NCBI GenBank assembly: GCA_963768675.1
Contig: CAVYIV010000026.1
Span: 23,988-87,987 of the forward strand
DNA: 64,000 nt
Origin: an uncultured Chloroflexia bacterium
GTDB taxonomy: Bacteria > Chloroflexota > Limnocylindria > Limnocylindrales > CSP1-4
Direction of reading: 5' to 3'
A program made the translations under genes and the position numbers. The notes beneath the pieces are model-generated. The model had not been told where the DNA came from. It was given only the letters and a program-made list of their open reading frames with translations, and made no database searches. Below, one piece after another: positions 1 to 64,000 of the stretch. How positions within the stretch are numbered: the first letter of the stretch is position 1; each line of letters begins with the position of its first letter.

Positions 1-453
1 CTCGGCGTCGACCGGGAAGATCTCTCCGAGGCTCAGATCTCCTATTTCTACGATGAAGACATCGTATTTGCCCGCCTCAGCTTTCCCCACCTGTTTGCTC
101 AGGGCACGGTCCCACCCGGAGCCGGCTCGATCCAGGCGGAGATCTACTTCTCCGAACGGTACCGGCCGCTTCGGGTGCCGCCTGCGAGCCTCATACCGCG
201 CGTCGTTGCCGACCTGAGGCGGTCCGGTGTGCTCCGACCAGAGGATCGGATCACTTTCCGCGAGGCGCGCGTCGTCCCCTTTGCGAACGTCATCTACGAC
301 TTGGACCGTGCCACCGCTCTGCAGGAGGTGCGCGACCATCTCGGGGAGACCGGGCTCCATGCGTGCGGCCGGTACGGGGAGTGGGACCACGCCTGGACCG
401 ACGAGGCGTTCCTCAGCGGGGAGCGTGCTGCCGAGTCAGCCCTGCGCGGGTGA
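1..453 (+). CDS. FAD/NAD(P)-dependent oxidoreductase (amine-oxidase / PPOX-like), C-terminal fragment; 5' end lies outside the window
   Basis: Frame 1 is open from base 1 to TGA 451-453, and the listed ORF 175..453 is its tail. The translation ...GAGSIQAEIYFSERY...VVPFANVIYDLDR...ACGRYGEWDHAWTDEAFLSGERAA resembles the C-terminal part of this flavoprotein superfamily. The family call is by eye only. Confidence 0.55.
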   Translation, partial: LGVDREDLSEAQISYFYDEDIVFARLSFPHLFAQGTVPPGAGSIQAEIYFSERYRPLRVPPASLIPRVVADLRRSGVLRPEDRITFREARVVPFANVIYDLDRATALQEVRDHLGETGLHACGRYGEWDHAWTDEAFLSGERAAESALRG

Positions 454-463
454 CGCCGACGAC

Positions 464-1420
464 TCAGCGCCCTGCGAGTCGCGCGACGATCGGGGCAGTT
501 GACTCTGGGTCGCCGGAGAGCTTGAAGTAGCTGATACTAAACCGCTCGCGCAGTTCGACGAGGCGATCCGCGCAGGCGTCAAGGCTACCAACCAAAACCG
601 CGGGCGACCGACTGTAGAGGTCGGGCTCTGCATCCAGGAATCGCGCGAAGCCGGTGTTGCTCTCGACTGGTAACTGAACGCGGTCGGTGATCCTGCAGTC
701 GTAGATGGTGAACTGGAGCTCGACGTCGTCGATCGATCGGCCCGCTGTTACGAGCGTGTCACGGATCACCACGACCTTGGCTGCGACGGCGTCCTCGCTG
801 AGATCCCGCGCCGCCTCCGGGCCCATCGCGGCGACGTTAAGGCGGGCATGGATGCCGATGATGTCGGCCTCCCGGGCCGCAAGCTCCAGGATGCGTCTGC
901 CGCCGCCGCCGATCAGGATCGGGGGGCGAGGCAACTGTGTTGGCCGAGGCAACCCTTCGAGCGAATCCACCCGGTAGTGCCGCCCAGTGAAAGAGAACGG
1001 CGACGGGGCAAAGAGGCCCTTGATTATCCGGATCGTCTCCTCGAGCCGCTCAATCCGGACGCCCGGCGGGTCGAAGGAGATGCCCGCTGCGCTGTAGTCG
1101 CGTTCCAGCCAGCCTGCGCCCAGGCCGAGTTCGAGCCGTCCGCCGCTGAGCAGGTCGATCGTTGCCGCCGCCTTGTGCAAGAGCACGGGGTGACGGAGGT
1201 CGTTGTTAAGGGCGAGCGAGAGCACACGAAGCCGGCTCGTCGCTTCAGCGATCGCGGTCATCGCCGTCATGGTCTCCATCACCCAGCCGCCGGTAAGGTG
1301 TTCGGATACCGAGATGGAGTCGAACCCCAAGTCCTCAACTCGGCGCAGGCGGTCGCGCCATTGAGCGATCCGGCCATCAGGGACCGGCATCGGGGCGATG
1401 AAGCGGAACGGTCGAGTCAT
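464..1420 (-). CDS. LLM-class (luciferase-like) F420/FMN-dependent oxidoreductase
   Basis: Lies inside ORF 464..1681(-). I moved the start to ATG 1420 (MTRPFRFIAP...). FDSISVSEHL, LELGLGAGW and PPILIGGGG are typical LLM-family segments. Confidence 0.8.
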   Translation of the reverse strand: MTRPFRFIAPMPVPDGRIAQWRDRLRRVEDLGFDSISVSEHLTGGWVMETMTAMTAIAEATSRLRVLSLALNNDLRHPVLLHKAAATIDLLSGGRLELGLGAGWLERDYSAAGISFDPPGVRIERLEETIRIIKGLFAPSPFSFTGRHYRVDSLEGLPRPTQLPRPPILIGGGGRRILELAAREADIIGIHARLNVAAMGPEAARDLSEDAVAAKVVVIRDTLVTAGRSIDDVELQFTIYDCRITDRVQLPVESNTGFARFLDAEPDLYSRSPAVLVGSLDACADRLVELRERFSISYFKLSGDPESTAPIVARLAGR

Positions 1421-1430
1421 CCGCGGCCTG

Positions 1431-2705
1431 TCACGCGACCGTCTCGAAACGGAGGGAAGGCAGAGGAAGTACGAGCCGACCCTTCCACGTCCCTGTCCTG
1501 GCCAAGTCGGCCCGGATCTCGTCGGCCCAAGTCCAGGCGAGGACCACGATCTCGTCAGGCTGATCGTCCGCGAGGGCCGCGGTGGCACGGACGGGAATCC
1601 CGGACCCCGGCAGGCACCGGCCCTGCTTGCTCGGGTCTCGATCAACGGTGTAGGGCAGCAGACGGGAGTCCACACCGGCAATTCCCAAAAGGGTCACTGC
1701 TCGGCCCGGCGCCCCGTAGCCCGCCACCCGCGTCCTTCGTGCAGCCGCGTCCTCGAGGTGCTCCCGGAGTCGGGTCCCGCCGTCGCGAGCGCGTTCGCCA
1801 AGCCGGGCGAATGTCGCCGGTTCATCGAGTCTGGCCGTCCGATCTCGGACGAGGAGACGCTCGATCTCCACTTGCTCGATAGGCCCGCCTCCGCGCAAAC
1901 GCGCGAGAACCTGGATGGAGCCTCCGTAAACCGCCGAGAGGCGAGCCGCCGCCACGTCCAGGCCGTGCCTGCTGAGGAGCGCACGCAGGGTGCTCAGCGA
2001 CAGGTAGGCGCGATGTGCGTGACTGAACGCGTCGAACTGGCCATCCTCCACGAGCGTGGCGAGGTCATGAAACTCGACTGCGAGCCATCCATCAGGAGTG
2101 AGGATCTCGCGGATCGCGGCGGCGAGCACGTCGAGGTCATCGACGTGTGAAAAGACATGGTTCACGAGCACGAGCCCGGCGAGACGACCTCGAGCCGTCA
2201 AGCTGGTCGCCTCGTCCGCTCCGAATTGGGTCGTGATCGTGCGGATTCCGGCGGCGTTCGCCGCCCGGGCGAGGTCTGTGCTCGACTCGAAGCCGAGGAC
2301 GTCCAGGCCGGCTTTGAGGAAGTGCTCTAGGAGCGCACCGTCTCCGCTGCCGACATCGACCACTAGTGGGTCGGCAGCGGGGCTGACAAGGGCGAGCAGG
2401 TTCTCTGACCATGACTGGAGATGGGAGGCCATGGAACCCGGCCGACGGGTCGTGTGACCGTGGATCCGGCTCTGGTATTGCGGGATCACCTCTGGCTGAG
2501 GGTCGAGCCAGCCGGCGCCCCGCGAACGCGGCGGCTGAAGGAGCGCGCATGAAGTGCAGAGAGAGAGACAGAGGGGCGCTCGCGGAATTGAAGCCGCCTC
2601 ACTCGGCGGCACAGGCTCGTCGAGCACCGACTGCATGCCGAGATCCAGCACTGGTTCGGTCAGGGTCCCGCCGCACGAGCGGCACGCTCCTCGCGAGCCT
2701 TCCAT
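1431..2705 (-). CDS. SAM-dependent C-methyltransferase (NDP-hexose C-methyltransferase-like, TylCIII-type architecture)
   Basis: Lies inside ORF 1431..2936(-), with the start at ATG 2705 (MEGSRGACRSCGG...). It has an N-terminal CxxC...CxxC zinc-ribbon, the SAM motif VVDVGSGDG and a long C-terminal domain, as in sugar C-methyltransferases. Confidence 0.7.
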   Translation of the reverse strand: MEGSRGACRSCGGTLTEPVLDLGMQSVLDEPVPPSEAASIPRAPLCLSLCTSCALLQPPRSRGAGWLDPQPEVIPQYQSRIHGHTTRRPGSMASHLQSWSENLLALVSPAADPLVVDVGSGDGALLEHFLKAGLDVLGFESSTDLARAANAAGIRTITTQFGADEATSLTARGRLAGLVLVNHVFSHVDDLDVLAAAIREILTPDGWLAVEFHDLATLVEDGQFDAFSHAHRAYLSLSTLRALLSRHGLDVAAARLSAVYGGSIQVLARLRGGGPIEQVEIERLLVRDRTARLDEPATFARLGERARDGGTRLREHLEDAAARRTRVAGYGAPGRAVTLLGIAGVDSRLLPYTVDRDPSKQGRCLPGSGIPVRATAALADDQPDEIVVLAWTWADEIRADLARTGTWKGRLVLPLPSLRFETVA

Positions 2706-2763
2706 ATCCACCCCGCTGAGCCTGATCTCAAATGGCGCCGGCGCCTCGCAGGATACGGGTCGA

Positions 2764-3819
2764 CTACCCAAGAAGCTGCGCCCCCGACCGCGGACCGCGG
2801 AACCTGAGATCGTGGTCAAGCTTGCCCGCCGCCTGAAGTAACTGGATCTGGGCGATCCGCTGGTAGCGTGGTCCTTCGACGTCCTGAAGCGTGAGAGTGT
2901 GAGCCTTGAACGCCGCGTACAGCTCCTCGGCGCCACTACGTGCAGTCCACTCGGCGCGGAATCCGACTGCTCGCGTGAAGGCGTCGCAGTTCACGCGGTA
3001 GTCGCGGGCGTCGGGCGATGCGCCGGCCGCGATCTCGACCTGGCAGCCCGGGACGACCTCCGCCACGATGCGGGCGAGATCGCGGATTTGGAAGTTCTCG
3101 CTCGTCGAGCCCACGTTGAACGCCCGCCCGCCGACGACCTCACTGGGCGCATCCAGCGTGACGATAAAGGCCTGCGCGATGTCGCGAATATGGACGATGG
3201 GTCGCCAGGGCGACCCATCGCTCTTGAGCATCACGCGCCCGGTTGCGAAGGCCCATGCCACGAGGTTGTTGAGGACAACGTCGCACCGCAGCCGGGGCGA
3301 CACACCGTAGGCCGTCGCGTTGCGTAGCGAGACGACGGTGAACAATTGGTCGTTCAGTGCGCGGATGTCGCGTTCGGCGCGGACCTTCGACTCGCCGTAC
3401 GGCGTGACGGGGCGCAAGAGGGAAAGTTCATCGAGGAGTGACCCGTCGCCTGCGCCGTAGTTGCTGCACGATGAGGAGAAGAGGAAGCGTCGCACGCCCG
3501 CTTCGCGTGACAGCCTCGCCAACCGCACCGTCGCTTGGTGGTTTACCTCGTACGTCAGGACCGGAGCGAGGTCTCCCAACGGATCGTTCGAGAGGGCGGC
3601 GAGATGGACAACGGCATCGAACCCGGCGAGCATGTCGGCCGTGACGTCCCGAATATCGACGTCGAGTGAAGGTGCGTCTGCCGCTTGAGCTGGATCGCCG
3701 AAGTCGCACGCGCGGTACAGGTCCGTATCCAAGCCAACAACGTCGTGCCCCGCCTCGATGAACATCGGCGCCAGCACAGAACCGATGTAACCACGATGAC
3801 CCGTGACGAGGACCCGCAT
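2764..3819 (-). CDS. NAD-dependent epimerase/dehydratase (SDR-type nucleotide-sugar enzyme)
   Basis: Lies inside ORF 2764..3867(-). ATG 3819 is preceded by AAGGAG. It carries the Rossmann motif [14 protein letters not shown] and the catalytic YGESK (YxxxK). Confidence 0.85.
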
Positions 3820-3934
3820 GTTCTCTCCTTCATCTGGGATGATCATCGGCGGACAAGGCGAAGGCAAGTAATGAATGATGTCGTGGCGCCTTGGGGAACG
3901 TCGTCGCTGGGGTCAGAGTCAGCGGAGGTGGGTC

Positions 3935-5074
3935 GTGGAACCGTCGGAGCTGAGGCGGCTCGGCCGGAGTTCGGTCAAGGTCACCGCGCTCGGCCTAGGG
4001 ACCCTCCCGCTCGGTGGCCTATACGAACAAGTCGACGAGGACCAAGGTCTTGCGCTTGTCAAGCGTACCTACGAATTGGGCATCCGCTTCTTCGACACGG
4101 CCCCTGAGTACGGTGTCGGCCTCTCGGAATGCCGGCTGGGGATGGTGCTCCCGGATCTCCCGCCGGAGTCCATCGTGGTCGCGACGAAGGTCGGCCGGCT
4201 CATTCGGCCCGGCTCGCTGCTCGGCAAGACTCGCCAAGTGCTCTGGGAGACGGCGTCGAGCCGGGATCCGAGGAGGCTCAGCCTAGGCGTTCGACGCCTG
4301 GCGGACCGGGTCCGCGGCCGTGGTGCAGGCTCGCGCGCGGCCCAGGACACCGACACCGCGCCAGCCGGTCCGTGGCTGGCTGGGGTGTTCGATTTCACCT
4401 ACGACGGTGTGATGCGGTCTCTCGAAGAGAGCCTCGCCCGGCTACGCCTGAATCGGGTGGCAGTCGTGCACATCCATGACCCCGACTACTACCACGACCA
4501 GGCACTTGGGGCCTTCAAGGCATTGGCGAAACTGCGGGACGATGGGACCATTGGTGCCGTCGGAGTGGCCATGAACGTCTCGGAGCCACTTGCACGATTC
4601 GCCCGAGAGGAGGAATTCGACTGCTTCCTCGTCGCCGGGCGCTACACGCTGTTGGACCAGACGTCCCTGGGCGACTTGCTCCCCGTCTGCCAGGAGCGTG
4701 GTATGAGCGTCATCGTCGGCGGCGTGTACAACAGCGGGATCCTCGCCGACCCCCGACCTGGCACGCATTTCGACTACCAGGCGGCTCCTCGCGCCATCCT
4801 TGAGCGAGCCCAGCGAATTCAGGCGGTGTGCGCCCGGTACGACGTTCCGCTCGCGGCCGCCGCGATCCAGTTTCCTTTCGGCCACCCTTCGGTGGCCTCC
4901 GTCCTGACGGGCTCTCGCTCGGTGGCGGAGATCGAGCAGAACGTCGCCATGTTCCGTCACCCCATCCCGAACGAGATGTGGGACGAGCTGCGCCGTGCCG
5001 GCCATCTCGCCGAGCATGTCCCGACGCCGCGGATCTTCGAGCCCCCAGGGGTCGCTGTCGGGACCCCGGGCTGA
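3935..5074 (+). CDS. aldo/keto reductase
   Basis: ORF 3875..5074(+). The likely start is GTG 3935, 6 nt after GGAGG, and ATG 3875 is also possible. LGLGTLPLGG, FFDTAPEYG and VVHIHDPD are AKR hallmarks. Confidence 0.75.
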   Translation: MEPSELRRLGRSSVKVTALGLGTLPLGGLYEQVDEDQGLALVKRTYELGIRFFDTAPEYGVGLSECRLGMVLPDLPPESIVVATKVGRLIRPGSLLGKTRQVLWETASSRDPRRLSLGVRRLADRVRGRGAGSRAAQDTDTAPAGPWLAGVFDFTYDGVMRSLEESLARLRLNRVAVVHIHDPDYYHDQALGAFKALAKLRDDGTIGAVGVAMNVSEPLARFAREEEFDCFLVAGRYTLLDQTSLGDLLPVCQERGMSVIVGGVYNSGILADPRPGTHFDYQAAPRAILERAQRIQAVCARYDVPLAAAAIQFPFGHPSVASVLTGSRSVAEIEQNVAMFRHPIPNEMWDELRRAGHLAEHVPTPRIFEPPGVAVGTPG

Positions 5075-5431
5075 CACCGACCTGGGATTGCACGGAGGCT
5101 GCGGGCGTGGCGGAACACGGTCCGACGACCCGGAGGGCGATCCGGTTGCATCCGGCGAATCGGGATGGAAGACCGCGCCGCTCGCTTGACCCAAGTTGCG
5201 CCCGAAGAACCGTCGGGCTCGCGCCCGGGAAACCGTTCGGGGTGCTGCTCCTGAGGATGATCCACTCGTGGCCTGAGCAGCCCAATGCAACTCTCGTAGG
5301 ACGACCGACGTCAACTCCGCGCCAGCGCGTCGACTCCCACCTCGATTCCGTTGCCGCCGGGCACCGCAAGAAGGGTTCGGAGCTCCCGATGGGGCATACT
5401 CACCCGCGTTCGCACTAGGGGAGAACGACCG

Positions 5432-7039
5432 TTGGAGTTGCGCCGCTTCGTTGCATTGCTCCGCCGCCACTACCGCCTGCTGATCGCCGGCGTGGTGGCG
5501 ACGACACTCGCCACCTATCTCCTCAGCGGGTTGCTGCCTCGCGCCTATCAGGCTGACGCAATCATCAACGTCGGGCAGGGTCTCAGCTCGGTCAACCCCT
5601 CGAGTGACCAGCTCACCGCGGCGCGCAGTCTCTCCGTGACCTACCAGCAGCTCGCCACGACCCGCCCGATCTTGGAGGCGGCGATCGCCAAGGTTGGTCT
5701 CGCGGACGACCCGGCTGCGCTCGCCGCACGCGTCGACGCGAGCGCCGACCCGAGCAGCACGCTCCTTACGATCACGATCACCGATAGCGACGCGGGGAGG
5801 GCGGCGGCCACAGCCGACGCGGTAGCGAGTGCCCTCGTGGCGGTTTCCCCAACGATCCAGGGGCGAGAGGAGCAGACTCAGGAGTTTGTCGATAGCGAGC
5901 TGAAGACGATCGAGGCCGAAATCACGGCGGCTCAGGCGGAATCGGATTCGCTCGTGGCACTGCCCAGTCGTACGGCAGCCCAGGATCTCCGTCTGGCTGC
6001 CCTGCAGACGGAGTTGAGCGACCTTCGCGGGACCTACACCACACTTCTCGCCTATAGCACGGATTCCTCGGCCAATCTCCTCACGATCGTCCAGCCAGCC
6101 GCAGTCCCGTCCGCTCCGGTCTCGCCGAAGCCGCTCTTCAACGCGGCGGTCGCGGCGATCCTGTCGCTCATCGTCGTGCTCGTCGGGATCGCGCTTCTCG
6201 AGCAGTTTGCTGATGCAGTCCGGACGCCGGAGGAGGCGTCGGCTGTGGGTGGCCTCCCCGCCCTGGGGGCCATCCCGAGCATCCCGGCTGCAGCCGGACG
6301 AAGCCCGATCTACGGCCTAGTAACGATCATGCAGCCGCGGGCACCGGCGAGTGAGGCGTTCCGGATCCTGCGCGCCAATCTCGAGTTCTCGAGCCCGGAC
6401 GAGCCGTTGCGCACGATGCTCGTCGCAAGCCCCGGTCCGGCTGAGGGGAAGACGACGATCGCAGCGAACCTGGCTGTCGCGTTCTCGCAGCGCGGACAGC
6501 GGACTCTCCTAGTCGACGTCGACTTTCGTCGGCCTGGCCTTCATGAGGTGTTTCGACTCGACAATCTGCAGGGTGTGTCGAGCCTGCTTGCGTCGCGCAA
6601 CCTCAGGGTTAGCGACGTTGCCCGCCGGAGCGAGGACGGCAACTTCTGGATCGTGACCAGCGGGCCAATTCCTCCCAACCCGGCGGAGCTCGCCGTGTCG
6701 CGCCGGATGGCGGAGGTCATTGCGCTCCTCCGCGAGGCTGCCGACTTCGTCATCTTCGATGGGCCGCCGATCCTCGCCGCCGCCGACGCAGCGAGCCTTG
6801 CTCGCCAGCTGGACGGCACCATCGTGGTCGTGCAAGCTGGTCGGACTCGACGAGCATCATTGCGGGCCGCGTTGTCCGCCCTTGAGAGAGTCGGGGCCCG
6901 AACGCTCGGCACCGTCGTGAACCGCCTTCCTTCGTGGGACGCGCCGACCGCGTACGCCTACGGTGCGAGCGACGCGGACGGCCGTGGAGGCGGGGGGGTG
7001 ACGGCCGCCGAGTCGGCCAAGAGCGACGTCGCTCCCTGA
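5432..7039 (+). CDS. polysaccharide co-polymerase / tyrosine autokinase (Wzz domain fused to a BY-kinase, CpsD/CapB type)
   Basis: ORF 5351..7039(+). I prefer TTG 5432, which follows AGGGGAG by 8 nt; the listed start at 5351 is also possible. The N-terminal half is Wzz-like with hydrophobic segments. The C-terminal half has the P-loop SPGPAEGKTT plus LLVDVDFRRP and VIFDGPP (Walker A' and B). Confidence 0.8.
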   Translation: MELRRFVALLRRHYRLLIAGVVATTLATYLLSGLLPRAYQADAIINVGQGLSSVNPSSDQLTAARSLSVTYQQLATTRPILEAAIAKVGLADDPAALAARVDASADPSSTLLTITITDSDAGRAAATADAVASALVAVSPTIQGREEQTQEFVDSELKTIEAEITAAQAESDSLVALPSRTAAQDLRLAALQTELSDLRGTYTTLLAYSTDSSANLLTIVQPAAVPSAPVSPKPLFNAAVAAILSLIVVLVGIALLEQFADAVRTPEEASAVGGLPALGAIPSIPAAAGRSPIYGLVTIMQPRAPASEAFRILRANLEFSSPDEPLRTMLVASPGPAEGKTTIAANLAVAFSQRGQRTLLVDVDFRRPGLHEVFRLDNLQGVSSLLASRNLRVSDVARRSEDGNFWIVTSGPIPPNPAELAVSRRMAEVIALLREAADFVIFDGPPILAAADAASLARQLDGTIVVVQAGRTRRASLRAALSALERVGARTLGTVVNRLPSWDAPTAYAYGASDADGRGGGGVTAAESAKSDVAP

Positions 7040-7047
7040 GGCGGGCA

Positions 7048-8598
7048 GTGTTCGAGCGAGCTGGGATCGGTGTTCAACCGACCGGTCCAGCGCGGCAGGA
7101 CAAATCGGGGTCGGGGCAGCCGAGGCTCCGTGAACAACTCTCCACCGGCACGCTCGGCAGCGTCGCGATCGCGGCGCTCCTGGTCCTCGTGGGAGCGTCA
7201 ACGGCCGTCGATCCGAGGCTAGGTGCACTGGTCGCGGCGATTTCCGTGGCGGCCTGGCTCGCCGCCGACTCGACCCGCGCGGCCTCCGCGTTCCTCCTGG
7301 GTCTTGCTGTCATCCTCGTCGGTTATGCGGTCCTAGATCGTGGCTTCGCCCACCTCGGGGCCAACCCAATCTACGTGGGTGAGGTCGTCCTCGGGGTCGG
7401 CGTCGTCGCGATCATCGCGCGGGCCAACCGGCTGTCGCTCAGGCCGATCCCCGTGTTGCTCGCCGCCTTCATCGCCTGGGGCGTGATCCGCACGATCCCC
7501 TACCTTCCCATCTATGGCGTCGACGCCTTGCGTGACGGAGTGACGTACGGCTACGGCCTGTTCGCGTTCGCGATCATCGTCTGCGTCAATGAGAAACAGA
7601 TCCCGAAGATAACCGACCTGTATGCGCGTCTTGTCCCGCTCCTTCTGCTCTGGATTCCGATGGGGCTCCTCATCACCGAGTTCGTCTCCGGTGCATTCCC
7701 GAGGCTGCCGGGGTCGGATGTGTCGCTTATCGACTACAAGCCTGGCGACGCTGCCGTCCACCTGGCAGGGATCGCGGCGTTCCTCCTCGTCGGCCTCGAT
7801 GGGGGCCAACGTGCTGCCACCGCCATACGCGAGGTGGGCACGTGGGCGGTCTGGTTGATCGGCGCGGGTGTTGCCGCAATCCTCAATCGGGGCGGGATGC
7901 TCGCGCTCACGAGCGTCGGCGCCGTCCTCCTGTTCGCGCGGTCGGCTCGGAGGTGGGCAAGTCTTGGGCTCACGGGAGTGGCGGTCCTCTCGGTCCTGGT
8001 CGTTGTTAACCCAAAGATCAGCATCGGCGGGGGCAACCGGACGATCTCCGTCAGTCAGGTGATCAACAACGTGACAAGCGTGGTGTTCGCGAGTCAGGAC
8101 ACGGCCCTCCAGGGGACGAAGGACTTCCGCCTCCAGTGGTGGGAGAAGATCGCCAACTACACCATCGGCGGCCCGTACTTCTGGACCGGGAAGGGCTTTG
8201 GCATCAACCTCGCCGACGCCGATGGGTTCCAGGTCACCGCCGACGACTCGCTTCGTGCGCCCCACAATGGGCACATCGAGATTCTCGCGCGGATGGGCGT
8301 CCCCGGCCTCGTGCTTTGGGTTCTGCTCCAAGTCGCCTTCGGTGTCGCCCTACTGCGCGCCGGCCTGGCCGCGGGTCGTGTGGGTGCCACCGAATGGACC
8401 GGGCGCTTCGCCTGGGTGTTCGTCTATTGGCTCGCGATGCTCGTCGACATGTCTTTTGACCCGTATCTCGAGGGCCCACAGGGGGGCATCTGGTTCTGGG
8501 CGATCTTTGGCTTCGGGCTGGTCCTCCTTGACGCCTGGAAACGCACCGAAAGTGACGCGGGAACCCGGATGCGCGCGACAGCCCTCGCCCGTGGCTGA
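7048..8598 (+). CDS. O-antigen ligase / Wzy-type polymerase family membrane protein
   Basis: Lies inside ORF 6934..8598(+). GTG 7048 is the first in-frame start after the upstream stop at 7039. The protein has many hydrophobic helices and the Wzy_C-like segment RAPHNGHIEILARMGVPGL. Confidence 0.7.
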   Translation: MFERAGIGVQPTGPARQDKSGSGQPRLREQLSTGTLGSVAIAALLVLVGASTAVDPRLGALVAAISVAAWLAADSTRAASAFLLGLAVILVGYAVLDRGFAHLGANPIYVGEVVLGVGVVAIIARANRLSLRPIPVLLAAFIAWGVIRTIPYLPIYGVDALRDGVTYGYGLFAFAIIVCVNEKQIPKITDLYARLVPLLLLWIPMGLLITEFVSGAFPRLPGSDVSLIDYKPGDAAVHLAGIAAFLLVGLDGGQRAATAIREVGTWAVWLIGAGVAAILNRGGMLALTSVGAVLLFARSARRWASLGLTGVAVLSVLVVVNPKISIGGGNRTISVSQVINNVTSVVFASQDTALQGTKDFRLQWWEKIANYTIGGPYFWTGKGFGINLADADGFQVTADDSLRAPHNGHIEILARMGVPGLVLWVLLQVAFGVALLRAGLAAGRVGATEWTGRFAWVFVYWLAMLVDMSFDPYLEGPQGGIWFWAIFGFGLVLLDAWKRTESDAGTRMRATALARG

Positions 8599-8638
8599 CG
8601 CCGACGCGGCGCGAGCCAAGCCTGGGCCTCCTCGAGGG

Positions 8639-9850
8639 ATGCCCGATCCGGAGCGCATCCTGCTAATCCATGAGCGCTACCGCCAGCGGGGGGGCGAGGA
8701 AGGCGTCTTCGAGGCTGAGGCAGATCTTCTCGAGCGGCACGGCCATCGGGTGGAACGCCTCGCGATCGACAACACGGAGATCCCGGACCGGCCTTCTCCC
8801 CGGCAGGCCCTGCACCTGGCGGTCGGGACGGTCTGGTCGCCCGAGGGGGCCCGGCTCGTTGCGCGTGCAACCCGGAGGTTCCGGCCCGAGGTCGTCCACG
8901 TCCACAACACGTTTCCCCTCCTATCGCCCGCCGTCCATGCGGCGGCCCATGCTGCCGGCGCCGCGACGGTCCAGACGCTTCACAACTACCGACTCACGTG
9001 CCCGGCCGCAACCCTCTTCCGTGATGGCCGGTATTGCGAGGAATGTGTCGGTCGCGTGATTCCGTGGCCAGGCGTCGTGCACGGCTGCTATCGCGGTTCC
9101 CGTACCAGGACGGTGCCCGTGGCTGCGCTCATTGCAGTGCATCGCGCCCGGGGGACGTGGCGCCGGGATGTCGATCGGATCATCGCCCTCAGCTACTTTC
9201 AGCGAGGCGTCCTGCTCCGGGCGGGTCTCGATCCGGCGCGCGTGGTGATGAAGCCGAACTTCGTTAAGGATCCCGGCGAGGGTGGAGCGCACGCTGGGAC
9301 CTTCCTGTTTGCAGGTCGTCTTGCTCCGGAGAAGGGTGTCGCGGTCGTCCTCGACGCCTGGGCGACCGGGATCCTCGTGCCGTGCCGGGTCGTCGGCGAC
9401 GGGCCGCTCGAGCACGATGTCCGGCGCGCCTCCGCGGCCTCCTTGATCGAGCCAGTTGGACGCCTTCCGAATCACGCCGTGCTCGCCGAGATGCGGGACG
9501 CCCGTGCTCTAATCCTGCCCTCGATCTGGCCCGAGGGTGGGTTCCCGTTGGTGGCGATCGAGGCGTTCGCAAACGGGCTCCCGATCATCGCGTCCCGGAT
9601 CGGGAACCTGTCCGAAGCGATCAGAGACCGGCAGACAGGCCTCCTCTTCGAGGCCGGTGATGCCCGAAGCCTCGTCGCCGCGGTCCGAACTGCAATCGAG
9701 GCGCCGGACGCTCTCCGAGCGATGGGGCGGGCCGCCCGCGAGGAGTACCGCGACCGGTATGCACCAGACCGCGCGTACGAGCATCTCCTTGGCGTCTACA
9801 GCGAAGCGATTGCCGTGCGGCGGGCAGCCTCGGCCACGTCACGCGGATAG
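8639..9850 (+). CDS. glycosyltransferase family 4 (GT-B, GT1/GT4 type)
   Basis: Lies inside ORF 8198..9850(+), with the start at ATG 8639 (MPDPERILLIHERY...). The C-terminal GT-B signature is FAGRLAPEKG ... PSIWPEGGFPLVAIEAFANGLPIIAS. Confidence 0.85.
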   Translation: MPDPERILLIHERYRQRGGEEGVFEAEADLLERHGHRVERLAIDNTEIPDRPSPRQALHLAVGTVWSPEGARLVARATRRFRPEVVHVHNTFPLLSPAVHAAAHAAGAATVQTLHNYRLTCPAATLFRDGRYCEECVGRVIPWPGVVHGCYRGSRTRTVPVAALIAVHRARGTWRRDVDRIIALSYFQRGVLLRAGLDPARVVMKPNFVKDPGEGGAHAGTFLFAGRLAPEKGVAVVLDAWATGILVPCRVVGDGPLEHDVRRASAASLIEPVGRLPNHAVLAEMRDARALILPSIWPEGGFPLVAIEAFANGLPIIASRIGNLSEAIRDRQTGLLFEAGDARSLVAAVRTAIEAPDALRAMGRAAREEYRDRYAPDRAYEHLLGVYSEAIAVRRAASATSRG

Positions 9851-10317
9851 GCGTTGAATCGCCGAAGGTCCGGCTCGGGAGTGTTCGCGCCGCCCAGGAG
9901 GGCGCGGCGGGGCCGCCGATCGTGGTGTTTCGTCGATGCGACGCGTTCGAGAAGGCCGCCAACCGGCGTCCCGCCGCTGTGGCCCGCCGCGAACACGTGC
10001 CGGCCCACCCCGGCACAGTTCACGCGATCGAGGACGGCAAGGGTCGCCCGGCAGCTGTGGGCGTCGGGTGGCACCTGCAGGCGGGTCTCCGGGCCCGACC
10101 TGATCCTCGCCCTCCTCGATTGGTTCGCGCCGCATCCGTCCAGCGGACATGGCCTGAGCTCGCCATCGTCGAGGAGGAGAATCAGGGCCAAGCGCTCGCG
10201 CGAGTGCCATGATGCGGGCGGCTCAGACTCGCGTCGGCTTGGGATGTCGGGCCATCGTCCGCTCGAGTCGGGTTGCTGCACTTCGTGCGCGCCGAAGCCG
10301 TCGTCGGCGACGATCAC
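9796..10317 (-). CDS. hypothetical protein (weak call)
   Basis: This is the only frame in the 9.85-10.34 kb gap with non-repetitive composition (KVIVADDGFGAHE...LALILLLDDGE...HVFAAGHSGGTPVGGLLERV). GTG 10317 lies just downstream of the GT2 stop. The 3' end overlaps the convergent GT4 gene by 55 nt. I did not recognise a family. Confidence 0.3.
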   Translation of the reverse strand: MIVADDGFGAHEVQQPDSSGRWPDIPSRRESEPPASWHSRERLALILLLDDGELRPCPLDGCGANQSRRARIRSGPETRLQVPPDAHSCRATLAVLDRVNCAGVGRHVFAAGHSGGTPVGGLLERVASTKHHDRRPRRALLGGANTPEPDLRRFNAYPRDVAEAARRTAIASL

Positions 10318-10340
10318 TTTGAGGTTCGTGAGCGTCTTGT

Positions 10341-11466
10341 TCAGTGAGCTTCGAAGATCCCGATCGACGGATGAGCTCGCTCCCGCCGCCAGCGCAGGAA
10401 CGCCTGCCGGGCGACGAGTAACTGCGGCGGGATCATGAGCAGTCCCAGCCGGCGAAGGAGCGCTCCACCCGACGGCGCCCCGCCGAGGCTTGCCAGAGTC
10501 AGGCGAGTGCCGGACCGCCATTGTTGAGCCTGGAGGAAGATGCCTCCGTAGGCGAAGCGCGCGTACAGCTGGTACCGATCGAGTGCTTCATTCGGCAGGC
10601 CGATCCGAGTTGCGACTCGCTTCTGGGTCGCTAACACTTCGGCCAGCATAAGCGGCAGATCCTTGCTCGCGTTGCGCGGGTGGAGCCGCCAGTAGCCAAG
10701 CGGGCGCGGGATGTACCGAAAGTGGCCCTCCGACGCCAAGAGCAGGTACAGCTCGTAGTCCTCCAGGCGGCTGTGCTCGTTCCAGCCGAAGCGGACGACG
10801 GCGGACCTCCTGAAGGTGACAGTGGAGTTGAGCGGGACGGAGCGGAAGCGGAAGAGGTCATCGAGCGACAGATCCGGGATGTGGTATCGGTGCACACGCC
10901 GGCCAAGATTGACGAAGCTTCGGTCATTGTTCGGTTCGAGATCGGCCGCCAGCCTGGCGCGACCTGGCTGCGAGGATCCCCACACGCTGAGAACCCGATC
11001 GTCCGGGTCGACGATGTAGTGGTCGCCAAAGGCCATGCTCGCCGTGCTGTCCTCGCCCAGCGCTTGGACCGCGACGGCGAGCCGGTCCGGATGCCACATG
11101 TCATCGGACGCCAGGTAGGCGAACAGCGTGCCGGATGTACGCGCCAGACCCTTGTTCAACGTCGCCGATAGTCCGCGGTTAGGCCGCGCCACGAGTTCGG
11201 TAGGGACGGGCGCCTCCGCGAGAACCCGCTCGATCGTTCGAACTCGAGTCGTCATTCGAGCCGTCGTCGATGACCAGAAGCTCATCGGGGAGCCGCGATT
11301 GAGCGAAGATGGACCGGAGCGCACGCTCAACGTAACGCTCGTGGTTGAAGGACGGCACGACGACCGCCACCCGCTCGCGCCGCTCATCGTTCGGGCGTCC
11401 GCCCTCACGTCCATCGCGTGCCGCAGTGCGAGCCGCCGACTGCTCTTGATCCTGAGCACGGTCCAT
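10341..11466 (-). CDS. glycosyltransferase family 2, interrupted by one frameshift near 11258
   Basis: The N-terminal GT-A part (VAVVVPSFNHERYVERALRSIFAQS...LLVIDDGSNDD) is in ORF 11179..11499(-). The continuation (TRVRTIERVLAEA...NRGLSATLNKGL...YLASDDMW) is in ORF 10341..11552(-). ATG 11466 follows GGAGGG by 5 nt. Confidence 0.7.
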
Positions 11467-11569
11467 CGTAGCCCTCCGAGGCGACGGGCAATCCGGCATT
11501 GACTATCGCCTATCTGCGCAAGCGCGACCGATACCCTCTCACTCTCGAGCAAGGCACGCCAAGGAGCAC

Positions 11570-12541
11570 TTAGGTCGGAGTGGCCCCCCCCTCCGCAATG
11601 GACGTGTCATATTCCGCGGCCTTGGCGCGTGGGTCGTGAAGTCCGAGCCCGGGCACTTTGCTGACTGCCCAGTGAGCCAAGCACAGGTAACACTGCGCCC
11701 GCTCTGTGCGCGTGAGCGGCGCTCGCCTGATGGCTCGAACGAATGCGGCAACTTGCTCGACACGCATCCGGAGCGAGAAGTGGCGCCACCAGGGCGAGCG
11801 GCGGGGATCGAGCACGATCGCCTCGTGCACTCGATCCTTGCGCGCCGCCGAGAGTTGGCCCGGGTGGGTCCGCCTGAGGTACATCGGACCCTGGACGCAG
11901 GCAAACCTGCCGTGCAGGCTCAATTCGCTGAAGATGACGCGCTCTGCCCACGGGAACGTGAGGTGCGGTTGGATGCGGCGCAAGACGGCGGTTCGGACGA
12001 CGCCATAGGTGTTCTGGCCCCCGCGCACGACCAGCAGCTCCCAGAAGCGGACGTGTGGCTCAGGCGCGTCGAGCGTGAAGCGCCCCACCTCCCGGGCGAG
12101 GATGCGTCCATTGCTGTCCGTGAGGATGGTCTCGCCGTAGCAGTAGACGATCCCCGGGTCCGCGTCCAGCACTGCCACGCAGCGATCGAGGTAGTCCGGC
12201 GCGAACCGATCATCATCCGATGCCCACATGAAGTACTCGCCGCGAGCCGCAGCAGCGACACGGTTGTGGTTCCAGGCGAGTCCGTGGTTCTCGTCGCTAC
12301 GGAGCACCGTCACGCGAGCGTCCCGGGCCGCTGCCCGGCGACAGATCTCGGGCGTCGCGTCCGTGGAACCGTTGTCGGAGATGATGAGCTCGAGGTCGGT
12401 GAAGGTCTGGCCGAGGAGGCAGTCAATCGCCTCTTCGAGGTACTCAGCTCCATTGAAGGTGGGAAGACCGATCGAGAGCCGAGGGGGTCGCGAGAGACCC
12501 GTGGGATTCCCAGCGCCCCGGCCGTCCTCCGCGCCCGTCAT
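11570..12541 (-). CDS. glycosyltransferase family 2
   Basis: ORF 11570..12541(-). LSIGLPTFNGAEYLEEAIDCLLGQTF, LIISDNGSTD and WASDDD are GT2 (GT-A, DxD) motifs. Confidence 0.85.
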   Translation of the reverse strand: MTGAEDGRGAGNPTGLSRPPRLSIGLPTFNGAEYLEEAIDCLLGQTFTDLELIISDNGSTDATPEICRRAAARDARVTVLRSDENHGLAWNHNRVAAAARGEYFMWASDDDRFAPDYLDRCVAVLDADPGIVYCYGETILTDSNGRILAREVGRFTLDAPEPHVRFWELLVVRGGQNTYGVVRTAVLRRIQPHLTFPWAERVIFSELSLHGRFACVQGPMYLRRTHPGQLSAARKDRVHEAIVLDPRRSPWWRHFSLRMRVEQVAAFVRAIRRAPLTRTERAQCYLCLAHWAVSKVPGLGLHDPRAKAAEYDTSIAEGGATPT

Positions 12542-12637
12542 CGCGCCGGCCCAACCAGCTGGCGCAGGGTCGTGATTGGTTCAGGATCGCCGAAACAACC
12601 TCGGTCGCAGTGTGCACGGAAGTTCGCATCAAGGCCT

Positions 12638-12790
12638 TCAGCGTGAGCGCCGCCCCGGCGGTCCTCGGGTTGCCGAGGCATGCGCGAGGAGGATTTCGAA
12701 GGCCACGCTCGGCAAAGGCCGCGGCGAGGCTGACCGTTGTCGTGGTCTTGCCGCTCCCGCATTGTCACTGAAGAACGCCACCGTTCGCAC
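12638..12790 (-). pseudogene. decayed N-terminal remnant of a ParA-like ATPase (paralog of 15453..16211)
   Basis: GTG 12790 sits 1 nt after the upstream stop, exactly as in the intact copy. 55 nt (12706-12760) are identical to 16126-16180. A 1-nt deletion disrupts the deviant Walker A (FSNNKGGSGKT becomes FFSDNA/GSGKT). Similarity is lost after ...AERGLR and nothing follows. Confidence 0.6.
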
Positions 12791-12900
12791 CTCAGCGATC
12801 GCTTTCGACCCGACGCACGAGCCCATCGAAGAAGTCGTCCGACGCCAGGGTCGCGCTCGTCGGAGTCTCCAGCAGGAAGTCCGGCGCGGTGTTGCCAGGC
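12695..12900. repeat. dispersed repeat, copy 1 (B-tail / ParA start junction), paralogous to 16115..16320
   Basis: Aligned by eye against 16115-16320. There is a 55-nt identical core, and high similarity extends across the stop/start junction. Confidence 0.7.
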
Positions 12901-13457
12901 TGACGACTCTGAGGGTGAGCGGCTGGTCCCTCTTCAGGCTCGCTTCTCGAAGGGGCCAGTCCCGCAGCCAACGCTGGCGAGGCGGCACGCCGGACAGCCT
13001 CGAGGTTGAGTGCGGAGGTGCCTAAGGTCTCCCCCGGAGCCGGCCTTGACGTCGGACCCGTTGCCAGGTTCGAAGCGGGCCCGTCGCGCCCTGAGACGCG
13101 CGGGGTTGGAGGCCCGGATGTCGGCGCGCTTCCTGAACGCATCGTTGCACGACCTTCTCCAAGCCGCCCAACAGGTGCCAACCTCAGAGTGGCCTGAAGG
13201 GCCTCCCCGGCCGCGGCATCGGGTCCTGAGATCTGCCTAGCCCTCGACCGTGAGATCCGGCTGGGAACAAGCTGGCCAAGAAGTCCCCGGACAGCCGCGA
13301 GCGGCCGTCTCGCCGCCGCGTCATACCTCCCCTGCGGGTCGAGGTCCAGAACTTGCACATTCGACGGCCCGGTCTCGAGGGGCGCCGATCCCGGAGTCGA
13401 TTCTGCCGACGGGGGCTCGGCACCCCGTTCGTTTCCGGGAAAAGACTGCGGACTCAC
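12792..13457 (-). CDS. low-complexity (P/A/S/G/R-rich) protein with the conserved C-terminal tail ...ASDDFFDGLVRRVESDR (B1)
   Basis: ORF 12792..13457(-). Its last ~35 aa match the last ~35 aa of ORF 16213..16584(-). An internal segment, RRPLAAVRGLLGQLV...DAAAGEALQATLRLAP, resembles a segment of the 13833..15116 protein. Confidence 0.5.
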   Translation of the reverse strand: MSPQSFPGNERGAEPPSAESTPGSAPLETGPSNVQVLDLDPQGRYDAAARRPLAAVRGLLGQLVPSRISRSRARQISGPDAAAGEALQATLRLAPVGRLGEGRATMRSGSAPTSGPPTPRVSGRDGPASNLATGPTSRPAPGETLGTSALNLEAVRRAASPALAAGLAPSRSEPEEGPAAHPQSRQPGNTAPDFLLETPTSATLASDDFFDGLVRRVESDR

Positions 13458-13832
13458 GTTCGTGCACTCGTGATCATGCTTTCCGAGAGATCGTCACACC
13501 TCGCACTGTACAGGCTTGGGACAACTGATTTGCCTCTGGCTAACCCGTGGGTGGTGCGCTCTCGCACCTCGAATGGCAAAGGTTCCGTCGTGGCGATCGC
13601 TGGGGGATCGGACCTGCGCGACATCGGCGGCCGTCCCGCCAATCGCTGACTCCTCGACTCTGAAGGTGCCCGATTGGCTCGGCGGTTGCCGAAGACGTTC
13701 GCGTCGCCGCCTGCTAGGTGGCGTGGCCGTCGTCCAAGCGAAGCACGATCCACCTCCCGCCGGACATTTCGCTCATCTTGGAATGGGGCGCGCCAAGTCA
13801 GGGGGTTGGTATAGACCTGGGTGACGGGGGAC

Positions 13833-15116
13833 TCAGTGAGGGGGCGGAGTGATCAGGACCGGCGTCGGATTCGGGGTCCGCCCGGGCGTCGGGCTCGGGA
13901 GCGGGGTCGGCGTCGGATTCGGGGTCCGCCCGGGCGTCGGGCTCGGGAGCGGGGTCGGCGTCGGATTCGGGGTCCGCCCGGGCGTCGGGCTCGGGAGCGG
14001 GGTCGGCGTCGGATTCGGGGTCCGCCCGGGCGTCGGGCTCGGGAGCGGGGTCGGCGTCGGATTCGGGGTCCGCCCGGGCGTCGGGCTCGGGAGCGGGGTC
14101 GGCGTCGGCGTGGCCGCGAGGGCCGCGCTCGGGACAGCGATTGCCGTTGCCTGGGGCGATCTCGTTGGCGAGGCCGCACCGACAGCACTGCCCTCGGGTG
14201 TCCTTCCAAGCGTCGCGACGAGTCCGAAGATGAGGATGCCCAGCAGGCCCACGACCAATAGAGCGGCACCGCTGTCGCGCCGACGAGTGTTTCGCGGCGC
14301 AACGTCCGCCGAGACATGCGCTGGCGCGTCAGCCGACGAGGACGCGCGCGCGGCGGCTGTGGCCACGGCGTCCCGGCCACCGACAGACGCCGGGCCAGAC
14401 GCCATCGACTCTGACGCCGGAGCGGTTGTCGGTGTCACGGCCAGCGTGGCCGGTAGATGGACGCGAGCCGTTGCGGGTGGAGGCCCGGCCCCCGAAGCGG
14501 CGACCTGCGCGGTTGGAGCCACGGGCATGGGCTTTCCCGCTGACGGAGCCGCTCGATGGGCTGGATTGAGCGGCGCTGCCGGCTCGAGTTTCAGCGCAGA
14601 TTGGAGCAGTTCCGTTGCAGCGGCATCGAACTTGGCTGCCTGCTTTGCCCTCACTCGGGCGAGCGGTCCGGAAACAAGCCGGACGAGGAGGCCGCGCGCG
14701 GCCGCGAGCGGTTGCCTCGACTCGGCCCTATGTTGCGCGGGCAGGCGGACGACTACGGAGGGAGGTCGCGGTCCGTCAATAGCTGAAGAAGCCGGTGCCT
14801 GGGACGGCTCCGCAAGAGACGGTGCAGTGACTAGCGCACTACCGTGCGGGTCGCTTTCCGGATCCACGCTGGCCGGCAACCGGGACCGGTGGCCGGCCGC
14901 GTCGGGATGTCGCGATCTTCGAAACCGCTCGCACTCGCTGAAGCGTGGAGTCAGGCAGTACGTCGCCTGGCGGGTTGCATCCGCGGTCGCCAGCCGCTTC
15001 TGGGCGAAGCACCGGTGCGCAGGGTCGGGGACTGTGTAATGCGTATGGCGATCGAACGGGAGCCCAAGCAGCGGACAGGCAGGTCTTTCGGTCAGGTCGA
15101 GCTCGACATCAGCCAT
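13833..15116 (-). CDS. membrane protein A1: N-terminal Cys/His domain, one TM helix, extracytoplasmic Pro/Thr-rich repeats
   Basis: ORF 13833..15116(-). The N-terminal 68 aa are paralogous to the protein starting at 19842. It has a TM segment (ALLVVGLLGILIFGLVATLG) and a C-terminal 5 x PTPTPLPSPTPGRTPN. Confidence 0.6.
   Translation of the reverse strand: MADVELDLTERPACPLLGLPFDRHTHYTVPDPAHRCFAQKRLATADATRQATYCLTPRFSECERFRRSRHPDAAGHRSRLPASVDPESDPHGSALVTAPSLAEPSQAPASSAIDGPRPPSVVVRLPAQHRAESRQPLAAARGLLVRLVSGPLARVRAKQAAKFDAAATELLQSALKLEPAAPLNPAHRAAPSAGKPMPVAPTAQVAASGAGPPPATARVHLPATLAVTPTTAPASESMASGPASVGGRDAVATAAARASSSADAPAHVSADVAPRNTRRRDSGAALLVVGLLGILIFGLVATLGRTPEGSAVGAASPTRSPQATAIAVPSAALAATPTPTPLPSPTPGRTPNPTPTPLPSPTPGRTPNPTPTPLPSPTPGRTPNPTPTPLPSPTPGRTPNPTPTPLPSPTPGRTPNPTPVLITPPPH
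13861..14100. repeat. perfect tandem repeat, 5 x 48 bp (unit ggcgtcggattcggggtccgcccgggcgtcgggctcgggagcggggtc), with a partial sixth unit to about 14109
   Basis: Read directly from the sequence. All five units are identical. On the minus strand they encode the 16-aa repeat of protein A1. Confidence 0.95.
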
Positions 15117-15452
15117 CGCAACAATCCCAGTTGCCTCGTCCCTTCGGGCCCGCTACAAGATGCAGCCTGCGGTCGTACCCGCGATTTGGCAACTCCGTCC
15201 GCCGCTGTGGGCTTCGGAGTAGCCGCAGGCCATTCTTTGACCGCAGCCAGACCGCCGTCACGACCAAAGATTTCGAGGAAGGACACAGTCTGCCGGCGCC
15301 GGCCATACGATGAGCCAGACGGGCTGCCACGCCCGGCCAGCCCGGCGCCGTCAGTGACTCCACTTGGCTCGCAGCCCACCGGCGCGCGCTGCATGAGCAT
15401 CCTCGTTAATTGTTGTTCAGCACGCAGAGTCGCGCTTGCCGCGATCGTCCCA

Positions 15453-16211
15453 TCAGGACGTCAAGTCACCGAGGCGCACAAGGAGCTCGGCAGCGACCGC
15501 CCGGTAGTCGCCTGCCACCTGGCTCGACGGGGCGTACATCGTGATCGGCAGATGGAATGACGGCGCCTCAGCGATGCGAACCGCCTCGCGCACCCCGTGG
15601 TCGAGCACAACCCTACCGAACTGGGTCCGCAGCCGGGCCATGACCTCGCGTGCGTGCAGTGTGGCGTTCACCCGGCAGGCGACGATGCCCAGGATCTCCA
15701 CCCGCGGGTTGACCTGCCGTCGCGCACGCTCGATCGACGCGACTACGCTCGCCACCCCCGGCATCGCGAGCGCGTGGGCTTCGGCGGGGATCACGACGCA
15801 ATCGCCGGCGACAAGCGGGGCGAGCGACAGGTACCCGAGCGTCGGGGGCGTGTCGACGAGAATGAGGTCCCAGTAGTCCGGCAACCGGCGAAAGGCGCGG
15901 ACAATCGCGAGCCCCGTGCGGTTCTCGGTGTCCTCCCCGGATGAGATGAGGCTGGGGCTGGCTGGGATGAGGTCCACACCCGGCGCGGTCGAACTTGTAA
16001 TGAGATCCGAGACGCTGATGCCGCCCTTCGAGAACGACACAAGCCCTACGGACGACTCGCGGCCGCCGAGCCACATGGTCGCCGAGCCCTGGGGGTCGAG
16101 GTCGATCACGAGGATTCGAAGGCCGCGCTCGGCAAAGGCCGCGGCGAGGCTGACCGTTGTCGTGGTCTTGCCGCTCCCGCCCTTGTTATTGGAGAACGCG
16201 ATCGTGCGCAC
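15453..16211 (-). CDS. ParA/Soj/MinD-family P-loop ATPase (orphan, no ParB nearby)
   Basis: ORF 15453..16211(-) with a GTG start. It has the deviant Walker A NKGGSGKTTT, LVIDLDPQGS, and Walker B LILVDTPP. Confidence 0.9.
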   Translation of the reverse strand: MRTIAFSNNKGGSGKTTTTVSLAAAFAERGLRILVIDLDPQGSATMWLGGRESSVGLVSFSKGGISVSDLITSSTAPGVDLIPASPSLISSGEDTENRTGLAIVRAFRRLPDYWDLILVDTPPTLGYLSLAPLVAGDCVVIPAEAHALAMPGVASVVASIERARRQVNPRVEILGIVACRVNATLHAREVMARLRTQFGRVVLDHGVREAVRIAEAPSFHLPITMYAPSSQVAGDYRAVAAELLVRLGDLTS

Positions 16212-16320
16212 CTTAGCGATCGCTTTCCGCCCGACGCACGAGCCCGTCGAAGAAGTCGTCGGACGCCGGGGTCACGCTCGTCGGTGCGCGGATCAGTGAG
16301 CTGGGCGCTGTCTCGCCGGG
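16115..16320. repeat. dispersed repeat, copy 2 (B-tail / ParA start junction), paralogous to 12695..12900
   Basis: See copy 1. The 55-nt identical core is at 16126-16180. Confidence 0.7.
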
Positions 16321-16584
16321 TTTGCGGCGGCGTCGCGCAAGCAGTGATCCCTGCGCGGGCGCATTGTCCGAAGTTGGGGATCGCCACGCGGCCAAAGTCG
16401 GCAGGGCAACCAACGCAGGCCTGCGCTTCGACCGTCTCGTCACTCCGCTCTCGTGCCCGGACGCGACCTCGGGCGGGACGATGGATCGAGGAGGCATCTG
16501 GTCCGCGCCGTTCGGCGCCGGAGATGGTGCGACGAGTGAAAGTCCTGTCGGTACCCCCGACTCTCGCTTCGCCGGCGGGTTCAT
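16213..16584 (-). CDS. low-complexity protein with the conserved C-terminal tail ...ASDDFFDGLVRRAESDR (B2), translationally coupled to ParA
   Basis: ORF 16213..16584(-). Its TAA stop (16215-16213) is separated by 1 nt from the ParA GTG (16211). The tail is shared with B1. Confidence 0.5.
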   Translation of the reverse strand: MNPPAKRESGVPTGLSLVAPSPAPNGADQMPPRSIVPPEVASGHESGVTRRSKRRPALVALPTLAAWRSPTSDNAPAQGSLLARRRRKPGETAPSSLIRAPTSVTPASDDFFDGLVRRAESDR

Positions 16585-16783
16585 CGCCAGGCGCCGGCAA
16601 CTCGGCTGGCAACACGGATCTTCACTCTCTCCACTCTACAGGGTCCCGCGCTCGGAGGCCGACCTCGTGGCAAACGTGGTCCGTGCGCGCACCGCGATTT
16701 CGGGATCAGCGCCGGCGCGATGGCCTTATCGGCTGCATCAGCTGAGGCGACGGCGTCGACTCAGTAACCCCAAGCCCGCAGGC

Positions 16784-17110
16784 CTAGAAGAGGTCGCTGA
16801 TCCGCACCGGGTGGCCGAAGGCAGTGAGGGCGGTCTGGAGCTGGTTCTGGATAGCAGTGTGTTGACGCGAGACGTCAGCCTCTGGAACCCGTGCCGATGA
16901 CTCCGAGGTTGAGGCGTCCAGCACGCCGCCACGAAGCCGGGCTGGGACGCGAGGGCGAGGCCTTGCCGCGTCGATCTGGAGGCTCGAACGGGGCAGAAGC
17001 CACTGCGCGAGCCGCAGCGCCTCGAGAAACTGCGGCCTGACCGAGATGCGACCCGCGAGAACCGTATCCGCCTCGAAGCCGGGGGGAGCTGGGCTCGACG
17101 ACTGGGTCAC
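16784..17110 (-). CDS. hypothetical small protein (weak call); may correspond to the N-terminal half of a B1-like protein
   Basis: This is the C-terminal third of ORF 16784..17440(-), starting at GTG 17110. The segment RPQFLEALRLAQWLLPR...QNQLQTALTAFG loosely parallels RRPLAAVRGLLGQLVP...EALQATLRLAP in B1. Confidence 0.3.
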   Translation of the reverse strand: MTQSSSPAPPGFEADTVLAGRISVRPQFLEALRLAQWLLPRSSLQIDAARPRPRVPARLRGGVLDASTSESSARVPEADVSRQHTAIQNQLQTALTAFGHPVRISDLF

Positions 17111-17460
17111 GCAGCCTCCTGCGGGGTCAATATCCCTACGGGTCCGGCCGCGGTCCCCGTGAGTCCCGCCACATGTTGGCCCACGGAGTCCAGAAGTACG
17201 CCCGGACTCGGTACGGCCGTACGATGACCTCCGGGTACCGATCTGGTGCAGGCAAGCACCTCTTCGTCGGCCGATGGTGCGGCTAGGGAGGGTCCAGAGC
17301 CCCGTTGGTACGCCCCGAGTACTGGACTGGGACCCAACCGAGGTGCATGCTACGTGGTGCGTACAGGGTCCAATGGCAGGGTTACTCGCGCCATGCGGCT
17401 CCGTCGCGTTGGTGTCATCCGCGACGCATCTGCGCCGCACGTATCGGGGACAGGAGATCG

Positions 17461-18704
17461 ATGGAAACTACCAATCCGCGCCGATGGCGCGCACGGGTGC
17501 TGAGTCTCGGAGCGGCGCTCGCGCTGGTCGCGCTGCTCCTGCCTGCGACGGCGGGAGTCGGGCTAGGGGCAGCCGATCCAACTGTCAACGTTACCCTAAT
17601 CAAGGTCATCTGCCCGACCTACAGCGTCGTGCCGGCAAACACGGACCCGAGCACCAATGACGCGACTGGCGGCCACTGGAGCGAGCTCAACACAACGGAG
17701 TTCCAGTCAGGCCCCGTCTCGTCAACGGACGTGCCGGTTGGGTGTGCGCCGGCGTCCGGCTGGACGTTCAACCTCTACGCCGGTGCGGCTGGCAGTGCCT
17801 CCGGTAGTCCACTCTTCACCCCGGTGACGGGTCCGGATGGTTCGGTGGTCGTTCCAGTCCCGGCAGACCTGGTCTCTGCCACCGAGGAGGCCGATGGCCT
17901 CGAGGTTTCCGAGGTCACGCAGCCCGACTCCGGCTACGGCTTCGGTGCGCTTCGCTGCTATAACGACAAGCTCTATGGCGACAACCAGGAGGTCATCTGG
18001 AACGCTACTGATGATTCAGTCCCACTTGTATGCATCGCATACAACGTGGCCTCTGCGCAGCTCACGCTCGTCAAGAGCGTCGTCGGAAATGCCTCGCCAT
18101 CCAACTGGACGCTGACGGCCAGCGGCCCGGTCACGATCTTCGGCAAGACCGGTGACCCCGCGATCACAAGCGCCGTCGTGATCCCGGGAACCTATAACCT
18201 GTCCGAGTCAGGATCCGTCCCGAACTACGCCAACGGCTCAGGCTGGCTATGTGGCCCGACCCAGACGGAGACCGCCGGCGCAGCGGTCACTTCCCTTGTG
18301 AGTAGTGTCAGCCTCAGCGCCGGTGACAACATCACGTGCACGATCACGAACACGTATGCGCCTTCGCCGAACCCATCGCCGTCACCGACCCCGCCGCCGA
18401 CGCCGACGAGCCCTCCGTGCACGGCCGCGAACAACTGCACTTCTGGACGCCGCCGCCGAGCCCGTCGCCGACGCCGACGCCAACGCCAACTGCCAGCGTC
18501 GCGCCGTCGCCGAGCCCGTCGCCGACCTCGACGGTCGAGGCGGCCACGAGCAAGCCGCACGTGACCCCGCCGCCAACCTCCTCAGTGGGTGGCACGCAGG
18601 CGGATCATCCAGCAGGACTTGCTCGTCCTGCTGGCCCTGGCCGGCCTCCTCGCCAGCATCTCTTCCTGACGCCGGTCCCGGCACGGGCCCGCCGCAAGCG
18701 GTAG
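17461..18704 (+). CDS. secreted surface protein (prealbumin/SpaA-like beta-sandwich domains, Pro/Ser/Thr linker, C-terminal hydrophobic anchor plus RRKR); the 3' part needs about 3 frame changes
   Basis: ATG 17461 (METTNPRRWRARVLSLGAALALVALLLPATA, a signal peptide). A domain segment QLTLVKSVVGN...WTLTASGP...GTYNLSE...ITCTITNTY follows. After about 18440 the PSPTP linker continues in ORF 18336..18704. The helix LLVLLALAGLLASI is in frame 1 (18601-18666) and the tail PARARRKR-stop is back in the 18336 frame. Confidence 0.55.
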
Positions 18705-18880
18705 CCCTCGCCGTCACACTAGGCTGTCCCCGAGACGCTCGAACGCCGGGGCCCGGACGACCGGGCCCCGGCGTTTCGATTTCCGGGGGCTGATCCCGGC
18801 TAACCGGACGAATGGCGTCATGCGGTATGTGCGAGCCCGCGCGGATCGCCTCGCGCCGAGCCCACGCTCCATGCGCGGAC

Positions 18881-19842
18881 TTACCGCGCGGGGTGCGACG
18901 CGCCGGGGTGCGGCGGTGCGCGGAGTAGACGCGGGCGCCGGAGACTAAGTGCCGGGGGCGGGGTGACCACGACCGGTGCGAACGGAGTGCGGGGTCGGGG
19001 TCGGAACGGGGTCGGTGGCGGGGTCGGCTGAGCCGTCGGCCGCGGAGTCGGCCGGACCGTCGACTTGGGGTCGGGGTGGAGGCGGCGCCGTCGGGAAGGC
19101 GGCGAAGGGCTCGGTGTCGCGGTCGGGACGGGCGTGGGCGACGGGCTGGGGAACGGCGTCGGCGCGGGGGTTGCCGAGCGAACGCGGTCGGCGTCGGCGA
19201 CGGGCTCGCCACGACCGGCGGCGTGGACAACGGCGAGGCGGTCGGTGGGGCAGCCACGACAGTGCCTCCAGCCGGCGACCGTCCGGGTGACACGACAAGG
19301 CTGTAGACAAAGGCCCCGAGGATGATCACCATCAGGATGACGGCGGCGTCGCGCCAGAGACGGCGTCGCGGCGAGACGACTTCCGTGACCGCCTCAGGCT
19401 CGACCTCACGCCAGGTAGGGCGTGGCGGCGAGATGTCGGCGGTGGCCACGGGTGGCTCTGCGTCACGCCGGGAACGGCGCCTCGGCGCGAAATCTGCGGG
19501 GGCCGCATCCGGGACGGTGGAGGCCACGCTGGTTGGCCCGGCCATATCCGGGGCCGTCGTCGGGATCGTCGACGATGCGACGAGCGGCTCCACGCTCGCC
19601 GCTACGCTGGACCGGTAGGCCACCGCATCGGGGTGCTGGGAGCCGCGGAAGCGCTCGCACTCCGGGAACCGAGATGTCAGGCAGTTCGTCGCCTGGCGAG
19701 CCGGGTCGGCGGTCGCCAGCCGCTTCTCCGCGAAGCAGCGATGCGCCGGATCCGGGAACGTGTAGTGCGTGCGGCGATCGAACGGGAGCCCAAGCATCGG
19801 GCAGGAGGAGACTTCGGTCAGGTCGATCGCGTCGTCAGCCAT
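18881..19842 (-). CDS. membrane protein A2 (paralog of A1): Cys/His N-terminal domain, TM helix, Pro/Thr-rich C-terminus; one frameshift near 19190
   Basis: ORF 18382..19842(-) gives the N-terminal ~215 aa. After the run ccccc (~19190) the Pro/Thr-rich sequence continues one frame over (ATPAPTPFPSPSPTPVPTATPSPS...APVVVTPPPA) to TAA 18883-18881, mirroring the A1 ending PVLITPPPH. The remainder of the listed ORF is Arg-rich antisense of the surface-protein gene. Confidence 0.5.
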
Positions 19843-19986
19843 CCCGACAATCCAAGCCGCCTCGTACGCTCGGACGGCCTACCGACCTGCGAAGACGCGT
19901 CGGTGCGTTCCGTCCCGACCGAGTCTCTCGCGCCGGATGGTGATCCCGCGACGGCCCAGAAGTACCGCCCGGGGTGCCGTCGGCCC

Positions 19987-20718
19987 TTACACCACGGCCT
20001 GACCCGGCTGCGGCGCGTGGACCACGACGTCGCCCAGGCCGCGCACAGTGAGCTCGTCGCGGAGCTGGACCGGGCTCCCCGCGAGGAGCGGGAAGGTGCC
20101 GTAGTGGATCGGCATCACGTCCTTCACACCCAGCAGCTCCACGGCGAGCGCCGCCTCGCGCGGCCCCATGGTGAAGTGGCCGCCGATCGGCAGGAGCGCG
20201 AGGCTCGGCCGGTACAGGTCGCCGATGAGGCGCATGTCCCCGAATACGTTCGTGTCGCCCGCGTGGTAGATCGTGTAGCCGTTCTCCAGGCGGACCACGA
20301 ACCCGGCCGGCTCGCCTAGGTAGAGCGTCGTCTCGGCGCCGGGGTTCCAGTCACCGGCGGAATGATCGGCGCCGACCATCGTGACGCCGATCTCGCCGAA
20401 GGCGAAGGTGCCGCCCTTGTTCATGCCGGTCAGGGCGTCGGCGCCGCCGGGCAGGCGGCGCGCCAGCCACAGGCTCATCTCGTGCATGCAGGGCCAGGTC
20501 GGGCGAAGCCGGCTCGCGAGTGCGATCGCGTCACCCATGTGGTCGCCGTGACCGTGGGTCACCAGCAGCAGGTCGCACGACGTAACGGCCGCGGCAGCTT
20601 TCGGGCTCTTCGGGTTGCCGAACCACGGGTCGATCAGGATGGTCTTCCCTCCCGGGGTCCTGACCTCCACGCAGGCATGGCCGTACCAAGTGATCGTGGT
20701 CGCAGGGTCGAGTCCCAT
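19987..20718 (-). CDS. metal-dependent hydrolase, MBL fold (UPF0173-like)
   Basis: Lies inside ORF 19987..21057(-), with ATG 20718 (MGLDPATTITWYGHACVEV...). LLLVTHGHGDHMGD is the HxHxDH motif. Confidence 0.85.
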   Translation of the reverse strand: MGLDPATTITWYGHACVEVRTPGGKTILIDPWFGNPKSPKAAAAVTSCDLLLVTHGHGDHMGDAIALASRLRPTWPCMHEMSLWLARRLPGGADALTGMNKGGTFAFGEIGVTMVGADHSAGDWNPGAETTLYLGEPAGFVVRLENGYTIYHAGDTNVFGDMRLIGDLYRPSLALLPIGGHFTMGPREAALAVELLGVKDVMPIHYGTFPLLAGSPVQLRDELTVRGLGDVVVHAPQPGQAVV

Positions 20719-20833
20719 TCGCGGCACCTCCGGGATCATCGTACTGAGCTGCCATGGCGCTCGCGAGGGCTCCTGGCCCCCTGCCCCGTTCCGCCGGCGA
20801 GACCCATGCTCCGGGCCGACTACACTCCTCCGG

Positions 20834-21670
20834 ATGCCTGCCCAGCAGATCGCGCGCAACCTGGCCTTCGTGAACTGGACCGTGCTCGCCAGCCTCGCGG
20901 TGGGGACCATCGGGGCCGTCGTCCTGCTCCGCCTGTGGACCGACGCCACGAAGGGGTACCTGGGCTTTACCGCCCTCTGCGCGGCGGCCTTCGGGACGCT
21001 GGCCTGGCTCTCCGACGGCGCGCTCCCGTCGGTCGCAGGATCGGGGTCGCCGGTCACGGTGGATCCGACGTGGAACTCCCTGCGCTCGGCGCTGCTGGCG
21101 CTCCTCGCGCTGGGGTCGCTCGTCTACTCGATCGCCCTCTTCCGGGGTGGGCGCGCGCCGATCATCGGGATCGGGACGCTGGTAGCCGGCATCTGCGCGC
21201 TCGCCGCCGGGGCGCTCACCTGGGGCGGTGGCCCGATCGGGGCAGCACCGCTGGCGGTCCAGCTGCTCGTCCTGGCGAGCGCGACGGGCGGAACGTTCGC
21301 CGGCATGATCCTCGGCCACTGGTACCTCGTCACGCCGAAGCTGTCCATCGGGCCCGCGTTGCTGCTGACGCGGGTGCTGCTGTGGGTGGTATCGATCCAG
21401 GTCGTGCTGTTCGGCGTCTGGGTGGGCCTGGGGGCCGGGCAGAACCTGGCCCCGTTCGCGCCACTGACCGGGCCGTGGGCGCTCTTCGTCTGGCTGCGCC
21501 TGCTCGTGGGCCTCGTCTTCCCGCTGGTCGTGACGTGGGCCGCGGGGCAAACCGTCAGGACCCGCTCGATGGAATCCGCGACCGGCCTCCTCTACATCGA
21601 CGTCGGGGCCATCGCGGCTGGAACGATCCTGGCTGCCGGCCTCTACTTCGGCACCGGCCTGCTGGTCTGA
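20834..21670 (+). CDS. integral membrane protein, function unknown
   Basis: Lies inside ORF 20615..21670(+), with ATG 20834 (MPAQQIARNLAFVNWTVLASLAV...). Hydrophobic helices run through the whole length. Confidence 0.6.
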   Translation: MPAQQIARNLAFVNWTVLASLAVGTIGAVVLLRLWTDATKGYLGFTALCAAAFGTLAWLSDGALPSVAGSGSPVTVDPTWNSLRSALLALLALGSLVYSIALFRGGRAPIIGIGTLVAGICALAAGALTWGGGPIGAAPLAVQLLVLASATGGTFAGMILGHWYLVTPKLSIGPALLLTRVLLWVVSIQVVLFGVWVGLGAGQNLAPFAPLTGPWALFVWLRLLVGLVFPLVVTWAAGQTVRTRSMESATGLLYIDVGAIAAGTILAAGLYFGTGLLV

Positions 21671-21682
21671 GGAGGGCAGGAG

Positions 21683-22459
21683 ATGCAGGTCCGGGTTCGC
21701 CTCTTCGCCCGTCAGCGCGAGTTGGCGGGCACGCGAGAGCTCACGGTCGAGCTCGACGATGGCGCGACGATCCGAGATGCCTGGGATGCCATCGCCCGCC
21801 AGGTTCCCGCGCTCGCGTCGGGACGGCCATTCGTGCGGTTCGCGCGCAACGGCGACTACGCGGACGCCGGGACGCCACTCGCAGAGGGCGACGAGATCGC
21901 CTGCATCCCCCCGATCAGCGGTGGGGCGGGGGAGCCGGGCGGCGTCGAGGCCGACTCGGTGATCCGACGCTTCGAGCTTCGCGCGGAACCTTTCCCGGCC
22001 TCGCTCGCCCGCGAGCTCGCCGACGCCGTGGCCACGCCCGCCGACGGCGCCGTCGTGATCTTCGAGGGCCGCACGCGGTCGACGCCGGGCACGCCCGCAC
22101 CGGGTGAGGAGGCCGAAGCCGCCCGGCACGTCGGCGGCACCGTCGAGTCGCTCGAGTACGAGGCCCTGGAGCCCCTGGTCCGGCGAACGTGGGACGCGAT
22201 CGCGGACGAGGTGGCCGGCCGCTTCGGCGTCCGCCGGCTGGCGATCGTGCACCGCACCGGCGACGTTCCGCTGGGCGAGACGAGCATCATCATCGTTGCG
22301 GCCGCCCCGCACCGGGACGCGGCGTTCGCCGCGGCCCGCCACGCGATGGACGAGACGAAGGCACGTGCCCCGATCTGGAAGGCCGAACGGTTCGCCGACG
22401 GGCACGTATGGATCGGGGAGCCGGCCCGAACTGATGGCGGAAGGGAGCGGCAGGCATGA
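21683..22459 (+). CDS. molybdopterin synthase MoaD-MoaE fusion protein
   Basis: ORF 21683..22459(+), with GGAGGG 6 nt upstream. The N-terminal ubiquitin-like part ends ...IACIPPISGG (the MoaD C-terminal GG). The C-terminal part (VIFEGRTR...LAIVHRTGDVPLGETSIIIVAAAPHR...APIWKAE) is MoaE-like. Confidence 0.85.
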   Translation: MQVRVRLFARQRELAGTRELTVELDDGATIRDAWDAIARQVPALASGRPFVRFARNGDYADAGTPLAEGDEIACIPPISGGAGEPGGVEADSVIRRFELRAEPFPASLARELADAVATPADGAVVIFEGRTRSTPGTPAPGEEAEAARHVGGTVESLEYEALEPLVRRTWDAIADEVAGRFGVRRLAIVHRTGDVPLGETSIIIVAAAPHRDAAFAAARHAMDETKARAPIWKAERFADGHVWIGEPARTDGGRERQA

Positions 22460-22508
22460 CGGGGACGATCGGCGTGGAAGCCTGCGTCGGCCGCCCGGGC
22501 GCGGTTCG

Positions 22509-24096
22509 ATGACGGACCCCGTGGCGCAGTCCCTGGAACGGGTTCTCCGCCTCGCGGCGGACCTCGCGGCGAGCGTGGGGTGCTCGGGCTCGGGTTTCGA
22601 CCACACTGGCACGCGAGCGGTCGATCCTGCGCCTGTTCGGTGTCTCCGGCCTGGACCGGACCGATCTGCCCCTCGCGTCGGCAGTCATCGAGCGCGCCCT
22701 GGGGGACGATCCCGGACGCCTTGCCGGGGGGATTGCCCTTCCGTTCGCGATCGCGCTGCTCGAGTACGACGTGACACCGCAGCAGCTGGCGCTCGACGTC
22801 ACGAGCGGGGCGATCGACCTCGCCTTCGAGGCACTCGTGCTCCGCGATCCCGAACGTCGCGCCGCTGCCGAAGCCGAGGCCCGGCGGCTTGCCGCGATCG
22901 GGATCGCGCGCATCGACGCGAACCGGATGGCCCGCCGCGAGACGCTCGAGGTGCTGGGTGACGCACCGCGACCCTGGATCGGCACCGCGCTTGCGGCTCC
23001 GACCCTCGACGCGGCGCCGGACGAAGCCGCGATGCTCGTGGCCGCGGGCGCCGATCTTCTCCGCGTGCGCGTCCCGGCGATCCGCGAGCTGGTCCTGCGC
23101 CTGCATGACCGTGGCGTCGAAGGGATCGACTGGCGGCCGCGCCGCCAGGACGCCCCGTCCGCAGGCGAGGATCCAGCCGAGGTCCCGAGCGGCAGTCAGC
23201 GTGCCTTGGCCGCGCTCCGGGCACGCGTCGACCAGGCAGCTGCCGAGCATCGGCGGTATGTCCGGCTCTCCAGCGCAGCGTCGGCGCTGGCCGCGCCCGA
23301 GCAGGCGATGGTGGCCGGGCTCGAGCGGATCGACGTGGTCGAGGCGGACCCGATTGCCGAGATCGTCGGCGACGGCGTCGATCCCGACCGGGCGCTGGCC
23401 GACCATGCCTTCGCGCATCGACTCCTTCGCCGCGCCGGCGCCTACGTGATGGTTGGTCCGGGCCCCCTTGTCGTGGCACCCGACCTCGCCCTGGGCATGC
23501 CGCCGGACGCGGCGACCCGGGCCGGCCGATTGTTCGCGATGCAGGCGCTCTCGATCGCGCTCGCGCTCGGCGACGGGATCCCGGCGCAGCAGCTGATCGC
23601 GGGCGCGCTGCCGCCGTGGCTCGTGGAGGAGCGCGATCCCGCGACGCAGGCTCTCGCCACGGTCGCGCTCCAGCGGGCGGCCTGGCCGGAGATCTCGCTG
23701 GCGTTCGAGGAGCCGCCCGTCTCGGGTCACAGCGCGGCACGCTGGCCGGTGATGCTCGTGCTGGGCCTCGCGATCGCGGGCCCCTCGGCGCTGGTCGTTC
23801 GCAACGCGGCCGGGCAGCTTGGGCCGGTCGTCGACGCGACACGCGCCGCGGCGGCCCTGGCCGACGAGCTTGCGGCGCGGCCGGAGGAGGCACTGGCCCG
23901 CCCGGCGGTCGCAGCCCATGCCGCTGCGCTCCTCGAGGCCGCGACGGCCACCCTCGAGCGGCTCCAGGATTTGGGCTGGAGCTCGGTGCTCGGCGAGCGG
24001 CTCGATGGCTCGGCGCGGGCAGGGCTCGGCGCGGATGCCGTCGCGGAGCGGACCGAGGCATTCGACACGCTGGCGGCGGCGCTCGGCGAGAGCTGA
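22509..24096 (+). CDS. lysine 5,6-aminomutase alpha-subunit (KamD)-like TIM-barrel protein, divergent; one frameshift near 22590
   Basis: ATG 22509 (MTDPVAQSLERVLRLAADLAASVG) is in the frame of ORF 22104..22961. The rest (LARERSILRLFGVSGLDRTDLPLASAVIE...GADLLRVRVPAIRE...YVRLSSAASALAAPEQAMVAGLERIDVVEAD) is in the frame of ORF 22771..24096. The resemblance to KamD was judged from memory of that family. Confidence 0.45.
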
Positions 24097-24124
24097 CGCG
24101 GACGCGGGTGCCGAGCCCGCGCGG

Positions 24125-26155
24125 CTACTCCGTGAGGCGGAGCGCGCGGAGCACCTCGGCCACGCCCCACGCCTGTGCGTAGCAGCCGACCGGCCGATGC
24201 GGCGGGTCGCCCTCGAGGCACTCGGAGACCGTTCCCAGGCCGGCCTCGCGGAGATGGGCCGCAAACCCGTCCAGGCGCGCCCGGACGTCCCTGCGCGGTG
24301 TACCCGTTCGCAGGAGCGCCTCCGCGTAGGCGCCCACGAGCCAGGTCCAGGCCGTCCCCTGGTGGTAGGCGGCGTCGCGACGGAGGCGATCCCCCCGGTA
24401 CGTACCGAGGTACGCCGGGTCCGACGGGGCAAGGGAGCGGAGCCCCAGACCGATCCACAGCGAGCGCGCGACCGCGTCGACGACGGCCTTCATCTGCTCG
24501 GGCGCGAGCAGGTCCGGCTCCAGGCTGACCGCGAAGAGCTGGTTCGGACGAAGTGCCACATCGTCTCCGTCCGGGCCGTCGACGACGTCGAACAGGCAGC
24601 CGCGGTCCGGGTTCCAGAACCGCGCGCGGAAGGCCTCGGCTGCCCGTTCGCCTAGGCGCGCGTAGCGGTCTGCAGCCGACTGGTCCCCGCGATCCCGGCA
24701 CAGGCGCGCCACGATGCGGCAGGCGTGGACCCACAGCGCCTGGATCTCCACGGGCTTGCCGATCCGAGGCGTCACCACCCAGTCGCCGGCCTTCGCGTCC
24801 ATCCAGGTCAGCTGGACGCCAGGTTCGCCGGCGCGCACGAGCCCGTCCGCCGGGTCGGCGCCGATCCCGAAGCGGGTCCCCGCGACGTAGCAGTCGAGGA
24901 TCTCGCGCAGGGCCGGCAGCAGCTCGTCGATGAGCCCCTCGTCGCCGGTCACCGCTCGGTAGGCCTCGGCGGCATGCACGTACCAGAGGGCCGCGTCCAC
25001 CGTGTGATAGGCAGGCTCTGCGCGCTCGGCGTCGGGGAAGTTGTTGGGCAGGAGGCCGTCGCGAACCCAGGTCGAAAAGCTCCGCAGAATCGCGGCCGCG
25101 TCCTCGAGGCGCCCGGTGGCCAGGCACAGGCCGGGCAGCGCGATCATCGTGTCGCGGCCCCAATCGTTGAACCACGGGTAGCCGGCGATCACGCTCAGGC
25201 CCGGTCCGCGCTGCCCGAGGATCGGGCGAGCGACGATGAACTGGTCCGCCGCGAGGACCAGCTGGCGGACCAGCGCGTCGCCCGTGTCGGCCCCCGCCGA
25301 GTGGGCCCATTCCAGGAGCTCAAGGTCCCGGGCCCTGGACGCGGCAAGCGTGGCGGTGGCGTCGAGGTCGACGGCGGCGGCCGGCTCCGAACTCAGGACG
25401 AGCGTCCAGGTGGCGCCCTCGGCGAGCTCGACGTCGAACCGTCCCGGCACGGCGAGGTCGGACGCGTCCGCGAGCCCGCGCTCCGTCTCGAGGACGTGGC
25501 GGATCCCGCGGATCCAGCCCGGATCGCTCCCGCCGGCCTGTGCGCTCACTCGGGCCCCGGCGGGCGAGCCGCGCACCTGGAGCCGCATGGCGACGCCGGG
25601 CCAGGTGACCTCGAGGCCGTCGGGCAGCGGTGTCGTCGTGACCGGGCGCCGGTCCATCGGGCGCAGCGCGTGGTGGTCGCGGTGCGTGACGAGCGGGATC
25701 ACCTCGAGCGCGACGGGCCCGCCACGCACCACCCGGTAGCGAACATAGGTGGTGTTCCGACCGTTGGCCATCCAGGCCGTCTTCTCGAGCACCGTCCCGC
25801 CGACCGCATAGCGCCAGGCCGGTCGCATCCCGTCGAGCTCGAAGCGCTCAATCCAGCGTCCGCCGTCGGGGTCGCGCTCACCGTCGACGCGGTCCAGCGC
25901 GCCGAGCTCGCAGGTGACGCCGTCGACCGTGGCCCGTTCGAGGATCGCGCCGACGAGGACGGTCCGCCCGACCGGCGGCTGGAGTGCAGCGACGAGCCAG
26001 CCGCTGTAGCTGCGGACGGGCGTGCCGTCGAGGGCCGTGCTCGCGTAGCCGCCCAGGCCGTTCGTCACCAGCCACTCTCGCCGGCGCGTGGCCGCGGGGT
26101 CGCCGCAGGTCTCGCGGCCGAAACGCACGAACGGCGGCGAGGCGGACGGGTCCAT
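24125..26155 (-). CDS. glycogen debranching enzyme / amylo-alpha-1,6-glucosidase family (GDE_N + GDE_C)
   Basis: Lies inside ORF 24125..26314(-), with ATG 26155 (MDPSASPPFVRFGRE...EWLVTNGLGGYAS). It also has VIAGYPWFNDWGRDTMIALPGL and AYHQGTAWTWL. The frame is uninterrupted over 2 kb. Confidence 0.85.
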   Translation of the reverse strand: MDPSASPPFVRFGRETCGDPAATRRREWLVTNGLGGYASTALDGTPVRSYSGWLVAALQPPVGRTVLVGAILERATVDGVTCELGALDRVDGERDPDGGRWIERFELDGMRPAWRYAVGGTVLEKTAWMANGRNTTYVRYRVVRGGPVALEVIPLVTHRDHHALRPMDRRPVTTTPLPDGLEVTWPGVAMRLQVRGSPAGARVSAQAGGSDPGWIRGIRHVLETERGLADASDLAVPGRFDVELAEGATWTLVLSSEPAAAVDLDATATLAASRARDLELLEWAHSAGADTGDALVRQLVLAADQFIVARPILGQRGPGLSVIAGYPWFNDWGRDTMIALPGLCLATGRLEDAAAILRSFSTWVRDGLLPNNFPDAERAEPAYHTVDAALWYVHAAEAYRAVTGDEGLIDELLPALREILDCYVAGTRFGIGADPADGLVRAGEPGVQLTWMDAKAGDWVVTPRIGKPVEIQALWVHACRIVARLCRDRGDQSAADRYARLGERAAEAFRARFWNPDRGCLFDVVDGPDGDDVALRPNQLFAVSLEPDLLAPEQMKAVVDAVARSLWIGLGLRSLAPSDPAYLGTYRGDRLRRDAAYHQGTAWTWLVGAYAEALLRTGTPRRDVRARLDGFAAHLREAGLGTVSECLEGDPPHRPVGCYAQAWGVAEVLRALRLTE

Positions 26156-26208
26156 CGATGCCTCCGGGATGGCCGCGGGCCTGCCGCGGCTTCCCGGAGG
26201 ATCGCACG

Positions 26209-26736
26209 TCAGCTGGCGGTGGGTCCGGCCTTGCGGGCTGCCTCGACCGCACCGAGCGCGTCGCGGAGTCGGCCGATCCACTCGCTTTCGTGCTCGCCGA
26301 CGAGCTTGACGCACCAGGCGAGCGCCTCGCTGCGGCTGCGGGCCACGCCGGCCTCGACGAGCGTGTCAAGCACGATCCGCTCCGGCTGGCGGAGGCGGGT
26401 CATGGCCGGGATCCCGGCGGTGGTGAAGAGCGTGCGCTCGTCGCCGAGGCGGACGCCCCACGAGACGATCTTGCGGAAGCGGTGCTGGGCATCCTCTGCG
26501 ATCGTCATCCGGGCCCCGCGGGTCTCTTCGCGGAACCGCTCAATCCGAGAGGCGCGGGCGGCCGCCCGGGCCGCGTCGCTCGCGTCGGCGGGCAGATCCG
26601 CGTCGGCGAGCGTGCCGACCACGAGGATCTCCTCGCGGTCGACGGTGATCTCGGGCGCGCCGGTGAACCAGCCGTCGGTCAGCCGTCCGGCGAACCAGCC
26701 GGTGATCTCGTCGTGGGTTGCGGTGGGGTGCGACAT
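26209..26736 (-). CDS. conserved hypothetical protein (possible C-terminal ribbon-helix-helix)
   Basis: Lies inside ORF 26209..26973(-), with ATG 26736 (MSHPTATHDEITGWFAGRLTDGWF...). The composition is non-repetitive. I did not recognise a family. Confidence 0.55.
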   Translation of the reverse strand: MSHPTATHDEITGWFAGRLTDGWFTGAPEITVDREEILVVGTLADADLPADASDAARAAARASRIERFREETRGARMTIAEDAQHRFRKIVSWGVRLGDERTLFTTAGIPAMTRLRQPERIVLDTLVEAGVARSRSEALAWCVKLVGEHESEWIGRLRDALGAVEAARKAGPTAS

Positions 26737-26936
26737 GGGGATGTGAACCTCTCGTGCATGCGGCCGGTCATCTGGTCGCGTGGAGATTACATCATTACTC
26801 AACCGTCGTGCGTTGCACGTCTTCCCACCCATGAGGGGCGCGGATCTCGCGTGCTCCCGTTGATGCGGGCGAGCGCTCGCGCCTGCCGGCATGGCAAGAT
26901 CACGCACGTCCGACGTACCTGAGGGAGCGACCGACA

Positions 26937-27854
26937 GTGCGAAGCATCCTGCTCTGGATGGCCCGCAACCCATGGCTCCGCGAGCACCTGCCGCGCCTCG
27001 GTTTCGCGCAGCGGGCGGTTCGCCGGTTCATGCCCGGCGAGGAAGCGGAGGCTGCCATCGGTGCCGCCGCGGGTCTGGCCGCGATGGGCAGGGCATCGTC
27101 TTCACGCGCCTCGGCGAGAACCTCGTGGCGCTGGCGGAGGCGGACGAGGTCGCGGCGCACTATCGGGGCCCTGCTCGAGAAGTCGGCGTCGCTGCCGCGA
27201 CCGCCGGAGCTCTCGGTCAAGCCCACCCAGCTCGGGCTCGACATCGACGCCGCGGCCTGCTTCGGTCACCTCGACGCGCTGGCGGGCCTGGCAAGCGATG
27301 CCGGCACCTGGCTCTGGCTGGACATGGAGGGCTCGGGCTACGTCGACGCGACCGTCGAGCTATACGAACGGCTCCGTGCTGCGCATGCGAACGTCGGGAT
27401 TTGTCTCCAGGCCTACCTGAAACGCACGCCGAAGGACCTGCGGCGGTTGCTTCCGCTCGAGCCGGCGGTCCGGATCGTGAAGGGCGCATACGACGAGCCG
27501 GCGGCGATCGCCTTCCGCCGCCGCTCGGAGGTGGACGCGGCCTACCAGTCGCTGGCGCTGGTCCTCGCCGAGGCCGCCCGCGACGGGCGCGCGCGATGCG
27601 CGCTCGGCACGCACGACAGCGGCCTCGTGGAGCGGATCGCGGCCTTCGCCGAGACGGCGGGCGTCGCCCGCGCGTCGCTCGAGGTGCACATGCTGTACGG
27701 GATCCGGGCCCGCGAGCTGGCCCGGCTCCAGGCGGCGGGCTTTCCCGCCTTCACGCTCATCGCCTACGGCGCGTTCTGGTACCCGTGGTACATGCGCCGG
27801 CTCGCCGAGCGGCCGGCGAACGTCCTGTTCGCACTTCGCCAGCTCCTGCCGTAG
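26937..27854 (+). CDS. proline dehydrogenase; the ORF is intact but contains an out-of-frame stretch (about 27090-27170)
   Basis: ORF 26937..27854(+), GTG start 9 nt after GAGGGAG. SVKPTQLGL, WLWLDMEGS, ICLQAYLKR, VRIVKGAY and MLYGIR are ProDH-like. In the listed frame, residues ~52-77 read RASSSRASARTSWRWRRRTRSRRTIG, while the +1 frame reads GIVFTRLGENLVALAEADEVAAHYRG. Confidence 0.8.
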   Translation: MRSILLWMARNPWLREHLPRLGFAQRAVRRFMPGEEAEAAIGAAAGLAAMGRASSSRASARTSWRWRRRTRSRRTIGALLEKSASLPRPPELSVKPTQLGLDIDAAACFGHLDALAGLASDAGTWLWLDMEGSGYVDATVELYERLRAAHANVGICLQAYLKRTPKDLRRLLPLEPAVRIVKGAYDEPAAIAFRRRSEVDAAYQSLALVLAEAARDGRARCALGTHDSGLVERIAAFAETAGVARASLEVHMLYGIRARELARLQAAGFPAFTLIAYGAFWYPWYMRRLAERPANVLFALRQLLP

Positions 27855-27912
27855 CCGGTTCTCTCCACCACGCCGTTAGCCGGAGGCGGCCCCGGCCGTC
27901 CCGGCGCCGCCG

Positions 27913-29499
27913 TCAGTGGACCCTCGCCTCCAGGCCCTTCCAGAACGGCTCGCGCAGCTCCGCCTTGAGGATCTTGCCGGTCCCGCCCTTGGGGAGCGAG
28001 TCCCGGAAGTGGATCTCGCGCGGCACCTTGAAGCGCGCGAGGCGCTGCCGGCAGAACAGCTTGAGCTGCGTGGCGCTCGCCTCGGCTCCGGGCTTGAGGA
28101 CCACGAGGGCGATCGGCGCCTCGCCGAACGTGCCGTCGGGCGCCGCGACGACAGCGCACTCCAGCACCGCCGGGTGGGCGGCGAGGACGTTCTCCACCTC
28201 GACCGACGAAATGTTCTCGCCGCCCCGGATGATCACGTCCTTCGAGCGGTCCTTGATCAGGATGTAGCCGGCCTCGTCGATCGTGGCCATGTCGCCCGTC
28301 CGGAGCCAGCCGTCGCGGATGGTGGCCGACGTCGCGTCCGGGTCGCGGTAGTAGCCGTCCATGACGGTGTTGCCGCGCACGACGATCTCCCCGATCCGCT
28401 CGCCGTCGGGCCGCACGTCGTGACCCTCGCTGTCCACGACCCGGATCTGGACGCCGGGGATCGGCCAGCCCGTCAGGGCCTGGCGCTCCTGGCGCCGCTC
28501 GGGCGGTTCGGCCTCGGTGAGCACCCGGCGCGGCTGGGCGAGGGTGAGGATGGGCGCCGTCTCGGTGAGGCCGTAGCCCACGAACGCCTGGACGCCGAGC
28601 TGCTCCTCAAGCGCGCGCACGAGCGCTGGCGAGGCGGGCGAGCCGCCGATGATCACCTGGCGCAGGCTGGAGAGGTCGTAGCTCGCGCGCTCGTGGTGGT
28701 GGACGAGCGCGTTGAAGATCGCCGGGACGGCGAGCAGGCGCGTGACGCGGTGGCGCTGGACGAGCTCCATGAGTGCGACCGGGTCGAAGCGCCGGAGCAT
28801 CACGTGGCGCCCACCGACCATGGTCAGGAAGTGGGGGACCCCCCAGCCGTTGACGTGGAAGAGCGGCACGACGTGGAGGACCACGTCATCCTCGCCGAAC
28901 CCGAGGGCGATCTCCGAGTAGACCGAGTGGAGGTAGAGCTCGCGGTGGGTGAGCGCGACGCCTTTGGGGAGGCCGGTCGTGCCGCTCGTGTAGAAGAGCT
29001 CCGCGGTGGCGTTCTCGTCCACCTGGGGATGGCGGGCCTCGGGCGAGCCGCCCGACAGGAGCGCCTCGTACTCGTCGCTCGCGATCCCGCCGGGCTCGCC
29101 CTCCAGGATCACGAAGCGCGGGCGCGTCGACAGCTTCGGGACGATCGCCTCGACCAGGGGCAGGAAGTCGCGGTGGAACGCGACGAGCTTCGTGCCGGCG
29201 TGGTCGAGGATGTAGGAGATCTCGTGCGGCGTGAGCCGGATGTTGATCGGGTTGAGGACCGCGCCCGCCTCGAGGACGCCGTAGTAGGCCTCCAGGAGAT
29301 GGTGCGTGTTGTAGGTGATGAACGAGACGCGGTCGCCGGCCCCGATGCCGAGGCCGGCGAGGGCATTCGCCAGGCGATGCGTGCGCTCGGCGTAGGCGCG
29401 GTAGGTGAACTGCTGCTCGCCGTCGATGACGCCGATCTTGTCGCCGAAGTAGGTCGCGGCCCTGTCGCGGAACTCGAGGACCGAGAGCGGCACGAACAC
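27913..29499 (-). CDS. acyl-CoA synthetase / fatty-acid-CoA ligase (AMP-binding family)
   Basis: This is the C-terminal 528 codons of ORF 27913..30948(-), starting at GTG 29499, 7 nt after GGGAGG. It has the AMP-binding motifs LFYTSGTTGLPKGV, GYGLTET, TGDMATIDEAGYILIKDR and PKGGTGKILK. Confidence 0.9.
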   Translation of the reverse strand: MFVPLSVLEFRDRAATYFGDKIGVIDGEQQFTYRAYAERTHRLANALAGLGIGAGDRVSFITYNTHHLLEAYYGVLEAGAVLNPINIRLTPHEISYILDHAGTKLVAFHRDFLPLVEAIVPKLSTRPRFVILEGEPGGIASDEYEALLSGGSPEARHPQVDENATAELFYTSGTTGLPKGVALTHRELYLHSVYSEIALGFGEDDVVLHVVPLFHVNGWGVPHFLTMVGGRHVMLRRFDPVALMELVQRHRVTRLLAVPAIFNALVHHHERASYDLSSLRQVIIGGSPASPALVRALEEQLGVQAFVGYGLTETAPILTLAQPRRVLTEAEPPERRQERQALTGWPIPGVQIRVVDSEGHDVRPDGERIGEIVVRGNTVMDGYYRDPDATSATIRDGWLRTGDMATIDEAGYILIKDRSKDVIIRGGENISSVEVENVLAAHPAVLECAVVAAPDGTFGEAPIALVVLKPGAEASATQLKLFCRQRLARFKVPREIHFRDSLPKGGTGKILKAELREPFWKGLEARVH

Positions 29500-29564
29500 G
29501 CGAAACCTCCCTGCTCGATGGCTGCGATCGCAGGCGGCTAGTGTCGCGCACCACGCGCGGCCCG

Positions 29565-30948
29565 TCACATGGTGCGCGCGACCTCGGCGAGCGTGTCGGC
29601 CAGCCGGTCGAGCACCGCGTCCATCTGCGGGTAGGTGATGAGGAGCGGCGGCTCGATCCGGATCGTGTGGGCGCTGGTGAGCGTTCCGGCGACCAGAACG
29701 CCCCGCTTGAACAGGCCGGCTGCCACCCGGTACCCGACCTCGGTGTCCCGGAAGTGCTGGCCGATGAGGAGACCGCGACCGGTGATGCTGTCGTAGATCG
29801 CGGGGTATTGCGCGGCGAGCGCCTCCAGCTTCGGGATGAGATAGGCGCCCTTCTCGGCCGCCTGCTCCCAGAGCCGTTCGCGCAGCGTGTAGTGGATCTG
29901 GGCGATGGCCGCGCTGCAGGCCAGGGCCCCGCCCCCGGTCGTGGTGGTGTGGATGAACGGGTTGGGGTCCATCATCGTCTGCCAGATCTCCTCGGTCGAG
30001 CAGAAGGCGCTGATCGGCATGACGCCGCCGCCCATCGCCTTGGCGACCGCGATGATGTCCGGCTCGACACCCCAGTGGTCGACGCCCCAGAGCTTCCCTG
30101 TCCGCCCGAACCCAGTCTGGACCTCGTCGGCGATGAGCAGGACACCGTAGCGCTTCGTCATCTCGCGGAGGCGCGGCCAGAAGTCGTCCGGCGGCACGAT
30201 CGCCCCGGCCTCGCCCTGGATCGGCTCCATGAGCACGGCGGCGATGTCGATCCCGACCGTCGCGCAGATGCCCAGCTGCCGTTCGACCGCGTCGGCGTCC
30301 CCGTATGGCACGTGGTAGACGGGCCCGCCGTAGAGCGTCCCCGGGGGGCCGCCGGTAGTCGGCCTTGCCGATCATGCTCAGCGAGCCCATCGTCTTGCCG
30401 TGGAACGCCTTGACCGCGACGATGAACCCGTTCCTCTGCGTGTACATCTTGGCGAGCTTGATGGCCCCCTCGACGGCCTCGGTGCCGCTCGCGCAGAAGA
30501 AGCTGTACTTGATGTCGCCCGGCGTGATGAGCGCCATGAGCCGGGCGAGCACTCCCCGCAGCGGGTCGATCAGCTCCTGGCTCGGCATTGGCGTGCGGAG
30601 CGTGAGCTGGTTCTTGACCGCCTCCACGATCTCAGGATTGGCCCAGCCGTGCGTCAGCAGCCCGTACCCGCCCAGGCAGTCGATGTACTCGCGCCCGAGG
30701 ACGTCGTGGAAGACCGCGCCCGAGCCGGTCCACTCGGTCGCGGCCCAGTCTCCCGCCTCTGTGACGGACTTGCGGTACTCCAGCCAGCCGCCGTTGAAGT
30801 GCTCGGCGAAATTGCGCTGGCTCTCGGTGATGATCTCCTTCGCCTCGGATTCCGCGAGCGTCGGCTGAGCGATGATGTCGAGCCAGCGGCGCGCGTACGC
30901 CTGTGCCTCGTCGAACCCGCTTCCCATGCCCCTCTCCTCGTGCGCCAC
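29565..30948 (-). CDS. class-III PLP-dependent aminotransferase (putrescine/ornithine/GABA aminotransferase-like); one frameshift in a C5G6 run near 30347
   Basis: The N-terminal part is at the start of ORF 27913..30948 (...DCLGGYGLLTHGWANPEIV...FFCASGTEAVEGAIKLA...AFHGKTMGSLS). The C-terminal part is ORF 29565..30311 (LMEPIQGEAGAIVPP...LLIADEVQTGFGRTGKLW...DIIAVAKAMGGG). Confidence 0.8.
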
Positions 30949-31018
30949 ACCACCTGCGGCGCGCGGCTGCGCGTCGCCTGTTTGGGCCGGGGAGGGTCCG
31001 GTCGAGCGTTTCGCCGGG

Positions 31019-32240
31019 TCAGCTCCCCGAGGGTGACATCTCCCGCATCCCGTATGGGAAGTCGTAGGCGGGCATCAGCTCCAGGAACGGGTCCGGGTCG
31101 AACGCCTCGGGACCCAGAACGCCGCTGCCCTTCCACGTGCCGGCTGCGAGCAGCTCCATCGCGATGACCGGGTTCACCGCCGTCTGCCACACGACCGCCT
31201 GCACGCCGTACTTCGCCATGCACGTCTCGTTGTCGGCGACCTGGTAGAGGTAGACCTCCCGCGGTCGCCCGTCCTTCTCGCCCTTGACCCACGTGCCGGC
31301 GCAGGTCTTGCCGAACATCCGGTCGCCCAGGTGGGCCGGGTCCGGCAGGCAGGCCGCCACGACGTCGCGCGGGGCGACCTCCACCCGCCCGACCTGGATC
31401 TGTTCCTTGTTGTCGAGGCCGAGCATCTTGATCGTCTTGAGGACCCGGATGAAGTCGCTCGCCCAGCCCGTACTTGAAGGTGACGCGCCCGCATTTGACC
31501 CAGCGCGGCACGAGCAGGACTTCCTCGTGCTCGACGTTGACGCACTCCTGCGGCCCGATCCCCTCTGGGAAGTCGAACACCTCGGGCTCAGAGAACGGCG
31601 GCGTCGTGAACCAGCCGCGGTCCTTCTCCCAGATCACGGGCGGGTTCAGGCACTCCTCGATCGTCGTCCAGATCGAGAAGTTCGGCGCGAACTCGTAGCC
31701 CCGGACCTCGAGGTTCGCGCCGTCGCGGACGCCGATCTCGTCGATCCGGTCGAAGAGGTGCTTCTCCGCGTAGCGCGCGAAGACGTCGGCCATGCCAGGC
31801 TCGACGCCCATGCCGACGAAGGCCAGGAGCCCCTTCGCCTTCCATGCCGCTTCGCGCTCGAACTGGTAGTCGCCGAGCTTCACGCCGCAGACCCGCAGCG
31901 GATCGTCGGGGTGGGGCGTGGACAGGGTCATCGCCATGTCCATGTACGTGCAGCCCGCCTCGAACGCGGCGTCGAAGATCTGCTCGTTGAAGAGCGGCTC
32001 GACCGCGTTCATCACGAGATCGACGCCGTGCTTCCGGGCCAGCTCGGTGATCATCGCCCGGTCGGTCGCATCGACGCGCTCTACCGGGAACCGCTCCGGT
32101 TGGCGCAGGCGTGCCTGCACTTCCCGGGCGCGCTCGACGTTGATGTCCGAGAGGACCATGGTCTCGAGCCACGGGCGGTCCTGGGCGATCACCGCGATCG
32201 CCTCGCCCACGCCACCGACCCCGACGAGAAGGACCTTCAT
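31019..32240 (-). CDS. saccharopine dehydrogenase family protein (NAD(P)-binding); one frameshift near 31460
   Basis: ATG 32240 follows AAGGAG (MKVLLVGVGGVGEAIA...). The frame of ORF 30654..32474 is good to ...TFKYGLGE, and the sequence then continues in ORF 31019..31426 (DFIRVLKTIKMLGLDNKEQ...). Confidence 0.75.
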
Positions 32241-32358
32241 CTCACTCCTTGGTGCCCGCGGAACGGCTCCGCGGGCGTTGCTGCGGGGGCGCTCGATGAA
32301 ACGAGTTCGCCCGGCTCCACCCCAGCTCGCCGACCTCGGCCGGGACTTGTTCGCTACC

Positions 32359-34005
32359 TCAAAGGGCCGTCGACACCACCGTCGATTCTTCGTGGAACGG
32401 GTCGACGTCCGGGATGCCGGGCTTGATGAACCTGCGGATCGGGATGTAGAGCAGCGCGCCGACCACGATTGCACCGATCGACAGCGTCACCGCATCCCAG
32501 CCGACGGAGGTGACCTGGCTGTACACGGCAACCGCGAGGACGAAGACCGGCCCCGCCGTCGCGAGGATCAACATCGGCCAACCGCCGGGGATCCGCTGCC
32601 GATCCAGGTCCGGGCGGGTCAGCTCGGGGCGCGTCAAGCGCAGTCGCCAAAGGGCGAAGAAGCACGCCACGATGACGAGCGAGTTGAGCAGCACGTCCGC
32701 GACGACGAGGAACGCGAACGCGTTCGTCGCGAAGATCGAGTACGCCACGCCCGCCACGACGATCGCCACCCACGGCGTGCCGTTGCGTGCGTGCACGCGC
32801 ACGAGCCACTTGGGCATCATGCCGTCCTCCGCGAGAGCGAACGGGATCCGGGATGCGCCGAGGCTGTTCCCGATGAACAGCCCGATCATGCTCAGCGCGG
32901 CGGCGATCGTCATCGCGTTCCCGAGCAGGGTGCCCAAGTCGCTGCCGGACGTGCCGGCCGTGGTGTCCCCGACCGCCTTCGCGATGTCGGGGAGGTACCA
33001 GCCGCTCGAACCCGTCGGGTCGACGCCCCAGGACTGGAGCGTCGTGTTGTCGACACCATCGGCGTTCATGACCGACCCGATCGTCTGGCCGTCGCCGGCT
33101 TCCGTGCCCCAGAGGAGGTAGCGGCCGTCGGCTCCCGCGCCGCCGTACAGGCCGGCGACCACCGGCAGGACGTACGTCGCGATCGTGAAGATGAGGACGA
33201 GGACCATGGCCCGCGGGTACGTCCGGCGCGGGTTCACGATCTCGTCACCGGCCACGGTCGCGAGCTCGAACCCCATGTAGTTCCACATCACCACGAACAG
33301 GCCGAGCCCGAAGGCGCCCGAGAGGGAGCTCGCGTTGACCTGCTGGCCGCCGTCCAGGAACGGCAGCGACGGTGCGCCGTGGGCGACCACGTTCGAGATC
33401 CCGAGGATCGTCATGATCACGATCGGCACGAGCAAGATCAGGCCGAGCCAGTTCGTCGTGAGCCCGGTGAGCCGGGCGCCGCGGATCTGGAGCGCGGAGA
33501 TGCCCCAGATCAGAAGCAGCCCGACGAGGATCGACAGCGTGGTGCCGGGCAGGTCGATCCCGAAGATCGTCGCGCCGTTGTTCAGGGCCGGGAAGAGGAA
33601 GGCGAGATAGGACGCTGCCAGCACCGGATAGATCGACGCGTCGAGCCACGAGACGACCAGGTTCATCCAGCCGCCGAGGAAGCCGACAAAGGGCCCGAAG
33701 CCCTGGTGGAGCCAGTGGTAGTAGCCACCCTCATGCGGCATCATCGAGTTCATCTCGTTGACCATGAACATGAGGGGGATCGAGAAGATCAGCGGCATGA
33801 TGAACAGGAGGAGCAGCCCGAGGCCGGGACCGGACCCGTCGTTGCCGAACGTCGCCTCGATGCCGAACGTTCCGCCGCAGACCGTGAAGTACATGATCCC
33901 GACGAGCGGCGCCAGCGTCAGGCCGCGTTTGAGCTTCTGGCTCTCGGACCTGATCTCGAGCGCGGTCGCTGGTGTGGCCCCGGGGGCTGCGGCATCCCCA
34001 ATCAT
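32359..34005 (-). CDS. APC-superfamily amino acid/polyamine permease
   Basis: Lies inside ORF 32359..34116(-). ATG 34005 follows GAGGAGGG. There are about 12 hydrophobic segments and the N-terminal motif GIMYFTVCGGTFGIE. Confidence 0.85.
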   Translation of the reverse strand: MIGDAAAPGATPATALEIRSESQKLKRGLTLAPLVGIMYFTVCGGTFGIEATFGNDGSGPGLGLLLLFIMPLIFSIPLMFMVNEMNSMMPHEGGYYHWLHQGFGPFVGFLGGWMNLVVSWLDASIYPVLAASYLAFLFPALNNGATIFGIDLPGTTLSILVGLLLIWGISALQIRGARLTGLTTNWLGLILLVPIVIMTILGISNVVAHGAPSLPFLDGGQQVNASSLSGAFGLGLFVVMWNYMGFELATVAGDEIVNPRRTYPRAMVLVLIFTIATYVLPVVAGLYGGAGADGRYLLWGTEAGDGQTIGSVMNADGVDNTTLQSWGVDPTGSSGWYLPDIAKAVGDTTAGTSGSDLGTLLGNAMTIAAALSMIGLFIGNSLGASRIPFALAEDGMMPKWLVRVHARNGTPWVAIVVAGVAYSIFATNAFAFLVVADVLLNSLVIVACFFALWRLRLTRPELTRPDLDRQRIPGGWPMLILATAGPVFVLAVAVYSQVTSVGWDAVTLSIGAIVVGALLYIPIRRFIKPGIPDVDPFHEESTVVSTAL

Positions 34006-34152
34006 CGAGACACCCTCCTCGCACCCCCCGTGTGCAAGCGGAGAGCCGAGAGGCTCGACCGTGCGTTGGCAGGGAGGGTACTCCGCCGCACGCCGCGAGT
34101 TGCGGTCCCCGCGCAACCCCGCCCGGGCCGCACCGGGATCTCGGGCGGGTGG

Positions 34153-34512
34153 CTACCGGATCAGGAAGAGGCTGCCGAGGAGGATTGCAAGCACGCCGAG
34201 CGTGATCGCCGTGTAGAGCCGGTCGCCCTCGAGGGCGAACGCGGCGACCGACGTGGCGACCCGGACGACCGGCGTCGCGATTAGGACGACGAGCCCGGCC
34301 TGGGCGATCGCGACCGGGCGCAGGGCCGCCAGCCCGTCCACGATCCCCCCGAAGTCGCTCGGGGACGTCGTGTCCGCGCCTCGACCTAGGAGCGAGCCCT
34401 GCCAGCCCACGACGAGCGAGCCCGTGAAGCCGACCGCGATGAGCGCGGCGCTCGCGACCACGCCGACGATGAGGACGGCACTCACCAGGGCCCGGAAGCG
34501 ACCGGGGGTCAC
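34153..34512 (-). CDS. DUF1634-like small membrane protein
   Basis: ORF 34153..34512(-). It has three hydrophobic helices and overlaps the upstream TauE/SafE gene by 4 nt, which is the usual partner arrangement for DUF1634. Confidence 0.65.
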   Translation of the reverse strand: MTPGRFRALVSAVLIVGVVASAALIAVGFTGSLVVGWQGSLLGRGADTTSPSDFGGIVDGLAALRPVAIAQAGLVVLIATPVVRVATSVAAFALEGDRLYTAITLGVLAILLGSLFLIR

Positions 34513-35351
34513 AGGTTGATCCCCAGGCCGCGGGCCAGGGTCTGCAGCCCGATGACGACGAGCACGGGCAGGAAGACGAGCCGGACGTTCCGGTTCGACA
34601 GGCGCGGCAGGATCCGCGCCCCGACCATTGCGCCGGCGAGGACGCCCAGGGCCACGGGCCCCGCGATCGTGACGTCGACGTCGCCGCGACCCAGGTAGAT
34701 GCCCGCCGAGGCGGCCGCCGTCACGCCGATCATGAAGTTGCTGGTCGCGGAGCTCACCTTCATCGGCAAGCGCATCGCACCGTCCATCGCGAGCACCTTC
34801 AGGACGCCGGACCCGATGCCGAGGAGCCCGGAGACGAGACCCGCTCCCGCCATCAGCACGAAGCCCAGCGGAATCCGGATCGCGACATAGGGGACGTCCC
34901 GACCGAGTCGCGAATCCGGGTACTCCCCGCTGAGCCGTAGGCGCGTCGCGAGCGGCGACGACCCCGTCGCGGGAGGCAGCTCCTCGCCGAGGCGGAGTGC
35001 CTGCTGGACGGCCGAGAAGAGGAGGACGATCCCGAGGAGGACATAGAGCAGGCTCGGTGCCACGACCGCCGCAAGCAGCGCGCCGCAGACCGCACCGCTG
35101 GTCGTCGCCAGCTCCAGGAACATGCCCACGCGCATGTCGGTCATGCGATCCCGCACGTACGCGGCTGCGGCGCCGGAGCTCGTCGCGATCACGCTCACGA
35201 TGCTCGCTCCGACGGCCAGCCGGATGTCGACGCCGAAGAGGAGTGTGAGGGCCGGGACGATGAGGATCCCGCCGCCGACCCCCGCGAGGGCGCCGATCAG
35301 ACCGGCCGCGATGCTGATCGCGAACATGCCGACCTCGGCTCCGAGGGTCAT
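34509..35351 (-). CDS. TauE/SafE family sulfite/anion exporter
   Basis: ORF 34509..35351(-). It has about 8 TM segments and repeated GxGGG-type motifs (GALAGVGGGILIVP, GLLGIGSGVL). Confidence 0.8.
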   Translation of the reverse strand: MTLGAEVGMFAISIAAGLIGALAGVGGGILIVPALTLLFGVDIRLAVGASIVSVIATSSGAAAAYVRDRMTDMRVGMFLELATTSGAVCGALLAAVVAPSLLYVLLGIVLLFSAVQQALRLGEELPPATGSSPLATRLRLSGEYPDSRLGRDVPYVAIRIPLGFVLMAGAGLVSGLLGIGSGVLKVLAMDGAMRLPMKVSSATSNFMIGVTAAASAGIYLGRGDVDVTIAGPVALGVLAGAMVGARILPRLSNRNVRLVFLPVLVVIGLQTLARGLGINL

Positions 35352-35468
35352 CTCACCACCTGCACGCCCGGCCGCTCCGCGCCCGGGGTGCCAGCGTCCG
35401 GGAGCCGCACGGTCGTCGCCATCGAGCGCGATGATAGTGGTCGTCGCACCGGAGGCTGTAGTTCATCA

Positions 35469-35488
35469 GCTTGCGCAAGTACGCAAGC
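35469..35488. promoter_or_regulatory. inverted repeat GCTTGCG-N6-CGCAAGC (includes the 10-bp palindrome CTTGCGCAAG) in the TauE/OsmC divergent intergenic region
   Basis: Read directly from the sequence. It lies in a locally less GC-rich stretch between the divergent starts at 35351 and 35544. Its function is not demonstrated. Confidence 0.3.
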
Positions 35489-35543
35489 ACGTGCTACTGT
35501 CATCCCGCCAGACCCTACGGAACCCCACGGACGGAGATCCTCA

Positions 35544-36062
35544 ATGGCCGTCAAGACCGCATCCATCGCGCTCGACGGGCCCGACCTTCGCTTCGTTGCC
35601 CGAACCGGGAGCGGGCACATGCTCGTGCTCGATGACGGCAAGGGAGACGCCGGGCCCCGTCCCGCGGAGCTGATCCCGGTGGCGCTCGCAGCCTGCACCG
35701 CCATGGACGTGATCTCCATCCTTCGCAAGAAGCGCCAGGAGGTGTCGCGCTACGAGGTGCGCGCCGAGGGCATTCAGGAAGACGATCACCCGAACGCATT
35801 CACCCGGATCGACCTCCTCCACGTCATCGACGGGCCGTCGGTCGACGTCGAGGCGGTTCGCCGCGCGATCGAGCTCTCGGCCACGAAGTACTGCAGCGTG
35901 GGCGCGACCCTGTCGAGCGGCATCACCGAGATCCACCACGCCTATCTCGTCCGGGACGAGGACGGCGGGGAGCGGACGGCGGAGGTGATCGTCCTGGGAT
36001 CGGGTGCGGATCGTGTTGCGACGCTCGACCGAGCCCAGGCAGCGGCGGCGACGGCGGGCTGA
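35544..36062 (+). CDS. OsmC family protein (thiol peroxidase-like)
   Basis: Lies inside ORF 35388..36062(+), with ATG 35544 (MAVKTASIALDG...). PAELIPVALAACTAMDV and SATKYCSVGATL carry the two OsmC cysteines. Confidence 0.8.
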   Translation: MAVKTASIALDGPDLRFVARTGSGHMLVLDDGKGDAGPRPAELIPVALAACTAMDVISILRKKRQEVSRYEVRAEGIQEDDHPNAFTRIDLLHVIDGPSVDVEAVRRAIELSATKYCSVGATLSSGITEIHHAYLVRDEDGGERTAEVIVLGSGADRVATLDRAQAAAATAG

Positions 36063-36105
36063 CGGGCCACGGCCGGCGCAGACGTTCTCCAAAGAGGCGA
36101 TCGCG

Positions 36106-36681
36106 ATGTCCAGCAAGCACCGGGGCAATCAGGAGGGCGGGCACCGAGCGCGCGCCGCGGCCCCCGCCCGACGATCCGCCGCCCCGGGCCGAGGTAACCC
36201 CGCCTCGCGGAGCAGGCGCACGTGGGTGCTGCTCGGGTCGGGTCTCGTCGTCGCGCTCCTCGCGGTCGTCGCCGGGTGGGTCGTCCTCACCGGGAGTGCC
36301 GGGACCGCGGCGCCGGCCGGCGGCTCCGATGGGACCGTGGTGCAGGCCAACGGCGGGCACTGGACCAACATCACGCCCGACAAGCTGGCCGCGATGCTCG
36401 GGGCGAAGGACTTCACGCTTCTCAACGTGAAGACGCCCTACATCGGTGAGATCGCCGGGACTGACCTGTACATTCCGTACGATGAGGTCGCCGCCCGCGC
36501 CGCCGAGCTCCCGAAGGACAAGAGCGCCAAGATCGTCGTCTACTGCCGAAGTGGCACCGAGAGCGCGATCGCGGCCCAGACGCTGGTCAACCTCGGCTAC
36601 ACGAACATCGACAACCTCGCCGGCGGGATGAACGCCTGGATCGCAACAGGCCGGCAGCTTGTCCAGCTCAACCGCACGTGA
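36106..36681 (+). CDS. membrane-anchored rhodanese-domain sulfurtransferase
   Basis: Lies inside ORF 36004..36681(+), with ATG 36106. It has an N-terminal TM segment (WVLLGSGLVVALLAVVAGWVVL) and the rhodanese active-site loop VVYCRSGTES. Confidence 0.8.
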   Translation: MSSKHRGNQEGGHRARAAAPARRSAAPGRGNPASRSRRTWVLLGSGLVVALLAVVAGWVVLTGSAGTAAPAGGSDGTVVQANGGHWTNITPDKLAAMLGAKDFTLLNVKTPYIGEIAGTDLYIPYDEVAARAAELPKDKSAKIVVYCRSGTESAIAAQTLVNLGYTNIDNLAGGMNAWIATGRQLVQLNRT

Positions 36682-37098
36682 CCGCCTGCCTAGCCTCCCT
36701 CCGGCTGGATCGACGCTTCTCCGCTTGGGCCCTCCCATGGGTCCTCGCCTTGCTGGTCGCCTTCGCGACAAGCTCGGTCACGAGCAGTTCGCGGTGGAGC
36801 ATGAAGAGGGACCCCGCGAAGCGGACCCGCGCGGTAACGGGTTCGACCAGGCTCCCAGGACCGGCACACGAGGATGGTCGCGGCCATCGCCGACTGCCGG
36901 GTCTTGCTGGCACGCTGGATGGGCGCCGCTGCGTTCGCCAGCATGCAGCAGGCGGGAATATCCCGATCGCGACGGACATCGCGGACATCGGCTCGGCCGT
37001 CGGGGCCTACCTCGATGGCTCGTTCCGTAACCTCGTGGCGAAGCTGTGCTAGAGACATTCTGCCGGAGCTTTATGGGCCGCGCGACCGTTCGGCGAGG

Positions 37099-37962
37099 TT
37101 ACCTCGGGGGGGCCGCCGGGCGGCCCTCCACCGCGTCGGGTGGCTCGGTCCGCGGCGATCGAGCGTGGCGGACGACGAAGATGACCGCCGCACCGAGGAC
37201 GGTGATGCTCGCCACGATCTGCGCCGTCGGGATGCCGAAGAAGGTCCAATTGTCGGCCTTGAGCGTCTCCACCGCGAAGCGGACCGAGCCGTACCAGATG
37301 AAGAACACGAGGAGCAGGTCGCCGGGCCGGAGCCGGGCGGCGAACCGCCGCGCCAGCCAGACCAGGACGAGCGCCCCGACGAGGCCCGACAGCGACTCGT
37401 AGAGGAACATCGGCTGGAAGTGCTGTCCGAGCGTCGCGGTCGGGTCCGAGCCCGGCGGACAGGCATATCCCTGGGTCCGGTACTGGCACTCGATGGCGAT
37501 CCCCCAGGGCAGGTTCGTCGGCGAGCCGTACAGCTCCTGGTTGAAGAAGTTGCCCCAGCGCGCGATCGCCTGCATCACGAACAGCCCGGGCGCCACCGCG
37601 TCCGCCCAGGCCAGGAAGGGCTGGCCCTTCCAGCGGGCGTAGAGCCACGCGGCGACTGTCCCGGCGATGATCCCGCCGTACACCCCGAGGCCCGAGTAGG
37701 GTGGCAGGACGATCCGGAGCAGGTCGTCTCGGTAGAGCTGCCACTGGTCGATCACGTGATAGAGCCGGCCGCCGGCGAGGGCCGCGATCGCGACGACGAT
37801 CATCGCGTTCGGAAGCAGATCGACGTCGAGGCCGCGCCAGCGCGCCTCGTGGCTGATCACGAGATAGGCCGCCGCGAGCCCGACCGCGTAGGCGACGCCA
37901 TACCAGTGAAGGGCGAGCGGACCGATGGCGAACGCGATCGGCGATGGGGTCAGGTCGATCAC
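37099..37962 (-). CDS. lgt: prolipoprotein diacylglyceryl transferase
   Basis: Lies inside ORF 37099..38172(-). The start is uncertain, and GTG 37962 gives VIDLTPSPIAFAIGPLALHWYG. Lgt motifs include HWYGVAY, AIARWGNFFNQELYG and FLYESL. Confidence 0.8.
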   Translation of the reverse strand: MIDLTPSPIAFAIGPLALHWYGVAYAVGLAAAYLVISHEARWRGLDVDLLPNAMIVVAIAALAGGRLYHVIDQWQLYRDDLLRIVLPPYSGLGVYGGIIAGTVAAWLYARWKGQPFLAWADAVAPGLFVMQAIARWGNFFNQELYGSPTNLPWGIAIECQYRTQGYACPPGSDPTATLGQHFQPMFLYESLSGLVGALVLVWLARRFAARLRPGDLLLVFFIWYGSVRFAVETLKADNWTFFGIPTAQIVASITVLGAAVIFVVRHARSPRTEPPDAVEGRPAAPPR

Positions 37963-38109
37963 GGCTGGAAGTGTGGCAGCGATCGCCAATCCGCCTCGAT
38001 GCAGGCCTCGGGCACCAGGGTCTCCTTCTAGTCCGCGTCCCGGACGAGCCGGACCCCAGGTCCGCGTGGCCCCCGATCTTGTGACGAATGGCCCACCAGT
38101 GATATGTGC

Positions 38110-38140
38110 TATGCGCATATATTCGTCATGCGCGAATATA
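38110..38140. promoter_or_regulatory. candidate ArsR operator/promoter: the palindrome TATGCGCATA (38110-38119) overlapping the inverted repeat TATATTCG-N7-CGAATATA (38118-38140)
   Basis: Read directly from the sequence. This is the most AT-rich stretch I noticed in the window, 52-82 nt upstream of the ArsR start at 38192. Confidence 0.5.
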
Positions 38141-38191
38141 AGGCGACCGCACTGACAGCCGGTCGCCGGCACACGGAGGACTTCGAACGCG

Positions 38192-38572
38192 ATGGAGCGT
38201 CAGAACGCCACGCACGACATCGACGAGCTTCAGGCCTCGATGCTGCGTTCTCTGGCCAGCGCACATCGCCTGCGCATCCTGCACCTGCTCGGCGTTCATC
38301 CGTTCGAGGTCAACGAGATCGCCCGAGAGCTCTGCCTGAGCCAGGCCGCGGCCTCGCAGCACCTCGCGGCACTCCGCTCGATCGGCCTCGTCGAGGCGGT
38401 TCGCGACGGACGGACGGTCGAGTATCGCCTCGCCGATCCACAGGTCCTTGCAGCATGCGAGCTCATGCGATCGGTCCTCGTTCGACGGCTGTCGAGGCTC
38501 GGCGACCTCGCTGCGGCAGCCTACGAGCCGGCTCTCCAGGCACTCAACTCCAGCGAGGTGCATCACTCGTGA
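38192..38572 (+). CDS. ArsR/SmtB-family transcriptional regulator
   Basis: ORF 38192..38572(+), with GGAGGA upstream. It has a wHTH segment (LASAHRLRILHLLGVHPFEVNEIARELCLSQAAASQHLAALRSIGLV) and two Cys residues. Confidence 0.85.
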   Translation: MERQNATHDIDELQASMLRSLASAHRLRILHLLGVHPFEVNEIARELCLSQAAASQHLAALRSIGLVEAVRDGRTVEYRLADPQVLAACELMRSVLVRRLSRLGDLAAAAYEPALQALNSSEVHHS

Positions 38573-38976
38573 GCGGATCCCTCTCCCTCGTGCTCTTCTC
38601 GGGCACGGACGACAAGCTGATGGCGGCAGCAACGCTCGCCGCCGGCGCCGCAGCCATGGACCAGCAGGTCGACGTCCTGCTCATGTTCTGGGCGCTCGAC
38701 GCGTTCCGGAAGGACCGCATCACGACCGCCCACGGCCTTGCCTACGACGCCGCGCGCTCCCGGCCGAACGAGCCCGTGGGGAACGTCGGCGCCCTTCCCT
38801 GGCTCGAGACGTTCCGCCAGGCGAAGGAGATCGGCGAGATGACCATCCGGGCCTGCTCCGGATCGCTCGACACGCTGGGGCTCGATCCCACCGAGCTCGA
38901 CCCCATCGTGGACAGCGCGGGCGGGATCGCGTCGTTCCTGATGGCGTCCGAGGGCAGCCAGATCCTGTTCATCTGA
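38569..38976 (+). CDS. DsrE/DsrF-like family protein
   Basis: Lies inside ORF 38104..38976(+). GTG 38569 overlaps the ArsR stop (GTGA). The sequence is SLVLFSGTDDKLMAAATLAAGAAAM...TIRACSGSL. Confidence 0.65.
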   Translation: MSGSLSLVLFSGTDDKLMAAATLAAGAAAMDQQVDVLLMFWALDAFRKDRITTAHGLAYDAARSRPNEPVGNVGALPWLETFRQAKEIGEMTIRACSGSLDTLGLDPTELDPIVDSAGGIASFLMASEGSQILFI

Positions 38977-39011
38977 TCGCGGCAAACGGAAAGCGCAAGG
39001 AGAAGGAAGCC

Positions 39012-39278
39012 ATGCCAGCCACAGTCACCGAAGCCGAACTCGACACGATCACCGCCGACAAGGTCATCGACGCGCGCGGCGCCGCCTGCCCGGGCCCCCT
39101 CCTCGAAGCCAAGAAGGGTATGGGCACGGTGCCTGTCGGCGGGGTGATCGAGGTCTGGTCGAGCGACCCCGTCACCAAGACCGACATCGGGGCGTGGTCC
39201 ACGAAGGTTGGTCACGGGTTCCTCGGCGTCCTCGTCGCCGACGGGTACGACCGCGTCTTCGTGCGCCGCCAGAAGTAG
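39012..39278 (+). CDS. tusA: TusA-family sulfur carrier protein
   Basis: ATG 39012 follows AAGGAGAAGGAAG. It has the canonical IDARGAACPGPLL (CPxP) motif and is 88 aa long. Confidence 0.85.
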   Translation: MPATVTEAELDTITADKVIDARGAACPGPLLEAKKGMGTVPVGGVIEVWSSDPVTKTDIGAWSTKVGHGFLGVLVADGYDRVFVRRQK

Positions 39279-39352
39279 CCGAACCAGGACGATCCGGCGG
39301 AGCGCCAGCGCGCGTGACCGCCGGATCGACCGGAGCCAGGAGCGACCGCCCC

Positions 39353-39796
39353 ATGACCGCGTCCGTCGCCGGAGAGGCCCTGACTGAGGCGCCGGCCTTC
39401 GTCCCCCGGATCCTCGTCTTCTCGACGCACAACATCTCGGACCCGGGCATCGACCTGGCGGGAAGCTCGCACATGCACTACACGCCGGGCGTGATGGTCA
39501 TGCCCATGCCGTGCACGAGCGGGATCAAGCCGGCCTGGATCGCCCACGCGATCGAGCGGGGCTTCGACGGCGTCTTCGTCGCCTCCGACGGTGACGAGTG
39601 CGCCTATCTCCCGGACTGCGCCGAGCGCGCCTCGCGGATCATGGCGCAGGCGAACGCGCTGCTCAAGGAGGCGGGCCAGTCGACCCAGCGGCTGAAGATG
39701 GCCGCCATCTGCTCGGTCTGCGCCGAGCCGTTCACCCGGCAGGTGACGCAGTTCGCCCAGGCGCTCGTCGCCCTCGGGCCCTCGGGAGTGCGCTGA
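39353..39796 (+). CDS. MvhD/FlpD-like iron-sulfur protein (methyl-viologen-reducing hydrogenase delta-subunit family)
   Basis: Lies inside ORF 39194..39796(+), with ATG 39353. VMPMPCTSGIKPAWIAHAIERGFDGVFVASDGDECAYLPDC matches the MvhD Cys pattern. Confidence 0.7.
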   Translation: MTASVAGEALTEAPAFVPRILVFSTHNISDPGIDLAGSSHMHYTPGVMVMPMPCTSGIKPAWIAHAIERGFDGVFVASDGDECAYLPDCAERASRIMAQANALLKEAGQSTQRLKMAAICSVCAEPFTRQVTQFAQALVALGPSGVR

Positions 39797-39799
39797 GCC

Positions 39800-42522
39800 A
39801 TGGACTACGACGTGCTCGTCGTCGGCAGCGGCATCGGGGGGATGGAGTCCGCCCTGAAGCTCGGCGACATGGGCTTCAAGGTCCTCCTCGTCGAGCGGGA
39901 GGCCAGCGTCGGCGGGAAGATGATCCTGCTCAGCAAGGTCTTCCCCACGCTCGACTGCGCCAGCTGCATCTCGACGCCGAAGATGGCGTCGACGATCCAC
40001 CACCCGAACATCACGACCTACACGTACAGCGAGGTCGACGGGATCGAGCCGGACGGCGCCGGCCGCTTCCACGCCCGGATCACGCGGAAGGCGCGCTTCG
40101 TGGACGAGGCGGCCTGCACCGGCTGCCAGAAGTGCGAGACGGCCTGCACCGTGGCGGTGCCCGACCAGTTCAACGCCGACCTGGTCGCCCGGCGTGCCGC
40201 CTACATCGCGTTCCCCCAGGCCGTGCCCAAGAAGGCGGTCATCGACCGGGGCGGGAGCTCGCCGTGCTCCTGGGAATGCCCCGCGGGGATCCAGGCCCAC
40301 GGCTACGTCTCGCTGATCCGGAGCGGCGAGTACGAGAAGGCCTACCGGCTCGTGCTCGAGGCGACCCCGCTGGTCGGGACCCTGGGCCGCGCCTGCTACG
40401 CGCCGTGCGAGGCGGAGTGCACCCGCGGCTCGCTCGAGGGGACCCTCCCGATCCGCCTCCTCAAGCGGTTCGTCTCCGACCATCACGACGCCACTGCCGA
40501 GCGGCCCGGGCATCGAGATCGCCGAACCGAACGGCCGCAGGATCGCGATCGTGGGCTCCGGCCCCACCGGCCTCACCGCGGCCTGGCAGCTCGCCCGCCG
40601 CGGCTACGCCGTCAAGATCTTCGAGGCGGCCCCGGAGCCGGGCGGGTTCCTCCGCCTGGCGATCCCGTCCTACCGCCTTCCCGTCGAGGTCGTCGAGCGC
40701 GACATCGAGAACGTGCGCGCCATCGGCGTGGAGATCGTCACCAACAGCCCCGTCCGGGACGTGGCCGCGCTCAAGGAGGCCGGCTTCGACGCCGTCCTCG
40801 TGGCGACGGGCACACCCCGCTCGGCGGGGATCGGCGTCCCGGGCGAGGACCGGCTGGGCGTCCTCGGCGGCACGGACTTCCTGCGCGCGGTGAAGCTCGG
40901 CCAGCCGATGGACCTGACCGGAAAGCGCGTCGTCGTGGTCGGCGGCGGCAACGTCGCCATGGATGCCGCCCGGACGGCGCGCCGGCTCGGCGCCGCATCC
41001 GTCACGGTCGCCTACCGGCGTGGCCGCGGGGAGATGCCGGCGCACCACGTGGAGGCCGACGACGCCGAGCGCGAGGGCGTCGAGTTCAGCCTCCAGGTCA
41101 CGCCCGCCGAGGTGCTCGGCGACGAGCATGGTGCGGTGAGCGGCCTGCGGTGCACCCGCATGGCGCTCGGGGCCCCGGACGCATCCGGCCGGCGCCGCCC
41201 AGAGCCGATCCACGGCAGCGAGTTCGTGCTGCCCTGCGAGATCGTCATCGGTGCCATCGGCATGCGGCCGGACACCGGCGCCTTCGCCGAGCGGATCGGG
41301 ACCAAGGCGAACGGCACGCTCGTGGCGGACCCGACGTCCCGCCAGACCGACCTTCCCTACGTCTTCGCCGCCGGCGACGTCGTGAACGGGGCGACCGACA
41401 TCACGCGGGCGGTCGGCGAGGGTCGCCGGGCGGCCCACATGATCGACCGCTGGCTGACCGGCGGGATGCTCGCCGGGTTCGACGACCGGCTGCCCGTGAT
41501 CGACAAGGAGCAGGTTCTCGCCCGCCAGAAAGCGTACACGCTTCGGAGCCCGCTCCCGAACTCGACCCGGCTCGTCGCAAACCCGACCGACTTCTCCGAG
41601 GTGGAGGCTCCGCTGACCGAGGCGGATGCGCGCCAGGCGGCTGGTCGCTGCCTGGACTGCGCGGTGTGCAGCGAGTGCGGCGAGTGCGTCGCAGCCTGCC
41701 CGGTCGACGGGTGCATCGACCTGCGCGCGCGCGACGAGAAGCTGGAGGTGGACGTCGACGCGGTCGTCGTTGCCACCGGCTTCAAGCTCTTCGCGGCGGA
41801 TCTCAAGCCGCAGTACGGCTACGGGACGTACAAGAACGTCATCACCGGCATGCAGATGGACCGCCTGCTGGCCCCGACCCGGCCCTTCAACACGATCCTC
41901 CGGCCGGGCGACGGGAAGGTTCCCGAGCGGATCGCCTACGTCCTGTGCACGGGATCGCGCGACGAGACCGTGAACAACCCGCTCTGTTCGCGGTTCTGTT
42001 GCATGTACTCGATCAAGCAGAACCAGCTGCTCATGGGCGCGCTGCCCTTGGCGGACGTGACCGTTCACTACATGGACATCCGGGCCGCCGGCAAGCGCTA
42101 CGACGAGTTCTACGAGCAGGCGAAGTCGATGGGCGCCACCTACGTGAAGGGTAGGGTCGCCAAGATCACCGAGAAAGACGACGGCAACCTGGTCCTTCGC
42201 TACGAGGACATCGAGAACGGCGGCCGTCTCGTCGACGCGGAGTACGACCTGGTCGTCCTCGCGGTCGGCGTGCAGCCGAACAGCGATGCACAGGGGCTCT
42301 TTCCCGAGGGCGAGCTGGCCGTCGACGAGTTCCGCTACGTGGCGGAGCCGAACGAGGACCTGAACCCGGGCGCGACGAGCATCCCCGGGGTCTTCGTGGC
42401 GGGTGCGGCCTCTGGCGCCAAGGACATCGCCGACTCGATCCTGCACGCGGGTGTCGACCGCCGCCCAGGTGGCGGCGCACCTCGAACGAGCACGCCTGGC
42501 GAAGGTGGAGGTGCCGGCATGA
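39800..42522 (+). CDS. HdrA-like flavoprotein with an inserted GltD/NfnB-like NAD(P)H-binding module; two frameshifts (about 40508 and about 42452)
   Basis: The HdrA N-terminal part is in ORF 39800..42154 (VVGSGIGGMESA, GGKMILLSKVFPTLDCASCISTPKM, CTGCQKCETAC, AYIAFPQAVP). The GltD-like part and the HdrA C-terminal part are in ORF 40551..43949 (IAIVGSGPTGL..., VVVVGGGNVAMDAAR, then CLDCAVCSECGECVAACP, VVVATGF, LCTGSRD, CSRFCCMYS). The ending ...STAAQVAAHLERARLAKVEVPA-TGA is one frame over. Confidence 0.75.
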
Positions 42523-44331
42523 GCCAGGCCGAGCCGGCCAGCACCGCTCCTGCCTCTGCCGGCCCATCTCCGATCCCCACCGCCGACGCTGCCCCCGCCG
42601 CGCGCCGGATCGGCGTCTACGTCTGTCACTGCGGCGGCAACATCTCGGACTACGTCGACGTCGCCAAGGTCGTCGAGGCGGTCCAGGGAGACGGCGACGT
42701 CGCCGTCGCACGAACCGCCATGTTCGCCTGCTCGGACGCCACGCAGCAGGAGATGATCGACGACATCCAGGCGAACCAGCTCGACGGCCTGGTCGTGGCC
42801 TCGTGCTCGCCCAAGCTCCACACGTACACGTTCCGCGCCGTCGCGACGCGGGCCGGGTTGAATCCCTACGAGTACTCGCAGGTCAACATCCGCGAGCAGT
42901 GCTCCTGGATCCACACGGACGATCGCGAGGGCGCGACCAGCAAGGCCATCGGCCTCGTCGAGGCCGGGATCGCCCGGACGCGCCTGAGCGAGCCCCTCGA
43001 GCCGACGGTCGTCGAGACGACCCCGAAGACGCTCATCATCGGCGGCGGCATCGCCGGCCTCCGGGCGGCGGTCGGGCTGGCCGACATCGGCCTCCAGGTG
43101 GTCGTGGTCGAGCGCGAAATCACGCTGGGCGGCTGGGTCGGCGGCTTCGGCGAGATGTACCCGCACGGCAAGGACGGCCGGGCCCTGATCGCCGGCCTCG
43201 TGGCGGAGATCAAGAAGCGCCCCGCGATCACCGTGCTGACCGGAGCCGAGGTCGTCGGCGAAGTCCGGCAGCTTCGGCAACTACGACGTCGAAGTCCGCG
43301 TCGGCGGACCGGGCGCCGGGAGCATCTCCATCCGGGTCGGCTCGATCATCGTCGCCACCGGGTTCGACTCCTACCAGCCCGAGGCCGGCGAGTTCGGCTA
43401 CGGGATCGACGGCGTCCTGACGCTTCCGGAGTTCACGGCGCTCCTCGATCGCTCGACCGGCCCGCTGGTCCACGGAGGCCGGCCCGTGCGGAGCATCGTG
43501 TACGTCTACTGCGTCGGCAGCCGCCAGCCGGCCGACGGCGACGGCGCGAACGCCTACTGCTCGCGCTTCTGCTGCACCGCCGCGGTCCACGCGTCGGTCC
43601 GCGCGGCCGGGCTGTACGCTTCCGCCCGCCAGTACCACCTGTACCGCGACATGCGGACGTACGGGAAGTACGAGACCCTCTACACGCGGTCGCGCGAGCT
43701 GGGCTCGGTCTACCTGCGCTTCCCCGACGACGCACCGCCGGCCATCGCGCAGGGACCCGACGGCCGCCTCGTCGTGACCGTGCGGGACCTGCTCACCGGC
43801 GGCGAGGAGCTCGCGATCCCGGCGGATCTCGTCGTGCTGGTGACGGGCATGGTCCCCCGCAAGAACGAGGAGCTCGTGGGCGTCCTCAAGCTCCCGCTGG
43901 GCTCGGACGGGTTCTTCAACGAGATCCACCCGAAGCTTCGGCCGGTTGAGACGGTCGTCGGTGGGGTGCTGATCGCGGGAGCGTGCCAGGGCCCCAAGTC
44001 CTCCGCGGAGAGCGTCGCATCCGGCCTGGCGGCCGTGACCCAGAGCGCCGCGGTCCTGCGCAAGGGGTTCGCGGAGCTCGATCCGCTCGTCGCCACGGTG
44101 AACACGGGCGCGTGCACCGCCTGCGGAAAGTGCCTGGACGCGTGCCCGTACGGGGCCATCTCGATGACCGGCCTCGACGGGCGACAGGTGGCCGTCATCA
44201 GCGAGACCGGCTGCAAGGGGTGCGGTGGCTGCGTCCCGATGTGCCCGGACGACGCGATCGACCTGCGCGGGTACACCGACGCCCAGATCAGGGACCAGAT
44301 CGACCGGCTGCTGGAGGTCCCCGTCGCATGA
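42519..44331 (+). CDS. HdrA-family flavoprotein (N-terminal FeS domain, FAD domain, C-terminal 2x[4Fe-4S] ferredoxin); one frameshift near 43265
   Basis: ATG 42519 overlaps the upstream stop (ATGA). RIGVYVCHCGGNISDYVDV...VVASCSPKLHTYTFR...NIREQCSWIH and LIIGGGIAGL are in ORF 40551..43949. The sequence continues as SGSFGNYDVEV...IVATGF...YVYCVGSR...CSRFCC...ACTACGKCLDACP...GCKGCGGCVPMCP in the frame of ORF 43486..44331. Confidence 0.75.
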
Positions 44332-44570
44332 GCACGAAGAGCAGGGAGGTCCGCGAGGTCGTGCGCGAGGAGCCCGTGATGCGCGGACGTATCCTCGAGG
44401 CGCTCCGGGAGGGTCCGCGGACCGTGCCGGAGATCGCGGCGGCAATCGGCAGCCCGACCCACGAGGTGGTGTTCTGGGTGATGGGAATGCGCCGCTACGG
44501 CTGGCTGCGCGAGGTCAAGGGGCCGGCCGAGGACGGCTACTTCCGATATCAGGCGGAGGAGCGGGCATGA
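44328..44570 (+). CDS. small winged-helix-like protein (80 aa), function unknown
   Basis: ATG 44328 overlaps the HdrA stop, and its own stop overlaps the next start. RILEALREGPRTVPEIAAAIGSPTHEVVFWVMGMRRYGWL looks like a wHTH. Confidence 0.55.
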   Translation: MSTKSREVREVVREEPVMRGRILEALREGPRTVPEIAAAIGSPTHEVVFWVMGMRRYGWLREVKGPAEDGYFRYQAEERA

Positions 44571-45757
44571 CCGCGCTGGTGGACGTCGGACTCTACGGGG
44601 AGCTCCAGAAGTTCGGCGCGGCCGATGTCTCCGCATGCTTCTCTTGTGGGACATGCACGGCAACCTGCCCGCTGGTCACGGACGACGCCACGTTCCCCCG
44701 CCGGATGATCCGGTACGCACAGGTGGGGCTGCGCGACAAGCTCCTCTCGAGCAAGGAGCTCTGGACCTGCTATTCCTGCGGCGAGTGCTCGGAGACGTGC
44801 CCGACCCAGGCCGAGCCGAGCGAGTTCATGGCCGCCGCGCGCCGGTATGCGATCGGCAGCTACGACCGGACCGGGCTCGCTCGGACGATGTACACGCGGC
44901 CTGTGCTGGGCACACTGATCGCGGTCTTCTTGGCCGCGTTCTTCGCGATCTTCATGGCCGCCGGCCATGCGATCCCGTCCGGCGGGAGGCTCGACCTCTT
45001 TGCGTTCGTGCCCGAGGATCTCATCCACTCGATCGGCGTCGTCGTGATGGTGCTCGTCGCGCTGGCCGGCCTCGCCGGGCTCGTGACGATGGCGCACCAG
45101 GTTGGGCGCTCCGAAGGCGTGGGCTGGCGCACCGTGTTCGGCAGCCGCGCGGCCGTGCGTCGATCCGCCACGGCACTCTGGGAGTCGATCGGGGTCGAGT
45201 CGGTCGGCCAGCGGCGCTACCGCGAGGACTGCGACGCCGACAAGGCGACGGTCCCACTCTACCGCCGCCGCTGGCTCCTCCATGCCCTGACGATGTGGGG
45301 CTTCCTGGGGCTCCTCGCGGCCACGATCCTCGACTACGGCCTGGCGCTGCTCGGCATCAAGGCGACCGGTACGCCCGTGCCGATCTGGTACCCGGTCCGC
45401 CTGCTGGGGACCGTCGCCGGGCTGATGCTGGTCTATGGCGCGAGCATGCTCATCGTCGAGCGCTATCGCAAGGCTAGCCGCTCGGTGGCGCACTCGGCCC
45501 CGGCCGACTGGACCCTCCTCACCCTGCTGTGGATCACCGGCGTCACCGGGTTCACACTCGAGCTTGCCCTGTACCTGCCGCAGGCGCCGACCTGGGGCTA
45601 CTGGGTCTTCCTCTTCCACGTGGCGGTCGCGATGGAGCTGGTCCTGCTGGCACCCTTCATGAAGCTGGCGCACGTGATCTACCGGCCGGTGGCACTCTTC
45701 TTCTATGCGCTGGGTCGGGCACCCGACCAGCCCGACCTTCAGGGAGGCACGCGATGA
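44567..45757 (+). CDS. QmoC-like subunit: HdrC-type 2x[4Fe-4S] domain fused to a NarI/HdrE/DsrM-type membrane domain
   Basis: Lies inside ORF 44225..45757(+), with ATG 44567. It has CFSCGTCTATCP and CYSCGECSETCP, followed by about 6 hydrophobic helices with conserved His residues. Confidence 0.7.
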   Translation: MTALVDVGLYGELQKFGAADVSACFSCGTCTATCPLVTDDATFPRRMIRYAQVGLRDKLLSSKELWTCYSCGECSETCPTQAEPSEFMAAARRYAIGSYDRTGLARTMYTRPVLGTLIAVFLAAFFAIFMAAGHAIPSGGRLDLFAFVPEDLIHSIGVVVMVLVALAGLAGLVTMAHQVGRSEGVGWRTVFGSRAAVRRSATALWESIGVESVGQRRYREDCDADKATVPLYRRRWLLHALTMWGFLGLLAATILDYGLALLGIKATGTPVPIWYPVRLLGTVAGLMLVYGASMLIVERYRKASRSVAHSAPADWTLLTLLWITGVTGFTLELALYLPQAPTWGYWVFLFHVAVAMELVLLAPFMKLAHVIYRPVALFFYALGRAPDQPDLQGGTR

Positions 45758-46248
45758 CCGGCAGCCTCGAGCACGTCGCCCATGCGCACGGTGAGTACAT
45801 GCTGAGCCAGATCGACCGGATGCCCGGCGTGGGGGACATGGTCGGGACGGCGACCCCGGCCGAGCTCCGCGTGAGCCTGGACGAGATGCACGCCTTCCTG
45901 ACCGAGGCCCTGATCCCGCACATGGAGGCCACCGAGGCCTCGCTCTACCCGGAGCTGGAGCGGATGTTCCAGAACGTCCATTCGATGGCGCCGCTCCGAC
46001 GCGAGCATGCCGAGATCCGCCGGTCGACCGCCGAGCTGGCCCGAGTCCGCAAGCACATCGGCGAGGACCGGATCTCGGTCGGCGACGCGATCGCACTGCG
46101 CCGGGTGATCTTCCACCTCTACGCGCTCCTGAAGGTGCATCTCGCCGAGGAGCAGGTCTACCTGGACATCCTCGATCGGCGCGAGGCGCCCGAGATGGCC
46201 GATGCGCTCGCCGCGGCGATGGCGCACCCCGGCAGCCCGGAGGTCTGA
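45754..46248 (+). CDS. hemerythrin-domain protein
   Basis: Lies inside ORF 45529..46248(+). ATG 45754 overlaps the upstream stop. H/E-rich helices (HAHGEYM, LIPHMEATE, LRREHAEI, VHLAEEQ) are typical of the hemerythrin HHE cation-binding domain. Confidence 0.65.
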   Translation: MTGSLEHVAHAHGEYMLSQIDRMPGVGDMVGTATPAELRVSLDEMHAFLTEALIPHMEATEASLYPELERMFQNVHSMAPLRREHAEIRRSTAELARVRKHIGEDRISVGDAIALRRVIFHLYALLKVHLAEEQVYLDILDRREAPEMADALAAAMAHPGSPEV

Positions 46249-46305
46249 GCAGACCGCTCGCCGGGTGACTGCCGACGTGGGAGGGCCGGCGGCGCTCGAC
46301 GGTTA

Positions 46306-46326
46306 CCATTGATAGCCACCTGGCAC
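46306..46326. promoter_or_regulatory. shared upstream motif, copy 1: CCATTGATAGCCACCTGGCAC
   Basis: A near-identical 21-mer, CCATTGATAGCCCACAGGCAC, occurs at 46734-46754 upstream of the MarR gene. It contains a TTGATA (-35-like) hexamer. Confidence 0.35.
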
Positions 46327-46380
46327 CTTTTGGAGTAAGATTCGGCTGTTGGCCGAACGTACGAAGGTGGAGCGGGTGCG

Positions 46381-46608
46381 ATGAGCGAGAAGCAGGACCA
46401 CGTTGGCGACTTCGCCGAGGGCGAGGAGAAGGAGCACGTCAAGCCGGGCACCCTGATGGGCGACTTTGCGGCCGGCCAGGAGAAGGAACCCCGGGTCGGG
46501 ACCGTCCAGCCGCGCGGCGATTTCGCGGCGGGGCAGGAGAAGGAGCCGGTCGATCCGACGGCCCCGCGGGGTGACTTCGCGGCGGGCGAGCGAACGCTTC
46601 CCAGGTAG
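46381..46608 (+). CDS. small acidic repeat protein, 4 x GDFA(E/A)G(E/Q)EKE-like motif
   Basis: ORF 46381..46608(+), with GGTGGAG 8 nt upstream. The GDFAxG motif recurs at four positions. Confidence 0.6.
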   Translation: MSEKQDHVGDFAEGEEKEHVKPGTLMGDFAAGQEKEPRVGTVQPRGDFAAGQEKEPVDPTAPRGDFAAGERTLPR

Positions 46609-46733
46609 ACAGCCGGTGGCGCCGAGGGCGGCCCAGCCTGGGCCGCCGACGTCCGGCGTCCTTCGGAACGGGAGATGGCCGTCCACGGACTCGTGGGCGG
46701 CCATCGCTACGCGGCGGATGCGAGGCCGTCGCG

Positions 46734-46754
46734 CCATTGATAGCCCACAGGCAC
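46734..46754. promoter_or_regulatory. shared upstream motif, copy 2: CCATTGATAGCCCACAGGCAC, followed by TATCAT 8 nt before the MarR ATG
   Basis: Read directly from the sequence. The geometry would give a leaderless or near-leaderless marR transcript. Confidence 0.35.
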
Positions 46755-46775
46755 GTAGCCTCTATCATCGTCCCG

Positions 46776-47255
46776 ATGACTGACGGCCGATCGACTCGGC
46801 ATTCCCCGTTGCCCACCGCCGGCGACGGCTTGGCCAACGATGTCGAGCGGATTGCCGTCGCTGCGGTCGCCCTCACCGCGCGAGCCCTGGCTGAGGCCGA
46901 CGGCGGCGCTGACCTGACGTTTCCCCAATGGCGGGCCATCGTAGTGCTGGGCGAGCGCGCGGACGGGGCCCGGATCGGCGAAGTAGCGGCTCGAGTGGGC
47001 GTCACGATCCCGGCGACGGGCCGCCTCCTGCGGCGCCTCGAGCGGCGCGGCCTCGTCGCGCTTCGGGTCGACGAGCTGGACCGGCGAGCCACCCGCGCCC
47101 GCCTCACCGACGGCGGCGCCGCCGTTCGGGCGGCCATCCTGGGGCATCGGCGGGGCGTCCTTCGCGATGTCGTCGCCAGTGCGGGCGATCCGGAACGCCT
47201 CTCTCTCGCGGACGGGCTGGCGGCCATCGCTGCCGAACTCGACCGGTTCGCGTGA
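46776..47255 (+). CDS. MarR-family transcriptional regulator
   Basis: Lies inside ORF 46737..47255(+), with ATG 46776. LTFPQWRAIVVLGE...IGEVAARVGVTIPATGRLLRRLERRGLV...DRRATRARLT is a MarR wHTH. Confidence 0.8.
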   Translation: MTDGRSTRHSPLPTAGDGLANDVERIAVAAVALTARALAEADGGADLTFPQWRAIVVLGERADGARIGEVAARVGVTIPATGRLLRRLERRGLVALRVDELDRRATRARLTDGGAAVRAAILGHRRGVLRDVVASAGDPERLSLADGLAAIAAELDRFA

Positions 47256-49339
47256 CCGCCTTCGCCGCGCGGCGCGTGGATGCCGGGCTTCGTGCGGTTC
47301 GGCACCGGATCCGCGCGGCGAGCTACCTGCGCAGATGGGTGGTCCTCGGGGCGGGCATCGGCGTTGTCGGCGGGATCGGCGCGATCGTCTTCTACACCTC
47401 CCTAGAGGTGGCGACGCGCTTCTTCCTCGGTACCCTGGCCGGGTATACGCCTCCGACCCCGGCGGGCGAAGGTGGCGCCCCGATCACCGATGCCCTGCGG
47501 CCGTGGGCGATCCCCCTGGTCGTCGCGCTCGGTGGCCTGCTCTCCGGGATCATCGTCTTCCGCTTCGCGCCCGAGGCTGAGGGGCACGGGACCGATGCGG
47601 CGATCGGGGCGTTCCATCACGACCCCCGCGGCATCCGGGCCCGGATCCCGCTGGTCAAGCTCGTCGCCTCGGCGCTGACGATCGGCTCGGGCGGCTCCGG
47701 CGGCCGCGAGGGTCCGACCGCCCAGATCAGCGCCGGCTTCGGCTCCTTCCTCGGCCGCCTGCTCGACCTCGAGGCGCGGGACGCCCGGATCGCGGTCGCG
47801 GTCGGCATGGCGGCCGGGATCGGCGCGATCTTCCGGGCGCCCCTCGGCGGCGCGATCCTCGGCGCCGAGCTGCTGTATCGCGACGACATCGAGTCGGACG
47901 CCCTCTTCCCGTCGTTCATCGCGACGATCGTGGCGTACTCGATCTTCGGGTCCGTCGAGGGCTTCAGCCCGATCTTCGGCACCCAGGCGTTGTACGGCTT
48001 CTCCAATCCCGCCCAGCTCGCCTGGTACGCCCTGATCGGCATCGTCTGTGGGTTTGTCGGCCTTCTGTACATCCGCGGCTTCTACGGGCTCACCGAGTGG
48101 TTCGGGCGCTGGACGATGCCGCGGATGCTTCGGCCGGCGATCGCCGGCTTCGTGGTCGGCTGCCTTGGCCTGGTGATCCCTGGGGCCCTCGGGACCGGCT
48201 ACGGCTTCGTGCAGACGGGGCTCGACTCGCGCAGTCTCCTCGCCATCCCGCTCTGGATGATCCTGGTCCTACCGTTCGCCAAGATCCTCTCCACGTCACT
48301 CTCGATCGGGTCCGGTGGGTCCGGTGGCGTCTTCGGGCCGGGCATGGTGGTCGGCGGCCTCCTCGGGGCCGGGATCTGGCGCCTCCTCGAGCCGTTTGCG
48401 CCGGCGATCCCTGCGAGCCCCGCGCCGTTCGTGATCGTGGCGATGATGGCGCTCTTCGGGAGCGTCGCCCACGCCCCGCTGGCGGTCATGCTGATGGTTG
48501 CCGAGATGACCGGCAACCTCTCCATGCTCGCCCCCGCGATGATCGCTGTGGGCCTCGCCACGTTCGTCGTCGGGCACCCGAGCATCTACAAGAACCAGCT
48601 GGAGTCGCGCTCCGACTCGCCGGCCCACCGGTTCCGCTTCGCCATGCCGCTGCTCGCATCGGTCCCTGTCGGCGACGCTGCCCGGCAGGCCCGGGTGGTA
48701 GTGAGCGTTGACGAGGTCGCCGCCGTCGCCTGCGCGAAGATGGAGGCGGCAGGCGTGCCAGGGGCCCCGGTCGTGGCCCGCGACGGATCGGTGATGGGCA
48801 TGGTCGACCTGGACAAGCTCTGGCTCGCGCCCGGGGGTGGGCGCATCGGTACGTCCGGGTACATGCGCGATCCGATCCTCGCGGCCGACGACGGGCTCGA
48901 TGATGCCCTCGGCTCGCTCGCCGACCATCACCGATCCTGGGCCCCCGTCGTGACGGGCGGTCGCCTCGTGGGCGTCCTCTCGGTCCAGGACGCCATGGCC
49001 GCCTACCGGACTGCCCTCCGCGGCAACATCCGGCAGGTTCGCGGGCTCGGCGCGGGCGGGGTGATCATCGAGACGGAGATCGCGCCCGGGTCGTCGCTCG
49101 CGGGGCGGCGTGTTTCGGACGTCCCCTGGCCGCGGGATGCGGTCCTGGTCGCGATCGAGCGCGACGGGGTCCTGCACGTTCCCCGCGGTGACCTCGAGCT
49201 CGCGGCGGGTGATCTCGCCTCGATCTTCGCGGCGCCGTCGGCACGCCCCGCGGTGGAGGCGCTGCTCAACGCAAGAGTGCCGCCGACGGACGTCGTCGGG
49301 CCGGCGGTCCGGACGGAGACGGAGGGGCTTGACGTCTGA
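47252..49339 (+). CDS. ClC-family chloride channel/transporter with C-terminal CBS pair and TrkA-C-like domain
   Basis: Lies inside ORF 46928..49339(+). GTG 47252 overlaps the MarR stop (GTGA). It has the selectivity motifs GSGGSGGREGP, GIGAIFRAPLGG and GGSGGVFGP. The frame is uninterrupted over 2 kb. Confidence 0.85.
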   Translation: MTAFAARRVDAGLRAVRHRIRAASYLRRWVVLGAGIGVVGGIGAIVFYTSLEVATRFFLGTLAGYTPPTPAGEGGAPITDALRPWAIPLVVALGGLLSGIIVFRFAPEAEGHGTDAAIGAFHHDPRGIRARIPLVKLVASALTIGSGGSGGREGPTAQISAGFGSFLGRLLDLEARDARIAVAVGMAAGIGAIFRAPLGGAILGAELLYRDDIESDALFPSFIATIVAYSIFGSVEGFSPIFGTQALYGFSNPAQLAWYALIGIVCGFVGLLYIRGFYGLTEWFGRWTMPRMLRPAIAGFVVGCLGLVIPGALGTGYGFVQTGLDSRSLLAIPLWMILVLPFAKILSTSLSIGSGGSGGVFGPGMVVGGLLGAGIWRLLEPFAPAIPASPAPFVIVAMMALFGSVAHAPLAVMLMVAEMTGNLSMLAPAMIAVGLATFVVGHPSIYKNQLESRSDSPAHRFRFAMPLLASVPVGDAARQARVVVSVDEVAAVACAKMEAAGVPGAPVVARDGSVMGMVDLDKLWLAPGGGRIGTSGYMRDPILAADDGLDDALGSLADHHRSWAPVVTGGRLVGVLSVQDAMAAYRTALRGNIRQVRGLGAGGVIIETEIAPGSSLAGRRVSDVPWPRDAVLVAIERDGVLHVPRGDLELAAGDLASIFAAPSARPAVEALLNARVPPTDVVGPAVRTETEGLDV

Positions 49340-49451
49340 GTGATCGGAGTCGGTCGTCCGTATCGACGGCATCGTGAAGCACGCGGGCGGACCGCGGCGA
49401 TCGGACTCGACGCGACCCGCCATCCCCGGGGGCCTTACTCAGCTGTTCGGC

Positions 49452-50702
49452 TCAGCTGTCCGGCTCGGCCTCGATTGCACCCATCGGCCCTGCTCCCTCG
49501 ACGCGCGCCCAGCGGAGGACGCGGGCGGCTGTCGTCCCCTGGACGAGCAGCGTGAAGAGGATCACGCCGAACACGATCCCCTGGAGCAGCTCGCGATCGG
49601 CGGTCCCGTCCGGGATGGACAGGGCAAGCGCGGCCGCCACCGCGCCCCGCAGGCCGGTCCAGTTCATAACGTGGAGCCACGAGAGCGGCAGCGAGGGCAC
49701 GAGGCCGATCCGGCGTTCGAGCCGAGCCGCGCCCCCCAGGAGGCCGTAGATCACGATCGCGCGTCCGAGCAGGACGGCGAGCACGCCCCAGGCGATGGAG
49801 ACTGCGGCGGCCCCGAGCGACGGGAGCGGGATCGCAATCCCGATCAACAGGAACGCCGCGCCGGTCAGGACGAAGGCGAGGAACTCCCACACGACGTCGA
49901 TCGAGTCCTGGCCTCGCGGGCTCATGCCCTCGCGCCTCCCATACGACCCCAGGACGATCCCCGCGACCACGCTCCCGATGATCCCGGACGCGTGCACGGC
50001 GTCCGCAACGAGGTACGTCCCGTACGCGGCCAGGAGCGTCAGGGTGAGCTCGATGAGGTGGTCGTTCGTCGCCTTCAGCGCGCGGGAGATGAGCAACCCG
50101 GACAGGGCGCCGATCGCGATGCTCCCCAGCAGAGCGAGGGCGAACTGCACGATGCTGTCGCCGAGCGTGGGCGGCTGGGTTGCCAACGCGGCCACGGCGA
50201 CGACGAATGCGAGGGCTGCGGTGCCGTCGTTGAAGAGGCTCTCGGCGTCGACGAGCGTCACGAGGCGCCGCGGCGCGTCGAGCCTGCGCATCGTGCTCAC
50301 GACGGCGACGGGATCCGTGGCCGAGACGATCGCGCCGACGAGGAAGGCCTCGTTGAGCGGCAGGCCGGTCGCCGCGTGCAGGATGAACGCCACGACCGCC
50401 GCCGTCACAAGGACGCCGGGCACGGCGAGGAGCGCCACGCCGCCGAAGGTCCGGCGCAGCTCGTTGCCGTCGAGACGGTAGGCGGCCTCGAACACGAGGC
50501 CGGGCAGCAGCACGGTGACGACCAGCTCGGGCGATGCCACGAGCTTCTGCTGCACCGGCAGCGCGGAGACCGCCAGCCCGACGAGGACGAGCGCCACCGT
50601 GTACGGGAGGCGCAGCTTGCCCGACACGAACGCGACGACCGGCAGCGCGACGAGGAACGCGACGAACAGGATCAGGTCGGTCGGCGGGGCGCTCCCGGAC
50701 AT
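49452..50702 (-). CDS. Na+/H+ (cation:proton) antiporter, CPA1 family
   Basis: Lies inside ORF 49452..50762(-), with ATG 50702. It has AIVSATDPVAV and ESLFNDGTA. Confidence 0.85.
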   Translation of the reverse strand: MSGSAPPTDLILFVAFLVALPVVAFVSGKLRLPYTVALVLVGLAVSALPVQQKLVASPELVVTVLLPGLVFEAAYRLDGNELRRTFGGVALLAVPGVLVTAAVVAFILHAATGLPLNEAFLVGAIVSATDPVAVVSTMRRLDAPRRLVTLVDAESLFNDGTAALAFVVAVAALATQPPTLGDSIVQFALALLGSIAIGALSGLLISRALKATNDHLIELTLTLLAAYGTYLVADAVHASGIIGSVVAGIVLGSYGRREGMSPRGQDSIDVVWEFLAFVLTGAAFLLIGIAIPLPSLGAAAVSIAWGVLAVLLGRAIVIYGLLGGAARLERRIGLVPSLPLSWLHVMNWTGLRGAVAAALALSIPDGTADRELLQGIVFGVILFTLLVQGTTAARVLRWARVEGAGPMGAIEAEPDS

Positions 50703-50805
50703 GACGATATGGTAGGCGCCGGAGGTTGCGGACCGGAGATCGAGTACGCCTGACACGATCACCGATGTTTCGCACGGGAACCCACGGCGCTATCCTTGGC
50801 CCGCA

Positions 50806-51324
50806 ATGACGAGCGGATCGCAGCCGCCACGCGTGACCCCGCCCTGGCCGGATGCCGCGCCGGCCGCCGATGCCACGATCGAGCCCATCGCCTCGGGACG
50901 CGACGACGCGGGGCAGCCCGTTCACCGCGGCTGGGCACCGCTGGGCAGCCATCGACGCTGGATGGAGCCCTTCGTGCTGGCGATGGTCGGCGCAACCGGC
51001 GGGCACGGCTACGCGCTCCAGGCCCAGCTCGACGAGCTCGGCCTCGCAAACGGGGAGGTCGACGTCGGCCAGGTCTACCGGACGCTGCGGGACCTCGAGG
51101 ATGCCGGGCAGGTCGTCTCGAGCTGGACGTCCGACCGGGTGGGGCCGCAGCGGCGCGACTACGTCCTGACCCAGAGCGGCTTCGAGGCGCTCCACGAGTG
51201 GGCGGCCGTGATGCGTGAGCGGACGCGCCTGATCGCCGCGTTCGACGAGCTGCACCGGCAGGTGCACCGGGAACACCCGGACCTCTCGACCGGGATCGGG
51301 TGGCGGCCCGACGCTGACGACTAG
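50806..51324 (+). CDS. PadR-family transcriptional regulator
   Basis: ORF 50806..51324(+). RRWMEPFVLAMVGATGGHGYALQAQL...VGQVYRTLRDLEDAGQV...RRDYVLT matches PadR. The true start may be internal. Confidence 0.75.
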   Translation: MTSGSQPPRVTPPWPDAAPAADATIEPIASGRDDAGQPVHRGWAPLGSHRRWMEPFVLAMVGATGGHGYALQAQLDELGLANGEVDVGQVYRTLRDLEDAGQVVSSWTSDRVGPQRRDYVLTQSGFEALHEWAAVMRERTRLIAAFDELHRQVHREHPDLSTGIGWRPDADD

Positions 51325-53914
51325 CCCGAGGCGGGGCCCGTCAGCCAACCCTCGCTGAGTCGCTTGACGACCTCGACGAGGGCGAGATAGGCGGCCACGA
51401 TCCCGGCCAGCAGGACCCAGAAGACCGGTGGCAGTCCGGCGAACCCGAGCAGGCTGCCGAGCGGGCCGACGGGGACCAGGACGGCCGCCGCCAGCGCGAT
51501 CAGGATCGCGGCGACGAGCGTGCGGCTGGGCCGGCTGTGCCAGAACGGGCTGCGGCGCGTGCGGATCACGAGCACGACGAGGATCTGGGTGAACAGCGAC
51601 TCGATGAACCAGCCGGTGTGGAAGGCCTTCTCGTCCTGGCCCAGGACCAGGATCAGCAGCCCGAAGGTCAGGAAGTCGAAGATCGACGAGATCGGGCCGA
51701 AGAGGACCATGAAGCGCTCCACGCCGCGGATGTCCCAGCGCGCGGGCTGCGCCTCCACCTCCGGGTCGACGAGGTCGGTGGGGATCGCGGTCTGCGAGGC
51801 GTCATAGATCAGGTTGTTGAGCAGGATCTGGCCCGGCGTCATCGGCAGGAAGGGGAGCACGAGCGCCGCCCCGGTCATGCTCAGCATGTTCCCGAAGTTC
51901 GAGCTCGTGCCCATCCGGATGTACTTGAGCGTGTTGGCGAACGTGCGGCGGCCCTCGACGACACCCTGGTGGATCGCGGCGAGGCTCGGCTCGAGCAGGA
52001 TGATGTCGGCCGCGCGAGCGCGCCACGTCCGTCGCATTGTCGACGCTGATCCCGACGTCGGCGGCGTGGAGCGCCGGCGCGTCGTTGATCCCGTCGCCGA
52101 GGTAGCCCACGACCGCGCCGCCGTCGTGGAGCGCCCGGATCACCTGGAGCTTCTGGTCGGGGTCGACGCGGGCGAAGATCGTCGTGCGCTTCGGCCCGGG
52201 CCACGAGGGCGGGGTGGGTGAGCCCCCGCATCTCCTCGCCGGTCAGGACGCCCTCCACGACCAGTCCCACCTGCCCCGCGACGTGGCGGGCGACGAGGTC
52301 GTTGTCGCCGGTGACGACCTTGAGCGTCACGCCGTCGCGGCGCAGCTGGGCGATTGTCTCGCCGACGCCCTCCTTCGGCGGGTCACTGAACAGGATGAGG
52401 CCCTCGAAGACGAGGTCTCGCTCGACCTTCTCCGGCTCGGCCAGGCGGGCCTTCCCGTCGGCGCCGGAGGCCCCGATCTCCTCCGGCGCCAATGCCCGCG
52501 ACCCGACCGCGACCAGCCGGAACCCGTCCGCCGAGGCGCCGTCGACGAGCTTCGCGAGGCGCTCGTGCTCCGCCGTGCCGATCGGCCGGGCCGTGTGATC
52601 CTCGCGAACCTGGCTCGAGCGGAGGAGCACCGCCTCCGGCGCCCCCTTCGTCACGAGCAGCGGCGCGTCCGCTCCCTGCTGGACCACGACGCTGAGCAGC
52701 CGCCGCGTGAAGTCGTAGGGGAGCTCGGCGAGCTTCTGGAAGGTCGCGAGGTCGTCCGGCTCGGGGGTCCCGGCGAGGATCGCCGCGTCGAGCGGGTTCG
52801 TGAAGCCGGTCTGGAAGTGGCTGTTGAGGTAGGCGAGCTCCAGCGCCCGCGCCGCCTCCGCCGCGTCGTCCCGGTCGATGCCGACCGAGCGGACGATCCC
52901 GAGCTTGCCGGCGGTGAGGGTGCCGGTCTTGTCCGTGCACAGGACCGTCACGCTGCCCATGTTCTGGATCGCCGGGAGACGCTTCACGAGGACCCCGCGC
53001 CGGCTGAGCGCCCGGGCGCCCTGGGTGAGGTTGAGCGTCACGATGGCCGGCAGCAGCTCCGGGGTGAGGCCGACGGCGAGGGCGATCGCGAACAGGAGCG
53101 ACTCGAGGAGCGGCCGGTTCAGCGCGAGGTTGATCGCCAGCACGGCGATCACGAGCAGGGTGGTGACCCGGAACACGAGGGCCCCGAAGGCCCGGACGCC
53201 CCGCTGGAAGTCGTTCTCCGGGGCGCGTTCCGCGAGGTGGCGGGCAATCTCGCCGTAGCTCGTCCGGGCGCCCGTGGCGGTGACCACGCCGCTCCCCGTG
53301 CCGCTGACCACGCTCGTCCCGAAGAAGCCGAGGCCGTCGCGATCGTCGGGACCCGGCGGCCCGAGCGCCGGGTCGCGGGGGTACTTCGCCGCGGGCGCCG
53401 ACTCGCCGGTGAGCGACGCCTCGTCGACGTAGAGGTGGTCGGCCTCGAGGATCCGGACATCGGCCGGGACGATGTCGCCGGCGCTGAGCATCACGAGGTC
53501 GTCGCGCACGACCGCGTGGATCGGGACCTCCTGCCGGGAGCCGTCGCGCACGACCGTCGCGTGCAGGGTCAGGCGGGCCTGGAGCGCGGCGACGGCCGTC
53601 TCGGAGCGAGCCTCCTGGACGAACCCGAGCGCTGCGCTCATCGCGACGATGGCCAGGATGATCGCGGCCGTGACCTCGTCGCCGACCACGAGGCTGACCA
53701 GGCTCGCCGCGACGAGGATCAGGACGAGCGGGCTCGCGACCTGGGCGACCAGGATGGCGAGGAGCGTCCGGCGACCGCTGCCGCCGATCCTGTTCGGGCC
53801 GTCGAGGCGGAGCCGCTCGGCCGCCTGGGCCGAGGTCAGACCCCTGGAAGCGTCGCGCCCGGGCGCCGCGGGTTCCGGGGGTCCTGCGTCAGCAGGCTCT
53901 TCGCTGTGGGCCAC
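51321..53914 (-). CDS. P-type cation-transporting ATPase (MgtA / P2-P3-like); two frameshifts (about 52188 and about 52010)
   Basis: ORF 51881..54121(-) carries TGES, the phosphorylation site LCTDKTGTLT, KGAPE and VTGDN. ORF 51802..52143 carries GDGINDAPAL. ORF 51321..52037 carries ADIILLE... and the last TM helices. The start is uncertain and lies between GTG 53914 and 54121. Confidence 0.75.
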
Positions 53915-54061
53915 GTCCTCGCCGTTCGATCCTCGTTCGAGATCGCAGTGTACGCCCGGAGCCCCTGCCCGGAGACGCTGCCCGATGGCACCCGGATCGG
54001 CGTCGATCGGCACTCGCGAAGCTGTCGGCCGCGTGGTAGATCGTGGCGGAAGGAGGCAGCC

Positions 54062-54370
54062 ATGAGCCAACCGGGAGTGACGCTCGAGCCGCCGGAGAGC
54101 CCGACCGACCGACCCGAGCATCTCGACGAGCCCGCCGAGCCGTTCATGGTCGCGGGCCGGCCGTTTGAGGACCGCAGCTTCGAGGTGGTCGAGGCCGGGG
54201 TGGGGATCTCCCTGGGCATGGCGATCGGCACCGCCGTGGCGGGACCCATCGGGACCGCCGTGGGAGGCGTCCTCGGAGCGGCGGCCGGCATCGTGGCGGG
54301 CGAGGCGCTCGAGCGGGCCGCCGGGCGCGCCGCAACGACGACCGACGCCGCGGACGAAGAGCCGGAGTAG
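54062..54370 (+). CDS. small glycine-zipper membrane protein
   Basis: These are the last 102 codons of ORF 52184..54370(+). ATG 54062 follows GGAAGGAGG by 5 nt. It has GMAIGTAVAGPIGTAVGGVLGAAAGIVAG. Confidence 0.7.
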   Translation: MSQPGVTLEPPESPTDRPEHLDEPAEPFMVAGRPFEDRSFEVVEAGVGISLGMAIGTAVAGPIGTAVGGVLGAAAGIVAGEALERAAGRAATTTDAADEEPE

Positions 54371-54438
54371 CTCGGGGCTCCGGAAGCCGGTCCCCCGGCG
54401 GCGGCCTCAGGCCCGGCCGTCTCGCTGCCGGGTTCGGC

Positions 54439-54795
54439 TCAGTCGCGGCCCCGGAGCAGCGAGACCCGGAAGGGGCGCAGCTCCCCGCGCGCGAACCCGC
54501 CCGCGATGACCGGGTCCTCGTCCATGATCCGGCGCGCCGCTGCTTCGTCGGGCGCCTCGAAGATGGCGATCCCGGTGTTGGTCCGTCCCAACGTCGGCCC
54601 GACGAGCACGATCACGCCCTCCGCCATGAGTCTCTGCAACCGCTCGAAGTGGACGGCCCAGACCGCCTGCTCTTCGGGTGTCATCGTCGCCGCGAAGTCG
54701 TCCCGCGGCGGATGGATGAAATAGATCCACTCGGACATGCCCGCCTCCGGCCGCTCAGGGGGTGCAATCGGTGACGCCGTCATGGTGCCCTTCAC
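54439..54795 (-). CDS. YciI-family protein
   Basis: ORF 54439..54795(-), possibly starting at ATG 54738 (MSEWIYFIHP...). The LVGPT...GIAIFEA...DPV pattern is YciI-like. Confidence 0.7.
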   Translation of the reverse strand: MKGTMTASPIAPPERPEAGMSEWIYFIHPPRDDFAATMTPEEQAVWAVHFERLQRLMAEGVIVLVGPTLGRTNTGIAIFEAPDEAAARRIMDEDPVIAGGFARGELRPFRVSLLRGRD

Positions 54796-54819
54796 TCGCG
54801 ATTCTGGACGGACGAGCGC

Positions 54820-55227
54820 ATGCTAGAAGACTGTCGTGTGACTGCCTGCGTGGAAGGGCACGGACCACCCGAGATGAAGGCCCGGTTCGTCCGGTTCGGG
54901 ATCGTCGAGATCGACGGGAAGCGCTACGAGCGTGACGTCATGGTCGTCGGAGGCCAGGTCGAGCGGCGGCACAAGCGCGCCTCGAGGCCCCTCCGGGATC
55001 GCTATGGCCACACGCCGCTCAGCCTGGCGGAGCCCATCCCGTGGGCATGCCGCCGGCTGATCGTCGGAACTGGGGCAGACGGCGCCCTTCCCATCACGGA
55101 CGATGTCGTCGCTGAGGCGGCGCGGCGGGGGGTGGAGCTGGTCGCCGTGCCCACGCCGGAGGCGTGCCGCCTGGTCTCCCGCGCCGACCCCGAGGTGACC
55201 GCCGCGATCCTGCACGTGACCTGCTAG
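54820..55227 (+). CDS. Mth938-like (DUF498) domain protein
   Basis: ORF 54820..55227(+), possibly starting at ATG 54874. It has FGIVEIDGKRYERDVMV...LIVGTGADGALPI...GVELVAVPTPEAC. Confidence 0.7.
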   Translation: MLEDCRVTACVEGHGPPEMKARFVRFGIVEIDGKRYERDVMVVGGQVERRHKRASRPLRDRYGHTPLSLAEPIPWACRRLIVGTGADGALPITDDVVAEAARRGVELVAVPTPEACRLVSRADPEVTAAILHVTC

Positions 55228-57700
55228 GAGGCCGACGCAGCACCGGGAGCGTCGACCACCGAGACGCGGAGATTCCGGCCTTCCCAGCGCGACGCCTGCG
55301 GCCACCAGGGGGTGAACTCCACCGCCCTGCCGGGCGGGAGCAGCTCCGAGCCCGGGCACGTCCGCGACCCACACGCCGACGCCGGTGTCACGGGCGTCGA
55401 TGTCGGACCACGTCCGCCACGCATCGAGCGTGCACCGCACCCGGGCCGGGGCCAGCAGCTCGATCCGGAGGACACGCCCCGCCGCCATGGCCGGGCGCGG
55501 CGCGGTGAAGCGCCACGTGGCCCGCGACGGAGCCGGGCGCCTCGCCGTGGTAGCGGTGCCACGCCGCGTCGGGGCGGTCGATCGCGTGACCGAGCGCGAT
55601 CGAGCGCAGCGAGCTTCACGTACTCCGCGTGGGCCCAGGCGAGCGGCATAGCCGAGCCGCTCGGGCGGCCCGCGAAGGAGGCCGCGGCCGGGATCGGCGT
55701 CCGCGTCCCAGACCTGCTCGGGAAGCATCCCGCCCCCCGACGCCATGCTGCCGCATCGTCTCGAGGTACGGGCGGGCGTCCCGGCCGGCCTCCAGCTCGT
55801 AGTGGCCGCGCTCGCCGACGAGGAGCGGCCAGCCCCGGCCGATCCCGGTGCCGTCGAACGCGCTGCCGTCCTCGTGCTCGCCATAGCCGTCGCCGCTGTA
55901 GCGGTGCCAGACCGGTCCGCTCGGCGTCTCGGTGCGCAGCAGGCGCGTCGGTGACGGCGAGCGTCGACAGGATGCGCGGGTCGTCGGCCGCGCGCAGGCC
56001 GAAGCGCACGAGGGCGAGGAAGTCCGTGCCGACCATCTCGTCGGCCGGGACCATCGACGCGCCGGGCGGCCGGTTGCGCACCGGGACGGGCGTGGAGATC
56101 GGTGCGCCGGCCAGCACGTCGGGCGCGGCGATCCGGACGTAGTGCCCGTCGACGCCGTGCGCCCGCGCCAGCCGCGAGCCGCTCGCGATACGTCCAGTCC
56201 TCGATCGAGGCGTTCCAGTCGTCGGCCAGCTCGCGGCAGGTAGGTCGCCGCCGGCTCCGGGTGGTGGTCTGCGGCCACGACGAGCGCGGCGACGACGGGC
56301 GCCAGCGTGGACGGCGTCAGGCCGGCGTTCTCCTCCCAGCGGTCCTGTCCGGTTGCCGGGCCGGTGCGGGCGATGAAGCGGCCGCCGACGCGATCATGTG
56401 GTCGAGCGCGTCCTCGGTGAGGAGGTGCTCGAAGGCGGCCGCGTCGCTGCCCGCCATCCCGTGCATGTCGGCCGCGCCGCCTCTCCGGAGGGCGCCGGCG
56501 AGGAGGATCGGGTAGGCCGCCTCGTCGAGCTGGACGCCCGACCAGTAGGCGACGCCGTCCACCCACTGGTTCTGCACCCAGTGAGCCGTCCGGCTCCTGG
56601 GTCGCGACGAGGTAGGCCAGCGTCCGGCGCGCCGATGCGTGCCGGCTCCGAGCGCGACGAGCGCGCCGGCGGACTCGACGAGGTCCCGCGACCAGACCAG
56701 GTGGTAGCCGCCAAGGTCATTGCGCGTGTTGCCCCACGGGATCGACAGGCTCGCGACGATCGCGCCCGGCACGGTGCGGTCGGCTGTGGGTGCGCAGGAC
56801 CGCGGCGGAGTCGAGGTAGAGGTCGCGGTCCTCCGCCGGGACGTCGGCCGCGGCGGTGGAGTCACGGTCGCCAGGAAGCCCTGCCAGTTGCGCCACGTAC
56901 TCGTCCCAGGCGTTCTCGAAATGGCCGGCGAGCGCCGATGCAGGCCTCCAGACCGGCCTCCTCGGGCCGGGTCCCGAAGCCCAGGGCAAGGCGCGCGACG
57001 CCGTCGGCGAGCACGGAGCTCGGTCATGCCCGGCGACGTTGCCGGCCTCGGTGGTCTCGTACGTCCAGGTCATGCGTCCGTTCGTCGCGAAGTCCTGCCA
57101 GCCGTCCGACCGCCCGACGTACCCGACGCTCTGGCGGGCGGGGCCGGGCTCGGACGCGAGCGCGAGGGCGGCCTCGCCCTTGCGGGCGAACAGCATCGGG
57201 CCGTCCCTTGTAGGTCCCGGTCCACGCCCGGTTGTGGAGCCCGCTGAAGCCCAGGTGCGGGGCGAGCAGAGGGTAGAGGCGCAGCGGGTGCGTCAGGCGG
57301 TCGGGGTTAGACGCGTCGCGCGGGTCCTCGAGGTCGGGCCTCGATGCGCACGACGTCCGCGTGGTCGTCCGCGCAGATGCGCAGGGTCAGGGTGTAGCGC
57401 GGGTGGCGGTGGGCCGCCACGATGGCGGGGACGCCCGGCGCGAGGTGATGCACCTCCCGCGCGGCATCCCGCTTCACCTCGCTCCAGAACCCGAGCGTCG
57501 TCGGCGACGATGAACCCGAGGTCGCGCACCTGCGGCCGGTCCACCCGGGGCCAGTAGATCTCGTTGAGGATCCCGTGGCCGACCGTGAACCAGACCCGGC
57601 TCGAGAAGTGGGACGTGCCGACGGCGTCCTTCTCGCTACTCGACCAGGTGGGCGGCGCGCCGGGCGCGCCCGGCGCATGCAGGGGGTCGTCGGCCGTCAT
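55224..57700 (-). pseudogene. glycoside hydrolase family 15 (glucoamylase/glucodextranase-like), broken by about 15-17 frame changes
   Basis: Recognisable GH15 segments occur in order but hop between all three minus frames: VWFTVGHGILNEIYWPRVD; LRLYPLLAPHLG; MLFARKGEAALALA; FENAWDEYV; GAIVASLSIPWG...GGYHLVWSRD; QNQWVDGVAYWSGVQLDE; QDRWEENAGLTPSTLA; DGHYVRIAAPD; DFLALVRFGL; WHRYSGDGYGEHEDG...GRGWPLLVGERGHYE; GMLPEQVWD; MPLAWAHAEYVKL. ATG 57700 overlaps the zwf stop. Confidence 0.7.
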
Positions 57701-59128
57701 GGCGCGCTCGCCCGTGGCCGGCGCCCCGCGCGCGCCGCGTCGGACGGGGCCGCGGTCGCGATGGCCGGGTCGTGCCAGCGGTCGCCCCGCGCGAGGATCG
57801 CAGACGCCTCGCCGGGACCCCAGGTGCCGGGCTCGTACTCGTGGATGGGTGTCCGGTCGTCCAGGATCCCGTCCACGACCCGCCAGGCCGCCTCGACCGA
57901 ATCCTCGCGCGCGAACAGGGACTGGTCGCCGCGCGTCGCGTCGCCGATCAGGCGCTGGTACGGCGGGCGCTCCGTCCCGCTCTGGTGGGACGCGTAGAGC
58001 TCCACGGCCTCGCCGACCATCGCCTCGCCGGGCTTCTTGGCGCGCGCGCCGAGCGAGATCGACATGTCCGGCGAGAGCCGGAAGCGGAAGTGGTCGGAGT
58101 CGGGCGGCTGGGGCTCCGCGAACACCGCGTGGGGCGGGCGCTTCAAGCTCCACGAGGACCTCGGTCGCGGTGACGGGAAGGCACTTGCCGGTCCGGATGT
58201 AGAACGGGACGCCGCCCCAGCGCCACGTGTCCACGTGGAGGCGGAGCGCCGCGAACGTCTCGACCGTCGATCCGGGCGCGACGCCGGGCACGTCGCGGTA
58301 GCCGCGGTACTGGCCGCGCACGACGTCGCCCGGCCCGAGGGGCCGGATCGAGTCGAGCACCTTGAACTGACCGTCGCGGACCGCCTCGCTCGTGTGCCCC
58401 GAGGGAGGCTCCATCGCGAGCAGGCTCACGACCTGGAGGAGGTGGTTCTGGACCACGTCCCGGATCGCGCCGGCCTGGTCGTAGAAGGCGCCGCGGTCGG
58501 CGACGTCGAAGGTCTCGGGCATGTTGACCTGGATGCTCGCGACGTGGTCGCGGTTCCAGAGCGGCTCGAGGAACGAGTTGGCGAAGCGGAAGTAGAGCAG
58601 GTTCTGGACCGGCTCCTTGCCCAGGTAGTGGTCGATCCGGAAGATCGCGGGCTCGTCGAGGACACGGTGAACGGTCGCGTTCAACGCCACGGCGGAGGCG
58701 AGGTCGCGACCAAATGGCTTCTCCAGGATCACGCGGGCGCCCGCTGCGCACCCGGACGCCGCCAGGTTGGCGACCACCTCGCCGAAGAGCGCGGGCGGGA
58801 CCGCCAGGTAATGGAGCGGGCGGGCGGCCGCGCCGAGCTCGCGACGGAGGGCCCGAAATGTCTCGATGTCGTCGTCCGAGCCGCGGACGTAACGCAGCCC
58901 GGCGAGGAGACGCCGGACGGCGGCCGAGTCGGCGACGCCCGCAGCCGCAAGGCTCTGGCGGGCACGCTCGCGGAGCGCGTCGAGGTCGCCGGAGCGGGCG
59001 ACGCCGATGATCGGCAGGTCGAAGCCTTCGGCGCGCACGAGGCTGAGGAGCGCCGGGAAGATCTGCTTGAAGGCCAGGTCGCCCGTCGCCCCGAAGAAGA
59101 CGAACGCGTCGGAGTGCTCGGCGGCCAT
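57697..59128 (-). CDS. zwf: glucose-6-phosphate dehydrogenase; one frameshift near 58143
   Basis: ATG 59128 (MAAEHSDAFVFFGATGDLAFKQIFPAL). RIDHYLGKE and YFRFAN are in ORF 57293..60319. The C-terminal 149 aa are in ORF 57697..58146 (KRPPHAVF...PYQRLIGDA...EYEPGTWGP). Confidence 0.85.
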
Positions 59129-59274
59129 CCCGATGATCCCCCTGCTGGTGCGGGAGCGGTCCGACGAAGGGTCGGGGTCGGGCTCCCGCTCGCGATCGCT
59201 AGGGTAGAGGCAATGTTGGGCGGACGCGCTCGCGCCCGCTTCGGTCTCCCGAACGCCGGTCCACCTCGGGTCCT

Positions 59275-60255
59275 TCAGCGCTCCGGGGCCGGGTCGAGCG
59301 CGCCTGAGAGCTCGACGACCATGTCCCACAGGCGCCGGCGATCGTCCGCGCCCAGGCGGGTGGCCGGGATCCGGTCGAACGGCCGCGGGCGCCGGTCCAG
59401 ATAGAGCGCTCCGCTCGTCGCCGCGCCGGCGGGATCCGCCGCGAGCCAGACGATCGTGTCCGCACCGTCCGCGGGCGTGCGCAGGATTGGGTGCATCGCG
59501 CGGTAGAAGCCGGGCAGCGTCTCGGCGAGGCCCGGAGTGTCGGCCCAGCCCGGGTGCATCGCGTTGATGGTGATGGAAGTCCCGCGCAGCCGGCGGGCCC
59601 ACTCGCGGACGAGGGCGACCTGCGCCCGCTTCGCTCGCGCGTATGCGCGGGGGCCGGAATACGTCCCGGCCGTGAGCTGCAGGTCGTCGAGGTCCAGCTT
59701 CTGGGTGTACATGCCTCCGGACGTCACCGCGACGACCCGGGCGTCCGGGCTGCGCTCGAGCAGCGGCAGCAGGCCCGAGAGGAGGACGAAGGGCCCCACC
59801 ACGAGGACGGCCAGGCTCGCTTCGATCCCGTCGGGTCCGTCGAGGCGCTCGGGGTAGATCGCCCCGGCGTTGTCGACGAGGATATCCAGCGCGGGCTCGG
59901 TCTCCAGCACGCGTCGGACCGCGTCCCGGACCGACGCCAGCGACCCCATGTCGGCGACGATGCTCGGGAAGTGGTCCTCGCCGTGCGCCGCCACCAGCGC
60001 GTTTCGCACCGCGGCGAGACGTTCCTCGCTGCGCCCGACGAGGATGACCCGCGCGCCGAGCGAGGCGAGGGCGTCGGCCGTCGCGCGCCCGAGGCCCGAG
60101 GTGGGGCCGGTGACCAGAGCGGTCCTCCCGGCGAGCGTGCCATCCGCCGGCGGGACCCAGCCGAACAGGTTGCGACGGAGCATGATTCCAACCCGCGAGA
60201 AGCTCCCGACGACGGTCACTTCGAGGGCATCGTCGACGAGCGAGGCGAGGTTCAC
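59275..60255 (-). CDS. short-chain dehydrogenase/reductase (SDR) family oxidoreductase
   Basis: Lies inside ORF 59275..60456(-), with the likely start GTG 60255. It has TALVTGPTSGLGRA, NNAG-like VDNAG, and YARAK (YxxxK). Confidence 0.8.
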   Translation of the reverse strand: MNLASLVDDALEVTVVGSFSRVGIMLRRNLFGWVPPADGTLAGRTALVTGPTSGLGRATADALASLGARVILVGRSEERLAAVRNALVAAHGEDHFPSIVADMGSLASVRDAVRRVLETEPALDILVDNAGAIYPERLDGPDGIEASLAVLVVGPFVLLSGLLPLLERSPDARVVAVTSGGMYTQKLDLDDLQLTAGTYSGPRAYARAKRAQVALVREWARRLRGTSITINAMHPGWADTPGLAETLPGFYRAMHPILRTPADGADTIVWLAADPAGAATSGALYLDRRPRPFDRIPATRLGADDRRRLWDMVVELSGALDPAPER

Positions 60256-60349
60256 GGTCGGCTCTCCGGGTAGTTGCGTCCTCCGGACCGGCGGATACCG
60301 GCGGCGTGTGCACAGGCATGATGCGCGAAGGGGAGGATCGGAGCCCGCG

Positions 60350-60832
60350 ATGACCAAGTTGACGGAACGGATCGAGACGACACTCCCGATCGAGGACGTA
60401 TTCGCGTACGTCGCCGACTTCGCCAATTCGAGCGAATGGGATCCCGGCACGGCCACCTCCGAGCGAATCGACGCGGGACCCGTTGGGCTCGGCGCCCGCT
60501 ACAAGCTCGGCGTGCGGATGCAGGGTCGGGTGGCCCCGATGGAGTACCGGATCACGGCGTTTGAGGCGCCCCGCCGCGTCGTGCTCACCGGCGCGGGCTC
60601 CGGGGTCGCCTCGGTCGACGAGATCCGCTTCGAGCCGACGGCGGCCGGCACCCGGATCGACTACACGGCCGACATCCGGCTCGGCGGCCTCCTGCGCCTG
60701 GTCCAGCCGTTCCTCGGCGGCGCATTCTCCAAGATCGCGCGCGACGCGGTGGGCGGGATGCAGCGGGCGCTCGACGCGCGGGCGGACGCGAAGCGCGCCG
60801 AGTCGAACGGCCGGGAGGCGCCGCGCCCGTGA
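60350..60832 (+). CDS. SRPBCC-superfamily protein (polyketide cyclase/dehydrase-like)
   Basis: Lies inside ORF 59870..60832(+). ATG 60350 follows GGGAGGA. It has [21 protein letters not shown]. Confidence 0.7.
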
Positions 60833-62103
60833 AGGTCGGCGTCATCGGGTCGGGAGTCAGCGGGCTGACGGCCGCCTATGCGCTCAGCAAGAACGGTCAC
60901 CAGGTCCGCCTGTTCGAGCGCGAGCCCGCCGTCGGCGGCCATGTCAAGACCGTCTCCGTGCCGACGGACCGTGGCCCGGTCGCGGTCGACACCGGCTTCA
61001 TCGTCTACAACGAACGGACCTACCCGCGCTTCGTCGGCCTGCTCCGCGAGCTCGGGGTGGAGACCCAGGCGAGCGACATGTCGCTCGGTTCGGCCTGCAA
61101 GGCCTGCGGCGTCGAGTTCAGCTCCCGGGGAACGCGCGGCCTGTTCGCGCGACGATCCTCGATCTTCCGCCCCTCGCACGCGCGCATGCTGGCCGACGTC
61201 CTGCGCTTCTACCGTGACGCGCGACGCGTCCTTGACACCGACCCGCCGACCGGCATGACGCTCGGCGAATACCTCGACGACCGTCGCTTCGGGGTGGGCT
61301 TCCGAAACCACTTCCTGGTCCCGATCACGGCGGCGGTCTGGTCCACTGCACCAGAACGCGTCCTCGAATTCCCGGTTGACTACCTGCTCCACTTCCTCGA
61401 CAACCACGGGCTGATCGGTCTGGGCAGGGCGCCGCGCTGGCGGACGATCCGCGGCGGCTCGAGCGAGTACGTCGCGCGGATCGTGGCGGCGATGCCGGAC
61501 GGGACGGTGCGCGCGGGCGATCCCGTCGAGAGCGTCAGTCGCGACCTCGCCGGGGCGACGGTCCGGACGGAGAGCGGGTTCGGCGAACGCTTTGACGCGG
61601 TCGTGATGGCCGCGCACGCTGACGATGCGCTCGAGGTCCTGCGCGACGCCGACGGCGCCGAGCGGGCTGCCCTCGGGGGCTTCGACTACACGCCGAACCA
61701 GGTCGTCCTCCACTCGGACGAACGGCTGATGCCGCGCCGGCCCGACGCGTGGGCCTCGTGGAACGTCCAGCAGGTTGCCTGCACGCCACCCGGTTCGTCG
61801 GTCACGATGACCTACGACATGAACCGCCTCCAGTCGCTCCCGGGCCCCGAGCAGCACCTCGTCTCGCTCAATCCCGGCGACGCCGTGCGGCCCGACCGGG
61901 TGTTCCTCGCGCGCGAGTTCAGCCACCCGCTCTACACGTTCCGGACGCTCCAGGCCCAGGGCGCGCTGCGCGCCCTGCAGGGCCACCGCCGGACCTACTA
62001 CGCCGGCGCGCACCTGGGGTACGGCTTCCACGAGGACGGCTGCCGCTCGGGCTACGAGGCGGCCGAGCTTCTCGCCGCGGCCGCGGGGCAGATGGTCGCA
62101 TGA
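60829..62103 (+). CDS. NAD(P)/FAD-dependent oxidoreductase (amine-oxidase-like, cfa-cluster type)
   Basis: ORF 60829..62103(+). It has the dinucleotide-binding motif [19 protein letters not shown]...[11 protein letters not shown]. Confidence 0.8.
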
Positions 62104-62902
62104 GGTCGCATCTTCTCGAGGGCAGGGTCACCCACCTCCGGACCCGCCCATTCACGCACCGGCTCGACTACGGCGTCTTCTACTTCGCCCTCGACCTCGC
62201 GGAGCTCGACGAGGTCGCGCGCCGGATCCGTCTTGTCCGGCGCAACCGGCCGGGCATCCTTGGCTTCCGGGACGGCGATCACCTCGACCCCCCGGCGCGG
62301 GACCTCCAGACCTCGATGCGGCAGCACCTGCGCGACCAGGGCTTCAACCCCGAGGGCTGGCGCCTGACCTGCGTGACGAACCTGCGCGTCTTCGGCTACG
62401 AGTTCAACCCGGCCACGTTCTACCTGTGCCGCGACGCGAGCGGCGAGCTTCGGGTGGTCGTCGTGGAGGTCCACAACACGCACGGGGAGCGGCACCTCTA
62501 CACGCTTCAGCCCGAGCGGAAGGGGATCTCCACGTCGCCTCGATGGACAAGGAGTTCTACGTCTCGCCGTTCATCGACATGGTGGGCCGGTATGCCGTGC
62601 GGGTCCGCGACGATCCCGGCAGCCTGCGCATCGCGATCGATGAGAGCCAGGACGGCCAGCCGCTCCTCTACACGAGCCTCGTCCTGCGCCGCGTTCGCCT
62701 CACCGACCGGGCCGTCGCCCGGATGCTCGTCCGCCACCCCTTCGTGACCCAGAAGACAATCGCCGCCATCCATCTGCACGCCTGGCGCCTCTGGCGCCGG
62801 GGCGCCCGCTTCCATCGGCACGGGGAGGCGAAGCAGGCCCAGGCGGAAGCTGCGCGCGTGCAGGCAGAAGCCGCCCGCCTCCGCGCGGAGGCCGCCCGGT
62901 GA
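62100..62902 (+). CDS. DUF1365-family protein; one frameshift near 62524
   Basis: ATG 62100 overlaps the upstream stop. [22 protein letters not shown]...[13 protein letters not shown] is in ORF 61749..62747. The sequence continues as [10 protein letters not shown]... in ORF 62426..62902. Confidence 0.7.
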
Positions 62903-64000
62903 GCGAGCGATCGGCCGGCCGGAACATCCGCGCCACGCGGGAGCCCGTCCTCGCCGGGGTCGCGCGCCGCATCGGCATGGCCGCCGCCTCCCGGATCCAG
63001 ATCGGTTGCCTCACCGTGCTCCTCCCCGACGGGTCGCGCCACGTGTTCGGGGACCGCGGGTCAGCGCGCCGGGCCGAGATCCGCGTCCACGACATGGACG
63101 CCCTCGTGAGGATCCTCGTCAACGGCGAGACGGGCGCCGGGGAGGCCTACATGGACGGGCTCTGGTCGAGCCCGAACCTCGCGGGCCTGATCGAGCTTGC
63201 GGCTCTGAACCGCTCCGCCCTCGCCCTCTCGGCCGGATGGTGGCGCGTCCCGACCCAGCTCGGCAGGACTCTGGCCCACCGGGCCCGGCGCAACACCCGT
63301 GCCCAGAGCAAGCGGAACATTGCCGCCCATTACGACCTGGGCAACGACTTCTACCGGCTCTTCCTCGACGAGACGCTGACCTACTCGTGCGCGGTGTTCG
63401 AGTCACCCGACCAGCCGCTCGCCGATGCCCAGCGGAACAAGTACCGCCGGATCGTCGAGCGCGCCGGCCTTGCCGCCGGACAGCACGTGCTGGAGATCGG
63501 CACCGGCTGGGGTGGCTTCGCCCTGTACGCGGCGGGCGAGCTCGGCTGCCGCGTGACGACGATCACGATCTCGCGGGCCCAGGGGAGCTCGCCCGCGAGC
63601 GCGTCCGTTCGGCCGGCCTCGAGGACCGCGTCGAGGTCGAGCTGAAGGACTACCGCGAGATCAGCGGGACCTACGACGCGATCGTCTCGATCGAGATGCT
63701 CGAGGCGGTCGGGTGCCGAGTACTTCACCACCTTCTTCGAGGTGTGCGATCGGGCGCTTGCGCCCGGCGGCCGGATGAGCCTCCAGTCGATCACCTTCCC
63801 GGACGCCGCCTACGAGGCGCAGCGCCGCGGGGCCAACTGGATCCAGCAGTACATCTTCCCCGGCGGCGATCTGCCCGTCGCTCGCGGTCATCGAGCGCTC
63901 GACGCACGCGACCAGCCTGCTGATCACGGACGTCGACGACATCGCGCCGCACTACGTGCGAACCCTGCGGGCCTGGCGGAAGCGCTTCCTCGAGCGGGTC
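62899..64000 (+). CDS. cfa: cyclopropane-fatty-acyl-phospholipid synthase family methyltransferase, 3' end outside the window; about 3 frameshifts (about 63583, 63712, 63868)
   Basis: GTG 62899 overlaps the upstream stop. AHYDLGNDFYRLFLDETLTYSCAVF and VLEIGTGWGGFALYAA are in ORF 62899..63645. ELARERVRSAGLEDRVEVELKDYRE, YFTTFFEVCDRALAPGGRMSLQSI and SLAVIERS...APHYVRTLRAWRKRF follow, each one frame over. Confidence 0.75.

Follow-up and report, generated by a model that had tools for sequence, protein, structure and literature searches.

Organization of the operon

The window, i.e., the whole stretch of DNA analysed here, spans 64,000 nt of an uncultured Chloroflexota genome (contig CAVYIV010000026.1 of assembly GCA_963768675.1, positions 23,988-87,987). 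At 38192-46248 of the plus strand it holds nine co-directional genes, defined by their ORF coordinates and by Pfam and NCBIfam profile matches; they are listed below in order, preceded by an upstream patch with a putative operator function.

38100-38141, no strand: AT-rich operator/promoter-like patch upstream of arsR
38192-38572, plus: ArsR/SmtB-family regulator, 126 aa (Pfam HTH_5, 2.9e-10; NCBIfam HTH_metalloreg, 74 bits)
38569-38976, plus: DrsE_2-type sulfurtransferase of the DsrE family, 135 aa (PF13686, 1.1e-12); GTGA overlap with arsR
39012-39278, plus: TusA sulfur carrier, 88 aa (PF01206, 1.3e-16), with an AAGGAG ribosome-binding site
39353-39796, plus: MvhD/FlpD-like [2Fe-2S] electron-transfer subunit, 147 aa (PF02662, 7e-28)
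39800-42522, plus: HdrA::GltD fusion (HdrL type) in the QmoA-like position, 906 aa when corrected (Pfam, NCBIfam)
42519-44331, plus: second HdrA, in the QmoB-like position, 604 aa when corrected (profile matches); ATGA overlap with the fusion gene
44328-44570, plus: w80, winged-helix protein of 80 aa devoid of Cys (AF2 model)
44567-45757, plus: QmoC-like subunit (NCBIfam qmoC, 211.6 bits over the full length, under the 300-bit cut-off)
45754-46248, plus: hemerythrin-domain protein, 164 aa (PF01814); ATGA overlap with qmoC

This list agrees with that of the initial annotation, including the common strand and the start/stop overlaps at most junctions: five of the eight are 4-nt GTGA/ATGA overlaps (arsR/drsE2, hdrL/hdrA, hdrA/w80, w80/qmoC and qmoC/hemerythrin), and the other three are gaps of 35, 74 and 3 nt. 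The same nine genes, all intact, occur in a homologous contig (L001) with 93% nucleotide identity.

Three sulfur-related genes at 34510-36681 adjoin the operon on its 5' side, and are regarded as a candidate association only.

34510-35433, minus: TauE/SafE-type exporter (Pfam)
35544-36062, plus: OsmC-like protein (Pfam)
36106-36681, plus: membrane-anchored rhodanese (Pfam)

Regarding the frameshifts noticed in the two hdrA genes, they are real in the window sequence, and each is a single-base insertion relative to L001: 40501 (G) and 42453 (G) fall in the fusion gene, 43259 (C) in the second hdrA. The intact L001 homologues of the two proteins have 906 and 601 aa, and intact homologues of the fusion have 906 aa with 97% identity. 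Judged from these comparisons, the insertions are most likely assembly or sequencing errors and not signs of decay, because at least five other window genes are frameshifted too, encoding an aminotransferase, a saccharopine dehydrogenase, a P-type ATPase, G6PD and a DUF1365 protein. Pseudogene decay of the operon, with genuine hdrA frameshifts and no complex made in the host, seems quite improbable. In its favour, the three insertions are confined to 2.8 kb and to the two largest genes, and none sits in a long homopolymer; but both hdrA genes are otherwise open in frame with no further stop or disruption, the genes with similar frameshifts elsewhere in the window are unrelated, and the related long-read metagenome contigs L002 and L003 present like breaks in their gene calls at different sites. 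Moreover, the other seven genes are intact, as is the whole of L001.

Regulator and sulfur-carrier proteins

The AT-rich patch contains a perfect inverted repeat, TATATTCG-N7-CGAATATA, at 38118-38140, and related AT-rich palindromes (ATATAyG ... CATATAT ... CGwATAT) precede arsR in L001, L004 and L007 despite differing upstream genes; an ArsR-family repressor acting on this palindrome would probably control the operon. As for the type of regulator, sHdrR-type control of Hdr-like loci had been mentioned, and no sign of the sHdrR/BigR/SqrR type was found: the protein scores under the NCBIfam cut-offs for BigR (36.9 against 155), TsoR and CmtR, and it has no conserved two-Cys pair, with C89 kept in 64% of the homologues and C48 not conserved.

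The DrsE_2 protein has an invariant Cys96 in 28 homologues from related loci, and the C26-P-G-P motif of TusA is kept in 97-100% of 64 homologues. The initial annotation joined this sulfur relay to the hdr genes and named their conservation together in related genomes as the test; of 62 related loci, which cover about ten phyla, 60 indeed have tusA as the gene immediately 5' of mvhD, and a DsrE-type gene adjoins the cluster in 36 of 56.

Redox subunits

The Qmo-like architecture is confirmed, with two HdrA-type flavoproteins, MvhD and an HdrC/HdrE-fusion anchor all found, and the cofactor-binding Cys and His residues are kept across diverse homologues of the subunits. MvhD matches the C-terminal MvhD portion of the HdrA2 model. 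In the fusion protein, Fer4_20 and Pyr_redox_2 cover residues 154-541, and the HdrA2/HdrA models match both flanks. The insert, at residues about 141-615/655, is a GltD/NfnB module for NAD(P)H, FAD and 2x[4Fe-4S], which interrupts the inserted ferredoxin domain of this HdrA between its two cluster motifs; short variants devoid of GltD align to residues 1-161 and 618-894 only. Its best structural relatives are StnC (8oh5), 9bov, NfnA (9n5u) and NfnB (5jca), with E values from 1e-72 to 1e-102. The NAD(P)H module first read in this HdrA is indeed present.

The second HdrA has Fe-S domains at both ends, the C-terminal one being a 2x[4Fe-4S] ferredoxin domain, as well as an FAD domain, and it aligns to residues 5-234 and 317-648 of M. 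wolfeii HdrA. The alignment leaves out the inserted ferredoxin domain, at residues about 235-316 of the M. wolfeii protein, and the equivalents of C194 and C197 are missing as well; hence, the protein is not the canonical HdrA it had been called. The HdrA match reaches 376 bits with archaeal/methanogen HdrA and 103 bits with sHdrA (6tjr).

w80 has an AF2 model (pLDDT 83) matching generic ArsR/MarR-like wHTH folds; it has 786 homologues, was found by tblastn in 47 of the 62 loci, and its position between the second hdrA and qmoC is constant. The QmoC-like subunit combines an HdrC-like 2x[4Fe-4S] domain with a membrane domain of six hydrophobic segments. Among its homologues eight Cys, H239, H351 and H369 are invariant and H154 is kept in the majority, and these four His presumably bind two haems b. 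The hemerythrin gene is limited to close Chloroflexota relatives (5 of 72 loci).

Distribution and variants of the cluster

A scan of species genomes returned at least 593 QmoC-like loci, all from MAGs or metagenomes. The combination of genes, considered unusual at first, is therefore not rare and represents one variant of a conserved cluster family, with hosts that include Acidobacteriaceae, Bacteroidales and Limnocylindrales-like MAGs. Gene content was counted in the 62 QmoC-like loci having enough flank, which cover about ten phyla: MvhD and both HdrAs each occur in 61. The GltD insert occurs in 14 of the 62; as most members are devoid of it, NAD(P)H is an accessory input and not part of the family core. 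Around the clusters, a rhodanese recurs in 19 loci, an acidobacterial cluster (L084) is flanked by a rhodanese, a DsrE-family gene, an MBL-fold gene and AhpC, and Bacteroidota clusters adjoin a class-V aminotransferase and a DsrC-like gene.

No CCG (HdrB) protein was found in the 64-kb window, either by tblastn with three CCG-protein queries, whose matches were confined to the ferredoxin part of qmoC, or by a regex search for the CCG motif. The reported lack of HdrB/HdrC thus holds in the window, but it is not fixed in the family: a CCG gene lies within 10 kb in 6 of 83 loci (none in 77). In two Thermoleophilia loci (L046, L068) TusA-MvhD-HdrL-HdrA-w80 is followed by an HdrC-like protein (104 aa) and an HdrB-like CCG protein, with no QmoC, and three Bacteroidota loci (L051, L072, L081) have upstream a DsrC-like gene, a membrane protein and a Fer4+CCG protein of HdrD/DsrK-like type. 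Likewise, Apr, Sat and Dsr are absent among the window genes scanned with Pfam or read from their translations, in accordance with the absence of an AprAB/DsrAB partner noted before, and in the 83 loci, searched as far as 10 kb to each side where the contig allowed, there is neither a Sat motif nor a recurrent Apr-sized family.

No account of the cluster was found in the literature searched; parts of it, however, have been named, as HdrL with MvhD (PMC2702500) and as 'type II Qmo' (PMC10504309). The core gene set recurs in hundreds of uncultured species.

Proposed function and alternatives

The cluster is neither a canonical Qmo nor an sHdr system. We give an even chance to a membrane-bound Qmo-type complex that would have TusA-bound sulfur as its partner and exchange electrons with quinone and NAD(P)H. 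From their domain content, the two HdrA-type flavoproteins would pair as a heterodimer with presumably complementary domains: the terminal Fe-S domains (N and C) would come from the second protein, and the inserted ferredoxin domain and the C194/C197-type cysteines from the first, each lacking what the other provides. MvhD would act as a [2Fe-2S] relay; the QmoC-like subunit would link to the menaquinone pool via two [4Fe-4S] clusters and two haems b; the GltD/NfnB insert would be the NAD(P)H/FAD entry, where ferredoxin is otherwise the likely partner; and w80 may be a conserved accessory subunit or a local regulator. DrsE_2 and rhodanese would load TusA, the sulfur-bearing partner or substrate, which would take the place that AprAB has relative to QmoABC. 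The reaction would most likely be the reduction to sulfide of sulfane sulfur (persulfide or thiosulfonate) bound to TusA/DsrE, although its direction could be reversed; the HdrA flavin may split or merge electrons among NAD(P)H, quinone/quinol and the sulfur carrier, and the system may serve the homeostasis of sulfane sulfur, or its assimilation, and not a dissimilatory respiration with sulfate or sulfur. The link to TusA is suggested by its retention alongside MvhD and both HdrAs and by the frequent DsrE-type gene; the sulfane-sulfur context, by the rhodanese and TauE of the window, the neighbours in L084, and the aminotransferase and DsrC-like genes of Bacteroidota.

Against this reading counts that none of the subunits shows a known site for reducing persulfides or disulfides, the CCG domain being absent, and that the ArsR protein has no conserved two-Cys pair, such as known persulfide sensors have. 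In addition, NAD(P)H alone is thermodynamically able to reduce persulfides, so a quinone-coupled complex lacks an evident need. An alternative is a bifurcating or confurcating NAD(P)H:quinone (+ ferredoxin) module with no sulfur substrate, for which TusA and the DsrE-type proteins would only be co-regulated and might be regulators, or dedicated sulfur donors in the building or repair of its 11 or more Fe-S clusters. All cofactor modules that such a system needs are there (NAD(P)H, quinone, low-potential branch), no catalytic CCG site is present, a cysteine-desulfurase-like gene adjoins DrsE2-TusA in Bacteroidota, and the hemerythrin of the Chloroflexota versions possibly protects Fe-S clusters. 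We hold this option to be fairly unlikely, given that TusA is kept even beside short variants with no NAD(P)H module, that the neighbours are typical of sulfane-sulfur handling (rhodanese, TauE, MBL-fold, DsrC-like), and that other Fe-S-rich Hdr/Qmo operons are not known to have dedicated TusA/DsrE genes.

Since some relatives have HdrB or HdrD/DsrK-like proteins, an unlinked catalytic subunit may exist in the host genome. The complex would then feed a CCG disulfide reductase, as a split Hdr/DsrMK-type system acting on a disulfide or trisulfide of DsrC/TusE-like or TusA-DsrE proteins; the Thermoleophilia and Bacteroidota variants favour this scheme, which is nevertheless improbable in view of the few loci with a nearby CCG gene and of its absence from the window, while the Thermoleophilia HdrBC substitutes for QmoC and is not added to it, which suggests alternative electron outlets. 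A plain QmoABC, working in sulfite oxidation or sulfate reduction with an APS reductase (AprAB/Sat) from another part of the replicon, is very improbable: its subunit logic is the same, qmoC is the top NCBIfam match of the anchor, and 'type II' Qmo is reported from some sulfate reducers (PMC10504309), but that match remains below the cut-off, the flanks of the 83 loci offer neither Sat nor an Apr candidate, the constant neighbour is TusA and not apr, both HdrAs are nearer to archaeal-type HdrA than to sHdrA, and the range of hosts listed above also argues against it.

Comparison with known systems

QmoABC connects a sulfur enzyme of the cytoplasm with the quinone pool. Like the type I complex of Desulfovibrio, Chlorobaculum and Archaeoglobus, the operon has two adjacent HdrA-like flavoproteins with an MvhD-type module, and a membrane subunit in which an HdrC-like 2x[4Fe-4S] domain is fused to an HdrE-like dihaem domain; for QmoABC, PMC3333476 proposes confurcation involving a third partner. 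The operon departs from QmoABC in that MvhD is encoded by its own gene instead of being the C-terminal domain of QmoB, GltD is inserted in the first HdrA, a gene for an 80-aa wHTH protein is added, TusA/DsrE and not aprBA/sat form the constant genetic partner, and the anchor does not reach the NCBIfam qmoC cut-off.

The 'type II' Qmo has been described for Ammonifex degensii, Vulcanisaeta moutnovskia and organisms with no Dsr/Apr. Its QmoA/B-like proteins, which occur both with Apr/Dsr and in their absence, are described as resembling typical HdrA more than bacterial QmoAB, and the authors call their role unclear (PMC10504309). The HdrA-like scores of the window proteins match that description, and the text read does not mention TusA, MvhD, a small wHTH protein or a GltD insert.

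HdrL of Desulfobacterium autotrophicum is a fusion of HdrA with the glutamate synthase small subunit that has an NAD(P)H site and is encoded beside mvhD, as in the window; HdrL-MvhD proteins are soluble and associated with dsr, fdh or hdr genes, and selenoproteins are frequent among them (PMC2702500), whereas the fusion of the window goes together with another HdrA, a QmoC-like anchor and TusA/DsrE.

The sulfur-oxidising sHdr systems (types I and II), which use a TusA/DsrE3 relay, share with the operon an Hdr-like flavo-Fe-S complex, always with TusA, DsrE-type proteins and rhodaneses, and ArsR-type regulators are known from their loci; they are defined by the CCG subunits sHdrB1/B2 (or B3), by sHdrC1/C2 and LbpA, and in type II by EtfAB-EMO (PMC11094781, PMC6067878). 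None of these subunits was found here, with a non-exhaustive search of small ORFs for LbpA/GcvH, and sHdrA is a distant match (103 against 376 bits for methanogen HdrA).

With methanogen MvhAGD-HdrABC and HdrA2B2C2, the operon shares an HdrA alignable to that of M. wolfeii, the MvhD adaptor and a flavin that is a candidate bifurcation site; it differs in having no hydrogenase or HdrBC in the window, in its quinone-pool outlet, and in the inserted ferredoxin domain of HdrA, missing from one protein and split by GltD in the other. Finally, the insert is a GltD-type NADPH module like that of NfnAB, Stn and NfnABC, where it is paired with NfnA/NfnS or Bfu subunits; here, it is embedded in HdrA.

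The operon and its products

The operon lies on the plus strand of the window, whose G+C content is ~70%, and its genes were assigned to families with Pfam and NCBIfam.

Genes of the operon (coordinates, strand, product, family match)
38192-38572, +, ArsR/SmtB regulator, HTH_5 (Pfam)
38569-38976, +, DrsE_2-type DsrE protein, PF13686
39012-39278, +, TusA, PF01206 with C26-P-G-P
39353-39796, +, MvhD/FlpD, PF02662
39800-42522, +, first HdrA enclosing a complete GltD/NfnB module, HdrA/HdrA2 models, Fer4_20 and Pyr_redox_2
42519-44331, +, second HdrA, HdrA/HdrA2 models
44328-44570, +, 80-aa protein, weak HTH matches only (Pfam)
44567-45757, +, QmoC-like protein, qmoC model (NCBIfam) below cut-off
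45754-46248, +, hemerythrin-domain protein, PF01814

These matches, together with the checked junctions, agree with the gene list and coordinates of the initial annotation, and the operon that it described is confirmed as a whole. Neighbouring genes overlap through GTGA or ATGA at five of the eight junctions; the other three gaps measure 35, 74 and 3 nt, the last one separating the end of mvhD from the HdrA-GltD fusion gene. A sigma-70 promoter scan of the operon returned no site, terminator-like matches were at chance level, and Rfam gave no match in the whole window.

Regarding gene integrity, three frame corrections were required in the two hdrA genes. L001, a metagenome contig with 93% DNA identity to the window, carries the same nine genes, all intact, and its alignment with the window revealed extra single bases in the latter at 40501 (G), 42453 (G) and 43259 (C); once these are removed, the products are 906 aa (first HdrA) and 604 aa (second HdrA) long, and the former has 97% identity to database proteins that are intact and likewise 906 aa long. 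A coding-frame walk of the whole window found further frame changes without a stop codon, and the reading of translations led to the recognition of other split genes.

Genes outside the operon split between frames (approximate position, product)
~30355, class-III aminotransferase
~31455, saccharopine dehydrogenase
~52186, P-type ATPase
~58132, glucose-6-phosphate dehydrogenase
~62508, DUF1365 protein

Since these genes are also split without stop codons, the evidence points to an indel-prone assembly, probably a long-read one. With L001 intact, other window genes split, and the related long-read contigs L002 and L003 similarly broken at other sites, the window frameshifts most likely reflect errors in the assembly consensus; pseudogenisation specific to the operon was rejected as the main reading because the frameshifts occur window-wide. 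Several more frame switches were noted at 55750-57760, in a gene that by eye is glucoamylase-like.

The redox subunits

The two hdrA genes stand side by side, and their products match the HdrA/HdrA2 models and PDB HdrA, with far greater similarity to archaeal HdrA than to sHdrA. The first HdrA starts at the FAD-binding motif and stops after the flavin domain, with neither an N- nor a C-terminal Fe-S domain; its C53/C56 align with C194/C197 of M. wolfeii HdrA, and it retains the CxGxRD...CSxxCC cluster motif along with the two cluster motifs that belong to the inserted ferredoxin domain (C106-C116 and C623-C633). Between these last two motifs sits the GltD module, whose closest solved relatives are StnC, 9bov, NfnA and NfnB. 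The second HdrA, which aligns to residues 5-234 and 317-648 of the M. wolfeii protein, has the N- and C-terminal Fe-S domains and lacks both the inserted ferredoxin domain and equivalents of C194/C197. The two domain sets are complementary and therefore suggest a QmoA/QmoB-like heterodimer. As for the HdrA-GltD fusion, hundreds of full-length homologues exist at 78-97% identity, the named ones being Chloroflexota or Candidatus Limnocylindrales MAGs.

The QmoC-like protein has six hydrophobic segments and a predicted architecture of an HdrC-like 2x[4Fe-4S] domain followed by an HdrE-like six-helix domain with putative sites for two haems b; in a 67-sequence alignment of diverse relatives, eight Cys, H239, H351 and H369 are invariant, and His154 is present in the majority. 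It matches the NCBIfam qmoC model over its full length with 211.6 bits, against an equivalog cut-off of 300 bits. Its relatives form 197 clusters (50% identity) at E < 1e-30, and an exact-sequence look-up found no identical sequence on record for the window protein. The 80-aa protein (w80) has no Cys and 786 homologues; its AlphaFold (AF2) model, with a pLDDT of 83, is a generic winged helix with ArsR/MarR/SmtB-type matches, none at E < 1e-3. A DsrD-like identity was considered for w80 and is unsupported by these generic structure matches and the weak Pfam ones.

The regulator and the sulfur carriers

Neither its score nor its cysteines mark the ArsR protein as a persulfide-sensing repressor of the sHdrR/BigR/SqrR type: it reaches 36.9 with the BigR model against a cut-off of 155, and a conserved alpha2/alpha5 pair is missing, with C48 lost in L002/L003 and C89 present in 64% of 39 homologues. 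The alpha2 Cys position is presumably occupied by a His (ILHLL), as judged by comparison with SqrR/BigR sequences. The region 50-75 nt before arsR contains an AT-rich palindrome, TATATTCG-N7-CGAATATA, and related palindromes precede arsR in L001 and in two further relatives, L004 and L007, despite differing upstream genes.

TusA matches PF01206 with 60.6 bits, and its C26-P-G-P is kept in 97-100% of 64 cluster-linked homologues; fold and CPxP active-site motif make it a predicted sulfur carrier. Across the cluster family, both TusA Cys26 and DrsE_2 Cys96 are conserved.

Distribution of the cluster

A locus scan with one genome per species was driven by a QmoC profile built from a 19-sequence alignment, the 67-sequence one being too diverse for this use, and it confirmed at least 593 QmoC-like loci; the species-level genomes that carry them come from soil, peat, sediment and freshwater. 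The best 80 loci belong to Chloroflexota, Actinomycetota (including Thermoleophilia), Acidobacteriota, Bacteroidota, NC10, Planctomycetota, Spirochaetia, Desulfobacterota, Ignavibacteria, Latescibacteria and one Heimdallarchaeota MAG. A cultured host was sought with an acidobacterial QmoC query, and the named matches were all MAG or metagenome proteins. The nine window proteins were then mapped onto the loci, and the counts below refer to the 62 having at least 6.5 kb upstream.

Occurrence of window genes in related loci
TusA, 60/62
MvhD, 61/62
First HdrA, 61/62
Second HdrA, 61/62
80-aa protein, 47/62
ArsR, 29/62
GltD insert in first HdrA, 14/62

In addition, 36 of the 56 loci with both flanks have an adjacent DsrE-type gene, and hemerythrin occurs in only 5 of 72. 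Clustering of all flanking ORFs gave no other family in more than about a quarter of the loci, the recurrent extras being rhodanese, LysR, PadR, thioredoxin and a sigma-54 activator. On the counts across the 62 loci, the core of the cluster is TusA-MvhD-HdrA-HdrA'-wHTH-QmoC, and the window operon is the less common long variant, predicted to be NAD(P)H-equipped, of a large conserved gene cluster. The interpretation in the initial annotation is partly supported: what it observed stands, as does the expectation that TusA is conserved with the hdr genes in related genomes, but the combination of genes is one variant of a conserved family rather than a singular oddity.

Some loci depart from this plan in an informative way. 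In the Thermoleophilia MAGs L046 (13900-21150, minus strand) and L068 (13400-20700, minus strand), a second, long-variant cluster has the order TusA-MvhD-HdrL-HdrA-w80, HdrL being the first HdrA with its GltD insert, and continues with HdrC-like (104 aa) and HdrB-like CCG (325 aa) proteins where QmoC would stand; back-to-back with it is a short-variant cluster having QmoC. The regions preceding Bacteroidota long-variant clusters (L072 320-3737, L051 1-3581 and L081 113-3604) contain, before DrsE2-TusA, a DsrC-like gene and genes for a 210-aa membrane protein, a Fer4+CCG protein (HdrD/DsrK-like) and a class-V aminotransferase (cysteine-desulfurase-like). These variants, HdrBC and DsrK-like, show that a CCG site is used in some lineages. 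In Acidobacteria, the short cluster of L084 adjoins AhpC-type peroxiredoxin, DsrE-family, MBL-fold and rhodanese genes.

L004, the chloroflexotal genome with the closest QmoC, has its cluster at 4282-11595. Its ArsR, DrsE_2, QmoC and hemerythrin are 88-92% identical to those of the window, but identity is only 33-57% for its MvhD, its two HdrAs and its 80-aa protein, which belong to the short type lacking GltD; this looks like the exchange of a flavoprotein cassette between close relatives, with the anchor kept.

Genomic neighbourhood

Upstream of the operon are genes for a TauE/SafE exporter, an OsmC-like protein, a membrane-anchored rhodanese (1.5 kb upstream) and lgt; a 75-aa repeat protein, a MarR regulator and a ClC channel lie downstream. 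The 75-aa protein, encoded directly after the operon (46381-46608, plus strand; L001 9773-10000), is conserved and acidic, with GDFAAGQEKEP-like repeats and no Pfam match. Comparison of window 36080-38175 with L001 1234-1453 indicates that rhodanese and lgt are inserted between OsmC and arsR in the window, and homology resumes only 17 nt before the arsR start. In L002 (7219-7485) and L003 (6990-7502), which are 82%-identity relatives, a gene between rhodanese and arsR encodes a small membrane protein that contains a GCPVCNK motif and is without a Pfam match.

The absence of HdrB/HdrC, Apr and Dsr genes from the window, claimed beforehand, holds. No CCG-domain gene was found there by tblastn with three CCG proteins or by a CCG regex, no Apr, Sat, Dsr or DsrC gene was seen among the genes of the 64 kb covered by Pfam or by the reading of translations, and no HdrC-like domain occurs apart from the N-terminus of the QmoC-like protein, a separate HdrC being absent. 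Neither LbpA nor EtfAB/EMO turned up in the nine genes of the operon, in the scanned flanking genes or in the gene tables of L001-L003, and the 83 related loci contain no Sat motif and no recurrent Apr-sized family.

The remaining window genes concern polysaccharide synthesis, amino-acid catabolism, transporters and sugar metabolism. At 1-12500, where G+C is ~0.66-0.68 vs ~0.70-0.75 over most of the rest, a polysaccharide-synthesis cluster is recognised by eye (epimerase, Wzz/tyrosine-kinase-like, O-antigen-ligase-like, several glycosyltransferases, C-methyltransferase), with Pfam confirmation only for the methyltransferase, one GT2 and a luciferase-like oxidoreductase. A perfect 48-bp tandem repeat (13860-14108; 5.2 copies, 100% identity) encodes a PTPTPLPSPTPGRTPN repeat within a 427-aa ORF (13833-15116, minus strand) that has no Pfam match. 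This ORF and its paralogue at 18382-19842 (minus strand) have a common Cys-rich N-terminus, CP(L/M)LGLPFDR.THYT.PDPAHRCFA.KRLATAD...C...RF.ECERFR, after which come Pro-rich linkers and a hydrophobic segment. The pair flanks a ParA-like gene (15453-16211, recognised by eye) and one for a secreted SpaA_2-domain protein (17305-18564), in a stretch of weak coding signal.

Proposed function

Three observations underlie the proposal: which domains and cofactor motifs the products contain, how the operon is organised, and that TusA is almost universally linked to the genes of the complex. All subunits would form one Qmo-type membrane complex, with DrsE_2 and rhodanese loading TusA, which would act as its sulfur-bearing partner, a place likened to that of AprAB, the partner of QmoABC (PMC3333476). 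Because the GltD module lies within the inserted ferredoxin domain, the third redox partner of the long variant would be NAD(P)H, and that of the short one probably ferredoxin. The reaction would most likely be the reduction of carrier-bound sulfane sulfur to sulfide, and its purpose would likely be sulfane-sulfur homeostasis or assimilation; the hosts are phylogenetically broad and the neighbours typical of reactive-sulfur handling.

In its most far-reaching form, the proposal is a widespread enzyme class in which TusA persulfide or thiosulfonate is the direct target of a Qmo-type HdrA heterodimer that has no CCG subunit, the sulfur chemistry being coupled by flavin-based electron bifurcation or confurcation to quinone and to NAD(P)H (long) or ferredoxin (short), with the outlet (QmoC or HdrBC) and the flavoprotein cassette being swapped; we put this forward tentatively and consider it rather improbable in full.

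In methanogens and sulfate reducers, flavoproteins of the HdrA/Qmo type have a central role in energy coupling, and many abundant uncultured lineages carrying the cluster are not regarded as sulfur specialists. The cluster gives a handle on HdrA- and Qmo-like complexes in other organisms and on the proposed third partner of Qmo: the candidate partner TusA is a small, easily produced protein, and the natural variants, which differ in having or lacking the NAD(P)H module and in using QmoC or HdrBC as the outlet, act as built-in experiments. Should the substrate be TusA-bound sulfur, the cluster would provide a new route from intracellular sulfane sulfur to the respiratory chain.

Comparison with known systems

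In the open full-text literature, which the search covered, no description of a TusA-MvhD-HdrA-HdrA-QmoC cluster was found, and neither of the two open papers that name TusA, MvhD and HdrA together is about it.

sHdr is defined by sHdrB1/B2 or sHdrB3, sHdrC1/C2 and LbpA, with EtfAB/EMO added in type II (PMC11094781), and it is accompanied by TusA, DsrE-type and rhodanese sulfurtransferases, as is the window operon with its TusA, DrsE_2 and rhodanese; membership was rejected, given that the window has no HdrB or separate HdrC and the genes scanned include no LbpA. The HdrA-GltD fusion next to mvhD recalls, by domain architecture, the pair named HdrL and MvhD in D. autotrophicum (PMC2702500).

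Canonical QmoABC has the closest architecture, with two adjacent HdrA-related flavoproteins as in the window. However, its MvhD-like domain is fused to the C-terminus of QmoB, whereas here mvhD is a separate upstream gene and the second HdrA ends after the ferredoxin domain; moreover, canonical Qmo is associated with aprBA (and sat), an association found neither in the 64-kb window nor in the 83 related loci. The unfused MvhD and the lack of apr linkage led to the rejection of membership in canonical Qmo, the qmoC score, in a protein of QmoC-like predicted architecture, being below the cut-off as well. Finally, a type II Qmo is described as closer to HdrA, present in organisms with or without Apr/Dsr and of unclear role (PMC10504309); likened to it by this published description, the cluster may belong to type II Qmo.
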